Notes: a model not told the origin generated them from the sequence alone. 64,000 nt of DNA from Penicillus capitatus (GCA_965649825.1 OZ287710.1:310001-374000), one strand, 5' to 3'; counted from the first letter of the stretch, positions 1 to 64,000 are shown. Program-made: numbers and translations.

Positions 1-693
1 AGTAGGATGCCACGGATGGAATGTCGACATCCATCGACATCTATTCAAAATGCCTCTCTCCGTTCCATTCACCCCTTTCGCCACTCCTGTACTTCCGGAA
101 GAGAACATCGTGTAACAATGGTCACAGTCTCCGACAGCGTCCGCTACGCAGATGTCTTTCATGGACGCATCAGTTGCCGTCTTGCTAAGGGCACTGGGCA
201 AAGTATCCACCATCAGGACAGAAAGATCCACTGATGCTTTCTCAAGTTCCTTGACATGGATGGTATCGCTGATCACTAGGGACACGTGCGCCTCGGCGAT
301 GATGCGCTGCATTTCTTGAACAGACCATCCTGGATTCATCGGCACGAATATCCCACTACAAAGAGATAGCGTGAGATGCACAGCAGTCGTGCATCAAGGG
401 TTACCCGATCTTCATCACGGCTAAAGTGGACACGATATAAGAAACAGATGCGGGAAGCAGAATACCAACACACTTCATCGGCCCTACCTCATCACCTCTC
501 CTCTGCAATTCTTGTGCCAAAATCACGACCTGTTGACGCCATCGCCCTCGCTCGGGCATTCTCTCTAAAACCGTACCCGGGATAGAACAGTGGTGGCAGG
601 GTATTCATGAAAGGAGCATGGGTGTTCGCCAGCAGGGCATTCGAAGATCGACCATCGTCGGTCGCCCGTCCAGATGGAATTGAAGAGACGCAT
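1..693 (-). CDS. Adenylation-domain protein, AAE19/AASDH (ACSF4)-like; 5' part, runs off the left edge
   Basis: Spliced minus-strand translation (2 introns): MRLFNSIW...VSTLAVMKIGGIFVPMNPGW...YTMFSSGSTGVAKGVNGTERGILNRCRWM. The ANL P-loop (SSGSTGxxKG) plus LNRxxWM is typical of NRPS-like AASDH/AAE19. Missed by the ORF track. Confidence 0.75.
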
Positions 694-1078
694 GTTCGTG
701 GCGTCATCCGTATCATCTCCGCTTTATTCCGTCACGATGTTGGGTCAGTTCAACGCGAAACTTCGAACGGCGTTCATTCATGAACCTATCGTGATGTGGA
801 GCTGTGCCATCTCTTTTGCAGGTCACATCCGAGCGCACGCGCCTCTCACTCTCGCGTTTCTATTCCAGGGCTGGTCATTGCCGTCGCCGCACCGTATCTT
901 AAAGAATCTATGCAAGAAAAGAGACCCGTCCGCGTCATTCCTGCTCGAGAAGTGCGTTTCATCCCAACCCTATTCGATCCGGTCACTGAGACTGTGAGGC
1001 ATCTAGATGATTTCTAAACTAAAGGAAAGGAACTAAAATGGAGATCTTTAAGATAGCATCTCTTCCCCATCTTTCCAT

Positions 1079-1957
1079 CTATTCTTCAAAATCTCCGATC
1101 GTTGCTTTGATCGATGCGATGTCCAAGTAGAAATCGACAGCCTCTTTTGCATCGGCCGGAAGACTCATTGTAATCCCTGAACATAATCTCCTCCGCGGCG
1201 TCATGCGTTCTTACAAAAAGAGTGACATACCGAGAGACATGATCTTCGAGTGGTTCATTTGTGTGACTTCCGGAACGATTTTGCCTTTCCAGGTCAGAAC
1301 AAAGCCATTCAGAGGGATCCTCACATCATGCCATTCTTTCGTCCTGGACGTTGGAAGCTGAGGAGAAGCGACGTGCGATGTGACGTACCGGCAGGAGAAG
1401 AAGGATTGCCAGATGTCTTCGGATTCGCCACCCGTCACGAAATTGTAGACGCGGATGTTTGCCAAGAAAGGCATCGGTGTCCCGCGAATCCTCATGACCA
1501 GTTGACTAAACTCGGATAGATCCAGAAATTCTCCACTGTTCTAAAACGGCTTATCTCACACAAAAGGTCACACTTTGGAATGCGTAGACATGTGATCGGA
1601 TGCCACAGAATCCGCTGCGTTTGATCTTGGAGGCCTCGCGAATTTCGGTTGAGCAACGACCGGCGAATGTCACAAATCCCTCCTGTCTCCCTCGATCACG
1701 CTTCGCTTATCTGTTCGAGCAACGGACACAGACCTGAGGGTTGTGCGTGAGGTTGGTGACGGAGGCTCCGCCAAAGGAGGCGTCACTATAGGCGCTCAGA
1801 GATTCGAAGTCTTGCACTTTGGTGAAATCATAGAGCAGTCTCTCCGACTGGAATCGCATAGGATCCTTGACTGACACACATTCTGTGCAGTGACGGCACA
1901 AGTGGACTCACAGTTCTGAACGATGTTCTGCACTTCGCGTAGGACGCGTCGCCACAT
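1079..1957 (-). CDS. NDUFAF1: Complex I assembly factor CIA30/NDUFAF1
   Basis: Exons give MWRRVLREVQNIVQNFKDPMRFQSERLLYDF...SDASFGGAS...FLANIRVYNFV...WHDVRIPLNGFVLTWKGKIV...GITMSLPADAKEAVDFYLDIASIKA*, i.e. CIA30 family motifs. Confidence 0.85.
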
Positions 1958-2011
1958 CGAAAACAGACGTCACATCACGCACTATCTTTGATAAGTTTGC
2001 TGCAAGAGCAC

Positions 2012-3505
2012 ATGGAGTCGGGCGTCGTGGGTCAGTCCATTGCGCGTCCGGCGTCGACGTATCTTAACGCTCCATTGCCGGAGATTCTTGACATCTTAAG
2101 AGGACGTGTGCCTTCTGGAGATAGAGCAAAGTTTGAGATGTTAGCTCGATTGGCCGAGGCATCAACCGAATTTGATTTCCTGGAGCTGAGACGTCGCATC
2201 AAATGGACTTTCCGTCTGTTCTCAGATGGAGCTATGGGACGCGAACACGTTGGCCGACTGGGAAGATCGCTGCCTTCCAAAAGCGACCTCATTCAGAGAG
2301 AGCTGCGATTTATAGCAGACTTCTTGACACTCATGCAGACAGCGCATTATCATTTGCTGTCCAAGGAGCTGTGGGATGTTGCATTGAGTGAGGATTTTGA
2401 ATTGACGATGCCGTTGAAAGTGAATCTAAATGTGATGGATTCCAAAATGCTGACACGATTTTGGGCAGAACGCCCGACACAAAGAGAAGCCCTTCCACAC
2501 GTAGCAGACCGCGTTCTCATTTTTTACAGAGGTGTGTCGGTCGGAACGAAAACGGATGTCTTTATCTCCGAGAAATTTGATCTGCTGGCGACATATCTCG
2601 TCACAGATCCGCTCACGTATATCTGGAATAAACTCAATGGGAAGCCGTCTGAGACAAAACCTGAAAAGAGTGAGGAAGAGAGTGAGGATGCAGAGAGGTC
2701 AGTCAAACGCGTTTCTCTGCGATCTCTGTTGCCGGATTGGAAATCCGTCGTCCGACAGTTTTTTTCAAAGTTGGAGATCTCGGAGCCGACATTCGACAGC
2801 GTCGTTGTGCTGTATCGCAAGGCAAAAGCGAGTCTGCAGCCCTCGACGCCAAATACAAAGGATAACTATTATCAAGCCAAGCGCAATATCGTCATCAAGA
2901 TGTTCGATAGCGTCCCTTCGGCAGATCTGGAAGTGATCTTTCCTGAGAAAGTGGTGGATATACGCAAGACGTCATGGATCTATATTCTGATCACGCTAGC
3001 GGTGGCCGTGATCTCTGTCGCCATCACCATCTGGCAGACAGACATCGAGATGGCCGTCATAGGCTCTGCTCTGATGCTGTTCTTCGGCAAAGCGTTCCAG
3101 AGCTATACATCGATGCAGAGAGAAAAGGCGGCTATGACAGCAAAGATCTCCAAGATGCTGTACGATAAGACACGGGATTCCCAAGATGGCGCTCTCTTTG
3201 CGTTGTTGGATGATATGGCGGATCAACATCTAAAGCGACTTTGCGTTGCATACACTCTGTTGCTGCTCGTTTCGCAGAAAACCGCCGAGATTGATGAACT
3301 CAATCTTCTCTGTGAGCAATTTTTCAAAGAGAACTTTGGCAAAGATGTCGATTTCTGCCTCCGGGAGAAGATCCCGCATTTGATTAGCTCTGGACTCATA
3401 ACGGAAGATCCTGAGGACAAAGAACGGCTGATCGCTGTAGATTTCGATGCCGCCATTGTACACCTCGACGTCCACAGATACCCAAACTCACGATCCTGCT
3501 CTTAG
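2012..3505 (+). CDS. DUF3754 family membrane protein
   Basis: Intronless ORF of about 497 aa with F(E/D)LTMPLKVNL, IVIKMFDSVPSADLEVIFPEK and two hydrophobic helices followed by YDKTRDSQDG. First ATG at 2012 (the track starts at a TTG). Confidence 0.75.
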   Translation: MESGVVGQSIARPASTYLNAPLPEILDILRGRVPSGDRAKFEMLARLAEASTEFDFLELRRRIKWTFRLFSDGAMGREHVGRLGRSLPSKSDLIQRELRFIADFLTLMQTAHYHLLSKELWDVALSEDFELTMPLKVNLNVMDSKMLTRFWAERPTQREALPHVADRVLIFYRGVSVGTKTDVFISEKFDLLATYLVTDPLTYIWNKLNGKPSETKPEKSEEESEDAERSVKRVSLRSLLPDWKSVVRQFFSKLEISEPTFDSVVVLYRKAKASLQPSTPNTKDNYYQAKRNIVIKMFDSVPSADLEVIFPEKVVDIRKTSWIYILITLAVAVISVAITIWQTDIEMAVIGSALMLFFGKAFQSYTSMQREKAAMTAKISKMLYDKTRDSQDGALFALLDDMADQHLKRLCVAYTLLLLVSQKTAEIDELNLLCEQFFKENFGKDVDFCLREKIPHLISSGLITEDPEDKERLIAVDFDAAIVHLDVHRYPNSRSCS

Positions 3506-4646
3506 GACATGCTCAAAGAGAAATGGACAACGCGTCACCAGAAATTGGACCACCTCAATGCCGATGCACCTCTGTGTGAGTCACCGACGGCATGGATGCT
3601 GGCAGCAGGTAAAGTACCACTGTTCTCTTCGGAATGGATAGACGTCGATGGATGCTGTCCAGGTACTGGAGCGGTGGGTGGTGTTGCCAACATCGGCGTT
3701 TCTGCTGCGAGAGTCGTCACATCATCCTTGACGACTGGGGTGAGTGCAGGAATTCATTGTACGTATCTCTCCCCTTTCCTGCTTTCCTGCTGACGGTGTG
3801 TGATGCTTAACAGCAATGAGCAATTTGAGGGAAAATGTGAGAGGTACTGACAGCACGCACACTTTCCAAGATTCTCACACTTTTCTGCCATTCTAGGACT
3901 ACTGTTCCGTAGCGCGCCTGCTACCGACAAGAAGACTCAATAAATATGTCACCTATGTTGGAATCAATAATTCATGCTCATCTGCTGTAGATGGGTCATG
4001 TATTTGCGTGTTGTTATTGACAAGGATCCATGTAAAATGGAGTTTGATGGGACAGAGTTTCCTCACACTTGTGTCTAAGAATAGATGTCATTATCGCACA
4101 CAACACACAGCATAGCGTTTCACTTGCAGAAATGAATTTGGTCGTGCCCGAATCCCAGACGATCCCATGAGGAAACCCACAAGAAAAACATTCTTTCTTT
4201 TCCAGAAACAAACAAGATATACACACAGGGTGAAACAGGTTGTCCATTCCGACAGGCGTGGCATGTTTGCAGTGTTCAGTGCGTCGCAGTCATGCATGTT
4301 CCATTATTGAAACAAAAACTATTTCAAAGGAAAAAGCAATGCATGACATCTTCTCTTGGTACCTGTCTTATGCAGCATCATGAAATTGTTATTAGTTCAA
4401 ATTTCAGATGTGTGAAAGAGTGATTGGGTAGACCTCCACCGACGTCAAGCAGAAATCCAAAATTGGAACCCATCCACAAAACATACAAGCAAACAAGAAC
4501 ATTGTATGGCCACCCACACGTTTACATATAGTACGCAATTGAGTAGGCGGGAGAGGAAAGGCATGTGGGCAGTCCGACCATCGCACCCCATTCGCCACGT
4601 CTCTCATCGACAGCATGGACTGCCTGCCTCTCCTCGCTATTTTTTA

Positions 4647-5351
4647 CTAGATGTGTTTCACAGAGGCTAACATATGGGATACATTGCCGTTCTTGTTCAG
4701 CAGAGGACTCAGCTGAAGCTGCATCAAGAACGGAATCCCATCTTTGGCAAAGTTAATTACAGTCACATGGAGACGGGTCCGGTTCTCCAACGCATCCACG
4801 ATCAACTGTTTGGTGTGTACATCCGTACCGGGACCCTAAAGACACAAGACCCTTCTCAACTCCCCCGCCTCCACTGGGAATGGACGCTAGACCGTGAGCG
4901 CTTCGATTCCAGTCATATCCTTCAACTCCTCCGCATCGAACCCGCAGAGTTTCGTCCATTCTTCGTTCGCGAACACGACACGGGCACGATGGCCAGGCGT
5001 TGCAATGAGTCTTGGCTGTTTGAGTGGGTTGAAGTGCATGGCGCCATCGAGCGTAAACGGCGTTCCAGGTATAAGGGGGAACTGTGTCTGCTGCGTCAGG
5101 CGACTGGCAACGGCGGCGGTGCTCGTGCGCAAGCAGTTTCCCGGTATCGCAGATCTAGTATCGTAGCTGCTTTTCACTTTCTCAAGCGTAGCTCCTTCAC
5201 TTCCCGCATAGGGATTCCATTCCAACGGACCCGCAGCGGAGATATCGACCGACGCGGGAATGGACCGCGTTGCCGTGAAAATGGCACGCGCGTTGTTGTG
5301 ACAAAGCTTTGCACTCGAACGAGCGACAGACGCTATCACTCTGCTGTTCAT
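4647..5351 (-). CDS. Single PAS (LOV-like, PAS_9) domain protein with a putative mitochondrial presequence
   Basis: Spliced: QPRLIATPGHRARVVFANEEWTKLCGFDAEELKDMTGIEALT|GPGTDVHTKQLIVDALENRTRLHVTVINFAKDGIPFLMQLQLSPLLNKNGNVSHMLASVKHI*, with a GT-AG intron at about 4832-4890. The N-terminus MNSRVIASVARSSAKLCHNNARAIFTATRS is R/S/A-rich and acid-free. Start codon uncertain. Confidence 0.75.
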
Positions 5352-6733
5352 GCTCCACTGAACTGGCGACGATGGCGATGATGGAAAATGAACACAAAAC
5401 CCGCGAGCAATACAACGAACCAGTAAGATGTATGCATGCATGCCTATCATATCATCATAATGTCCACCATCATCTTTTTGGTGTGCATGTCCGAGGAAGG
5501 TGTCAGGCGTGTGTCGTGTCGTGTCAAGAGAGATGGCAGTCTCTAAGTATTGGTCTTTACAGGCAGTTGTTCTCTGCTGAAAGATAACAAAGAATCTTCG
5601 TGCGTTGGCCCATTCAGGAAGCTTTGGTCATTGTTGTTCGTAGCTTCACAAAGAACGACAAAACGATTCCCTAGGACACCGGGTTGAAACATACACAAAT
5701 AATATGTTAGTGTCAGTCGACCATCACAAACAGCGAAACATGGTCATTCATCATCACCCTTGTGCACCCCGCGAAGATAGAGGGCTTCGCCTGGAGTGTT
5801 GTTCGGTTGGTTCACTGGGGATACATGCTACAGGAGGACAGGTGGTGGATGATGTGCGTTTTTGTGGCTATACAAAGCATCGTTCGTTAGTTCGAACCTC
5901 ATTAGTTCACACCACAAAAACGCAAAAGAAAGAAGAATTCAACCACCACCGGAATACCCCCAAAGACATGTTCATCGTCGACAGTCTCACACACACGCAC
6001 ACAAACAAAGAAAGAAAGAAATAAACAACAGATAGATCTGTGAGATATGATAAGTCGTGGAGAGCGCATGAAAATCGCATCCGTCTTATTGGAAAATAGA
6101 CGATCGAACAAACATCAGAAAATCTGCCAACAAGACTTGTCGGGCATATGTCTCAAGTCTTCTCTCGGCGAAATCTTAGGTGAGAACAACAGTCCATATA
6201 ATGATCATGATGATGATGCATTCCTGTCTGTCATTGAGCAGCTGCTTCTTCCTCTATGATACCCATCGAGAGCAATCCATGATCTCACTCACTCGCTCAC
6301 TCACGCATGTAACTGTATCCCCCATCATCATAAACAAGAACACACAAATGTCGTCGATTCTGTCGGAGGCAATCCGCACATACCATGCATTGATTATATT
6401 GCCACAGCCAAAAAAACACAAAAGGCCAAAAGTCATCAGCATTAGATCCTCCTTCTTCTTAACTTCCACCACGAAGAACCGGACTTCTAATGGACAAAGA
6501 GTGATTAAGGCAATGAGAAAGGATCTTCTTCGCAAAGAGGATAGATACATGGATATACAACAAAGAACGGCAACAAACATCACTCGATGACCAAAAGAAT
6601 AAAGAACCATCAAACAACTGACGAATAAATGAGGCAGGGACTAGAAACAGTAGGTAGGGCCACTTTCTTATGTATTATTATTGCTGTTGTCTTGCAGATG
6701 AAGAATGGCTAAGAGGAAATCGAAAACAAAGCT

Positions 6734-8486
6734 TCATGGCTGTCCATGTTGGGGCTGCATGTTTATGGCTTGCGAAAAACAGGAGGGATCTGGATGTAGC
6801 ATCCCTCCACGGAAGTTTTCATGTACCGTTTCGAGACCGGCACCACCCCACCCTCTGAATAGGTTTCCAGATTGCTGATGAAAGCCCATTGTCGTCGATC
6901 CTTGCCAACCCATACCGCCTCTGTTTGAGGCGGCGGCTCCTGTCATTTGGTGCTGTTGCATCGGAACGGTCCACGGCTGCATCTGATGCATGGCATAGGG
7001 ATTGTTCAGTGCCAACATGCCATTGAGATGGCCAACAGTATTTGGCAAAAATGGGAGACTGGGTACATTGTGCTGGTGTTGTTGCTGTTGCTGAGGATAG
7101 GGATTGCTGCTGCCGCCTCCAAGCATTCCTGTGCTTTGAAGAAAAGCTGCTAGCTGTTCTTGCGTAATGCTGCCTCCCATTGCGTTGCTCTGTTGCTGGA
7201 CGATGCCTGCATTCAGATCCGTACCGGCAGGAAGTTTCGGAAGACCACTACCACCACCGCCGAAAAGCTTAGAGAAGTCCATCATCATGCCACTGTCCGT
7301 CGTTGACGGCATCGTGGTTTTCCCATCTGACGAAACAAGTCCTTGTTGCTGTCGCTGCTTATTCGATTCAGCCGAGTGACGACGACCAAACCCCAATCCA
7401 GAGGGTCCCTTTGGAAGCAGATTCTCAAAGGAGCGACGCTCGGACTTGCCCTCGGTTCCATTGGCCTTTTGCAACAGATCTGCCAAGTGGGATCTGCCAT
7501 CTGTGTCTCCTCCTGCTCCAATCATAGGAGCTCTTCCAATGTTCTGATGCGATTTCACGGCTTGGGCCAACAGGCCATTGTACTGTTCAATCAGGGACCG
7601 GGTCAAAGTTCCAGACAAAGCAGCCGAAGTGCTGCCAGAGTCTTCAGACATTACTTTAATATTGTGAAGGTAAGCAGATATGATATCGACGTAGCTCAGA
7701 CGGGACTCGGACAACGCAGCCAGCAGGTCATTGTAGTCATCTGGCGAGAATCCCAACAATGTCTGCAGCAGGAGTGCTGGATTGCCCAGTGTGCTGTCTG
7801 AGAGTGTCGTAATCAAACGTGCCAGAAGAATATCTGTAATCTGAGTCAATTGATCAGGCATGTCGTCTTGTTGAACCGCCTCTGTTGTTGTAGAACCTAG
7901 ACACCATAAAAGAGTGATATTTCGCGAGAAAAGAGTGAGGATGAATGCACGTTGGCTGTCCACAGAACGACTGTGGCCACTTCCATCCTGCGACCTGCGA
8001 CTTCCGCCATCGCCCGATTTGCGCCCTTCACTGCGAACCGACTCTTCCGATGCGCGACCTAATATGTATAACCATCTATCTATCAACATTTCTCACACGT
8101 TTGTCCGCGTCCTACTTGAACTCTTGGAATTATTATTTTTCTTGCTCTCGCGTCTTCCAGTACCCTGTTCGTGTTCCCCGTTCGAGGATCGATGATGGGC
8201 ACCTCTATACGGCATCGGTTGCTCACTCAACGCCTAAAGAGTGAGAATGTGAGATATGAAAAGGTGCGAGAAACGGTATGATATGGTGCACCTGAAGGGC
8301 TGCATCCAGCTTAGCGGCTCCACTTCTGTTGCGATGAACGACTTTCAACGTTCTTGGTTGTGGTTCGATCGCGGCAGAAGGAGTCTCTTCGGTGGGAAGC
8401 TCTTTCTTCATCGTGGCGACCTCCGTCGTTTCCGAAGTGAGAGATTCAACGTCAACCTCAGCGCGATTTGTAACTGGCGACATCAT
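6734..8486 (-). CDS. Hypothetical protein: S/R-rich disordered N-terminus, short helical core, Q/G/M-rich C-terminus
   Basis: ORF 8223-8534 joins ORF 6734-8089 through two GT-AG introns (about 8227-8284 and 8065-8121). A further in-frame intron is likely at about 7900-7953. No family recognised. Confidence 0.6.
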
Positions 8487-8869
8487 GAGCAGCGAAGCAG
8501 ATGGCGGACCAACTTCACACGCAGACACACACACGTCAGAAAACGTTAGACACGCGCAACGCCGCTTAGCTCGCGCAAGAATACTGGCTTCGTGACTGGC
8601 CTAACAAGAAAGGTCGGAAGACGGACGCGTGTTCATTGTACAGGTACACAGGACGTGCAACGCGGAGACGTGTTATCTAAACAATCGCTACTCGAGTCGA
8701 ATCGCAACAGACCTGGCGTTGTTCGTTACCGACCTGGACGTCTTCAAGAGTCAACGATTCACAACGCACAACAACACGCACGAATGCAAGGCTAAGATCT
8801 CGCCAATGCGACTTCACTTTAAATGGGCACTTTTGAACGCAGGATGCAGCGGGGCTGTCACATCATCCA

Positions 8870-9397
8870 ATGCAGCGTGGGAATTTAGCTGATGTGCCAC
8901 GAACGGTGGATAGTAATGTCGTTGCCTGCAAAGTCTGTGGGCTGATAAAGAGTTTTCGACAAGTAGAATGATCGAGCGGAGCGAAAGTCAAACCGAAAGA
9001 GCTGTTTTAGTTTTGTGAACGCGGTTGTGAAAACTGTCCCTTCTTAGAAATGAGGGGAGACCGACAGGCGACAGAAGATGGAACCACAGAAGCCTTTAGC
9101 GGGTCAACCCTCCATCCCCCTTTCCATCCTCTTTCATGACTCAGCTGAACAGGATGGCGAGTGTCATGGATCCACTAACGGGCTGGGCACCGAAGTGGAT
9201 GCACATCAGTAGAATTCGACGTCTTCTCATACGGAGTCTGACATCGAGGGTGCCATGTAGATCATCTGCGGTCGGGGATCTACTGTCTGTGTGTGGATGA
9301 GGATCTGCCTTTGGAGATTAAAGAAATTCTCGAGAACAAGAACGTGAACTATCGCATCCGGGATGAGGGATTCTATCCTCCTGAGCCCACGAACTGA
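8870..9397 (+). CDS. SPT4: Transcription elongation factor SPT4
   Basis: Spliced (3 introns): MQRGNLADVPRTVDSNVVACKVCGLIKSFRQ|FCERGCENCPFLEMRGD...TTEAFSG|MASVMDPLTGWAPKWMHI|NHLRSGIYCLCVDEDLPLEIKEILENKNVNY. Has the CxxC...CxxC zinc motif and SVMDP/WxxKW. Absent from the ORF track. Confidence 0.92.
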
Positions 9398-9603
9398 GTC
9401 TTACTGCGACACATGTGCCATTTGGATGTGTTTGTGATAAAGTCTATAAGGGATGTGATAGATGACTGCATCAAATTCTCCGTCTTGCTTTGCGCATGAC
9501 TCAGGCAATTCCTCGCCGTCGCCTCGGCTGTGCGCCTCGCCCCGCGCTCGTCGTTCAGAAGATATGCCATTGGTCTTTTGGCGTTAAAAGGAGAGGGATA
9601 TCA

Positions 9604-12600
9604 ATGCGAAAGCGTGTCTTTTCGAATCAAATGTCGGTCGCTGTGTTGACAGTCATCCTACTCTCTTCAGTTCATCGAGCATGTGGAGAGTACTATGCCT
9701 ACGATGGACGCCGCAATAATCTTCAGCACCCTGAATGGGGGTTGGCTTCTTTTGTAAGGCTGCAAGAGGCGAAAGCATTTTGGCTTAAGGTCGGCGAATA
9801 CGCCATTCATTCGCAAGCAAGTGCGCACAATCGACTACAGCGACGGCGCCGACACGATGGCTGTGAGGATCAACGAACCAACCCCTTTCTCTCAGTGGAA
9901 ATTGCGAAACGTCGAGTGCGTTTTAGGGATCGACGCGACCGAGTCCACGGGAGATCACTATGAAACTGCAGCCTGTTGGCGGTCAGGCGCAACCTCTAAG
10001 CACCAGAAGACTGACAGATATGGTGACCTACTTGGGTAGGCAGCGTCGTCTTGCCCTACTCAGGATAGCGTTTCCTTCGGTGTAGGACAGTTCTTCGACC
10101 ATGAGTTTGATCTGCGGGCGAAGTCCACGGACGAATCTGTGCCGATTTCTGTGCCACGATGCGATCCCAAATGGGACAGAGAATGCAATGGCAACGCATT
10201 CATTCCTTTTCACAGGTATGCGCTCGACTGTCGTGTAGCAAAGAAGCAAGTGGCCTTGTGAAAGATCGCACTACGTGAAAGACGGCTCCGGGCTGCGACA
10301 ACAGATCAACGTGGTCACTGCCTATCTCGATGGCAGCGTCGTTTACGGCAGCTCAGAGGAGAGAGCCATGCAACTGAGGACGCACATACAGGTTCGACAA
10401 TGCATCTCACTCAAAGAGAGAGTGAGATAATGTCATTCCATAGGGAAGAATGGCAACATCTGGTGGACTATTGCCTGACAATGTCCTCGGCATGGAGATG
10501 GCTGGAACGGAATCGGAGGCCATACTTAAGGCGGCTGGGGACATTCGGGCAAATGTGCATCCACCGATGCTTGCACTGCATACGCTGTTTGTTCGCGAAC
10601 ACAACCGTATCGCTGCCGAACTCTACGCAGAGCATCCGATGTGGTCCGATGAACGCATCTTCCAAGAAGCACGCAAATTCAACGTGGCATACATGCAGTC
10701 GATCTGCTTCAATGAATACCTTCCGATGCTTGGCGTTGCTCTGGATCCGTATGAGGGATACCAGTCAGACGTGGATGCCTCCATCGATAATTTCTTTGCT
10801 GCGGTGGCATATCGTTATGGCCACAGTGAGATCACGGAGATTCTGTTCCGATCGGACGAGGAAGGAAGGGAGATCGCAGATGGACATCTCCTCCTGTCAC
10901 GCGCATTCTTTGCGCCAAAGGCGACGCTGAATAACGGCATCGAACCCATCTTGCGCGGTCTCTGCATGAAGATGCAGGCCGATGTGGACACAGTCTTTGC
11001 CTCTTCCATCATGCACTACCTATTTGGCACAGCAAAACAGGGAGGCGTCGATCTGATCGCCACCGATATTCAGCGAGGACGAGATCACGGCATTCCAGAC
11101 TACAATACAGCCAGAATCGTACTTCGTCTGTCAATGTCGAAAGCCATAACGCACAGGGTGCTGCTTAGGAACTCGGACTCCCAGAGATGTTTGATTTTGA
11201 CGAGATCACATCGGACCCTTTTACGAGGAGAGTGCTAAGGGAGCTCTATGGAGACGTAAATAACATCGATGCGTATATTGGTGGAATGGCGGAAGAGCAC
11301 GTTCAGCAGACGAATCTTGGCCCGCTGTTCTACGCCTCTCTAAAAGATCAGTATGGGAGAATTCGAGATGGCGACCGACTGTATTACGAGAACGCGGAGA
11401 ATGGACGCTTTACTCAAGCAGAGATAACGGAAATCAAAGCTACTGGACTGCGAGATATCATCCTAAGAAACACAGACATTCAGGTCTGGCATCACTCTCT
11501 GGTATTTGAGTAACAGAACGGTGCACTTGTAGTACTTGCCGGAGAACATCTACATGATTGAGAACCCGGACGTCTATTGGTCTACAGAAGTGTCCGTCGC
11601 CGAGGGTTCGCCTACGTCGACCTCGACAGACGAAGAGACAACGATCACGCTCGCCGTTCTCCACGAGCCCTTATCGTGAACGCGGTTCGCTTTGACGTGT
11701 CTGTTTCAGGAAGGCTATTCCTTGACGTACTGGCGGGTCGACAACGAAGTGCACTTTCGGTTAACGGCGTCGACAACGGGCTGGTTAGCACTTGGATTTG
11801 AGGGACCGGCTGGAGGCATGATCGACGCAGATATCATCATCTGCACCGGCAGCGAAGGACAGGTATGCCAACAGCTATGCTCCTCATAGCGACAGGTGGT
11901 TTTGGTACAGGGCGAAGTTCGTGACTCTTGGAGCACTTCATTTTCGGATCCGGGACAAGATGAGGCTTCTGGAGGCACAACTGACGTTACGCTGCATGCA
12001 TTCTCTGAGCATGATGGAATGACGGAAGTGCATATCTCGCGCCGTCTGGATACCGGAGACGCCTTCGATCGAGTGATCAACGAAGGTGAACCGACAGACA
12101 TTATCTTCGCATGGGGAGCCGATGATGTCGTCGCCTACCATGGCGTCGCCAATCGAGGAAAGAGCAGCATAACGGTAGGTCCGTCTCTTCAGAAGCCTGT
12201 AAGTACGTGCATGCACGCTAGGTAACTTCCACCTCTTCCACAGTGTCCGAGGGAGCAACCTCGTCACCAGACGGGACGGCATCAGTGGGCGGCTCTGTCA
12301 ACCTTGCAGATGGCAGCTACGAATTGACATGGGCGCTGATGCCTGAATCGAGCGGATCTGCACGACATCTGCGCCAAAACGCCGAACAGCGTGTTCTGTT
12401 TACCATCAAGCTACAAGGCGAGGGATGGTTGGGTATGGGATTGGCGAGTCCTGCCGGTGGCATGACGGATGCCGATATCGTCGTGGCGTTCATGGATGCC
12501 GCTGGTAATTGCGATGTCGGCGACTACTGGTCCACCTCTTTCGTCCAACCGACAAAGGATACGGATCTCGGAGGAAGCGATGACATTCAGGATGTCTCGT

Positions 12601-15600
12601 GTACCCGTAACAACGGCGTCACAGAAATCACCTTTTCGAAACCGATCAGCAGCGACGATCCTAATGACAACAGGTTTTCTGCAGACCATCGGCTGGCCGA
12701 GGTGACAAGTGTGCCTTTCAGTTTCCACCTTGACGGATCTACCGATATCATCTATGCATTCAACCTGGAGTCGGATACATTGGCGTATCATGCCGGAAAC
12801 AGAGGATCAGCAGTGCTGGAGACATCTGCCGAAGCGGAAACAGGTGGCACGACCGGCGGTAAGTATCCCTGCACCGCGACGCGGAAACGGGGATCTTGAC
12901 TGGCTGTTTTTGTCAGTGACGGAGAGCGGTGATCTCGTATTCGCCGAGTCCACCCTTGGCCCCTTTACTTTACTTTGGGCCTTAGCTGGCGACGAACTGA
13001 CGGTCAAGATACAAACGCAAGAGGACGTGTGGGTGGGTATCGGTCTCGAGCCCGAAGACGGAGGAATGGTCAATGCAGACATGTACGTCGGGCACAACGA
13101 CGGGGACATGAAGATCGATGACTGCTGGTCCTCAGGTGCGAGCGCGCTTTTGCAACCCATGCGTCACCATCGCACTCCTTTCTCTCTGCAGGTTACGGAC
13201 AGCCTGCTGTCGATTCCGCAAACGGAGGGGCCAATTCGTTCATCGACAGTGGAGCGGCCGTCCAAGATGGCGTCTACGAGTATTGGTTTCGACGAAAGCT
13301 GGATACAGGTGATTCCAAAGACAAGATCATCAGGGACGAGACCATCGATTTGGTTTACGCTTGGGGTGCCTCTTCGACACTTTCCTATCACGGACCCTCT
13401 CAGCGAGCACAGGCCAAAATCAATTTCTTCAGCTCGGATGGCGTCGCGAGCGTTGTCGATCTGAGTCGGACAATGATCCGATCGCACGGTGGAATCATGG
13501 TGGCGTCGTGGGCAGTACTGGGTCTGATCGGATGCGGTATTGCGCGTTTTGGACGTGGATGGACGTATTGGCTCAAAGCACATCGGCTACTGCAAGTACA
13601 GCACCTCCTCTGACACAAGCGTCCAACGATGCCTGTCGTGGCCATCCATTCAGATAGCGACGACAGTCGTGGCACTCATAGGAGAAGTCATCGGCTTCTC
13701 GTACACAAAAGGAAGTTTCCGGACGGCTCACAGCATCACGGCATTGTGTGTTGTCTTTGTGACATTTCCACAAGTGTCATTGGGAGCGGCAGCCATGAAG
13801 AAAACGGGAAGCGTTCACTACAGCAAACTGCACAAAGGAACGGGCTACTTCCTCATTGGCCTGTCTATGTGGCAGGTGAAAAGACAACGATGCTGAAGCA
13901 CACATGTCCTCGCTCGCCTGAAGTCTGAGTTTGTGTGATAGTAGATATGGACAGGACTGATGACATTGCAGATCGGCTCGCAATTGAAGAGGTTGTTCGT
14001 GGCGTGGACTGCTGCCTGGTTTCTGGCGTTTCATTTCTCAACAATGAAAGCGACAACGCGAGAGACAGAGTCACTCTTTAAACACGCCACAATGCAGAAC
14101 GGCGAAAAAGATTCGAAATCAAAAGGACCTTCCGCTATAGGAAGTACGTTGGACTTGATCGCTCTGCTCGGCTTTCTGGAAGAGGACACGTGCAGATGAC
14201 AAGGAACTATCACAGAAGAAAAAATCGATGATCGCCAGAAAGTCTTCAGTGGTAGGCGATCGAGACTTGGCGGTAAGATGCATTCATCGACATTGCTGCA
14301 GGCGCATCTTGCATTGTCTTCTCGTGCTTCCGAGACGATCGACTTGCTCATCGGGGGATCATCATCAGATGGCTCAGATACCGATAGCAATGCCTCAAGG
14401 TTGGCATTCCTATTCAAAAAGGATTGAAAAAGATGCGCATCGATAGCATGGGTGCCACTGCCTGGAGCGAATCTGTCGCGGGTGGTCGACTGGAAGACAG
14501 TGCTGTTGTTTCCTCCGATGATTTCTTCGCGGTCCACCACCAACCCGCATTTCTATGGAACACAATCTCGATGTCCATTCTGTGATTGCAGGCTATTCAG
14601 CGAGGCAGTCTATGGACCATTATCAATGACGTCGTCTACGATCTCACCGACTATATTCAAGAGCACCCTGGAGGCGTTAAGGTTATGGAAGATATCGTCG
14701 GTGAGATCGACTTCTCGATCGATCTCTGGATCTCGATTTCTCAACTCTGCTCAGGAGTGGACGGTACAGATGCTTTCCTCGAGTCACATGCCGACGATCG
14801 TACAGTCATGAAAGTCCTGGCGAGTCTAGCAGTAGGAGAGCTTCACGACGAAACTGGCATCGTTCACGAGCTCAACCAGGTAACTAACACAGCTGCCTCG
14901 ACAGAGACCATCCTCATGATCATCACATTTTTCCTCAGAGACGAGGATCCATCATTGCCGGTGACTTCAAAAGAGATCTGGCTCAATTTGAAGACCACGG
15001 TAGCAGCAAAGGGGAAACATCGAAGCATCCAACGACGTGTTCACGTTGTAGGTGATGACGAGGTGTCTCCTCCCCCGTCTTCTACCCATCAGCTCGAATC
15101 GGCTGAAATAGAAGTGTGTCTCCTCGCACTTGCCGCAGTCTCTTGAGATCTGTACCATGTGTATGGACAGCAGCAGAATACCGTTCAGCTGGGTCTGGAT
15201 CGAAAAGAATGGCGCAGCTTTGTCATCGAGAACATCGATGAGTTGAGCCACGACGTTCTTTTTTTCAGAATACACATCTCAGGTAATTGCATCCCGGGTA
15301 CTCTTGGAGAGAAGATCTCGCTGCAGGTGATGAGCCGATCGATTTTCCCATAACGTCTCACTTGATGGTACGCGGAGTCGATCCCGCTTCAGAAAAGGCC
15401 ATCGTTCGAAGCTTCACGCCTCTCATTCCAGATCAAACCGAGTATCCCAACAAGCTGCATCTTCTGGTGAAGTGCTATGAAGATGGACGCATGAGTCGGC
15501 ACATGCGTTCGAAGAAAGCCGGCGATTCTTTGGAAATGAAGGGACCCACATGTGGTCTCAAGGTGCAAAAGGGAACATGGCGGCGCATCTGTTTAATTGG

Positions 15601-16006
15601 AGGCGGCAGCGGCATCACTCCACTGTGGCAAGTCATCCATGGACTGTTACAGGATCCAGAAGACGCGACGCAGATCTCGCTCCTCTATCAAAACCGTTTC
15701 CAGGAGGATATCTTGCTGCGTGCCGAGCTCGATACCTTTGCTGCACAGTATTCATCGCGTTTCAAAGTCGTCTATATCCTTTCGAAGCCGCCCGATGACT
15801 GGGAGGGACTCTCTGGGCGTCTGGATGCTGCCATTCTGTCGTCGCACTTACCTCGACCCGACATCCCGGGTTCTTTCATCATGATCTGCGGTCCACCCGG
15901 GCTGAACACCAGTCTCGCCGGACGCATGGATTATGAGACGGGCAAAAGGACGGAGGGTATTCTCCAACAGCTCGGATACACAAACGATCGGATCCATGTC
16001 TTCTAA
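9604..16006 (+). CDS. Multidomain redox protein: signal peptide - heme peroxidase (peroxidase-cyclooxygenase superfamily) - 3x DOMON - cytochrome b561 - cytochrome b5 - NADH:cytochrome b5 reductase (FAD/NAD-binding); about 1700 aa, about two dozen introns
   Basis: Peroxidase: YDGRRNNLQHPEWG, RPSPREIT, GQFFDHEFDL, QQINVVTAYLDGSVVYG, GDIRANVH, REHNRIA, AYRYGHS, DIQRGRDHGIPDYN. DOMONs: GWLALG..GGMIDAD..AYHG; GWLGMG..GGMTDAD..AYHAG; VWVGIG..GGMVNAD..SYHG. b561 histidines: RSHGG, KAHRL, TAHSI, KLHKG. b5: WTIINDVVYDLTDYIQEHPGG. Reductase: RSFTP, LLVKCYEDGRMS, GGGSGITP, CGPPG. Canonical GT-AG introns keep one frame across all domain junctions. Confidence 0.88.
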
Positions 16007-16060
16007 AACGCGTTTCTGAAAGTCGCCATCTAGATGTCTATCGTCGCTGTTGGGGCATCG

Positions 16061-18357
16061 CTATGGGCTTCGTTTTGCTATGCGTTGTTTCTTTTCCATG
16101 CGTTTCTTAGATTCTTCCCATGCAGAACTGTACTTAACGATAATCCTCAGAGGCACGCCTGTTTGGAAGAGAGTGTTCGGGGGGCAGTCTGGAGTGCATA
16201 TGCGAACCTTGGAAATCGAATCCTTCGCGCAATGCATTGACAAATGTCTTCTTGTCGACATTTGTCAGCGGTGTCCGACCAGAAACGCGGAGACAGAATG
16301 TTGGTGGTCGAGTCTTTGTCTGTGAAAAGAATTTGATCCGATTTATCACGGCGCTCGAAACACTGGCCAGTCTCCTTGCGGCAGCCACCTCGGCAAGCCA
16401 ATCATTCAGTACAGATGTCTTGAGCCTGGGCAGCAACAGAGAGAAGAAAAATCTGCCAGCAACGTGTGCCGGGGATCCCACTTTGTGTTCCACTTATCGG
16501 CCTTGTTGATGATTTCGGGGACAAGCCGCTTGATCCCATATCCCGTAAGGGCAGAGATTGGAATGCAAACGACATTGTCCACTTCATGGAATCGATTTGA
16601 AATCTGAGGATCGAACAGACAATGCATGGCAAAGTCTCGTCCACTTTTGATATTTGAGCTCTCTTACGTGTTGCACGACCTCTTTTTCCACGAGTCGTTG
16701 CTTGGCTGCATCAATGGTGTCCATTTTGTTGAGGACAAGGATCAAGACTCGCTTCTCGTCGAGAACAGCTGAGGCTAACTGCAGCTCTCGGCGAAAGAGT
16801 GTCTTGAACATCCGACCGATTGCTTGGTGGGATCTCCACGAATCGTGTGGCTTACCGTATCGTGTTGCTGAGCGTGGGACACATCGAGCATCACCACTGC
16901 GATGTGGGTGAAATTCAGAACCTTCTTCGCAGCGTAATAGGATTCCTTTGCAAGCTCTCCATCTGCATCGTTGAACTTTTCGTACGAGAAGAATTTCATC
17001 CATCCTGCTCAGCAAACACACCAGAAGCACATAACCGAATCAGCGCTGCATCAGCAACAGGGAACCAACCGGCAGTGTCGATCAGCTTGATTTTTCTTCC
17101 ATGCAAAAGCATGACTTCTGAAACTGGATCGCGTGTGAGACCAATCTCGGGACCTATCACGAACAGACTCCTGTCTTGTAAGGACACGCTATGAAAACTG
17201 ACTGACCACAAAGAGAACGCTCGTACTGCACCAAGTAGTTCATGAGTGTCGATTTACCCTGTCACGAGTCAACATGCAAACTGCTAAGAAACGTGTTGGC
17301 TTAGGACATACCACATTGGGCAAACCCATGATCGCGACTTTGATGATGTCGTCTGAGGCTTCTGGCTTGTTTGTTGTTTCTGTTGTGCCGGGTTCCTCTT
17401 TTTCGTTGCGATTGTCCCCTTGGTCGACAGAACTGTCTGCAGTGGACGCTTCGATAGAGGGGTCCGGCTGAGGGATGAACGGAATGAGAGCCTCGCACAG
17501 GTCGATCATTCCATCTCCAGTCTCTGCCGAAATGGCTACCGGTGAACCCAGTCCCAGTCGATAGGCATCCATCAGATGATCTCGAATCTCTACATCAATA
17601 ATGTGATCCAACACGATGTTCCATGAGTGCCCACCATCCATGGATTTGCTGCTGTTGGTCGCCATCGCTTCGCACTTGTTGGCAACGAGAAGGATTTTGG
17701 ACGAGTCTCGAAAGAGATCACGAATCCAGATGGCCACGTCTTCGTCCGCCACCGTGGGCTGCTCTCTGATGCACCGCTCTGCTGCAACACTTCGTCCGCA
17801 CGCACATGACAGGCGTAACCTTCCGTCGATCATGAAGAGAGTCAGATCCACTCGCTGCATCAGCTTCTGCGTGATTTTGGTCGCGCGTGCCTAGCTTCAC
17901 AACAGTGTCCTGTCGCATTCGATAACGCTCTCCTTGACGGGACTTGTATGCTCTTTGAAGTGGGAGAGGGCTCGAGACCCGATGTGTCCACCACTGTAAA
18001 GAACAGTTCTCCCAGTTGTGCAATCCCACATCGATAGTCTCGTGTCACGTGACTCTCAGGCGTGTTCCGCACCTGAGAATCGCACAGCGACTAACAGAAG
18101 TCCCTACAGAGATCTGATCACAACACCATTGCATCTCGACGATGAATGAGGCGATTGAACAGAGCAGATTTCCCGACATTGGGACGCCCCACCAGAGCAA
18201 CCTATGTCGCGATCACTTCTCGAATAAACAGGTCGAGAGGAGAGGACACAATAGGGAGTCCATTTTCAAGGGATGCAACGGGTCCAGGTTTAAAACTAGA
18301 GAACCATCGCCGGAAGGGCGATAGGATTCCAACAGGACCCAGCCGCGAGAGGAACAT
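16061..18357 (-). CDS. der: Double-GTPase Der/EngA, probably mitochondrial
   Basis: MFLSRLGPVGILSPFRRWFSSF presequence. GD1 has VALVGRPNVGKSALFNRL, TRDYR, VVDTSGL and LVANKCE. GD2 has VAIMGLPNV, GLTRD, LIDTAGW and LVLNKMD. The KH-like C-terminus reads QTKTRPPTF...NALREGFDFQG. Confidence 0.9.
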
Positions 18358-18396
18358 GAATGCCGTCCTGTCCTATCCTGTCTTGTCGTACAGACA

Positions 18397-20013
18397 ATGT
18401 TATGCCAGGTCCGTCCAGCAGCTGCCTCTCTACGTGTCTGGCGCGGCGGAGGATCTCTTGTCTCACTGCTATCGACGACGGCGACCAAGAAGGATCTGTT
18501 AAAGTACGAGACCCGATCAGTCACAGCTGCGATTCACGGCCCTGTCAGTTACGATGTGATCGTGGTCGGTTTGGGTCCTGTTGGCTGTGCAGCTGTCTAT
18601 CACCTGGCCAAAGCGCGGTGCAAAGTGCTCGTCCTCGTTGCAGTGGCACCCGATCGATGCCGGGATGCGTATCACAGGTTCTGGGAATCGAGAGGATGGG
18701 CAGTGTGATGCCTCCCCAACTTCCTTGCAATGCCCTGACATTCCATCACGCTCCTCACTACTACGCCCTGCTGCATAGATCTCTGACACTGTGGAAGAGG
18801 ATGGAGACTGATCTCGACAAGGTCATCTTTCCCGATCACTTGTTATTCTTTCAAGCACCGTCTCCCATTTCAGGAGCTGCTGTTGGAGACGGGAAGCCTC
18901 TACTGTGGCACGCGATACGATGCTATTTATGATGCTGTGGATTCTTTTCATCTGGATCACGAAGAGCTAAGGGGCATTGCCGTTCCGTTTCGTTATCCGC
19001 AGCTCTGGCTTCCGATGAAAGAGAACGTTCTTCTTGTGGATCTCGGAGCAGTCTTGCACAGCACGGTTGCGACAGCTGCCCTTTATAGTTTGGCACATGT
19101 GAGGCCTCTGCCGTGAGGCACAGTGCCATGGACTGGTTGCTGCGCATGAAGGAACACGGAGCCAAGTTTCGATTCCAGGAGACGGCGGTGAAGTGGAAGG
19201 CCACGGCATCGGATGTGACAGTTACCACAGACAAGTGTACCTATACGGCGAAGAAACTCATTCTGACGTGTGGCCGATCCATTGGGTCGCTCGTACCCGA
19301 ACTGAAAGTTCATTCCCACTTCTGTGGTGCTCTGTTGGATGGTTGCTGACAGAAAGCACAACGCGTATTGATCACAAGCATGGTCGTCTATCGACTGGAA
19401 AGGATCTACAAATCTGCGAGTGCCCCGCCCATTCCTGTCCTGCAATACGATGACGAGCACACTGATGACCGTCTACTTCTGTGGCCATCTCCGGATGAAT
19501 TGAGTACACGAGAAAGAGTAATGACGATAACTGTGTTCTTGCTCATGGATTGACTGTTAGATGTCTGCATGGTTACAGAAGCGACATTGGACGCAGCAAC
19601 ATCCGGACGTACAGCGCACCGACGGAAACGGATATCACCAAAAAGGAATGTGTCGATGCTGAGAAAAGTTTGCCAAGGGATCGTGTCAACGAAACCTGTC
19701 TCTGTCGAAGTAGATACCGCCAGTGTGATCAGAGACGGAGATTTCATTCTGGACTGGCATCCAAAAGCATCCCGAGTCAGAAACGTCTTGTCTAAATGGA
19801 TTCTGTATCAAAAACGTGCTGGTCCTTCTTCAGGTCCTTCTTGGTTTGCCCAGTGGGGACTTAAAGAATGCATGTGCTCCGGCACTGGGTGAAGTGCTGT
19901 CGCTCATGGCAAGAGAGAACGACAAAGACATCAAGCCTCTGCTGGAGCCATTTCGTCTGCAAAGGGCCTCCCTTCAGGAGAATCTGCTGGAATTTGGCAG
20001 TGAAAGAGAATGA
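18397..20013 (+). CDS. Sarcosine oxidase/pipecolate oxidase (MSOX/PIPOX)-like flavoprotein, divergent
   Basis: YDVIVVGLGPVGCAAVYHLAK Rossmann motif, LLHRSLTLWKRME, YTAKKLILTCG, DGDFILDWHP and APALGEVL. Several catalytic motifs are degenerate (see findings). Confidence 0.75.
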
Positions 20014-20029
20014 CGGACAGCACTGTCTT

Positions 20030-22151
20030 CTATGTAGTAGTCTTTCTCTGAGGAGCACTCTTTTCCCAGTCCCGGATGAAGAACATCAAGTGGACCGCTG
20101 CGTAGAGTGTGATGTACATGGCGCACACAAACCGCGGTTGTCGAATAATCTCCATGAGAAATGTCTGGGCCTCGCGGAATCCAACGGCAAAACCAATCTG
20201 CACCACACAACAGATCGGCAGCTGAAACAGACACTTCTGCGTAACCATGTTGGCTGTCATGAGGAGGAATACGTTGCCTGCACCGAATGCAGCAGCAAGG
20301 TGTCGATAGCCACGCCCTCGACGGAACTCTGCAGAGAAGAGCATCTGGCCGCAGTGCTTGATGCCCTAGATTTAAAAGATCAAGGCACGTGGATTCTGTG
20401 ATGGATGGTGGACGAGCTCGATGAAGAAGAAGAGAGCAATGATCCATGCCCACTGCAGCAAACGGATTTCGATGTCGTGCCAGACACCCACAAAGGCAAA
20501 GATCAGCCAGATGCTCAGCCACCTGCGCTGTCGTCCACCGAGGGGCAGGTAAACGTACCGAACCAGCCACAGGTTGAAAGAACAGTGCCAGTTCCTCCAA
20601 AATCCCTGCGGCAACGGAACTGGTTATCTGCATGTCTGCAGATCGGAAGACAGGACATCACCTCATTGTCGTAGTTGTTGCACAGGCATCTGCACATGTT
20701 TTCTGGCGGCTCTATGCCTTCGGCGAGCGAAAAGAAACGAAAGAGCCTCCAGATGACTAGAAACTAAACCGGGATTTCTTTTTCAGGAGGGTTCACTGCA
20801 GGAATTGACGACCTTGAGCCAGATGAACATGAGCATCCAGAAACCGACGACGGCGAATTCCAGAGCGCCGAAGAGAGGCGAATGCTGTCTCTTCCACAGC
20901 CGGAATTTGGAAATGCTGTTGACATAGATGAAATGCGTCAACAGCTCCAGAAGCATCCATGCCACGAGCCACCTGAGGCCCTGCTGCAGGAGCTGCGATC
21001 ACACCATCCCAGCCGTTCCGTTTTGAATTTTCAGAAACCTGGAAGAGCGATGTCTTAGGAGGACTCTGCAGCTGGGAAGCAAAGTTATTGAATGTCGAAA
21101 TGGGTCCCGCTAGATAGAGAGGCACATAGAGAAGGTAGGAGACGTAGTTCCAAACATGGTAGCAAGAGAGATCCAGCGTCTCCTGGCTTCGGATCTGTTC
21201 GACCGCCACATCTGTCCCGCATCTCAGGCTCCAGAATCGAGTATCACCTTGACAGATGCATTCGGACCAGTAGATCGCTGATGGACACTCTGCTGAGCGT
21301 TCTTAGCCCAATGCAGATCCATCCCAAAAGACAGAAACCTCAGGACTGAGAGATTGTAGCAAACATGCCATCGAATCAATCCTCTGTAGCTAAACCAGTC
21401 TGGCAAATTGCTGTACCATGCACGTCTCAGGACGACGCAGCCTGAGAGAGTGGGCTTACACGGACTGCGGTATCTGAAATCCATTCGTCTGTCGAACAAG
21501 AACGAGCATAGCCATGTTGGCGATCCACATCACCCAGGGTCTAGAGCAAGCCATCTTCAGAATCGCATTGGTCTTCTGTGCTCACCCAAATGATCTGCCG
21601 GCGCATCTTTTACAGAGAAAATAGTTCAGGATGACCAAGGTTAGGAAGTGTAGGGAGTAGATTCCGTGGAGAAAACCAACCTAAGAAGCACACGTCTTCA
21701 TCGATGCTTCTTGTCCCGTCTTGATCACGAAGATCAAGGAACAGATGATGTTGTAGGGACATCGGAGATGGGCGCGTCCCTGTTGAACCTACAACAGCGT
21801 TCATGGCTGCCCATTGTTCATACTGTGTGTGCATCCATTCACGCACCATTCGCGATCCCGCGACAAAAGATCCCAGTACAGCAACGAGTAATGCGAGATT
21901 CGATCGAAATTCTCTCCATTGAATGTCAGACACATCCACCAACTGTGTTCCTATCCATCCCTGCCGCAGTCCAGGAAGAGAGCTTCCCTGGCTCAGCGCA
22001 TCGCTCAAATCCACACCCCTTATCGTCACCACTCTCAAGGCATTGGCCACGACCTGCACATCCATCTCCTCTGCTCAGGGAACAAACGCAGAAGACAGCG
22101 AACGGTGAGGTATAACAGGATTTCGAACCATGACAGAGTGGAAAGCGTCAT
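20030..22151 (-). CDS. MBOAT O-acyltransferase, GUP1/HHAT-like
   Basis: [84 protein letters not shown], and the catalytic His in VGVWHDIE. Confidence 0.9.
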
Positions 22152-22278
22152 ATGTCGAGCGTTAAATGACACGTCCTTCTGTTAGATCAAGAAACGTCAC
22201 TGTCAAACGACAGGACGTTTACCTATAAAACGATGTACAGACTCACCTGAGGAATACCCATCCGATTCGTCTCTACTC

Positions 22279-23291
22279 GTGGCCTTGACGCAGCCATACC
22301 TCTCGCGACACCCCTTGGTCCTAACAGAAGTCATATCAAACATATCATTTAAGGCATCATCCAGGTGCGTGCATGCGGGACTCGCATCTTCGGATTATGC
22401 CTCACTTGTGAAGAAAACATCTAAACCCGGAGTCGTTCATGCGACAGCCAATGCTATCAGCGTCGCCTCTGGCAGACTTGCTGACACATTCGGCCTCAAC
22501 GGTACATGTCTAAGTATCAACAGAGCCTGTTCAACATTGTTGGTAAGACTGCATCTGGCCCATCAATCCATTTTAGAACATGAGATCTCATCTGCCCTGG
22601 TCAGAGGAATCCATCTCCAGCGCACATCGACCCAGTATCTCTGGAATGCCAACATGCTTCTCCCAGTGGCCGATGTCGAACACTGGATGTATCGGCTGAT
22701 GGATGCGTCAGGGGGAGAGGGATGCATCACATTTTGTCCTTAGTGGGACACGAAGGCATCGCGCTTGTCAGTGGTGCCGTCAATCAAGACGGTCGTTCTA
22801 TGTCATTGAATGCCCTTCATGGGCCATCTCAACAACATGTCATCAAAAATACCCTTAGATCTGGGCAATTATCACAACATGCTGTCGATCAGCTGTCGAA
22901 GCATTGGACAAAGACAAGTTTAGATGATACCGTAGAAACCGGAGCGGCTGTTGCTGTGCTTGGAAAGAACGATGAGGTAGCGATGTCCTTGATGGCCGGC
23001 AAGTCTGTGATTGGACATTTGGAACTTGTTGCTGGACTGGCTGGTCTAATACAAGCACTTGCATCCCTGCACCATACTGTCAGACCTTCCATTCTCCATC
23101 TGAGGACACTCATTCCTCGTGTCTCGATGGTCTTGCAATCATCTGCCAAGCGTCGCCTTGGACGACCAAAGAATATTGGACCTTTGCCTTTGATAGAAGA
23201 CCGTTCCCTCACTTGTATCAGCTCCTTCGCCTTTATAGGTGGGTACCAGAGCTCATCCGATCATCGGAAAAGTACTTCGATGTTACGATGA
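22279..23291 (+). pseudogene. Type I polyketide synthase ketosynthase (KS) domain relic
   Basis: VASGRLADTFGLNGTCLSINRACSTLLVRLHLA. A frameshift near 22665 separates ML(S) from SGRCRTLDVSADGCVRGEGC. Then NQDGRSMSLNALHGPSQQ, HWTKTSLDDTVE (for HGTGTxLGDPIE), KSVIGHLE..AGLAGL and LHLRTLIP. No AT/ACP domains follow. Confidence 0.85.
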
Positions 23292-23365
23292 ACCGCCGAG
23301 CCCGGTGCCTTTTGTAAGGAAGAGTTTTTGGGTAACGTCTCTGAGACATCTGTTCCAACCGCATC

Positions 23366-23880
23366 GTGATCCCTGCCGACGATCCTGACCGTACCCTCGC
23401 CAACCGCATCGTGTCCAACACGGTGGATATTGACCGAAGGCAGTATTTATACAGGTTTCGCGCCGAGCTTACCAGATATCAGGATGGCGAATCCAATCAC
23501 ACAGGAGCGAATCATGCACGAGCAAGCTTATCTTCTGGAAAGAGAGCTTTTAACAAACAGGGAAGCCCATGACTTCTTTAATAGAACGATGCACGATTCT
23601 GATTTGCGTCTGGCGCAAATCACTTGCTTCATTAGAAAACGAGAGGAATTTTTTCAAGAACAATGTAAGTGTCTACATTCCTGTTCTCTTTGTTTAGTCT
23701 TTTTAGTTATTGGTGAGCCCTAGGAAGCTGTGCTGAGATTGATGCAATCTTACGTAAAGGCGACAACGCCCACTATAGAAAGCCTCGTCAGAAGTGTCGT
23801 GCGCGAAGCGCGGTGGGTCGGACGCCGTCGGCGCGCATGCGAATTCCGAGTCAGCGGGGAACGAGCGCGGATAAAAAATT
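23366..23880 (+). other. Unidentified coding-like fragment containing one clear intron, possibly a pseudogene piece
   Basis: Coiled-coil-like HEQAYLLERELLTNREAHDFF...REEFFQEQ, then a GTAAGT...TTTTTAG intron at about 23665-23706, then a stop-interrupted frame EAVLRLMQSYVKATTPTIESLVRSVVREARW. Confidence 0.3.
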
Positions 23881-23934
23881 GAATGTTCTTTCTGATTGTC
23901 AAGTTCACAGTTTCTTCGCTGACATGCCGTCACT

Positions 23935-26150
23935 TCAATCCATCACTCTTCCCTGCGCAATTTCATCGTCTTCGAAGTAGACACGAAGTCTGCTTGAATG
24001 ATAGGGCCCTGTGAGTTGCCCTCCTCTTCGGATCTTCCATAACTTCCTGCCGATTTTCTTTTCCAAGACATACGGGCTATTCCATGCAGGTGCCAGCGGA
24101 GATCGTCGCCGTTCGGGTTCGAAGACCAACACCTTCTGGCCAATCTGCAATGCCCGTGTTCCTTGGCGACCCAGTCCTCGGCGGAGGCATTTTTCTGTGA
24201 GCTTCTGCAATTCCAGTGTTCGTTGATGCGCTCGTTGTCGCCATGTGATGCCTTCTTGCATCGGCGTGATTTGTTCGTTATGTTGCCGACCGTGCATCAA
24301 CTCATTTGGAGTAAAGTGGGTATCTTTATGGACGGCGTCGTTGAGCACATCTTCAAGCTGGCCCAGGGGTATTTCGTTGTGCTGCTGCTTGAACCTTCTC
24401 ATGCGTTCCTTAATCGTTTGGATGCTGCGTTCAATCAGGCCATTGGATTGTGGACTATACACCCCAGACGTGAGGTGTGACACGTTTGTTCGACACACCA
24501 TGTCGATACGGCCAGTCCACAAAACACCTGCGCGTTATCCGTAGAGATCGATCATAGAGAAGAGTCGTCTGTCGTGTTGTCTCGGACCCAGGCATTAAGC
24601 GCTTGAATGACAACCTTGGAGTTTGGCTTCGTCGCTGATCGTAATCGGATGTATCTAGAAAGCCGTCGATCATTACCAAGATCCATCGAGAACGTCGCTG
24701 ACACGAGTATGGGCCGAGAAAGTCCAAAAAGACGATCTCGTTAACCTCTTGTCAATGCATTCCTGACCATTTATCCGGAGATGCCTGCATTCGAAACCGC
24801 TGGCAAATCTGGCAAACCCGAACGAACTCTGCCACATCTTGCGCATCATTCACCCAGCGCCATCCATCGCGTCGCAGATGGCTGAGTGTTTTAAATACGC
24901 CCCAATGCTTGAAATGTGCCTTCTCGATCGCCGTGCGACATTCCGTTGTCAGGCGATCAAGTCGCGGCACATCTGCAGAGCCGTCGTTTTCCAGTAATGC
25001 AGTCATCATCCCTTTTGATGGTGACGCATACCATCGGGACAACAAATCTGCCAAGGCGTCCTTGCCGCCGTTTTGTGGAACAACGTGTTCCTCCCTTTTT
25101 TCTGAATGCGTCTTGTTGTCGTTCGATGGGGAACTCGGCTCCTCTTCTTCTCCTAAGAGTGCCTCGGAAGGACCGGGGCACACTAATTCCTCAAGAATAA
25201 CCGGGATGTCGGCACCGCGGTTTCAGAGCTCCTCCTGGTGTCGTAGCGACCCACGTAATGGACAATCCGTTCAGCACCTCGGTGTAGAACCTCTGAACGT
25301 TCTCCTTGTCGAAAACGGTTGAGGCTTTCCTGGAATGTGGGGATAGTGGGGCGTAAGGCACGTATGCGCGCGAGATGCTTCGCTCAGCGTCGTAGTTTGC
25401 CAGAGTGACTGCTAACGTCGACGTCGAATGTCTTACAGTGAACAAAACAAAGGACAAAGAACCGTGAATTCTAAGCCTTTTATTCAGTCTAAACGATGTG
25501 ACATTCTAGGCAGATGACTCATCCCACTTTCATGGCCAAAGAAAAGCGTCCCTTGACGCTCAAAGGTCCCTTTTGACAAGACATTAAGCGTCCCCTCACC
25601 AGAGTACCCCCTTCCTTACTAGGCAGTCCCATCGCCATGGTCATCTCGGCGATAGTTCTCTTCACCAGGTAAGAATTCTATCGTCAATCTCGATCCCCGA
25701 TTCGCTGTCAACCATTCGGATGCTTGAAAGATTCGAACATTTTTAAGTGCCTCGGCAGAGGGCGTCTTTTTCAGTCGCATCCACGCGGACTGCGAATCTG
25801 TCCGAACGACGACTTTTAAGCCAATGACAATGTCCCAACACTGCCGGAGACACCTAATCAACGCTTGTAGTTCCCCGACCATTGATGACGGATGATCGCT
25901 GATCCTTGAGCTTCCGATCATCACCAGCACGCGATCATTCGGATGTCTAGACCAGAGGGCATATCCCTAGATGAGGTCGACCAGTCGACTCGGATATACC
26001 AGTGTGTCGTGTCCTTAGGTAGGAACGATAGTCGCTGATGGAAATCCAAGATCTTCGACCAGACTTCCTTCGCCATTTGCTGGAGGTTCACTAGACTCTG
26101 TTGCCTTCCTTCTTCGGCAATGACGATGCCAATCCTTCCTCCTCCTATCT
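23935..26150 (-). mobile_element. Degenerate, rearranged Ty3/gypsy LTR-retrotransposon (RNase H + integrase), with frameshifts and no paired LTRs found
   Basis: RNase H: YIRVDWS..GYALW..GELQALIRCL..VVRTDSQSA..IEFLPGEEN, plus a second end GKDALADLLSRW. Integrase: HHCC finger (AHFKHWG..VCQICQRF), core (MDFLGP..ILVMIDGF; NGLIERSIQTIKE) and GPY/F-like tail (LAPAWNSPY). Confidence 0.88.
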
Positions 26151-26196
26151 CGTCCTTTTTCCAACCGTCGGTCCCATCACACTTCGAAACTGTGAC

Positions 26197-26664
26197 CTTT
26201 TCCATTGTCGGAGAGAGCGTAGGCATTTCCAACTCTGTCCCATCCGTCGGCACTGAAAGAAGTCGGACAAGTCGATCTCTTCAAAGTAAAGATGTCGCAA
26301 AAAACAATGAACAGATTCTACTTGCCTTTTTAAGTCGATCAATACGGTCGATAAACTGTCGTCGCCGAATGACTCTCTTGCAGAAATCCCAATTCCATTC
26401 GGTGATCTCATTTGCTCCACTAAACGGATTCTTGTTGGACAGAATCAGAAACACTTGACTGGTGGTAACCACGAAGATGGTCCTTGCAAACAACATTACC
26501 CTTTGACACTCTGAGATCATAAAATCCTTCTTCGTGGACGAATTCAAGGATATCGATACTGCCTTCCAAGTCATTCTAGATGTCGAATTCTTCGTTTGGG
26601 TACACGTGAACCTTGCTTGTCGCCAAAAGGTAAACCTTCGTATCACAGCGGTGTCCATTGCCAT
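26197..26664 (-). pseudogene. 5' fragment of a mitochondrial dihydrolipoamide acetyltransferase (PDH E2, DLAT-like): presequence plus start of the lipoyl domain, truncated at the retroelement
   Basis: Exon 26197-26252, flanked by ttctttcAG and AAG|GTCAC, gives (ID)LPTDGTELEMPTLSPTMEK, matching the E2 lipoyl start (LPxHxxxxMPxLSPTMxxG). Upstream is an Arg-rich, presequence-like frame from ATG 26664. The next intron runs directly into gypsy pol sequence. Confidence 0.65.
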
Positions 26665-26733
26665 TGAGATAATTTTAACCTCACCTTACACGACTTCGAC
26701 AACCCTGAAAGCCACTACGACAGAAGAAATAGA

Positions 26734-27634
26734 ATGGAGTCGTTCTCGTACGACTCATTTCAGACGCCAACGACAACGAACAGACATATTGCTTTCCTTC
26801 CGATGGCGTGCGTCACCTTGCAGAAGTGTCCAAAGGTTCTCGGATCTGCAAGGATCGGCAGCACTGTTTATCCATGCCTTCCTATCCGCATTCAACGTCA
26901 GCCTCACATCTCGACGGCACTGCATGCTACACCGTCTCCAGGTATCTAACTGCCTCACTATCTCTTTGGAAACGACTCGCGATTCATCTCTTACCAGCTT
27001 CGCTTTACCAGAGGTATCGATTCAACTGGTTCTGTTGTGTAGTCTTCGACATTGCGGCAGCCGAGGGTTTGCGCCAAGCTCTTGAACCGTTCGCTGAGAC
27101 GATACGCAGTGGGGGTACCCCGGCATTCGTGATCAAATACTTCCATGGACTGAACATGGCCATCGTTCTCTTTGCCATGGGATTCTATGGCTGTGCTTAT
27201 CTTGGCTGGAACCTGCGCCTGTCCGATGTCTGTCGAGCAACTGCTCTTTTTCTATTCTGATGTGTTTGCTTTGAAGGATCGAGAATTAAAAGCAAAAGCA
27301 CGACAACTCCATCCTCCATTGGCCATTGGAATGACAGTTTTCTTTGCTCTTGGCGGATTGGGTGGATTATCATCTCTCGTTGTTCAGAATAAGCCGATCT
27401 TTGAGAGGTAAACAACCTGTGCTGGCTTGTACTGATGAAGTGTATTGAACCACCAGCCCGCATGTCTGGACAGCAATATGTGGTCTGACGTGCCTTGGTC
27501 TTCAAGGAATGCTTACTCTGTTCTTCAAAGATGATCCGAGTCTCAGACGTGCCCATGCCTACTTTGGCAGTGCCATTCTGTTCCTTTTCACAGTTCACAT
27601 GGGTTTTGGTGTTCGTTTAGCTCTATCCCTTTAA
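26734..27634 (+). CDS. DUF4079 family plastid membrane protein (cytochrome b561-like His pattern)
   Basis: Transit peptide, then YFHGLNMAIVLFAMGFYGCAYLGW, ARQLHPPLAIGMTVFFALGGLGG, ESPHVWTA and RRAHAYFGSAILFLFTVHMGFGVRLALSL*; 3 introns. Confidence 0.85.
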
Positions 27635-27733
27635 CCCGTGACGCATCCAGAACCGTGTAAATCCCATTTTGCGCGACGGAGAACAGGGATCTCTGTACAA
27701 TCGGACAATTTAGATGTCATGTTTGTAAATTCT

Positions 27734-28080
27734 CTACGTCTTTTTAAAAAAGCTGAACTGGAGGCATGACTAGTTCTTCGTTGACTTTAGAAGAGAGATG
27801 TTGATTCAGAAGATGCTTCAGCTGATTGTTCTGGCGTCGTAACTCTTTTACCTGGGCCAAGCAGTCTGACCTTCTGTTTAGCATCTGGTGATATTCTTCC
27901 ATTGTCCTTGAAGCGCTCTCCAACTCCGATACGTATCTGTGCCACCTTGTTTGACGGAATATTGTTTTTCTCGAGAACGCGCACGAAATTCTTTTTGACT
28001 AACAATCTTTAAATGAAAGACAACAGGATGGTTCTGCGTTCCGCTTACACAAACGCTAAGGACTCTAGCATCCTCAACGT
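27734..28080 (-). pseudogene. C-terminal fragment of dynein regulatory complex subunit DRC1/CCDC164, frameshifted
   Basis: TYRSWRALQG / frameshift / EEYHQMLNRRSDCLAQVKELRRQNNQLKHLLNQHLSSKVNEELVMPPVQLFKKT* matches the DRC1 C-terminal pattern WxAL..Y..L..R...L..QN.EL..LL.QYL.SK.N.EL.VPP. A probable intron is retained at about 28003-28044. No upstream DRC1 exons seen. Confidence 0.65.
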
Positions 28081-28202
28081 CGGTTTCGTTCCAGTAGGCG
28101 GTCTCGTTAGTTGCCACTTCGCATGTTTGTTTCATGGCAAAGGAAAACTTGACAAAATAGCAGACGCGGCATTTGACAAAAATAGTCGAACTATTCAAAC
28201 GA

Positions 28203-29065
28203 CTACACGTCCCCACGGACACAAGCGGGACAGGAACTTGTGGGATTGCGAACATTCTTCAGCGCACAGTTGTTTCCGTCGCGTCTCCAGACCCATGCGA
28301 CGCAACCTACGGAACATAGAGTGTTTGAAAGAGTGAAAGTTATCTTCTCTCTATACCGGATGTGTCTATGCATCTTTGACCGCAATCTCCAGGCTGCGTG
28401 ACGTCTGAGATTACTTCCATGTCGCCTCCGGGTCTGTCCTCGTTGTCCACGTGATCCATGGTCGGTGCCTGTTGTCCAACACAACAAGAGCTTCAGATTG
28501 GCAACACAGTCGAGGGACTGTGAAACCTGTTCGTCGAAGTTGAGTCCGACGCAAGTGGAACAGGACTGTGGATTTTCGGCAATACTCTTCGGCGAACACT
28601 TATTAGTATCCGTGCGGTAGACGAAAGCGCGGCAGTCTAATGCCCAAAACGGCAGTGTCCGTAAAGAGCATGATGAGAATCGACTGTTACTTTCTGGTCC
28701 AAAATCATTTTCGCATACTTCGGCGCATGCTTCAGGACCGCTCAAACCTGTGATAGGGGTATCGACCAAGTCGTTTCCTGCAAGGATTCCCGAGTAAGGA
28801 GATGGCTTGACTCATGCGTGCGATACCAGGCCAATCTGTGCCGGTGAAGAACTCATCATCTACAAAAGCGGCGGTTGACGTCGACCATACACGACAACCT
28901 GTGCCTGTGCACCTTCGTGTTTCAGAGCACGGCCGAATTCCTTGCGGCCATTGGTCGGCAGGAATTCAGCTCTCTGCAAGAAACCTTTGTGGGAACTGTT
29001 GAGGGGAGAGAATGCTTCCCGACCACGAGGACAAGGAACAGGGCGATTCCGATGACTTTAAGCAT
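28203..29065 (-). CDS. Secreted protein with two PAN/apple domains
   Basis: Spliced: MLKVIGIALFLVLVRAEF...GTDWPGNDLVDTPITGLSGPEACAEVCENDFGPENCRAFVYRTDTNKCSPK...CSTCV...NEDRPGGDMEVISDVTQPGDCGQRCIDTSGCVAWVWRRDGNNCALKNVRNPTSSCPACVRGDV*; 6 GT-AG introns. Confidence 0.8.
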
Positions 29066-30597
29066 CGTGTGGACACAAACGGTCGAGAAATCTGCGAAAG
29101 GTCTCTTCGAGCGAGATCTGAAGCGCAGCCAAAGAGAAGCAAAGAGAGCAGAAGATGAAGATTGTTGAATGCGACGGGTTTAAATGGAGGAGGACTGCGA
29201 ACTTTCTGTGAAGAACAGAACTTCCAGCAATGAACCGTAGGGCAAAAGGGGCGCAGGGCTCGTTCTGACCATACGAATTTCAGCGAGCCGCGGCCTCCTC
29301 CGTTGCTAAACAGTAATCGTAAGCACTCCAGGTAGAATTCTCTTTCCAGTCAAGGCCTTTTACACAACGTTTTCAGGACACTGACCATTCTCTGACACGT
29401 TTTCTTCGTTTCTCTGTCGCAAAAAAACGCAGAAAGCCCAGGAGAGGTGCATGCGGTTTGCGCCGCCATTGAACTCGAACGGACACCTGTCCTTTTCGTA
29501 CAGTTAGTTGGCGGGCGCCTTTGTTGACGCGGGGGTTCTGACCCCATGACGTAAGGGTGCTGTAAACCAAGCAGACGCAAAGGAAACAGTGTGGGACAAT
29601 GTATGGAAAACGTTACTCTTCAGTGAACGAACCGACGCCTTGTTTTCCTGAAAAAAGTCTTCTACAAACAAACTCTGCGTGGATGCGCGTGCGTTTGTTG
29701 AATGCTCAGCGCTGCAGACGACGTTATCCAGAAGGGAAGGAACTGTGACATGGCAACTGCTGTGTGGCTGCCACAATTCGATGGATGCTTCTGCGATTCG
29801 GTCACAGTGTGTCGTATAACCAACTGTACTGATTTCTTTATGGAGCAGCCATCTGTCGAGATCACAAACGTGTTGGCAAACATTGAAGACTTGAGCATGG
29901 AACAAGCGGAATGTCGCGGTGTTACGACTCATGTGACAAATCTAGCTGTGGAGTCTCTAAATTCAAGGGTGGCGTGGAAAGAGGGTCGGAAGGGGACATC
30001 TTTGCACGACCTATGGCTTTCACCGATTTTTGGTTATCTCTTTCCTGTGTTAGCGAGCTGACGCGATTTAACAGAGCCGACGCAATTCAGCCACGTCTTG
30101 AGAATGCTCTATAAGACTGGCGATGCAGGTTTCGCTTCAATGGAGAATCATTCAAAGAATTGGACACGTCAGTGTTTAGACGGATGAGCATCCGGATAGC
30201 TCGATTTTTTCCATGATGTAAAGCAAGTATGGCAACAGCTCTTTTTTTCTACGAGTCAACGAAGGCATGGATGTCTTCTTCTGCGATGGATCTACGACAG
30301 ATCACGTTCTGGACGTCTAATGCAAGTACAAGGCCTTTGAACAAAATTTGTAACCTCTACAGTGCCCAGACAGAAAACAATGACAAGCCAGAGTTCATGC
30401 TTTTAATGTCATGGATGAGAGATAGTCTGCAGTTTATCAATCGATGGAATCAGCTTCAAATCTAGCAATTGGCGATCGTAACGATCGACTTAGAATCATC
30501 AAGACGCATTCTCTCTGTTGCTGTTTTTGTTGTAACTGCCTCACAGGATATACTCATCCGTCACTTTACTCTGTCTCCCCTTCTCATTCTCGCTGGA

Positions 30598-31137
30598 CTA
30601 CGACCAATAGAGTTTAGCCAGCGATTTTAACTCTTCAGTTTCTTCGATTGCTGGCCCTGTCGCTTCGACGATAGGAGGAGGTGGTGGTGGTGAAGGGGAC
30701 GGGGAACTGCGTCTCCACGGCCTCCAACTCCACGGCCACCATAGCAACGCGTAATGTTCACCATCGGACGAGAAGATGTTCGACAAAGGAATCTCCTTGT
30801 CGGCGGAGTGGCCGCTGCTATTATCAAAATGGCGACAGAAGACATACTTTAAAGGCAACGTCTTCTTTAGACTTAATCCACAAACGCCATCCTTTTCGAC
30901 GTAGCAGGCACACGTGTACCCATAGCAAACATTGGCAACTGGACATATCCTTTCGTTAGGTGGGTGTTTCCTCGGTGAACAGTCTCTACCGTTGTCACAG
31001 ATCTCTGCGCAGGCGCCGTTCGACGAGCTGATGTAGTCATGAGCAGCGATGTTTGTGTTGCAACTCTCCGCAGTTGTTGCTTCGGCCATGAGCAACGAGG
31101 CAAGGAAGATCCCAAACAGCGCCAAGAAAAACGACAT
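30598..31137 (-). CDS. Secreted small Cys-rich protein with a W/P-rich, extensin-like tail (paralog 1)
   Basis: Signal peptide MSFFLALFGIFLASLLMAEA, then CAEICDNGRDC...CYGYTCACYVEKDGVCGLSLKKTLPLKYVFC and WWPWSWRPWRRSSPSPSPPPPPP; intronless. Confidence 0.7.
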   Translation of the reverse strand: MSFFLALFGIFLASLLMAEATTAESCNTNIAAHDYISSSNGACAEICDNGRDCSPRKHPPNERICPVANVCYGYTCACYVEKDGVCGLSLKKTLPLKYVFCRHFDNSSGHSADKEIPLSNIFSSDGEHYALLWWPWSWRPWRRSSPSPSPPPPPPIVEATGPAIEETEELKSLAKLYWS

Positions 31138-31372
31138 TCTGTGGAGAAAAGCGCAAAACGCGATGGAAGACGAATGTCGCCCTGTTAGAGACGCGAGAAG
31201 ATAGTCGACTTTGAAGCACTGTAGCCACTCGCCGACGATGATGATGTGACCGGTCGCGAGTGCACACCGACTAGCAGTCGGCTTTCTGAAAGATCCCCTC
31301 CTTCGACATGGGTATAGAATTGTTTCCATGCTATGCGCAATCGTTTACGTGCTTGCAGAAAGCCACGAAGAC

Positions 31373-32211
31373 ATGAGAGAGTTGCTCTTCGGAGACGGAG
31401 AAGAGCGAATGAACCTGGGCAGTGTGCGTAGAGAAGCTGTTCACTATGCGGCAGTCCATCCATAGCAACGTGTGGCATGTGTGCAGATGCGTGTTCGAGT
31501 GGAGGATTTATTAAACCGCATCGATTCTGTCATTGCCTGTCTAACATCTGCTGCTTCGGTTGATGCAAAATGGAAGGCAGGTCTGGATGCCTACAGTCTC
31601 GTCAATGTTCATCTCCAAAGACTTATGCAATCGACAAAGCCTCTCATGCGTCGCTACATCGTCTGTCCGGTTCATTTTGATCCAAGTAGGCAGACATGGG
31701 TGACGAGGGGGATAGAATAGCGGCACGTGGTATGACTGCTTTCAGACAGGTGTTACTGGGCTGGCCGACATGTTGGCAACGCAACTGCACCAAGAACAGG
31801 AGGCGGCGCAAAGTTCGATTGCAGAGGAGATGCAGCGCGATGACGAGGAGTTGAAGAGAGCTGTCGAGAGAACGGATGAACGCAATGAACTCATACTGGA
31901 TCTGATTCGAGTATCGAGGAAACCAGGTTCTGGCCTGCTCGATCCCAAAGTGGGTTGCGTTCTCTGCCATCACCTGCACAGACGGTAGGTGCAAACAGGG
32001 CCCGGCGCGCAAGAGAAGGATGGCGAAATCAGCCGAAATCCGAGAGGAGATCCGGCAGTTTAATGAACGACATCAGTGGCCTTCTGATGAGCCTCGGGGT
32101 CGAAAACAGAAGCGATTGAACATCGTTGCGGCGGATGCCTCAACAGGTTTTGGGTATCTGACGAATGCACTGTTGTTTGGAGATGGTTTAAAGACAGACA
32201 TAGATGAATGA
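31373..32211 (+). CDS. MED8: Mediator subunit MED8
   Basis: Spliced: MNLGS|MRVRVEDLLNRIDSVIACL...AKWKAGLDAYSLVNVHLQRLMQSTKPLMRRYIVCP...DMLATQLHQEQE...YLTNALLFGDGL, resembling plant MED8 (NL..R.R..DL; KW..L..YS.VN; ...GEGL). Confidence 0.7.
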
Positions 32212-32396
32212 ACCGAAATCTTGCTTCTCCGATGAGGAACGGGTTGGATGAACCGTTTTTCTTTGCTGAGTGGCTTTTATAGACTTTACATTTATCCAAT
32301 TAGGGTACTCGACATTTGCGCTGTCGATATCAACGAAGGAGACTGATCGCTAAGACTTCTTCTCCGAGGACGTCAGCGCTTGAAACGGGTGACGTG

Positions 32397-33108
32397 ATGG
32401 TGGCACGCATCTTTTTAGCACTCTTGTGCGGGGCGACGCTCTTTCATGTTGCCGTGACCGCGGAATCGTCCATGTGCCGCGAGGAGACTGAAGCGGGCAG
32501 TGGCGTCGTCTTTGTTGATGGCGACTGCAAGAGTGCCTGCTCGGACTGTAAGTCTTCGATTGCTTGTACAACGAGATCTTTCCAGATCCAAAGCTGTGTG
32601 GTGAGCAGTCGGGGTTTTGTGTCCTGGATATGCGTGCAACTGCTACGCGGAGTATGACGGATCGTGTATGCTCAATGTCAAGAGGCAGCTTCGTGTGCAT
32701 CGTGCTTTCTGCCTTGTTCCAATTTTGTCCTTGCAACAAACAGAAAGACTCTTTTTGGGCGACGCCAGAGTTGATGGTGTAGAGTCTTCTGCAAATATCT
32801 TCTGGCCACTGCCGTGGACGCCCGTTACTCCGCCTATGGAACCAGAACCGGTGTCGACGCCCGCACCAGCGCCAGAACCTCAGACAGAACCGGTGTCGAC
32901 GCCCGCACCAGCACCCGAGCCAGAGGCCGAATCGGTGTCTGTGCCAGCGCCAGCACTCGAATCCCAGGCAGAACCGGTGTCTGCGCCAGAACCGGTTTCT
33001 TCCACCACTTTCATCCCTCTATCGACGGCACCAGGTAGCCAGTCGTCGGTGGATGTGATGGAGGAGTTTGCAAAGAGCGATCCGTTAGAGAAACACGAGC
33101 ACCCATGA
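32397..33108 (+). CDS. Secreted Cys-rich protein with EPEPVSTPAPAP repeats (paralog 2)
   Basis: Signal peptide MVARIFLALLCGATLFHVAVTA. CKSACSD joins, via a 61-nt GTAAG..CAG intron at about 32548-32608, to FGVLCPGYACNCYAEYDGSCMLNVKRQLRVHRAFC. It shares CxGYxCxCYxxxDGxCxLxxKxxL...FC with 30598-31137. Confidence 0.65.
32839..33000 (+). repeat. Coding tandem repeat, about 4 imperfect copies of a roughly 42-bp unit
   Basis: GAACCGGTGTCGACGCCCGCACCAGC occurs twice exactly and degenerate copies follow. It encodes EPEPVSTPAPAP / EPQTEPVSTPAPAP / EPEAESVSVPAPAL / ESQAEPVSAP. Confidence 0.9.
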
Positions 33109-33575
33109 AGTCGCAGAATCGCATCTGCTTGCCAACTGGCCGATTGCTGGCGCGCAGGTTGCGATTGTTCTGCTTTATCTCTTTGCCCCACGGACGATTG
33201 ACAAAAACACTGTCATCCCGCGCCGAAGCCATGTTTTTTCTTTTTCTGACAATGACCTCTCCTTTCAGGGTGTCGCATAGACACGATGTTTTTTGATTCG
33301 ATAGTTGGACCAGTGCTTGTTGTCTGAAACCAAATCAGATCTATGTCTGATATGTGTGTTTGCAAGAATATTTTGTGTTGCATCTCACTCTCTCGTAAGA
33401 ACACCCTCGTGTGGTGAATTTCAAACGACGCGTCACGTCATAACTAACCAGTGTCGTGACGTCATGCATTCTCGCGAGCAGACAACCAATGAAATATCCC
33501 CAAAGAGCTGGACACATTTCGATATCTACCTACTGTTGCCGCAGCGCCTAAGCTGTCTCGACGTTTTGTGAAAAA

Positions 33576-36500
33576 ATGGCCGGCAAAGAGACGTCGCACT
33601 CGGTTCCTGAGAGCTCCATGGTGGAGCTCACACCGCTCTTGGCGCACAAGAGAGTCCGTATCTCCGTGAATGGAATGACGTGCACGAGTTGTTCCAACTC
33701 CGTGGAGCGTTCCATTCGGTGAACACCTTTTCCTTTCCATCTCTACGTGCAAACTGCTTCGATGGATCTAGAAATCTCGATGGAGTGCAGCATGTCAGTG
33801 TCGCTCTCATTCAAGAAATGGCCGAAGTGCGATGATATCTATGTATTGGCTGTATATGAGAGCATCTGTGTGTTGGTGATGCTAGGTTGAATACAATGAA
33901 GAACTGTGCGCCGTTCCGTCAATCTTGAATGCTATCGAGGAAGCAGGATTCGATGCTGCTGTCAAGATAGAAAGACAGGAGAACAGTGGCATTCAGATCT
34001 GTCAGTTGAGAATTCATGGCATGGTCTGTTCTGCCTGCAGCAACGGCATCAAGAGCGAACTGGAAGATGTCCACGGCATCCATCGCGTCGACGTTGCACT
34101 CACTCTAGGCGAAGCCGAAGTCGAATACGACAGCAGGAGAATTACAACCGTAAACCGATCGATTATCCAATGAAGTCGACAAAAACTGAATGGATAGGAT
34201 CGCATTGTGGAGAGGATCGAGGAGATTGGATTCGAAGCAGAGATCATTGGATCTTTGAGTGCAGACAGAGCTATCTTCTCTATCTCCAACATGACCTGCT
34301 CATCCTGCACAGACAAAGTGGAAAAAGCTCTGTTCAGTAGGCCAGGTGTGCTGCATGCCGCTGTGAATCTTTTAACCAACGAAGCAGAAGTCGGAAGAAT
34401 CGCCAGAGACTGCGTGGACGACTCAACGGATCCTGTGTGTGCAGGTGGAGTTCAATCCTGATTTAGTCGGTCCCAGAGACATCGTTCAGCTGATCGAGTG
34501 CCTTGGTTATCCTTGTCGGTTGAAGGCAGAGAGTGATCGAAAATCGGCAACAGATAACGAAATCCGGCACTGGAGGCGTCTCTGTCTGCTCAGTTTGATC
34601 TTTACGCTTCCCGTCTTTGTCATGGCTATGGTCCTCCCGAAGATACCGCATGTCAAAGATTGGATCAAGACAGAGATTGGTGGATTTCCACTTGACGTTC
34701 TCTTCAAGTGGCTCCTCACGACTCCTGTGCAGTTTGTGATCGGATGGAACTTTCAAATTGGAGCATATCGGTATGTCCTGTACTCATTGCTCGGCAGGGA
34801 AGAGATGTATGATGCGTTCGTTGGTTGCAGGTCTTTGAGGCATGGATCTGCGAACATGGACGTACTGGTAGCGCTCGGAACCGATGCTTCCTACATATAT
34901 TCCGTCATTTCCGTTCTCACGCATCGAATTATGCATCATCACGCATCTGACTATAGCCCAACAGATTTCTTCGAAACATCGGCGATGTTAATCACATTCA
35001 TTCTGTTTGGCCGTTTTCTGGAAACGGCAGCCAAAGGAAAGACATCCGAGGCCATTACTAAGCTCATTCAACTTATGCCGGACACAGCCATTCTGGTTTC
35101 TCTTGGAAAAGAAAACGAAGTGGTGCATGAGGAGGAGATCGAGGGATCGCTGGTACAGAAAGGCGACTACTTGAAGGTCTACCCTGGCGGCCGCATTCCT
35201 GCAGACGGCGAAGTGGTGACCGGAAACTCCCACGTCAACGAAGCAATGATCACCGGGGAATCCACTCCCGTTGCCAAAACCCCTGGAGACTCAGTCATCG
35301 GCGGGACAGTGAACATGGGCGGATTGCTCATTGTACGTGCTCAGAGAGTGGGGTCGGAGACGGCCCTTTCCCAAATCGTACGCCTTGTGGAGAATGCTCA
35401 GTTGTCGAAGGCGCCCATTCAGTACATTGCCGATAGAATCTCTGCCGTTTTTGTACCTGTGGTGATGGCGTTGGCCTTTATGACGTGGCTCGCGTGGTAC
35501 CTGTCGGGTGTGACGAATCGTTATCCAGATGATTGGTTACCACAAGGGCACAACCATTTTCTGTTCTCGCTCCTGTTCGGCATCGCCGTTCTTGTCATTG
35601 CCTGTCCTTGTGCTCTGGGACTCGCCACGCCGACAGCTGTCATGGTGGGCACAGGAATTGGTGCACAGCTGGGAATCTTGATTAAAGGCAATTCGGCATT
35701 TCATTAAATAGCTGGTCGATAGATCGTGCATGAATGGTTTAGGTGGAGATGCTTTGGAGAAGGCGCATAAAGTTGATACGGTGCTGTTTGACAAAACGGG
35801 GACATTGACCATGGGGAAGCCGACGGTGGTCGCAGAAAGACTCTTTGGACAGAGCGTGCCTCTAGAACAGTTTTATCTTATGGTGGCCGCCGCCGAGCAA
35901 CAGACGGATCACCCTCTCTCATCTGCGCTCATGAACAAAGCCGCCCAAGTTGTCACTGGATCCGTTCCAGAAGCTGTGATAAAGATGAAGGACTGGGTTC
36001 CTTCACGCACAGATGAAGAGATGCGACCCGGACGAGGCGTCTTGTGCTGGATCGAAGCAGGGATACTGTCTGAGCTCCCCCATTATGCTGGCTCTTCCAC
36101 TGAAGGCCGTGTGAGAATTGCAGTCGGGAATCGGCAAATGATGGTCGAAGAAAACATCGCCATATCTGCAGAAGTGAGCCTGACACGAGCGCTTTGACGA
36201 ACGGCTTTGTACTAAATAATGTGTGATGCATGTAGATGGATTCTTATTGCCGACAGGAGCAGTCCGATGGACACACTTCTGTGATCGTTGCTCTGGACAC
36301 TGATGTGATAGGCGTCATCAGCGTCAGCGATCCACCTAAGCTCGAAGCCCGAGGTGTTGTCGCGGCACTCGAGCGACAGGGCATCGCCAGTTGCATCGTC
36401 ACAGGTAAGAGCCTCTCGAATTTCAAACAGCACAGAAGTACCGTCGGGGCTTTCTGCGTCAGGGGACAACTGGCGAACAGCGCATGCCATTGCATCGAAA

Positions 36501-37035
36501 GTCGGTATCAAGGACGTCATGGCAGAGGTTCTACCTGCCTGGAAAGCAAACAAGGTCTGCCGATGCGCAACACACAAAGAAAGGATCCACTGACAATGCA
36601 AGGGTGTGATGCATCCAGGTTAAGGAGCTTCAGAAAGATGGTCACGTCGTAGCCATGATAGGCGATGGCATTAACGACGCTCCCGCCCTCGTGGCAGCTG
36701 ACGTGGGAATGGCTATCGCTTCCGGCACCGACACCGCCATCGAAGCGGCTGACTACGTTCTGATGCACGACAATCTCGAAGACGTGGTCACTGCTATCGA
36801 TCTCTCCCGCAAAACCTTTGCGAGAATTCAGCTAAACTACTTCTGGGCTTTCCTCTACAACACATTGATGATTCCCATTGCTGCCGGAGTGTTCTATCCC
36901 TCGTTTCAGTTGCGGTTACCCCCTTGGATTGCTGGTGGTGCCATGGCCCTCAGTTCTTTCAGCGTCGTCTGTTCCAGTCTCTTACTCAGGCGCTATCGAA
37001 AACCACACATCGACTTGCATAGCATTCAGGGATGA
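33576..37035 (+). CDS. HMA5: P1B-1 copper-transporting ATPase, HMA5/RAN1/ATP7-type
   Basis: Three HMA domains (GMTCTSC, GMVCSAC, NMTCSSC), [53 protein letters not shown] and MALSS. Confidence 0.95.
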
Positions 37036-37091
37036 GTTTCCCATTGCTGCTCCGTTTGATGTGACGTGTAATATTCGGTGACGGAGGCCGA

Positions 37092-37099
37092 GAATATTC
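37092..37099. promoter_or_regulatory. P1BS-like palindrome GAATATTC about 280 bp upstream of the SPX gene
   Basis: Exact match to GNATATNC, the land-plant PHR1 site. A short degenerate motif, so it could be chance. Confidence 0.25.
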
Positions 37100-37378
37100 T
37101 TGGCTTCGTCTTCGATGCTGGCGAATCATTCGGTGTGCCCTTTTTGTTCTTGTTCGTCGTGGGAATTCTCTCAAAGTCCACTCACTATTTTGACGGACTC
37201 TGAAAAACAAAGTGTAACCTGTGCGTCGCTGTTCTGCTATCGAAGTGTCTGTCTGTTTGTCATCTGCACGAATTGTCTCGGTTGTGGTGGTCGCGCCGTC
37301 TGCACTTCATTTGCTGGATCTTATCGAGGCGAATCTCGTCCTCTGCACGCTGGGTGGTGTAAAGAAGTGGAATAGGAG

Positions 37379-38427
37379 ATGAAATTTGGCAAAGTGTTGC
37401 AAGACACTGCCGGGTACTTTCCCGAGAAGCGCTTCCTCAGTTATAAGAAACTGAAGAAGCTCTTGAAAACGATGGTCTCCGAGGGACCAAGTGAACTCCG
37501 TCCATTGCTCTTTGCGCTTTACTGAGTTGACGGCTATAATAGACAAAACGGAGAACGCGTCTGAAACCCCACAACCGAGATCTCACACAACAGTGTGACC
37601 CACTTCTATTCCGAGTCGGAGTTCACGGAAAGAGTGATTTAGGAAAGGAAGGGGCTACCTCCGCAAAAGGTTTCATTCCTGAGATGCCTCAATCAAGTAC
37701 GACGAGCACCGATCCACGGAAACGTTGCCTGTTAGAATGCCTTACTGTATGGCAGGAGCTCCATGCATTGAATTCCTATTTCATTGGTGAAGAAGAGAGT
37801 ATGGTCATTCGCATTCAGGCACTCGCATCTGCAATAAACGCCGCACAAGTGGAGGATAAGGCAAAGTACTCCGGATCTGTAGTTCAGTTCCACGGAGATC
37901 TCGTGGCGTTGTTTCATTGGGTGATCCTGAACTACGCTGCCGTCACCAAGATTCTCAAGAAGTGTGACAAGTTGCTGGAAGGGCAGCCCATTCGCCAGAC
38001 GTATCTGATGACGGTGGCGTTGCGGCAGCCGTTCTACTCGACAGAACAGATTGAGAAACTGGCGAAGCAGTGTGAACAGATGATCATCGATGTCAATCTC
38101 TCACCAGAAGCTTCTCGAAGACTCGAGAGGTCTCCATCCATCACTCTCTTTTCTGAGAATCTCCACACAGAGAAGGAAGGGAAAGAGCCCTGTCTCAATC
38201 GCATGCTCTATGCCATTCAGACATGGAGAGATCTGGGAGACAATGCCCATACGCCATCCACAGTGCTGCCCTATTCGAAGCCCCTTCCTGACAGCATGAA
38301 AATGCTGGAAAAATGCAAAGAGCATTCATCGGCGATAAAGAAGAGAGCTCATCTGGAGAAGAGGACTCACCTGGACGAGAACGCAGAGGTGCCCCCAATC
38401 AAAATAGCTAGAGTCTCAGATTCGTAG
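37379..38427 (+). CDS. Stand-alone SPX-domain protein (phosphate signalling, SPX1-like)
   Basis: MKFGKVL...FLSYKKLKKLLK, LNSYFIGEEESMVIR and LFHWVILNYAAVTKILKKCDK. No EXS/MFS/VTC/RING domain follows. Confidence 0.9.
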
Positions 38428-38762
38428 AGACATTGGGCTGGACGACTTCGAACCCACTTGTATAAAACGAGGATTAAGAAGAGAAATGCCTAAGACCTAC
38501 ATCGATTCCGTCGATCTATTATCAATTGGTTCACCATTCTCCCACTTGGAGAAGGTTGTCAAGATGGTTGTTGCTGTGACTGTGTTGGAGAATCAAACAG
38601 AAATGCAACGTTTGAAGCGTTTTCCCTTTGTTTTCCCATGAGGGTAAAGATGAAATGCCATTGAAGAAGTCCTCGTAGAAAAGCTGGCATGATGTGGCAT
38701 GATCATCCAGCCGCGTTACGCTCCCTGTTACACGTACTGTACAGCTCATCGCCGCCAGTTCA

Positions 38763-40800
38763 ATGGAAAACGGCGCCCGACCTTACAGTGCAACTAAGGA
38801 CGGTACGGATGCGTGATGACGTTTGAGAGGAGCGCAGACGGATCGGTTCTAGGATGGAAAGCGACAGAAGTTTTCTCGCAGGGTGTGACCTACTCTTACG
38901 ACGACATCATTCTCCTGCCAGGATACATCAGCTTCGGAGCCGACGATGTAGGAAAATCCGAGACGATGGTCAGCAACTGTTTGGCATTAGGTCTCCGTGG
39001 AGACACAACTCACGAGGAATATCCGATTGAAGACGCCACTGGTGTCATCGCCAATGGATACCGTGACCGAAGTCGAAATGGCAGTGTCTATGGCTTCTGT
39101 ATGTGCTCGAGACGCGCATCAGTGAGAGAAGTGACGTGGATTCCTCATAGGTTGGCGGTTTGGGATTTGTCCATTACAATACAACAATTGATGAACAAGT
39201 CACTTTCGTGGAGCGCGTGAAGAGGCATGAGATGGGATATGTGGTATCGCCTGTTGTCATGGGTCCTTCCAACACCATCGGCGACATTGAAGAGCTCAGA
39301 GTCTGTCACCCGGTTCCTTGGATCTGAGGAATCATCGAAGATGTGTCTCCCAGAACGTGTCCGGATTCAGCAGTGTCTGCATCACGGATACAGGCAGCAT
39401 AGGTGGCATGCTGTTAGGTGAGAGAAAAATATGAGATACTGTGTGCCACGAGAACAAATGTTATGGCGGGCAGGGATTGTCACATCCAGGGATATGGACT
39501 TCGTGGCCGACCAGCAGACGCCGCTCAAGGATATCATGACAGAGTGGGTTGCCTGCCCCTCAACGATGCAGTTGTGTTTTATGTGTTGGGCATCAGAGAT
39601 GTGATGACGGTCATGGAGGGATCCACCGTTGCAGACGCTGTGGAGATCTTCAAAGCCAGACCCGTCGGTCGTTTGCCCGTTGTCAATAACAAAAAAGAGC
39701 TGGCGCGCAAAAGCACTCATCTATCTATGGTCTCTGAGCCATTGTGTTCACCTGCAGGTGGGACTGATCACACGCTCTTACTTACGTGAACTGCATCGAC
39801 ACCCCAAAACAGCGAAGCCATCGTTCGATGCCATGGGTCGATTGATGGTCGGAGCTGCCGTCGGGACACGCGAATCCGACCGGGAGCGTGTTCGGCGGCT
39901 GTTCGAGGCAAAGGTCGATGTCGTGATCGTCGATTCTTCTCAAGGGAACTCCATCTATCAGCTCGAGATGTTAAAGTACATCAAACAAAACTGTCCAGGT
40001 ATCGATCGCATTCGATGGGAGACTGCCTAAGAGTGAACAACAGGACTGGATGTGATCTGTGGAAACGTGGTGACGGCAAGACAAGCAATGAATCTGATTG
40101 AAGGCGGGGCAGATGCCATTCGTGTTGGGATGGGATCCGGATCCATCTGCACCACTCAAGAAGTGGATCCCTTCTGTCGACAGACGCGATCGACAGGTGT
40201 GGTGTCAGGTTTGTGCGGTGGGGCGTGGACAGGCAAATGCCGTGTATCACGTGGCACGCCTTTGCTGTGCTCGTGGCATACCTGTTATCGCGGATGGAGG
40301 GATACAGAATTCGGGACACATTGTTAAAGCACTATCCCTAGGAGCGTCCTGTGTGATGTGCGGTTCTCTGCTTGCTGGAACGAACGAGGCTCCAGGAAAG
40401 TTCTTTGTGAACGATGGTATGCGTGTGAAAGTGTATCGTGGTATGGGATCTCTTGAAGCCATGGCAAAAGGCAGCGAAACACGATACATGTCCGATACAC
40501 AAAACCTCAAGATCGCTCAAGGTGTTTCAGGAACTGTCCCAGATAGAGGAACCATTCACAAGATGGTTCCGTATCTTGTTCAGGCCGTCAAGCACGGCTT
40601 GCAGGTATGGCATCAAAAACATCTAAGTATGGTCAACCAGAGGCAATGTTTGAAATGTAAAGGATCTTGGTGCGCAAACCATAGAAGCTGCTCACAGAAT
40701 GGTGCATAGTGATGAGCTATGGTTAGAAGTACGAACATCCGGGGCGGTGAAAGAGGGAGGTGTCCATCATCTGCATTCCTACGAGCTGAGGAGATGGTAG
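38763..40800 (+). CDS. IMPDH: Inosine-5'-monophosphate dehydrogenase
   Basis: [16 protein letters not shown] region, [33 protein letters not shown], catalytic [33 protein letters not shown] and [12 protein letters not shown]. Confidence 0.97.
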
Positions 40801-40957
40801 AGGGGTGACCGATTAAAGGTTAGCATCTCGAGTGCGCTCTCATGAAATCCAAACAATTTTCTTTCAGAAACAATTTCCCTTTGTGAAGGACAGAAAGCTA
40901 ACAGCAGTTGAAAAAAAATCAGTTATGGAGAAACCATTGGAATCAGCGCTTAACAGT

Positions 40958-42367
40958 TTATTGCGTGTCCTTGTTATGCATATGCCCGTTTGATGCGATG
41001 ACCGGAATATATCTGTGACCATTCTCTTGCTTGATCTGTGTGTAATTCTTGAGCTTTTCGCTTGTCCCATCAGAATCTCCTGACTTGACAGGCAAATCTG
41101 TCCTTAGCTGTGACTTGAGTGTTCCATCAATAGCGTACCACAATGCTCCTGCAGGTAATTTGTGTGAGAAAGAGTGAGGCAAGTAAAAGTGATTTCGGAC
41201 CGATCATACTAATGAGCAATCCGGTCACATTAAGCCATGAGAAGACAAAATCACTGAAAAGGATGGCACCCAAAATCGTCGAGATGATATTCTTCATTTG
41301 CCCGGCGACCATAGTCATGATTGGTTCGTTCACTCTGGTGCAAAGAAACGTTGAATGGTGAATCGTAATCCCAAGTGTGGCTGTGCCTAAAAGGACCACC
41401 TGCATGCATAGCCATCAAGGATCCATCCAGATGACCATATTCATCGTATCGATGCCTTACCTGAAATCCAGGAACGTTCCACGACGCATATTCATGCAAC
41501 CGTCGCGACTCTCCCGATGCAAAGAACCCAAAGATCAACATGGGAATGGACAGAGCGCTGTTGTAGAATATGAGCTCTGTCGCACAGAGATACCGATTTG
41601 ATCGGCAAAGGGTGATCTCATGGAACGATGCTGCTCACCAACAGTGCTCGTATCTTTGAGTCCTTTGATGTTCTTCATGAGAACCAGGTAGAGAGCTGTG
41701 AAAATGTTGTTGATAAACACAGCAGTGTATCCTACCAAGTTAAAAGTAGCATCCGTCCATGCCGCAAGAATGGCACCCATCATCATCACACCCGTCGTCA
41801 CTGCATGACCACACATGCATTGCTCAGTGCCATCTCACGTCCAAAGGAATGGCAGTCTGTACCATGTGTCACCGTATTGTGTTTCTTGCCGTATGCATAC
41901 TTTTCGAGTCCAAGCGTGATCAGCAACGTGAAGCGTCTCAGGGCAATGTACATGGGTACAGTGAGTCCTCCTGTGCCTGCAGGAAACACCAGGGCACCAA
42001 TGCCACTGCAGATAGCCATGCATCACAGATGTGTGAGATACTTATGAGTCCCGATACAACATTCATCACATTAACAACGGCTAAAGGCAGAACAAGCCTT
42101 GCCGTTTTCATCTCTAACTTCGGTCGGGAGACGATGTAACACACAGGCGCTGTAAAAGAGAGTTGCATCAGAGCAACCATGACTGGAAAAGGAAAGAGAT
42201 AGGTTGTAAACAGGGCCTAAACAGGAGAAGTGAGATACAGTGACGAGCGGATGGCGTAAGAGAGGGACCTTATTGACAAACTGGACGAGAAATGAAGCTG
42301 CGCCGAAGTAGAATGCGGCACTGAGCTTCACAAAGGAGGAGTGCTGTTGAGATGTCATGACCGTCAT
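40958..42367 (-). CDS. Nucleotide-sugar transporter, SLC35D/UTR7-like
   Basis: AAFYFGAASFLVQFVNK, LPLAVVNVMNVVSGL.GTGGLTVPMYIALRRFT, GAILAAWTD, ALYLV and TIHHSTFLCTRVNEPIMTMVAGQMKN. Confidence 0.88.
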
Positions 42368-42626
42368 TGTACAACACTATGAACTAACACAGTCTTCTCT
42401 AAGCTCTGCTTCGCGTCCGTTTTGTAAAGTCGTTTCTGAAAAAAGAAGCCCGTTGGCAAATCAACCAGCTGCACCCTTGAAATCCGAATTGGGAGGCCCC
42501 CCGGGAACGGAGACTTGAACGGTGGAGCGGATCAAGAGAATAACCAAATAGCGCTTAGGAAACTGAGAGAGTCGACTCGCAGACAAGACAGTCGTTAACA
42601 GTCGAATGAGACATGTTGGCGATAAG

Positions 42627-43045
42627 ATGGCGGCCTTCACGTTTTCATGGAGTGCCAAAGACAGACCGAAAACAGTCACCACTGTTGACGCCGATCCTGG
42701 TGCCCACGATTTACTCCACTGCCCGTACGTCATATTTCATGCCGCGTCTGTCCCTAGGTGGCATTTCCAAAACGCTGCTCAAAATGCGTGATGTCTTTAT
42801 GAGTGAGATCCACACTTTCATGGATGCACAGGACCTGAACAAAGAGGAAGGTCAGAACACACATACTCTATACCTGCATGCGAGGATACGCCTACCGTTC
42901 ATTCTCTGCAGTTGCCCTGTTCGAAGAGGTGGTGTCAGATGCAGAAGAAACGAAGGAGACAGGAGGAACGAAGAGGACACGTCGCAGACAACAGTGGGGC
43001 AAATTCAAAAAGCCACGACCCACATACGGAAAGAAATCTCGTTGA
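42627..43045 (+). CDS. Small hypothetical protein of about 100 aa with acidic then basic tail
   Basis: Spliced via two phase-1 GT-AG introns: MAAFTFSWSAKDRPKTVTTVDADP|GGISKTLLKMRDVFMSEIHTFMDAQDLNKEE|VALFEEVVSDAEETKETGGTKRTRRRQQWGKFKKPRPTYGKKSR*. Confidence 0.5.
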
Positions 43046-43130
43046 CTGTTTTTCACAAGTTTCCATCCATATACAGTACACGCATCCACCAGATGGCGCT
43101 CCTTCATCTTATACAAGCAGAGAACACTGC

Positions 43131-44069
43131 TTACGCAATGTGATAGTCAATGTCTTGAGGTTTGTTGAAAAGACAGGTGTCAATGTGCTCCCAAGCGACA
43201 AACACAAAAGAGGACCGTCCACGCTGATGTTCCAGTTCTTGATAGTCCACGACATTCTCTTCTTCTTGTTGCCCTTCCTGTCCCACCTCCGTAGTGATGA
43301 TTTTCTGGACATCTAATCGATTGTTGGCACCGGGAGCGGTTGATCGCAACCGAACGGTGATTTGGAAACGAATGTGCGGTGTTTTGGGGTAGAGGGCATT
43401 GCAGGTGGTCCATCCTTCGTCAAAGATATAATCTCCAGTCATGAGTGTCACGGGCTCTTTGCATTTCGATGTCAGACTGAGAGGAGAGCCTAGAAATGCA
43501 GCCACCTTCCGAGGGATGACAGGTGTGGTGCAATAACGGAATCTTCCGCCTGGCCAAAACCGCAGGTATCGAAAGTAGGTGACGAGATGCACTGCCTTTC
43601 GCTCTCGCCACTCAGCGATCCCTGTTCTGAGATACGTGTTCCGCGCCACATACATTCCATCAAATCTCAAATGCGGTCGACACAGAAACATGCGTTTCCA
43701 GGAACTGTTGTATTGGGACTTGACAATTTCGACATTCTTCTCTGGTGTGTCATCGGCAAAGGCATCTAGACAAGCCCGATACCAAAACTGAGGCTGCTGT
43801 GCCAAGATGTTCCACTGACGACAGACACAGCTGGCAACGCCGAGACCATAAGGACCCAGACGCGAAAAGAGCTTCAACATGATCTCCTGTGGCAGCTTCT
43901 TCTGTATAGGACTCTGATGATGTTCATCGCCCTGCGATGGCAGACAAGGCAGACGCAGTCCATAGAGGGATAGCCACGGTCGGTTGGGTAAGAGAAATAG
44001 ACTGGCCACGTCGAAGCCATGATGTTCGAAGTCTCGCTCGAGGAGCAGCTTCTGCGTCACGACCGACAT
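43131..44069 (-). CDS. F-box protein, FBXO9/plant F-box protein 7 (SKIP32)-like
   Basis: RPWLSLYG, LPQEIMLKLFSRLGPYGLGVASCVCRQW, SWKRMFLCRPHLRFDGMYVARNTY and VHLVTYFRYLRF. The likely start is MSVVTQKLL (44069); the track's extension to 44297 overlaps the SBP transit peptide on the other strand. Confidence 0.9.
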   Translation of the reverse strand: MSVVTQKLLLERDFEHHGFDVASLFLLPNRPWLSLYGLRLPCLPSQGDEHHQSPIQKKLPQEIMLKLFSRLGPYGLGVASCVCRQWNILAQQPQFWYRACLDAFADDTPEKNVEIVKSQYNSSWKRMFLCRPHLRFDGMYVARNTYLRTGIAEWRERKAVHLVTYFRYLRFWPGGRFRYCTTPVIPRKVAAFLGSPLSLTSKCKEPVTLMTGDYIFDEGWTTCNALYPKTPHIRFQITVRLRSTAPGANNRLDVQKIITTEVGQEGQQEEENVVDYQELEHQRGRSSFVFVAWEHIDTCLFNKPQDIDYHIA

Positions 44070-44111
44070 ATCTGTTCGAAAGTGAATGCGACAGATGAGA
44101 AGTTCGTCAAT

Positions 44112-45741
44112 ATGACACTGAATCATCGGGTGTGTCCATCTGGAAAGTGGTGTCCGGGGACGCGACTCCCTCCTGCTAGACGTCTTTTCCTGAGGAGCCG
44201 ACCCGGTTATGTGCCGAGGGTCCGAGCGAGAATCGGGTTTGGTGGTGGTAGATCGGGAGGATATGGAGGGGGCAATGGTGGGTGTGGATGGAATCATGGA
44301 TCTCCCGGTGGATCAGACCACAACCCTCAACTCGCCAGGATCTTTGCTGGTGTTAGTCAAGGTGTCGGCAATATCTCCATACTGGACAGAAGGGCAGGAG
44401 GTCGATCGAGATTGCGTGTATGATTAGATCAGAAAGATCAGCAGGGGAAAAAAGAAGAAGTCATTCTGTTGACCATGAGTGCGATCTCCGTCTCCAGAGC
44501 TGCTTTCTCTCGGATCACAAAGAGCTTCATAAAAGACTACCGCGAAAAGACGGGGAGAGAAGTCAGGTGTGTTGCATCTTGGATCATCTCGGTGCCATTC
44601 GTGGTATCAGGTTTCGAATGACATACAATGGCAGTGGCATTCAAGCAAGAGCCGTGATTGATGGCCTGCCTTCTGACATCGTGGCATTGGCTTTGCCACT
44701 CGACGTCATTAAGATTGAACAGGTCTGTTCCCAATGGCGCCGAATCTGTTGACAAGGTTGGGCAGGCAGGACTGATCGACGAGGGTTGGCAGAACCGAGC
44801 AGAGAATAACTCCATTTTTGCCGAGTCTGTCGTATCCATCGTCGTCCGAAAGGGAAATCCTCACGTCTTACCCGCACACCGCACTCAGTCTTCATCAGAC
44901 GCGACGATGTTGTGCGTCTTAGGGTGTGAAGGACTGGCCTGATCTCCTCAAGGATGGTGTGGAGGTGATTACAGCCAATCCGAAAACAGCAGGCGTTGCA
45001 CGATGGACTTTTCTTGCGCTGTGGGGACACATGATGCACAACGGAGAGGACAAGGCCAGGAGCTACGTCACACAGGTGTGGCAATCTTCTTATGCATCGG
45101 GAACTTCCTTGTGGATGGATCCTCAGGTCTTCGATCACGTTCCTGTTCAGCCGAGAGATGCACGAGAAGCATCTGACGTCTTCTACAAACAAGAAGTCGG
45201 CGATGCCCTGCTCACCTACGAAAACGAAGTCTCTTCTGATCCCGATCTGGATACAATGACGCATCTGTTTCTCAAACAGGTCATCATGACCAACAAAATG
45301 GTGGGAGAGGAGGGAGCCTTGCCATACGTCGTTCCAGAGCACAACATTCGTATTGAATCGCCCGTTGCCCTTGTCGACAAGTTTGAGCACTCCCAGTTGC
45401 GTTTTGCTCTGTCTTACAGTGTCTGCAGGAATCTGAGAACAAAACCGAAGGCCACTCAGGAAGCGGCTAAAGCTTTTGTGGACTACCTCTTCACTCCTGA
45501 TGCCCAGCGCACTCTGGTGGAATTTGGATTTCGTTCCGTCAATCCAGTGGTGAAGAAAGAAACGGAAGAGAACCTGCCCAAAGTCAAGACGCTGTGGTCC
45601 GTGGAGAGTAAACTGGGTGGGTGGCTCAACGCTCAAGAGAAGTTCTTTGCATCCGATCGAATCTTGGACGATATTCAAGCCGAGGTTTCTCAACGAAGGA
45701 TGGAAATCGAAAGACAGAAACAGAGATCATGGCGCAGTTAA
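44112..45741 (+). CDS. SBP: Plastid sulfate ABC transporter substrate-binding subunit
   Basis: Transit peptide with Gly-rich GGGRSGGYGGGNGG, then RFRMTYNGSGIQARAVIDGLPSDIVALALPLD, ANPKTAGVARWTFLALWG, VQPRDAREASDVFYKQ and LGGWLNAQEKFF, the motifs of Chlamydomonas-type SBP. Confidence 0.93.
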
Positions 45742-45831
45742 TGTGCACAACGACAATGGTCAACAATGTCGTCGTCGTGCACGACATTGTTTATAAGAAA
45801 GCAACTCGCATCGCAACGCAACGTATCGATC

Positions 45832-47353
45832 ATGAGCGATGTCGCCGCCTCGAGTCTCGCCAACGATGACGATGTCCATTTTCTAAAGCACCTGTCCAAA
45901 ATCCGAGTAAAGCATCGCAAAAGAATTCCCACTTTCGTAACCGCACGTGACCAATAGGTCAAGCGCTCCGAGGAGTGTCTCCCGATGGACGATCTCAAGC
46001 ACTTGCTGACGGGTTATTGTATTTTCGATGCTAACCGCGTCAGGTTCGGACAGAAAGGAGGGCATGACTAGGTCGATAGGTGTCTGTGTGCCAACAGATA
46101 TCGGTTGATCAAGAAGAAGAAAATTGCCATCATTGGTGTCGTCTGTACATCGAGAGACGGGAGCCTGAAGCTCTCGTCTCTGACAAGGCGTCGTCTGGAT
46201 GTGGTCTTGAGTGATACAAGGAAGAGATATCGGCTGGGCGACGCTCTATTGCTCATGGATCCCGTTCTGGATTTTTCGAATGACTCGATGCGATTTGAGA
46301 TGAAAGGCAAAGCAAACGTCATCGTTCTGGGCAGAGCAGTCGATTTTGGAATCTGTTCATTTGTGAATGCGGTACGATGACAGCAGAACTGGATCCCACA
46401 AACGCATCTGTGCGTTCGTTTGTCCAGAATGGAAACCGTTGTAGCGAAGTGATCAATAAAAGCATTGGTCATATGTGTGAGACACATGCGCAAGTGAAGC
46501 ATCCCCTTCGCGTGCTTACACATGCACTAATCTGAGTACTTGGATGCTTCAGACAGAATCCAAGACGCTGAGTAAGATGATTGCACGAAGACAAGAACTT
46601 GGAGGTGCTTTGATCTATAACGAATTGCGTTTCAACTACCACACTCGACGTGAGGGACCATCCAGTCAACAGGCATGACCATGAGTGATTTCTGGTTGGC
46701 ACAGATCGACGTCTGTGTCCTGCTTTGTACACAAGAGGAAGCGGAGAAGAAACCACAACAAAGAACAAAAGAAAGCGACCGTTTTATGATGAACCCGGAT
46801 TCGAGAAAAAGGTCGAGGAGATGCCTGCCGGCAAAGAGAAGACGCATCTGGAGGCATTGCTGAGAAGATTGAAGCCAAAACAAGTCAAGACGATGCAGCA
46901 ACAAATGAAAGAGTATCTTGCCAAGAAACAGATGCCGTGTGATCCAGAACAGGTGTGATGTCATTCGTTCTTTTATGGATGTATGCAAGGAAGGTCTTTT
47001 TCAGGAGGACTCTGATAGCATGCACAGCTCTAAGACTGGTACAGACATCATGATGACGCCACCTAGGCTCCTCACACGCAGATTGGATCCACCGTAACAT
47101 ATGAGATGATGACGCGTTAAGACGTCGTGTCGTTTCTGTCTTTTGTAGTGAGGATGGGAGCATTGTGTTGGAATCCATCGAGCCTCGGCCATCCCAAGCA
47201 GAGATCGAGAGTCTGATCTTGAGCATGAAGAAAGCCGCTGGTTGTCTTTCGGGTCAGAAACCTCAGTCACAGTGCGTGACAGATCTAGCGCAGACCTTCC
47301 AGTTCTGCAGCAGAGAAGAGGACGAGGCGAGCCACGATACAGAATCGGACTGA
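45832..47353 (+). CDS. MCM10: Replication initiation factor MCM10 (divergent)
   Basis: SKIRV, IAIIGVV and VIVLGRAVDFGICSF|NGNRCSEVINKSIGHMCETHAQ (OB-fold end plus CCCH zinc finger), then a basic/helical C-terminal region; several GT-AG introns. Confidence 0.75.
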
Positions 47354-47856
47354 GATGTGATAATTCAAGATACGGACCAGAACGAAATGTTACAGATATT
47401 AATACGGCGCACTCTTTGTTTCTGTCTCCATGAGAAAAGAACGTGCATCTATAGACCACAATTCCCCCCCACTCATGACAATAGGGTTTTCTCCACTGAC
47501 TCATCTGTGCTAGCAGTCCAGTTGTTCATCAGAAGGGCGAGTCCTAGAAATCGATGAAGACTTTTCCGATCAATCACAGAGGATGCCGAAGTGGGAAGAA
47601 GTCACTAACCGTCAGTCCACGCACACCATCCTCGTCGCCAATTCATGAGCTAGCTCACTGCAGCAAACTCCAAACTGTAAAATTTGATCATTTGAACGCC
47701 GGGCGGACGAGCGATGGCATCGTACCAGAGACTTTCAACAACGATGGACAGTCATGACACCGTTCATTCGTCGAAGATCGACGACCCTTTGTCTCGCATC
47801 ATCTGACGCGATCACTTGCGTATCGCCGTTCGCAGCAGTACGCTCCTTAGGAAGTT

Positions 47857-50340
47857 ATGCAAGCATCGTGGCCAGACATTCTGTTCACGGATGGCTTCCG
47901 TCAGAAGGTACCGGCGTATCTACCGCTGTCCCGCAAGACGTCGCTGTCCTCGCAGGCACGTCAGAGTCGGATTCTCCTTATTGGAGCTGGAGGTATCGGG
48001 TGCGAGGTTTTGAAGGCTCTCGTCCTAACGGGATTCCGAAAAATCACTTTGATAGATCTGGACAGCATCGAGACAAGCAATCTAAACAGACAGTTTCTCT
48101 TTCGTGCTGGACATGTTGGAATGAGCAAAGCCGAAACGGCAGCTAAAGCTGTCGAACGATTTCTCCCACCAAACAAGCCTAAATCTGTTTCATCTACAAA
48201 GCACTCCAGAAAGAAACAGCGTAAGAGTCTTGGCGAAGATGGGATCGGCTCTTCGGAAAGCAGAAAACACGGAGGGACCCCGAAAAGAGACACGTGCCTG
48301 CAGATCACTCCTTTCCATGCCGACGTCAAGGATTCGAGGTTTCATGTCGATTTTTTTAAAAGTATGTCACCGATGATTCGAGTTCATTCAACTTCTCTCA
48401 TTCTTTCCAAAAGGATTCGATATCGTCCTGAATGGACTTGACAATCTCAGTGCACGACTTCATGTAAACCGTCTTTGCTTTGCAGCGAATGTGCCATTGG
48501 TCGAATCTGGAACAGCTGGATACGAAGGCAGCGTACATTGATGGTTGCTTTGGACTGCTGTTGAGATTGCAGGTGTTTGCAGGTGACGGTGCACATAAGA
48601 GGACAGACGCATTGCTATGAATGCGAACAGAAACCCATTCCAAAGTCCTTTCCGATCTGCACCATTCGAAACACGCCAGATAAACTCATTCACTGTGTCG
48701 TCTGGGCAAAGGACCTTCTCTTCGCTCGACTCTTTGGAAAAGCAGATGTCAGAACAGGTCAGACAAATGCTCACACTATTGCCATTCATCATGTGCTCTG
48801 TTCAGATCTTGATGAGGAATCGACGAGTGATCCTGCAAAGGAGCAGCAGAAACAGGAGAATTCGACGAGCTTTTTTGTGAAGGGAGAGGAAGAACCGATT
48901 GCGGATTATGCGATTCGAATATTTCGACGTGTCTTCGAAATCGACATCGCATCTGTTCTTACGATGCAGGTATCTGACAGAATCTCGTTGAGTCCAAACG
49001 ATGTGTCTGAGCAGGAGTTGTGGAAGAATAGATCGCGTCCATCTCCGATTGTATGGCCAAGCTACGACGAAGATCTTCTCTCGATGGATAATCCTGGTGC
49101 GGATGTCTACAAAGTAAATGCGGCCGCCAATGAAGTACTCCATTGCAGTGTGCTTCGTTAACAGGTCCTTTCGAAGGCGGCGAACATGAAACTCTTTGTG
49201 GGGGCCATTACCTCCATCTATGAAACGCGTTCGAATGAGATTGGAGATCTGGTGTTCGACAAGGAAGATGAACTGTCGGTTCACTTCGTCGCTGCTGCTG
49301 CCAATCTCAGAGCGATCTGCTATTCAATCGCACAAGGTTCAATTTTTGAAATCAAAGGTACTGACTGCGTTGCCATGCACAAAATGGATGACCTGTATGC
49401 CATGTCGCTGTAGGAATGGCTGGCAACATTGTACATGCTATTGCCACAACAAATGCGACAGTGGCTGGATTGGTTGTTACAGAGGCATGCAAGATTCTGT
49501 CTGGCTGTCGACACACCGTCAAGGAAACGTTCGTCGGAAAGCATTGCTTGATTGATGGATTGAAGAGGAAACGTGATGTCCTCATTAAGAGCACGCTGCC
49601 TCCAAAGAAGAACCCAAGATGCGTTGTGTGTGGAAGGGCCATGGTTGACGTCGAGCTTAACACAGACAAAATGACACTGGGCGATTTTGTGGACAAAGTA
49701 CTCTTCCATTCGAAGGCATTGTTTCGAAATTGCAGTGACTCATGCTGTGTACTTAGGTGATCAAATCGAGGCTGGGCTTTGCAGAACCCAGCATTGTCCG
49801 TGACGACACTCTGGTGTATGAAGAGGGAGAAGGATTAGATGAGTGTGAAATCGAGGAGTATAGGGTTATGCTTTCTAAACAGATAAGCGAGCTTCCGGGC
49901 GATGGATGGAAGAATGGAGCCATTGTTCAAGTCAGTAGTCAAGCCCAACAGTTGGTGTGCACAGTTGTCCTCATACACAGAGTGATGTTCGATTCTCATT
50001 ACCGCTTTCGAGAACATGTGCTGTCACATCAGGAAGACATCGATGCAGAGACCAACCCAGACGAATTCATATTGACTGAATCTCCTGCCGAAGAAGAAGA
50101 TCCCGAAAAGGACCTAAAACGAAAACGCGAGGAAGTAAATCACCAAGGTGGCACAGTTTGCACACCCACCTACTCAAGTAGCTCACCAATCGTTCGGTAT
50201 GCACAGAGATCGCAGTGGCGGCGGGCCTCGGCGAGATTGTGGATCTATTGGATGATCCTGTCGACGGAGAGGGAGAGTTGACGGAGATCGCGTCAAAGCC
50301 GAAGAAGAAAAAGAACGAGGATGTGGCGCCAGATGACTAA
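47857..50340 (+). CDS. UBA2: SUMO-activating enzyme subunit 2
   Basis: [64 protein letters not shown] (catalytic Cys), [34 protein letters not shown] and PRCVVC. Confidence 0.95.
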
Positions 50341-50378
50341 TGTGTTCATGTAAAGCATTTGTCGTCCTTATCGGTTCA

Positions 50379-50771
50379 ATGATCTCTCTTCGTCCTTGTG
50401 CCCCGCGCATTTCTCTTCGACCGCCACGACACCGAATTTACTGCAATGTCGAGCAGGACGGCGCCCTTGAGCTCAGAGTCGGTTCGCGCGTGCGCGTTAA
50501 GCAATCGATTGTGGTTTACCATGTTCCCAAACGGAAAGAGGGACTAGACATTAAGGGAATGGAGGGTTCCATCGCGAGCAATGTACGTCGCTCAGGAGAA
50601 GTCCAACTCACCCCAAATTACCCCTGGAAGATTCAGTTCGAGCAAGAAGCATCCGAAGGGAAGAAACCCAAAAAGTTCTTCGTGCATTTGGTACTAAACG
50701 CGCTTCGCATACACCTTCTGACGAAGTGGATGTCACATCAGGCCGAGGATGAAATCGAACCGGCAAGATGA
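50379..50771 (+). CDS. FTRA: Ferredoxin-thioredoxin reductase variable chain (plastid)
   Basis: Transit peptide MISLRPCAPR..., then VGSRVRVKQSIVVYHVPK..LDIKGMEGSI..NYPWKIQF..KFFVHL|AEDEIE. An in-frame upstream ATG at 50340 overlaps the UBA2 stop. Confidence 0.9.
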   Translation: MISLRPCAPRISLRPPRHRIYCNVEQDGALELRVGSRVRVKQSIVVYHVPKRKEGLDIKGMEGSIASNVRRSGEVQLTPNYPWKIQFEQEASEGKKPKKFFVHLVLNALRIHLLTKWMSHQAEDEIEPAR

Positions 50772-51323
50772 AGATCTTGGACGATCTTTTGGATCAAAGG
50801 TCACGAGAAAGTGATTTGCTGAATCGTCTCGCTCCTCTTTTGTCTTTCCCAATTGGGACATTCTCCGCCGTATCGTTGCCGAAGCGCAATGCAAGAGGCG
50901 ACTTTTGTTAGAAAACAGGATAAGCGACATGCTATTTATAAGCGACATAAGCATTGTCGTCTTTCAACAAGGGCAAAACGGGCAATGCGATGTCCGAACA
51001 GTCGAATGACGCATCCCTGCACATGCAACCAGATGCAACCCCCTGCATTACCTCGCATTCTCGCGAAATCTGTCAGTGTTAGCTGTTTGGAGATGCGCCT
51101 AGTCCTCTGTCTGCAACGATGGTGAGAAGTTTCATTGATCCTCTGGGAAATGGGAGAGAATTGGTAGGTGTTCCTTAATCAACCCTCCAACATTGCGACA
51201 TTGAACGTTACTGACGGCTAACGGTTCTATACTTCATAAGCCATTTGGGTAACAATCCCCTCTTTCGCCCCTATTCCGTACTCATTCTTTAGCAGAATCC
51301 GCGGACCGTTCGCTCTTCGGTCG

Positions 51324-54300
51324 ATGAGGCTTCTGCTCGTTTTCTTCTTGGCAGTATCAATCTGCCGTACTTTGTGTCACTCGACATTCCGTTTTGGTGC
51401 TGTCCTGAGTACCGTGGGAAGCACTCGGACGATTGCCGACGCAAAAAATGGATACGCGTTGTATTTTGATGCTGTAAATGCCCTCGCCGATGGAAATGGA
51501 CTCTTCATTCAAGGAAGACCTGGCACCCAGGGATTCTACTTCAAATACGAGTTCTTATGGCGAGAGGACTTTAGTGATCGGCGAATCCATGCCGAAGAAG
51601 TCCAAAACCTGCTGGAGAAAGATCGCGTGCATTTTCTTGGAGGCTCACACCCAAAGTACGCCATGCAAGAAATGAGACTCGCCAATCAAAGCTCCATTCT
51701 CTGTTACCATTGCTGTGTCTCTCCGGACAGCATTTACGAAAGGAATTTCCCAACGACTTTTGGCATTACGGCCACCAACAAAGATTTCACTAAGCTTTTG
51801 ATTCGCCAACTGACATTTGCTCAGATTTCCTCCCTGGCCGTCATCTATGATGAAGACGATGAGTTCACCAGGACGACATGCCAAGCCGCTATCACGTTCG
51901 GCAGAGAGTTCTACGCTGGCGGTCGCGAAGATCGGATGGTCGTCATGGCATTCAATGGATCAGATACATCGGCTGACATGATAGAGGTGTTTGCGCAGCG
52001 TGCTAAGAACACGAAGATAGCAGCGGTCATTGGATGCGTTTATCCAGAGAAAGGAAAACAATTGGTGCATGCATTGGATGCTGCAGAGTATTCCCTACAA
52101 GCGTTGTTTTTGACAGTCGGACCTTCGAAGCAGTGGTGGGTGCAATCGATCGAGAACGGAGACCTCGTCAGACATCTGTTGAGTTCAGTTCAGTGGCATG
52201 AAAGCATGAACTACATGGACGATTTCTTTGGATCCACGGCAGAATACGTCAGGACATACAAGAGAAAGTACTCGGGTGCTTCTCCAGATCAAGATGCCGC
52301 CGGCGCATCTGCTGTAGGCCTAACGCTGACCAAGGCGATCACAACAGCATTCAAGAACTGCGATATCACTCAGACTAAGGGAGACGTTGATGCTCTGCTG
52401 TACGATGTAGAATCTATTGCATGTGATGATGGCCTGGACATGACAGGCTACGATCGTATTCTTCGAACACTTGCTCGTCTGGATATCGAAACCTTTTACG
52501 GCAGAGTGCAGTTCAATTCTTTCAGAAGGAATGTTGCACTGGATCCAGTGACGACACAAGTGTTTGTCAGACAAACAAAGAATGGCGAAGAAAGAAGAAA
52601 GATCGAAGCGGTTCTTCCAGTCGGCTATGCCACGAAACTCCTCGAATTCCCAGCAAACAATCGTTATCCGGATGCGTGTGTGGCAGGCCAGCATCGGGGA
52701 GCTCGCCCGTTTGATCCGTGTGAGCCATGCGCTTCTGGGACGTTTTCTGATAAGGCAAATGCGAAGCACTGTGAGAACTGTCCAATTGGTTACTGGCTGA
52801 AGACGCCAGGACAGTCCGCCTGCGACAGGTGCCCTTTAGGAACGACGACCAATTTCATTGGAGCAACAAGATTGACAGATTGCATCTGCCGTGTGGGATT
52901 CTTTAATCGTGCAGGGCTGAATGGTGTTGAATGTGAGCCATGTCCTGACGGGGCAACGTGCGAGGGCGGAATCGATGCCCCGATACCAAAGAAAGGCTAT
53001 TGGTCCAACTCTTCTGACAGAAGAGAGATCTATCGCTGTGTACCTCCCTCCGTGTGTCGTGGAGGTGAAGATTCTGAGTGCGCAGAAGGATACACGGGAA
53101 GGTACGTCACTCTGAAGTCCCTTACAAAGCAGTGAGAACTGGGTTCTGTGGATGACAGACTGTGTTCGGGATGCATGGATGGATACTTCAGTGTTGTTAA
53201 AAGGTGTCACAAATGTATGCATGCGTTTTCCATTGTCATTCTCTCTTTGCTTATTCTCTGCGGCTGGTATGTGATCAATGTGACCGTCTCTGAGAGTGTG
53301 GCTTCTTTGGAGATGATCCTTGGCTGGGCTCAGCTGGCCAATATCATTGGTGATGTCGATCTCAACTGGACACCACGAGTGGAGACGATGTTTGGAATCG
53401 CCTACAGTCTCGACTTCGATGTGAACATTCTGGAGCCGAACTGCCTGGTCGCGTGGAGTTTTCACCATAACTTCATCCTTCAGCTGTGTCTGCCTGTTGT
53501 CATGACGTCGATGGCCGGCACTGGTTACTTGCTATCGGCGATGCTATACACAGCAACTGAACGCAAATGGATGAAACTCGACAATCGCACGAGAGAGCTT
53601 CTTTCCTTGCTGGTCGAGATTCCTGAAGATCGAAAGACTCTGGAAAAGAAGTGGAACATGACGATTGCTACCTTCTTGGCATCCCTCGATACGACTTATG
53701 TGGCAATTGCCAAGTACTGTCTGGCTTGTTTCAAGTGCCGCACTGTTTCGGGAATCTCTGTTCTGGAAGCCTCACCGGATCTCGAGTGTGGCAGTTGGGA
53801 ACACACCCAACTGATCATCCTTGCTGCTCTTGGCCTGCTCTTCTACATTTTCGGATATCTGGCCTATATTGTGTGGAAACTCTACGACTTGCGCGATCGT
53901 CGGGCGTTTTCAGATGAAATCAATCTTCTGCGCTTTGGCTTTGTGTATCAGAAGTATGAAATTCCTTATTGTTACACACCAGCCATTGTCATTGTGCGAA
54001 AACTGCTTTTCGTCTTGATACTTGTGTGTGTCAACAACCCTGCCTTTCAGGTTGGAATTTTAGCTGTTGTCATTAACTGCTCGATTATTATCCACGTCTA
54101 TACAGCACCGTATGTAAACACCTATCTCGACATTCTTTTCACCTTTCTGCTTCTTGCTCTTATGTTCGAAGCCTTTGGGGGGTTGATGTTTTATAGCGAG
54201 AACCTTCCCCAAGAAAATAGAATCATTCTTGAATGGATCGTGATAATGACGCTGTTTGTCTTGATCTGTGTTTTCCTAGTCATCTTCTCGAAGGAGATTA

Positions 54301-55370
54301 TCGCCAAATACCAAAAGTACTTCTTGAAGAGGAGTCATCGTCACTATGTCCGGAAAGAGTATGGATACTGTTCTGGAGGGTGCCTATCTCGCCTGTGGCG
54401 TTGGCTATTAGGCAATTGTGGCCAATCGTCTTCACCAAACAGAACGGTTTCTGTCGAATCTAGTGCATCTTCTACTAGAGACACCAAGGACATCTGTTTT
54501 GAGCTTGTCGACACGTTTAATCCCGGACTCATCTTCAAAGCCATCAAGAACCGTCCAGATTTGATTCAAGATTGGGACAAGCTGGCGGACATGCTGAAGG
54601 AGTATATGTCAGATCAGGCAGAGACCTCATATCTATCGATGAAACCGACAGCTGCGTTCTGGAGAAAACTCGTTGATCGGTTTCCGGAACTGGTTGATTT
54701 CTTGGCGGTGGCTGACAGAACAAGTCTTCAGCACTTTAGTGATTTCACAACCCTGCTCTACCGCAATTTCTATCTATCCAAGAAGTTGGTGTCTTTGCCG
54801 TTGATGAAGATTGTGAACTGGAAAGATTATGCTCCCATGGCTCAGTGGCTCGCTATTGCTCCCAAAGAGGACAGGGAGTTTTTTATTGACTACATTAGTC
54901 GTATGCTTCGGGTTGCTGGTGACGAAGACGCTGCGGATCTGCTGGAATCGAATCTCAAAAGTGGAGGGCGAGAGACAGAGCCGTTCTCACATATAGACGA
55001 GAAGAAGGTTTCGAGAAGGAAGCGATGGATTCTGCACAATGTAGCGTGTGGTTGTCATCCACTTAAGCATTCCGCCGCCTCCACTGATTTAGCGCCCTCT
55101 TCCAGTACAAACGTAACACATATGCAGAGGACTGATATCCAAATTCAAGAATCGCCAATGGTCCCCGTTAAAAACATCTCCCAGTTGACTGATCGGAATC
55201 TGCCGAATGACGCTGGTGTGGAACATCGAGAACCATTAACTGTGCAGAAGATGCCCTCTTTGGGCGATGAAAAGTGTGTAGAACTGACCAAAGCTGAAAG
55301 AGTGCAGAGAACAGCTCACTCCTTCGGTGAAGATTTAGTGAATGAAGTGTCGGACACGATCTCAAAGTGA
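51324..55370 (+). CDS. Receptor-like protein: signal peptide - periplasmic-binding (Venus flytrap) domain - Cys-rich GCC2/GCC3 (ephrin-receptor-like) repeats - about 8-9 TM segments - cytosolic tail; about 1320 aa
   Basis: FGAVLSTVGS..KNGYALYFDAVN, VHFLGGSHP, LQALFLT and FYGRVQFNSFRRN (type I PBP fold); CEPCASGTFSDK..CENCPIGYW..CPLGTTT..CICRVGFF..CEPCPDGATCEGG; TM region with RFGFVYQKYE..RKLL. One intron (about 53102-53158) joins ORFs 51324-53135 and 53148-55370. Confidence 0.85.
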
Positions 55371-55746
55371 TTTCGACTGCAGTTCTGGTTAGATGATTTA
55401 TTTTACTTCTCAAAAAAACTGAGCGATGTTTGCTGGGCAAGCAAGCAAGCAGCATATCACTCTTTTATCTGTAGACCTGTCCTTTGCAGTACGTTATTTA
55501 GTATACAATTGCCTTCTTTGCCAGTTGTTTTTTCCGAAGTACCGGAGTGGTTGGATTATGGCCTTTGCACATATCTCATTGCGGATCTGGGGCTCTGTAA
55601 TTTGCCTGGTTCGACCGGAGACGATGTCGCATTTTTCTGTGATGGCTTTATTCTAGAAGGGTTGACTTTTGGCGTAGAATGAAGGATCCGAAGGATTGTC
55701 TCTGCATCCCATACAATGCGACAGATGGAATGCTTTAGGAAAAAAG

Positions 55747-56885
55747 ATGTTCAAGCATTCTCTTCTCTCTCCAAAACGCGCTTCTCCACTGCATTTGCAG
55801 CGTGAATTCTATTCACTCGTCGATCGACAGTGTCTCTCAACCAAAGCCAAGACTCCGATTGAACGATCGGTCCGTTCGACGTTGCCTGCCAGAGGCACGA
55901 CCTTGTTGCAAGCGTCCAAAGGATTCGGCGAATCGAATGCTGCCGAAAATTCACCAGTCGGAAGATCTGCTGAACGAGAGAAACTAAAGGTGCGTGGGCA
56001 TGTGTGTCTTAACAGCAGATGCACGTCCAAGTATGTTTTTTTGTGAGACATTGTTTCCATCTTCCTTCCATCTCAGCTGACTCACGCAAACGACGACGTC
56101 CTCCGTGGATATCTCCATAAGGCGGCTTTGCTCCTTCTTAGGATGATGATGATGTCCAGTTTGTTTCGCAAAGATTGAGTGGTGTCAATGTCATTGTCCT
56201 TGGAGACAACACACAGCTCAACGACGCTCTTTCCTTTCAGTTGGCTCCCCTGTTTGGCTACGCTCCTCTCCAAACAAGCAAGATCATACATCAGTTGAAA
56301 GGACAGACGGTTGATGAATTCATACGAGCAAACGGCGAAGCAGAACTCGGTCTGATCACAATCTGATGTCTCCGTCCTTCATCTCACTCCACGTGATTTG
56401 TTCAGGACTCGCGGAAGCATTAGTCATCGAGCAATTGAGCAGCCACGTTCGCTGTGTGATATCCATGTGTGGAGGTGGCATCGGAGCCGCTGCAAGAGAC
56501 GCATGTTGGAGATTCATTTTCAGCGGTGTTACCATCTGGTTAGGTGTGTTCCATTGCTTCAATTCTCACTCCTGTTCTGCTGAGTCGCCTCACAGATGTG
56601 GATCCCGCTGATGTCCAGAAGCCACAGTACGAAGCATACGCCCAGTCGGATGTACACTTGAAAATCCGGAATGTCGAGACAGAGGACGGGCTGAATGAAG
56701 GAGATCTGTCAGAACCAGCTTCTCTGGCTAAAGCCTTGATCCCGGATGTGATCAAAGTGCTCAGATCCACTCTTGAACGGGAGAAAGACTTGTGCAAAAA
56801 GAAATGTTTGTACGTTCGGTTTGGTTGTCGAGGCGATTGGCCCAATGTCGAACTCCCGGATTGGGCACGACAGACGCCGAGTTAA
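55747..56885 (+). CDS. SKL1: Shikimate kinase-like protein 1 (plastid)
   Basis: Transit peptide, then GVNVIVLGDNT, LAPLFGYAPLQT, GGGIGAAAR..W and the SKL1-type C-terminus KKCLYVRFGCRGDWPNV..PDW. Confidence 0.88.
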
Positions 56886-56889
56886 TCTC

Positions 56890-57741
56890 ATGTTGAATCA
56901 TGCTGCTGCTTGTCCATGTCTCGGTCCGTCGTCCATCAACAGACACTTTTCTTGCGCTTTCGTAAATATTCGGCACGCCCGAGACTGGAGACAGGTGCGT
57001 CGTCGGACACGAGTTCAGGTTACTGTCGCTGCCGTTGGACAGTCGTCGAAGATCGAGACTCCGAAGGAGTTGCTCATCACTCCATGGACAGGATCTCCTT
57101 CGCAGCTCAAAGCTCTATCCACTCTCAACAACCGACTGAGCAATTCTCCCTACGCGCTCGATCAAGACACTGTCCGATGGTTTCTAAGAGACAGAGAATT
57201 TGATCCTGTCGAAGCTGAGGAGAAGATTGTCAAGACAGCTAAGTGGAGAGAAAAGATCGGTTACGATACGCTGTCCCCTGAAGCGTTTGCACTTGAACAG
57301 ACCAGAGGCAAGGTGCGAGTGCATGAACATAGGGACATCCTCGAAAGACCTGTGATCATATTGGATGCATCCAAACATCGGACTGGCGAGTTTCCAGTCG
57401 ACTCCACACAGAAACTCTGTGCCTATGCCGTGAAGGAGGCGATGGGTCAGCTAGCACCCGATGCTGGGACATTCATTACCATATTCGATCTGAGAAACTT
57501 CGGCACCTCCAACGCAGATTTGCAGTTTGTACGGTACACCATTGATCTGTTTTTTGTCTATCACCCGAAGAGACTGGGACAATCGTTGCTCGTGGAGGCG
57601 CCATGGGTCTTTCAGCCTGTCTGGCAATTTGTGAAGCCTCTGCTGAGAAAATACGCATCCCTGGTTAGATTTGTCGACGCCTCACAAGTACGGCAGGAAT
57701 ACTTTACCGAACAGACAGTGCCCAAAGAGTTCAAAGTGTAA
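56890..57741 (+). CDS. CRAL-TRIO (Sec14) lipid-binding protein, probably plastid-targeted
   Basis: Transit-peptide-like MLNHAAAC..RRRTRVQVTVAA, then VRWFLRDREFDPVEAEEKI..AKWR, HRDILERPV, TIFDLRNFG..NAD, YHPKRLGQSLLVEAPWVFQPVWQFVKPLL; intronless. Confidence 0.9.
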   Translation: MLNHAAACPCLGPSSINRHFSCAFVNIRHARDWRQVRRRTRVQVTVAAVGQSSKIETPKELLITPWTGSPSQLKALSTLNNRLSNSPYALDQDTVRWFLRDREFDPVEAEEKIVKTAKWREKIGYDTLSPEAFALEQTRGKVRVHEHRDILERPVIILDASKHRTGEFPVDSTQKLCAYAVKEAMGQLAPDAGTFITIFDLRNFGTSNADLQFVRYTIDLFFVYHPKRLGQSLLVEAPWVFQPVWQFVKPLLRKYASLVRFVDASQVRQEYFTEQTVPKEFKV

Positions 57742-57814
57742 AAGTGTGATGGATGGACTCAGTCATGCATCTCAAACACTTGTCCATCTGATACGAATCA
57801 CCGATCCGTCATTT

Positions 57815-60800
57815 TTACTCGCTCTCGACAAACCCATTTGCGATCAGATGTGTTGTGGCGTGTTCGAGAAAATCTGGATTGCTGAACATCTTAGGAGTGA
57901 GGAGGAAGGTCTGTGGCATAGTGCCTTTTCCGACATAGCTTGCCAAAATATTCATCACACGTCGTTCGTTCTCTTCATCCATTCCATGGTTAATCTCATC
58001 CATAACACGGAAAGGGATGTGACTGACAGCCTGCGAAGAGAAAAGCCGCTCTTAGTCGTATGCCAATATTCCTTCCTGTCTGCACTTGAAGGGACAGCAG
58101 GTAAAGCGTTGTTGCGACGACGCGTTCTCCTCCGGATTGTCTCATAGAATCCAGCACTTTGAGCGGCTCCTCTGCTCGAAACTTCACTCTGCAACATAGA
58201 AATGATGATAGGTATGTGAAGAGTGCCTTGATGCATGCGAGGCACTTGATTTCGAGAGCATAGTTCTGAAATTCGTGTCCGTGTGTTTCTTCCCCAGAGA
58301 GCTCCACTTGACCAATACACCTAGAGTTTGTTGCAGCCAGACCACAACCTTGTGCGTAATCTCACCCAATCGCTAAGAAACTGTCCATGAATGCTTCGTT
58401 TACTTTCAGAATCGATTTCTGTAAATCATGAAGCCAGGGTGCCTATAATCCAACAGATGCATTCTCCAATAGCCTCGCGTCGAGAAACGCACTGGCATAC
58501 CTTGAGATCATCGATCTCTGATTTTTTCTGTACGTAGAGTGCCTTGTTAGCTTCTAACTCCAACTTCAGAGTAGTTACTTCAGCTTGCAGCTGATCATAC
58601 GATGCCAGTGCATCGGGGTTGTTACACGTCATTGTTCTAGCTTTGTATCTCTTTTCGCTTGCCATGTCTTCCAATTCCTCTTTGTCTGTTGGCAGCAATT
58701 CAAGTGCAGAACTCCACTCTTCGATTTCAGGAAACCTCTCTTTCAGTTTCTCTTCGGAATCTCTGCCAGACAACTGTTGCGGAGAAGAGATCATCTATCT
58801 TTGGTAGTTACCGCAGGCACTGGCGATCCACTTTCACAACATCATTCAATTGAGCGACGAGACGTTTCTGTTCGTCCACTTTTTGACTCATCGTATCCGT
58901 CCTTGTCTCTATTGCCTCACACTGTGTCCGTGCACATCATTGCTAAGGCAACTGGATAGGATATGGCATACACACCTGTTTCTCTGCTTCGATCGACTTT
59001 AGCTGCTTGCAACAAAGGCCCCCGTGAAGCCTGCATTGTTCAGAAAGGCTCTGACGCATTTCCCTGATCTAATCGACAAGGGCACACATATTCTTACCAG
59101 ATCTTCGAGCTGCAAGTGCCTACGGTTAGCATCATGCCATTCTGAAGAGATTGTATCTCGTCCTTTCTCTCAGTCTCCATTTGCAGTGGATCAGGCAAAG
59201 ATTGCATGCGGTCGAGTTCTTTCTGGGTCTCTTGAAGTTGACGTGTGGACATCATGCGCCTGAACACGATGAGCATGCATTCTCAAGAGACACAAATACT
59301 CGCTACCTCCTTTCTAAGTCCTTCTTTTCGTTGGCAAGTTCGTCAAAGCGGCGCTTAGCTTCCAAATAGCTATCGCGAAGTGCTTCCTGTTCTTCTTTCT
59401 TCTTCTCTTCATCCTCTTTTGCCTTTTCGCACTCCTAAGGAAATGCCTCTGTCGTCATTCGAACTGCTCCAGTATCTGGCTTGTACTTTGCCGAGTTGCA
59501 GTATCTGTTTCTCAAGATCTGACCTTTCGTCTGCGATGGCAGGACTCTGACCCAAAAGACGCGACTCTCGAATTTCGGTTGTTCCCACGGAGATCGCAGT
59601 TGAATACCGCGACTTGGTGAGAGTATAGCACCGTCGTGGAGTGTACAATTTGCTGATGGTTCGATCGGCATCGAACAATGCAGATACATGTTTGCTGGCC
59701 TCCCTATAAACATCAATCCTCATTTTGATGCACCTATACATGAGCGTATCACGCACTCTGTGCCGACAAACGTGCGACTCAGATTGCATTCACCGTCCAG
59801 CACTTCTTTCACAATAGTCGGAGCTTCAAAAAGATCTTTTAGGCATCCAGTAACGCCGTACCTATGACATGCACACTTCATCAAAAATCCATAGCAGATC
59901 TGACATACTGAGAAAGCAACGGCCGACGTCGGTCTTCTGAACAAGAATCACGGCCTTCTGCTGATGAGCCAAAATTGATGACATTGAGTTCCCTTATTAA
60001 CTGAAGCGATCTCAATACTTCCAAGTCAGCATCGCACTGGACGATGAACAGAGTCCAGGTCGCCAAAGGCACTTGATTCTCCAAGTAATTCGCAATCATT
60101 GGATCCCTCACTGCCACCTCTGTGATGACGGGACCGATGACAGGCATCCGAAATCGATCCGTGTGCTGCTTCAAAGCTTCGTGTGCTTGAAGAAGACCTC
60201 TGAACAGAGGGCGTTGTTTCTCAAGAGATTGCACCAGTCTGATATTGATGTTGTCTAGTCTGTCGATCTGAGCTATCATGCAGACATCGATGGTCGTACA
60301 TTAGTCAGGTGCGTGAGGTGACACCTTGAACTTGTCTTCCTGTATGTATGAGGCGCGACTGTTGTTGTCTCAGACCTTCGATCTCTCGTTGCACGCCCTG
60401 CATCTATTTATGCACCTCTTGTCTGTGACATCAATGATTCTGGCATGTAATGGATGTTACTTTTTCCTGACAGTCTTTGCATTTTGCGCCCATTTCTTTA
60501 CTCAGTGTCTCTTTATCTTCAGGGAAGCCTGGATCATTGCGGATCCTTTCTTCAATTTCCGTCGCTCTTTCTTTCAGAGCTTCGATCTTCTCTTCCTGTC
60601 TGATGCTCTCTGCTGATAAATCTTGAAGCTCCATAATCTTATCGTCAATCAGATCTTCCTACAACATGCCAGCCACACCATAAACATCAAATTCCCAGAT
60701 AGACGTATTCCAGAGCACCTTCTTCGAATTTCTGTCGCTGAGTTCGATATTTGAGCTTTCTTTCTGCGCGATCATTCCTCTTGCTCTGTCACATTCCAGT

Positions 60801-62173
60801 CGGAACTGGTCTCTTGTTTTTCTCGATGCACTGAATCGCACAGTTCACCACCAGACGAGAGCGTCGATACGCACTCACATAAGCTGTTCGGACAGAGTTC
60901 TAAGTTGCCGCTGTTTGCTCCTGATATCCGTCTCTCCGGCACGCGCATGATCAGTGGATGTCTTTAAATCGCTCTTCTTCTCCTCAATAGATAGGATAAG
61001 CAGCTTTGCATCAACTTGGTTAGCCTGGACAGAGAGCAAATGAACGTCCGATGCATACAAAGGAACACGATGCCTCTTTGATCAACTCGATGACCTGCCG
61101 AATGCGTTCGACATCTGTTTGCAGCCCTTTCATCAGCCCAGTTGCCCTCTTCAGATCGTTCTCCAGATTTCGAGTTCTCTGCAAGCATACTCCTGTTGTG
61201 CACATGGATACCACATTGTTGGCGAATACCTGATTTGTGGCTGTCAGTTTCTTCGACAGTGTCACGAGAGCTTGATGAGTTTTTTGAAGTTCCGGATTCA
61301 CAGCCCTCTCTGTCTCTTCCAACAAGCGAATGGGCGACAGAGAAGCAAACTCGGACACTCTGTCCTGAGGCATGAACTGATACAGAAGCAGGCACAGATC
61401 CGACATCCTTCTAAACAATAATCGATTCACCATACTTGCAGGAGATTGTCCAGTTGAATATTCATCGATTTCACAAATTCCTCAATGTCTTTCAAAGCAG
61501 TTGGGCACCCTGTCATAAGAGGGAATGCAGATGGGACAGCCACAATGTTTGTATGGACCATTCAGATTCCATTCGGAGGCTTCTTTGTTTGCATGAAGAA
61601 TCCTCTTAATCGAATAACTTGGACGTCCTTCTCCCCCACTCAATTGTATCTCGATGAATGCCTTTTCCTCTCCACGGCGCACGAATTCAGAAAGACGCGT
61701 CTGTCTGGCGAGGAGCTATTATCCAACAGCAACACAGAATCGGCAACGATGATGCTGCATGCATGGTCGACTTGCCGTGGGCTTTCCACCGAGACCAAGG
61801 CAGAGAGCGCAGACCAAAGAACTTTTCCCTGTACCTGTGGATTGCAGAAATCCAATGGCAATTGGAGATGAATCTGCAGATAGCTTTACCATTAGGAGCT
61901 AAGAAGACGTTCAGTTCCGGATCCAGATCGACGGAAGCCGAAGCGAAGGTCTGAGGAGACGGCGTCAAATAAGGACAAGAGGATCGACAGCGTTACCATA
62001 AAATTCTGGACGGTAAGGCGCCGGATGGTTCCGCGAGTGAAAGCACGCCTAATAACAATGACAGAGAAACCTGTCTGGTCGTGGTCGTTCTTCTTACATT
62101 CTGTTCCCGTCTCGTGACTCGGAGTATCGCTTTTTGAGTAGACGTTTATTTCCACTCTGCGAATAACTTGCAT
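57815..62173 (-). CDS. SMC5: Structural maintenance of chromosomes protein 5
   Basis: RGTIRRLTVQNFM, LNVFLAPNG, FMPQDRVSEFASLSPIRLLEETERAV, long coiled coils, QSGGERVVATTLYLLSLQ and DEINHGMDEENER..QTFLLTPK. Confidence 0.93.
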
Positions 62174-62979
62174 CCTGCCGATGAGAGCTGCTCATGTTAA
62201 TGGTCACAGCAGCAATCACTTTCGGCGATCTATCTGCGACCGGAAGCATTAACGGCATCATTGCTGCAAGTAACGGAAGGATCGACCGGACAACGGAATT
62301 CTGTCTATGGAGAGAGACCCTCCTTTGATATCAAACGACAGTCGCGGTACCTTTATAGCGCGTCGTTGTCTTACAATGCACATAGAAGATCAGAGGCTTC
62401 CGATGCTGTGTCTCCTCATTCAATGAGCTCAGATCTGTTTAAGGATTCTCCTCTTTAATGCGTAGCTCAACATACAGCTCGCCACTATCCAAAGACAAGA
62501 AGATCGTCAGAACTATGGAACGATCAGCGATGATGGATTAACAGAGAGGCAACAAAGGTATAAGAAGTCACACATCAGTTACATATGCTGGCGTTAAGTC
62601 ACACTTTCATACCATCAATTGTCTGTTTCGCCAAAAGCATGCTGAATGTCTCAAGTCGTTCTTGTCGTGGAAACAGATGCGTTATTAAAAGATTATCTGA
62701 CGTTCTCTCTCAACAAAGGACATGAGATGTGTTGTGCCAATAAACAGCAACGGTTACATGGGTCTTGGTAATGGAACGATGACTTGCACCACCATGTCAC
62801 AGAAGTCCAAGCGGCAAACACTGCACATTCACAAGAATCGCACAGTGGCATTTGCGTCATACGTCAACCCAGAATTGCTGCACAATATAGATCACGTCCA
62901 ACTCAGGCCCTTTGGACTTATTGCGAATGTATCAAAGCGGAACACGCAACTTTATTGCGAAGAATGAAATGCCACCCTG

Positions 62980-64000
62980 TTACCTACCCAGAACCGTCCA
63001 GTCATATGCATAGCCTTTTCCCAGTGATGGGATGCATGAAGCGAAGGATTCTTGAATGCCAGTATCCATTGAGACGAGTTCGTCATAGTAATTCCACGGC
63101 TTGATAAAGAATTGAGAACCAAAGTTCGAGATGAGAGGAACATCTTCTGCTCGAGGGATATGGATGAGTCCCATCATGACCCAGGCCACCAAGTCCTCTT
63201 CGATAATTTCCTCACCTACGGACTCGGAATCAATGGATCCATGAGATCTCGTGTAGCAGCGTTACCATTCAGATAGTCATCCAATGATGCTATCGGTTTT
63301 GCTGGAGCTACCATGTCATACACTGCTTCATGGGCGAACAATTCTGCCTCTTTCCTGCATCACCGAATCAAAGTGGGATAGAGGAGCGATTTACAAAGGA
63401 GACGATACCTTTGGGCAACAGCCAGATGGTACTTTGTCCACGCTGCTGCTTTGGTGAAAGGATGTGTATCGGGTAGCAATTGTCTGGCAGTCATACCGTG
63501 CATAATAGCATACCCCCTCGGTTCTCCCCACCTAAGACAGGCATTCATGCTTTGAGCATTAGAGCAGAACGTGTGGATGGCATACGGATTGGTGAATTTT
63601 TCATTCACGAACGTGTGGACAACGGTACCGGGATCACGAATCAAAAACCCAAATTCTTTCTCCAATCGCTGTCGCTCGATATATTTAACGATGGATGCAC
63701 TGTGCCATGGTGGTGGAGAAGATCCTGTCCGTTCGGCGCTTTTCAGAGCGTCTTCCCAGGTGCCGACCTTTACTGACTGCAAACACAACCTATTACGGCG
63801 GACCTTTCTAAGGAAGATGTAAACCTGCCGGCGCACACTGTTCTCTGTTCCCAGTATATCCAAATCGACCTTCCAACCCGAAAGATGATCATGTAGTGTG
63901 GCCGTGGTATGTCTGAGAGTAAAGGAGAGTCATCACATCGTCGATCAACTGAAATCTATTTCACTTGTGAACACGTGTCCCAAATGGCATGTCGTTGGAA
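62980..64000 (-). CDS. Copper-containing amine oxidase, 3' part (runs off the right edge)
   Basis: TLHDHLSGWKVDLDILGTENS (HxH Cu ligands), WGEPRGYAI, AAAWTKYHLAV and DLVAWVMMGLIHIPRAEDVP..FFIKPWNYYDE (third Cu His). The TPQ motif would lie beyond the window. Confidence 0.9.

Follow-up and report, generated by a model that had tools for sequence, protein, structure and literature searches.

Positions 9604-16006 of the 64,000-nt window (the whole stretch of DNA analysed) carry, on the plus strand, one 5,175-nt coding sequence that specifies 1,724 amino acids in 24 exons, separated by 23 GT-AG introns of 44-69 nt. Judged from its sequence, the locus is one gene of a bryopsidalean green alga. The start codon lies at 9604 and the stop codon at 16004-16006, and the exons, all on the plus strand, occupy 9604-9740, 9790-9862, 9927-10035, 10086-10215, 10265-10391, 10444-11118, 11169-11483, 11533-11655, 11710-11862, 11911-12174, 12222-12858, 12917-13135, 13192-13595, 13654-13875, 13945-14143, 14196-14251, 14302-14399, 14447-14531, 14592-14700, 14755-14879, 14939-14999, 15052-15113, 15171-15282 and 15327-16006. 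From the N- to the C-terminus, the protein is composed of a signal peptide, an animal-type heme peroxidase, three DOMON domains, a five-helix cytochrome b561 core, a cytochrome b5 and an NADH-cytochrome-b5-reductase-like FAD/NAD module. All seven modules lie on the plus strand at the coordinates given below, with scores far above chance. No second copy of the gene was found in the window, and neither the antisense ORFs within the gene nor the fragments of flanking genes returned Pfam matches.

The gene model was assembled by hand from three-frame reading and corrected with homologues and orthologous contigs. The start, the stop and the roughly 5.1-kb length of the coding sequence given in a preliminary description of this DNA were retained, and two exon boundaries were moved on the homology and comparative data. 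Intron 1 was placed at 9741-9789 by comparison with the orthologue, in which a 1-nt indel rules out the alternative placement; the corrected intron is preferred because both the N-terminus of the peroxidase and the Pfam score improve. Intron 14 was placed at 13876-13944 with the help of homologues, an acceptor 27 nt further downstream being ruled out by conservation of IWTGL(L/M)TL in Caulerpa and Bryopsis. Introns 20 and 21 can be read in frame, with no stop either way, and the spliced form is the better match to the Caulerpa linker in both length and sequence. The signal peptide, MRKRVFSNQMSVAVLTVILLSSVHRACG (9604..9687, +), has its hydrophobic peak at aa 5-28; visual application of the -3/-1 rule gives the predicted cleavage site. 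The orthologous contigs retain both the ATG at 9604 and the hydrophobic core, whereas an upstream in-frame ATG at 9496 reads ATT in them.

The orthologous sequences are two contigs (L003 and L004) of a related alga with 85% nucleotide identity, reached via a fragment found with a b561 profile; searches with this profile returned mostly exon fragments. Projected onto both contigs, the model yields an intact 5,181-nt ORF with all 23 GT/AG pairs kept. Identity amounts to 89.1% in exons and 77.6% in introns, and the exon mismatches fall mostly on third codon positions (117/88/360). Exon indels are limited to two of +3 and a +1/-1 pair that cancels out; of the 28 intron indels, 21 are not multiples of three. 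Ka/Ks is 0.16 for the whole gene and stays below 0.5 in two inter-domain linkers (0.25 and 0.45), the exons of which retain the third-position bias (7/7/20 for exons 16-18, and 7/9/24). The former of these is the cytosolic low-complexity linker between b561 and b5 (aa 1235-1336; 14059..14513, +), whose coding sequence runs from the last part of exon 15 through exons 16 and 17 into exon 18, most of which it covers. It is free of stops once spliced, its splice sites are conserved in both contigs, and it resembles the corresponding linkers of Caulerpa and Bryopsis. The preliminary description had read the locus as a single spliced frame, and the conserved splice sites, the ORF intact in two contigs, the third-position bias and the linker Ka/Ks values below 1 all speak for one gene.

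More distant relatives bear out the same claim. The proteins of Caulerpa lentillifera and Bryopsis are 61% and 50% identical over 94% of the length and are annotated as whole-length gene models, with wrong N-termini that the present model could correct. One relative (L002) has an uninterrupted 4,059-nt ORF, and the transcriptome ORFs of the heterotrophic stramenopile Platysulcus are marked complete. Altogether, the full domain order is found in about 80 of the 266 retrieved proteins, including those of Caulerpa, Bryopsis, Cymbomonas, many chytrids and Platysulcus, and about 20 others have the peroxidase-DOMON-b561 portion only. Most members possess a single DOMON, and a series of three is therefore dispensable.

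The animal-type heme peroxidase spans aa 30-534 (9691..11568, +). In the spliced 1,724-aa protein, An_peroxidase (PF03098) scores 462.7 bits (E 2e-138; cut-off 25) over profile positions 1-528 of 530. The expected residues are D111-H112 on the distal side, R227, the proximal H319 and the Ca-site motif TAYLDGS. H112, R227, H319 and TAYLDGS align with identical residues of the nearest solved relatives, the short bacterial and protist peroxidases 8s6c (E 8e-113) and Dictyostelium DdPoxA (6erc, E 2e-86), and are unchanged in the orthologue. These relatives are stand-alone soluble enzymes, whereas the algal domain is fused, carries D400 in place of the Asn that partners the proximal His, and keeps the Asp (D111) of the two heme ester links with loss of the Glu. 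The Glu position is V230, with Val also in Caulerpa, Bryopsis and Cymbomonas; the two ester links are a mark of the mammalian peroxidase subgroup rather than of the whole superfamily. In a few chytrid members the distal His is apparently absent, the alignment being uncertain at this site, which hints at a non-peroxidatic role in those proteins.

The peroxidase is followed by three DOMON domains, which together score 222.5 bits with Pfam in the spliced protein (aa 554-1070) and are joined by Ser/Thr-rich linkers. DOMON 1 (aa 554-705; 11626..12230, +; local HMM coordinates) has M600 and H691 as candidate heme ligands. DOMON 2 (aa 731-901; 12306..12818, +; E 8e-20), which contains a poorly conserved loop, is encoded in a single exon and has the candidate ligands M783 and H892, and DOMON 3 (aa 918-1070; 12925..13439, +) has M965 and H1054. 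In 21 family members, every DOMON has one invariant Met and one invariant His, and M783 and H892 are likewise invariant in an alignment of 11 sequences. In HYP1, the DOMON b-heme is ligated by M90 and H174 (PMC10784544). The Met-His spacing is 89-109 residues here and 84 in HYP1, as counted without direct alignment to the latter. Sequence searches of the DOMONs against the PDB gave nothing significant (best E 0.15); an AlphaFold2 model of DOMON 2 (pLDDT 78) matches the DOMON of DBH (4zel) and the cytochrome domains of CDH (4qi3/4qi7/4qi6).

The cytochrome b561-type core (aa 1079-1234; 13464..14058, +) has five transmembrane helices: TM-A (13488-13550, with H1086), TM-B (13578-13707, H1118), TM-C (13723-13797, H1148), TM-D (13828-13971, H1182) and TM-E (13990-14052), the last without a heme His. 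All helices listed in the preliminary description, including LFVAWTAAWFLAFHF, are thus present. In an alignment of 17 family b561 segments, these four His and one Arg are invariant, and the profile built from them matches Dcytb (5zle, E 4.5e-5) and Arabidopsis CYB561B (4o6y, E 1.2e-4), His on His; we take the aligned His to be the heme ligands in those structures. PF03188 is matched by 14 of the 17 segments singly, and the segment of the algal protein gives no Pfam b561 match, either as fragments or in the full protein. Its membership therefore derives from the family profile, the segment itself being sub-threshold for Pfam. Ka/Ks of the core is 0.03. Loss of ascorbate-site residues in b5-bearing members was also considered and dropped, as alignment to Dcytb gave no clear pattern.

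Lys and Arg residues number 4, 4 and 3 in the cytosolic loops and 2, 2 and 2 in the external ones, a positive-inside count that agrees mildly with a reductase-inside topology. With five helices following an external N-terminus, we infer that the peroxidase and the DOMONs face the outside or the lumen and that b5 and the reductase are cytosolic, as had been proposed before. His 1 and 3 of the b561 core lie at the outward helix ends and His 2 and 4 at the inward ends, and the same pairing is reported for HYP1 (PMC10784544).

On the predicted cytosolic side, cytochrome b5 (aa 1337-1408; 14514..14843, +; PF00173, 54.8 bits) has the ligands H1367, in the HPGG motif, and H1390, conserved in 20 and 18 of 21 family members, respectively, and both present in the orthologue. 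Cytochrome b5 structures match the domain at E ~1e-8. The NADH-cytochrome-b5-reductase-like module (aa 1468-1724; 15189..16003, +) extends to the C-terminal residue F1724 and consists of FAD_binding_6 (PF00970; 15222-15550, +; 57.8 bits), with the motif R1526-S-F-T, and NAD_binding_1 (PF00175; 15593-15907, +; 85.5 bits), with GGGSGITP and CGPP. The RxY(T/S) motif reads RSFTP, with Phe for Tyr as in Caulerpa and Bryopsis. The nearest solved relatives are the NADH-cytochrome b5 reductases 7rom and 2eix (E 2e-38) and the FAD domain of nitrate reductase (5yly), and that these closest structures are NADH enzymes suggests NADH rather than NADPH as the donor. A homologue search with the C-terminal 659 aa returned two nitrate reductases only, known orthologues being missed by a word-index limit. 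Every cofactor ligand checked, heme or flavin, is conserved in the family or the orthologue, in line with the ligands having earlier been described as intact.

The chain can be compared with four other known systems. With the CYBDOM proteins (Arabidopsis HYP1/CRR, animal SDR2/FRRS1) it shares the signal peptide, an external DOMON with a Met/His b-heme that is joined directly to the first His-bearing helix, a b561 domain with four His on four consecutive helices (in five transmembrane helices here) and, as predicted here, a cytosol-to-outside direction of electron flow. It differs from them in having three DOMONs instead of one and a b561 domain too divergent for PF03188, and in that both redox partners would be built in: the N-terminal heme peroxidase as candidate acceptor and, instead of ascorbate, the C-terminal b5 and FAD/NAD(H) module as donor. 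Fusions of b5 and b5 reductase, as in the C-terminal half of nitrate reductase and in Ncb5or, display the same order of b5 before FAD/NADH and the motifs HPGG, RxY/F-T, GxGxxP and CGPP. Where those fusions have a molybdenum or CS domain, the algal module is tied through a linker of ~100 residues to the membrane b561, whose inner heme is presumably its acceptor. Cellobiose dehydrogenase (CDH) also carries a DOMON-fold b-heme domain on a flexible Ser/Thr-rich linker, which delivers single electrons to a separate catalytic metal centre, LPMO in the case of CDH. However, CDH is soluble, secreted and fed by sugar oxidation outside the cell, while the algal source would be cytosolic NADH and the candidate acceptor the fused peroxidase.

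DUOX1/2 show a comparable arrangement within a single polypeptide: a domain of the peroxidase family outside, a bis-heme domain in the membrane and a flavin/NAD(P)H dehydrogenase in the cytosol. The algal membrane domain is, in contrast, of the b561 type instead of the NOX ferric-reductase type, DOMON cytochromes are inserted, and PF01794, FAD_binding_8, NAD_binding_6 and EF-hands are absent from the full protein in the Pfam scan at E <= 0.01. The algal peroxidase retains the distal His, the proximal His and the distal Arg, whereas the peroxidase-homology domain of DUOX is catalytically degenerate. On these domain assignments, the protein is DUOX-like in layout and not a member of the NOX/DUOX family. 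Its description as a DUOX-like layout from unrelated parts holds for the membrane heme domain alone, which has a different fold. The peroxidase is homologous, aa 28-525 matching the DUOX1 structures 6wxr (E 3e-53) and 7d3e (E 1e-49), and the FAD/NAD module is distantly related to the NOX dehydrogenase within the FNR superfamily.

We consider it about evenly balanced whether the protein performs NADH-driven reduction of extracellular peroxide, via a cytochrome wire that leads to Compound I/II of the peroxidase; each electron-transfer step and the terminal acceptor are predicted. Cytosolic NADH would reduce the FAD, and single electrons would then move via the b5 heme to the inner and next to the outer heme of b561, and from there to the DOMON heme(s), a CYBDOM-type b561 core being expected to hold one heme near each membrane face. 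The DOMONs, on their Ser/Thr-rich linkers, are probably mobile relays similar to the cytochrome domain of CDH. The peroxidase heme would be the end acceptor, with reduction of the Compound I/II generated by H2O2. The net outcome would be NADH-driven extracellular peroxide reduction or, put otherwise, a recycling of Compound II that would keep the peroxidase turning over. The b5/b5-reductase module would substitute for cytosolic ascorbate, the donor of ordinary CYBDOM proteins.

Approximate potentials from other proteins are ~-320 mV for NADH, ~0 mV for b5, ~+20 to +190 mV for b561, ~+100 to +200 mV for DOMON/CDH cytochromes and ~+1 V for peroxidase Compound I/II, and the ferric-to-ferrous potential of such peroxidases is ~0 to -280 mV. 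With these values, the path to Compound I/II would be downhill and ferric-to-ferrous reduction of the peroxidase uphill. Among the H2O2 roles suggested earlier, peroxide reduction thus seems likelier than H2O2 production by the wire. Counting against the proposed path, the electron feed to the peroxidase would compete with ordinary peroxidase substrates. That peroxidase, DOMON and b561 work together is argued by a fusion kept in at least three eukaryotic groups.

The same modules might instead form a DUOX-like generator of reactive oxygen species, which we regard as unlikely. The wire would then reduce the peroxidase or a DOMON heme to the ferrous state, O2 would bind, superoxide or H2O2 would be released outside, and the peroxidase would consume the H2O2 in halogenating or cross-linking the material of the wall or of a wound plug. 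The parallel with the layout of DUOX and the homology of the peroxidase to the DUOX peroxidase-homology domain fit such a function, and in the members that seem to lack the distal His, a heme that binds O2 would be a better fit than one that cleaves H2O2; plant peroxidases provide a precedent with their peroxidase-oxidase reaction. However, peroxidases of this superfamily have a ferric/ferrous couple far below the potentials of the b561 and DOMON hemes, rendering the transfer strongly uphill on the approximate values given, and D400 beside the proximal His would, if anything, lower the potential of that couple further. We also know of no O2-reactive site in b561 or DOMON cytochromes, which counts against this function.

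Of similarly low probability, in our estimate, is an NADH-powered CYBDOM reductase whose acceptors outside would be small molecules, for example Fe(III)/Cu(II) chelates or monodehydroascorbate, or other proteins, for example copper enzymes, with a peroxidase that works independently with H2O2 and is fused for co-localisation only. The DOMON fold is that of the CDH cytochrome domain, which donates electrons to a separate enzyme, and the peroxidase has a complete catalytic set of its own. Further support comes from HYP1 and CRR, characterised CYBDOMs that act as ferric/cupric reductases across the membrane and whose DOMON heme edge is exposed to solvent (PMC10784544, PMC10784552). Set against this, about 100 of the proteins retrieved, spread over several groups of eukaryotes and either having or lacking b5/reductase, carry the peroxidase N-terminal to DOMON-b561, and so persistent a fusion makes co-localisation alone hard to credit. 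Nor did the Pfam scan of the full protein detect a metal-binding or extra acceptor module. By far the least probable is an artefactual frame, the locus then being either two or more genes (e.g. one for peroxidase-DOMON-b561 and another for the b5-reductase) or a pseudogene in decay: variants ending after b561, short low-complexity linker exons and the readable introns 20 and 21 would be in its favour, but the inter-exon gaps of 44-69 nt leave no space for a promoter or terminator, the linkers are constrained as described, and the same fusion recurs in Caulerpa, Bryopsis, L002 and Platysulcus.

The peroxide-reducing wire is our preferred reading. Literature searches with combinations of peroxidase, DOMON, CYBDOM, b561 and b5 reductase returned no description of this architecture. 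The full-order database entries are all unnamed or generically named. Uncharacterised entries thus exist, as had been guessed, and we found no characterised protein of this layout. A role specific to siphonous algae, for example in wound plugging, is argued against by the chytrid and heterotrophic stramenopile members, usually with one DOMON. With members in green algae, chytrids and a deep stramenopile, the family may be of ancient origin or may reflect domain-fusion convergence or gene transfer.

To our knowledge, the physiological acceptors of CYBDOM/b561 proteins are largely unsettled. In the members characterised so far, the reported donor is ascorbate (PMC10784544). The algal chain has both ends of the wire fused to it, b5/b5-reductase inside and a catalytically complete peroxidase outside, making the partner question testable in one polypeptide. 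Tentatively, and at somewhat less than an even chance, we propose that it is the first protein to be recognised in a widespread class of 'electron-wired' extracellular peroxidases, self-contained, independent of NOX and with up to seven hemes plus FAD, in which cytosolic NADH would directly drive the redox state of the external peroxidase. If true, this would answer what CYBDOM wires reduce and whether b5/b5-reductase can feed b561 instead of ascorbate. As a natural multi-heme wire, the protein may also offer a template for protein engineers. In the boldest form of the proposal, the chain would be a second, independently evolved DUOX-type oxidase system. The family would represent a third route, beside NOX/DUOX and ascorbate-b561, by which eukaryotic cells couple cytosolic reducing power to extracellular redox chemistry.

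Reading window positions 9400-16300 of the plus strand in three frames gave a succession of segments without stops. Taken one by one, single pieces matched An_peroxidase, DOMON, Cyt-b5, FAD_binding_6 and NAD_binding_1 in Pfam, and the five DOMON-matching pieces make up three DOMON domains. An initial model of 1,710 aa, joined through GT-AG introns, was replaced after correction of two junctions. Comparison with homologues placed the start of exon 15 at 13945, because the motif IWTGL(L/M)TL between helices 4 and 5 is kept in Caulerpa and Bryopsis. Intron 1 (9741-9789) was placed with the help of a 1-nt indel relative to an orthologous contig; with this correction the peroxidase regains its canonical start (...NNLQHPEWGSANTPFIR...YSDG), and its Pfam score rises from 448 to 463 bits. 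The final model of this fusion gene comprises 24 exons and 23 introns (44-69 nt), with a CDS of 5,175 nt and a protein of 1,724 aa. Its start at 9604 and its stop at 16004-16006 coincide exactly with the span proposed in the preliminary description.

Orthologous sequence was reached through an exon fragment (P0132) from a profile search with b561 segments, which led to L003 and L004, two contigs of a related alga in ENA assembly ERZ26696514 (0.96 and 2.24 Mb). These show 85.4% identity to window 8001-18500 across 10.5 kb, with gene calls running in a matching series. In this one assembly the locus is present twice in full, in copies that are nearly identical to each other and share ~85% identity with the window, perhaps because they are haplotypes or arose by recent duplication.

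When projected on L003 or L004, the 24 exons yield an intact ORF of 5,181 nt with zero internal stops, and the GT and AG dinucleotides are kept at all 23 introns. Identity is 89.1% in exons and 77.6% in introns, with exon mismatches falling at codon positions 1/2/3 as 117/88/360. The exons differ by two +3 indels and one +1/-1 pair that cancels out; of 28 indels in introns, 21 have lengths not divisible by three. The overall Ka/Ks (Nei-Gojobori) is 0.16, with values of 0.14 for the peroxidase, 0.12, 0.27 and 0.15 for DOMON 1, 2 and 3, 0.03 for b561, 0.11 for b5, 0.12 for the FAD/NAD part, and 0.25 and 0.45 for the b561-b5 and b5-FAD linkers. The excess at third positions extends to the short linker exons, with counts of 7/7/20 in exons 16-18 and 7/9/24 in exons 20-22. 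Both contigs retain the signal peptide and its ATG at 9604, and read ATT in place of an in-frame upstream ATG at 9496. Single gene models cover 94% of the fusion protein in Caulerpa lentillifera (g480.t1, 61% identity) and Bryopsis (BSKO_01713, 50%); a Logan contig holds the entire architecture within one uninterrupted 4,059-nt ORF, and Platysulcus tardus has complete transcriptome ORFs of the same architecture. The earlier claim of one gene is thus borne out by the intact projected ORF, the splice pairs, constraint that includes the linkers, and single-chain relatives. Two genes or a pseudogene would be highly improbable with such conserved splice sites, codon-position bias, low Ka/Ks and single-ORF relatives.

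A homologue of the transcription elongation factor Spt4, with short introns, lies ~220 nt upstream (window 8888-9385, plus strand). The g480.t1 model begins with an Spt4 domain (PF06093) joined to the peroxidase; since a separate Spt4 homologue sits upstream of the fusion gene in the window, this annotation runs two genes together, and both algae have the same gene order. Just downstream, an opposite-strand gene occupies window ~16400-17900 (minus; ORFs 16584-17030 and 17240-17860). Its window fragments alone gave no Pfam match; the corresponding calls at L003 10893-13178 (minus) carry KH_dom-like and MMR_HSR1, domains by which we assign it as an EngA/Der-type GTPase. Farther along, a 603-aa ORF (51324-53135, plus) with Pfam matches to ANF_receptor, NCD3G and Ephrin_rec_like is similar to a class-C GPCR-like ectodomain, which is unusual in a green alga, and is immediately followed by a 740-aa ORF (53148-55370, plus) with no Pfam match. 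Other long ORFs match DUF3754 (1988-3505), P-type ATPase (E1-E2; 34439-35707), SPX (37684-38427), F-box/FBO_C (43131-44297, minus strand) and CRAL_TRIO (56773-57741); such content is in keeping with gene-dense nuclear DNA whose introns are very short.

Among solved structures, the peroxidase domain is closest to 8s6c (E 8e-113) and Dictyostelium DdPoxA (6erc, E 2e-86); for DUOX1 peroxidase-homology domains the match is at E 3e-53. Distal D111-H112, R227, proximal H319 and the Ca-site motif align with the solved relatives, which places the protein, by sequence, in the peroxidase-cyclooxygenase superfamily. The Asp heme-link residue is retained; the place of the Glu in the second heme ester link is taken by Val (V230; window 10555), also in Caulerpa and Bryopsis. 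As partner of the proximal His, an Asp (D400; window 11065) stands where solved relatives carry Asn, a feature common to Caulerpa, Bryopsis, Platysulcus and some others.

Every DOMON has a Met and a His that never vary in the family alignments, the same ligand pair as proposed for the DOMON of HYP1, a DOMON-cytochrome b561 (CYBDOM) protein (M90/H174; PMC10784544). DOMON2, encoded on a single exon and the least constrained domain, gave an AlphaFold2 model (pLDDT 78) that matches the dopamine beta-hydroxylase DOMON and heme-binding cellobiose dehydrogenase cytochrome domains. The +1/-1 indel pair (window 12674-12696, exon 11; 22 nt apart) shifts ~7 codons relative to L003/L004 and sits in a DOMON2 loop modelled at pLDDT below 50. 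Ser/Thr-rich linkers between the peroxidase and the DOMONs suggest mobile relay domains, by analogy with cellobiose dehydrogenase.

The b561 region of the window gave zero direct Pfam matches, and PF03188 is matched singly by 14 of 17 family segments. Alignment of these 17 segments displays four invariant His and one invariant Arg, and the resulting profile matches Dcytb and Arabidopsis CYB561B; in both cases the four His fall on His residues that serve those proteins as heme ligands. This family-profile evidence assigns the fusion protein to the CYBDOM class. The b5 domain carries HPGG and a second His. In the reductase, the motifs RSFTP, GGGSGITP and CGPP are present and the chain ends in Phe; its nearest solved structures are those of NADH-cytochrome b5 reductases (E 2e-38) and of the FAD domain of nitrate reductase. 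Together the two make up a b5/b5-reductase module. The orthologue has the same residue at each of the 23 ligand and motif positions checked, making seven hemes plus FAD per protein plausible; of the cofactor proposal made earlier, the intact ligands stand as conserved.

From the order of cleavable signal peptide, peroxidase and DOMONs, then five helices, we infer a topology in which H1086 (helix A) and H1148 (helix C) lie at outward ends and H1118 (helix B) and H1182 (helix D) at inward ends. This pairing follows the first/third and second/fourth pattern of HYP1 (PMC10784544). Since the helix count is odd, the b5 and reductase domains would be cytosolic, as previously proposed; K+R counts are also higher in the predicted cytosolic loops (4, 4, 3) than in the external ones (2, 2, 2).

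Among 266 retrieved proteins, classified with local domain HMMs, ~80 have the full peroxidase-DOMON(n)-b561-b5-reductase order and ~20 have peroxidase-DOMON(n)-b561 alone, a pattern pointing to a conserved peroxidase, DOMON and b561 core with b5/reductase as a frequent add-on. Named members occur in Bryopsidales and Cymbomonas, and also Chlorokybus, with a short form in Chlamydomonadales/Sphaeropleales; others include many Chytridiomycota, Paraphysoderma and the stramenopile Platysulcus. Within this set, three DOMONs with the full C-terminal module are found only in the window, Caulerpa and Bryopsis, while Cymbomonas has two DOMONs and chytrids one. On the Bryopsis contig BSYQ01000001.1, tblastn with the window protein detected a second, shorter copy (~234-4142) directly upstream of BSKO_01713, with peroxidase aa 42-712 at 38% identity (E 9e-117) and DOMON/b561 and b5/reductase matches. 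An annotated Peptidase_M16 gene in that region ends at 2337 and the longest ORF is at most 173 aa; this copy may be a tandem paralogue, spliced or decayed.

Electrons would pass from NADH through FAD, b5, the inner and then the outer b561 heme to the DOMON heme(s), each step being what the module does in its characterised relatives. In the terminal step, DOMON electrons would reach peroxidase Compound I/II, so that external peroxide would be reduced at the expense of NADH, or Compound II recycled. Approximate literature potentials run downhill all the way to Compound I/II, and bringing the ferric peroxidase to its O2-binding ferrous form would be uphill by some hundreds of millivolts. This favours peroxide reduction or Compound II recycling, to which we give close to an even chance. 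A DUOX-like generator of ROS would suit the similar layout and shared peroxidase domain, but it is unlikely given that uphill ferric step. Pfam found no Ferric_reduct, FAD_binding_8, NAD_binding_6 or EF-hand in the full protein, which by its domains is not a NOX/DUOX. An independent CYBDOM-type reductase with a co-localised peroxidase is, in our view, as unlikely as the ROS generator. The core and add-on pattern speaks for a wire that serves the peroxidase, and for b5/reductase standing in for the ascorbate donor of ordinary CYBDOMs. The role in wound plugging or adhesion suggested in the preliminary description may apply to this bryopsidalean alga, which is closer to Caulerpa than to Bryopsis, but the family also occurs in chytrids and a heterotrophic flagellate, which suggests a broader function.

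Database entries for family members read 'hypothetical protein' or 'heme peroxidase'. As anticipated, we found no published description of the architecture in full-text literature that covered few subscription journals and did not include the 2007 DOMON survey, so that a brief earlier mention is possible. The modules and their electron-transfer logic are known; what appears new is their conserved, self-contained combination.
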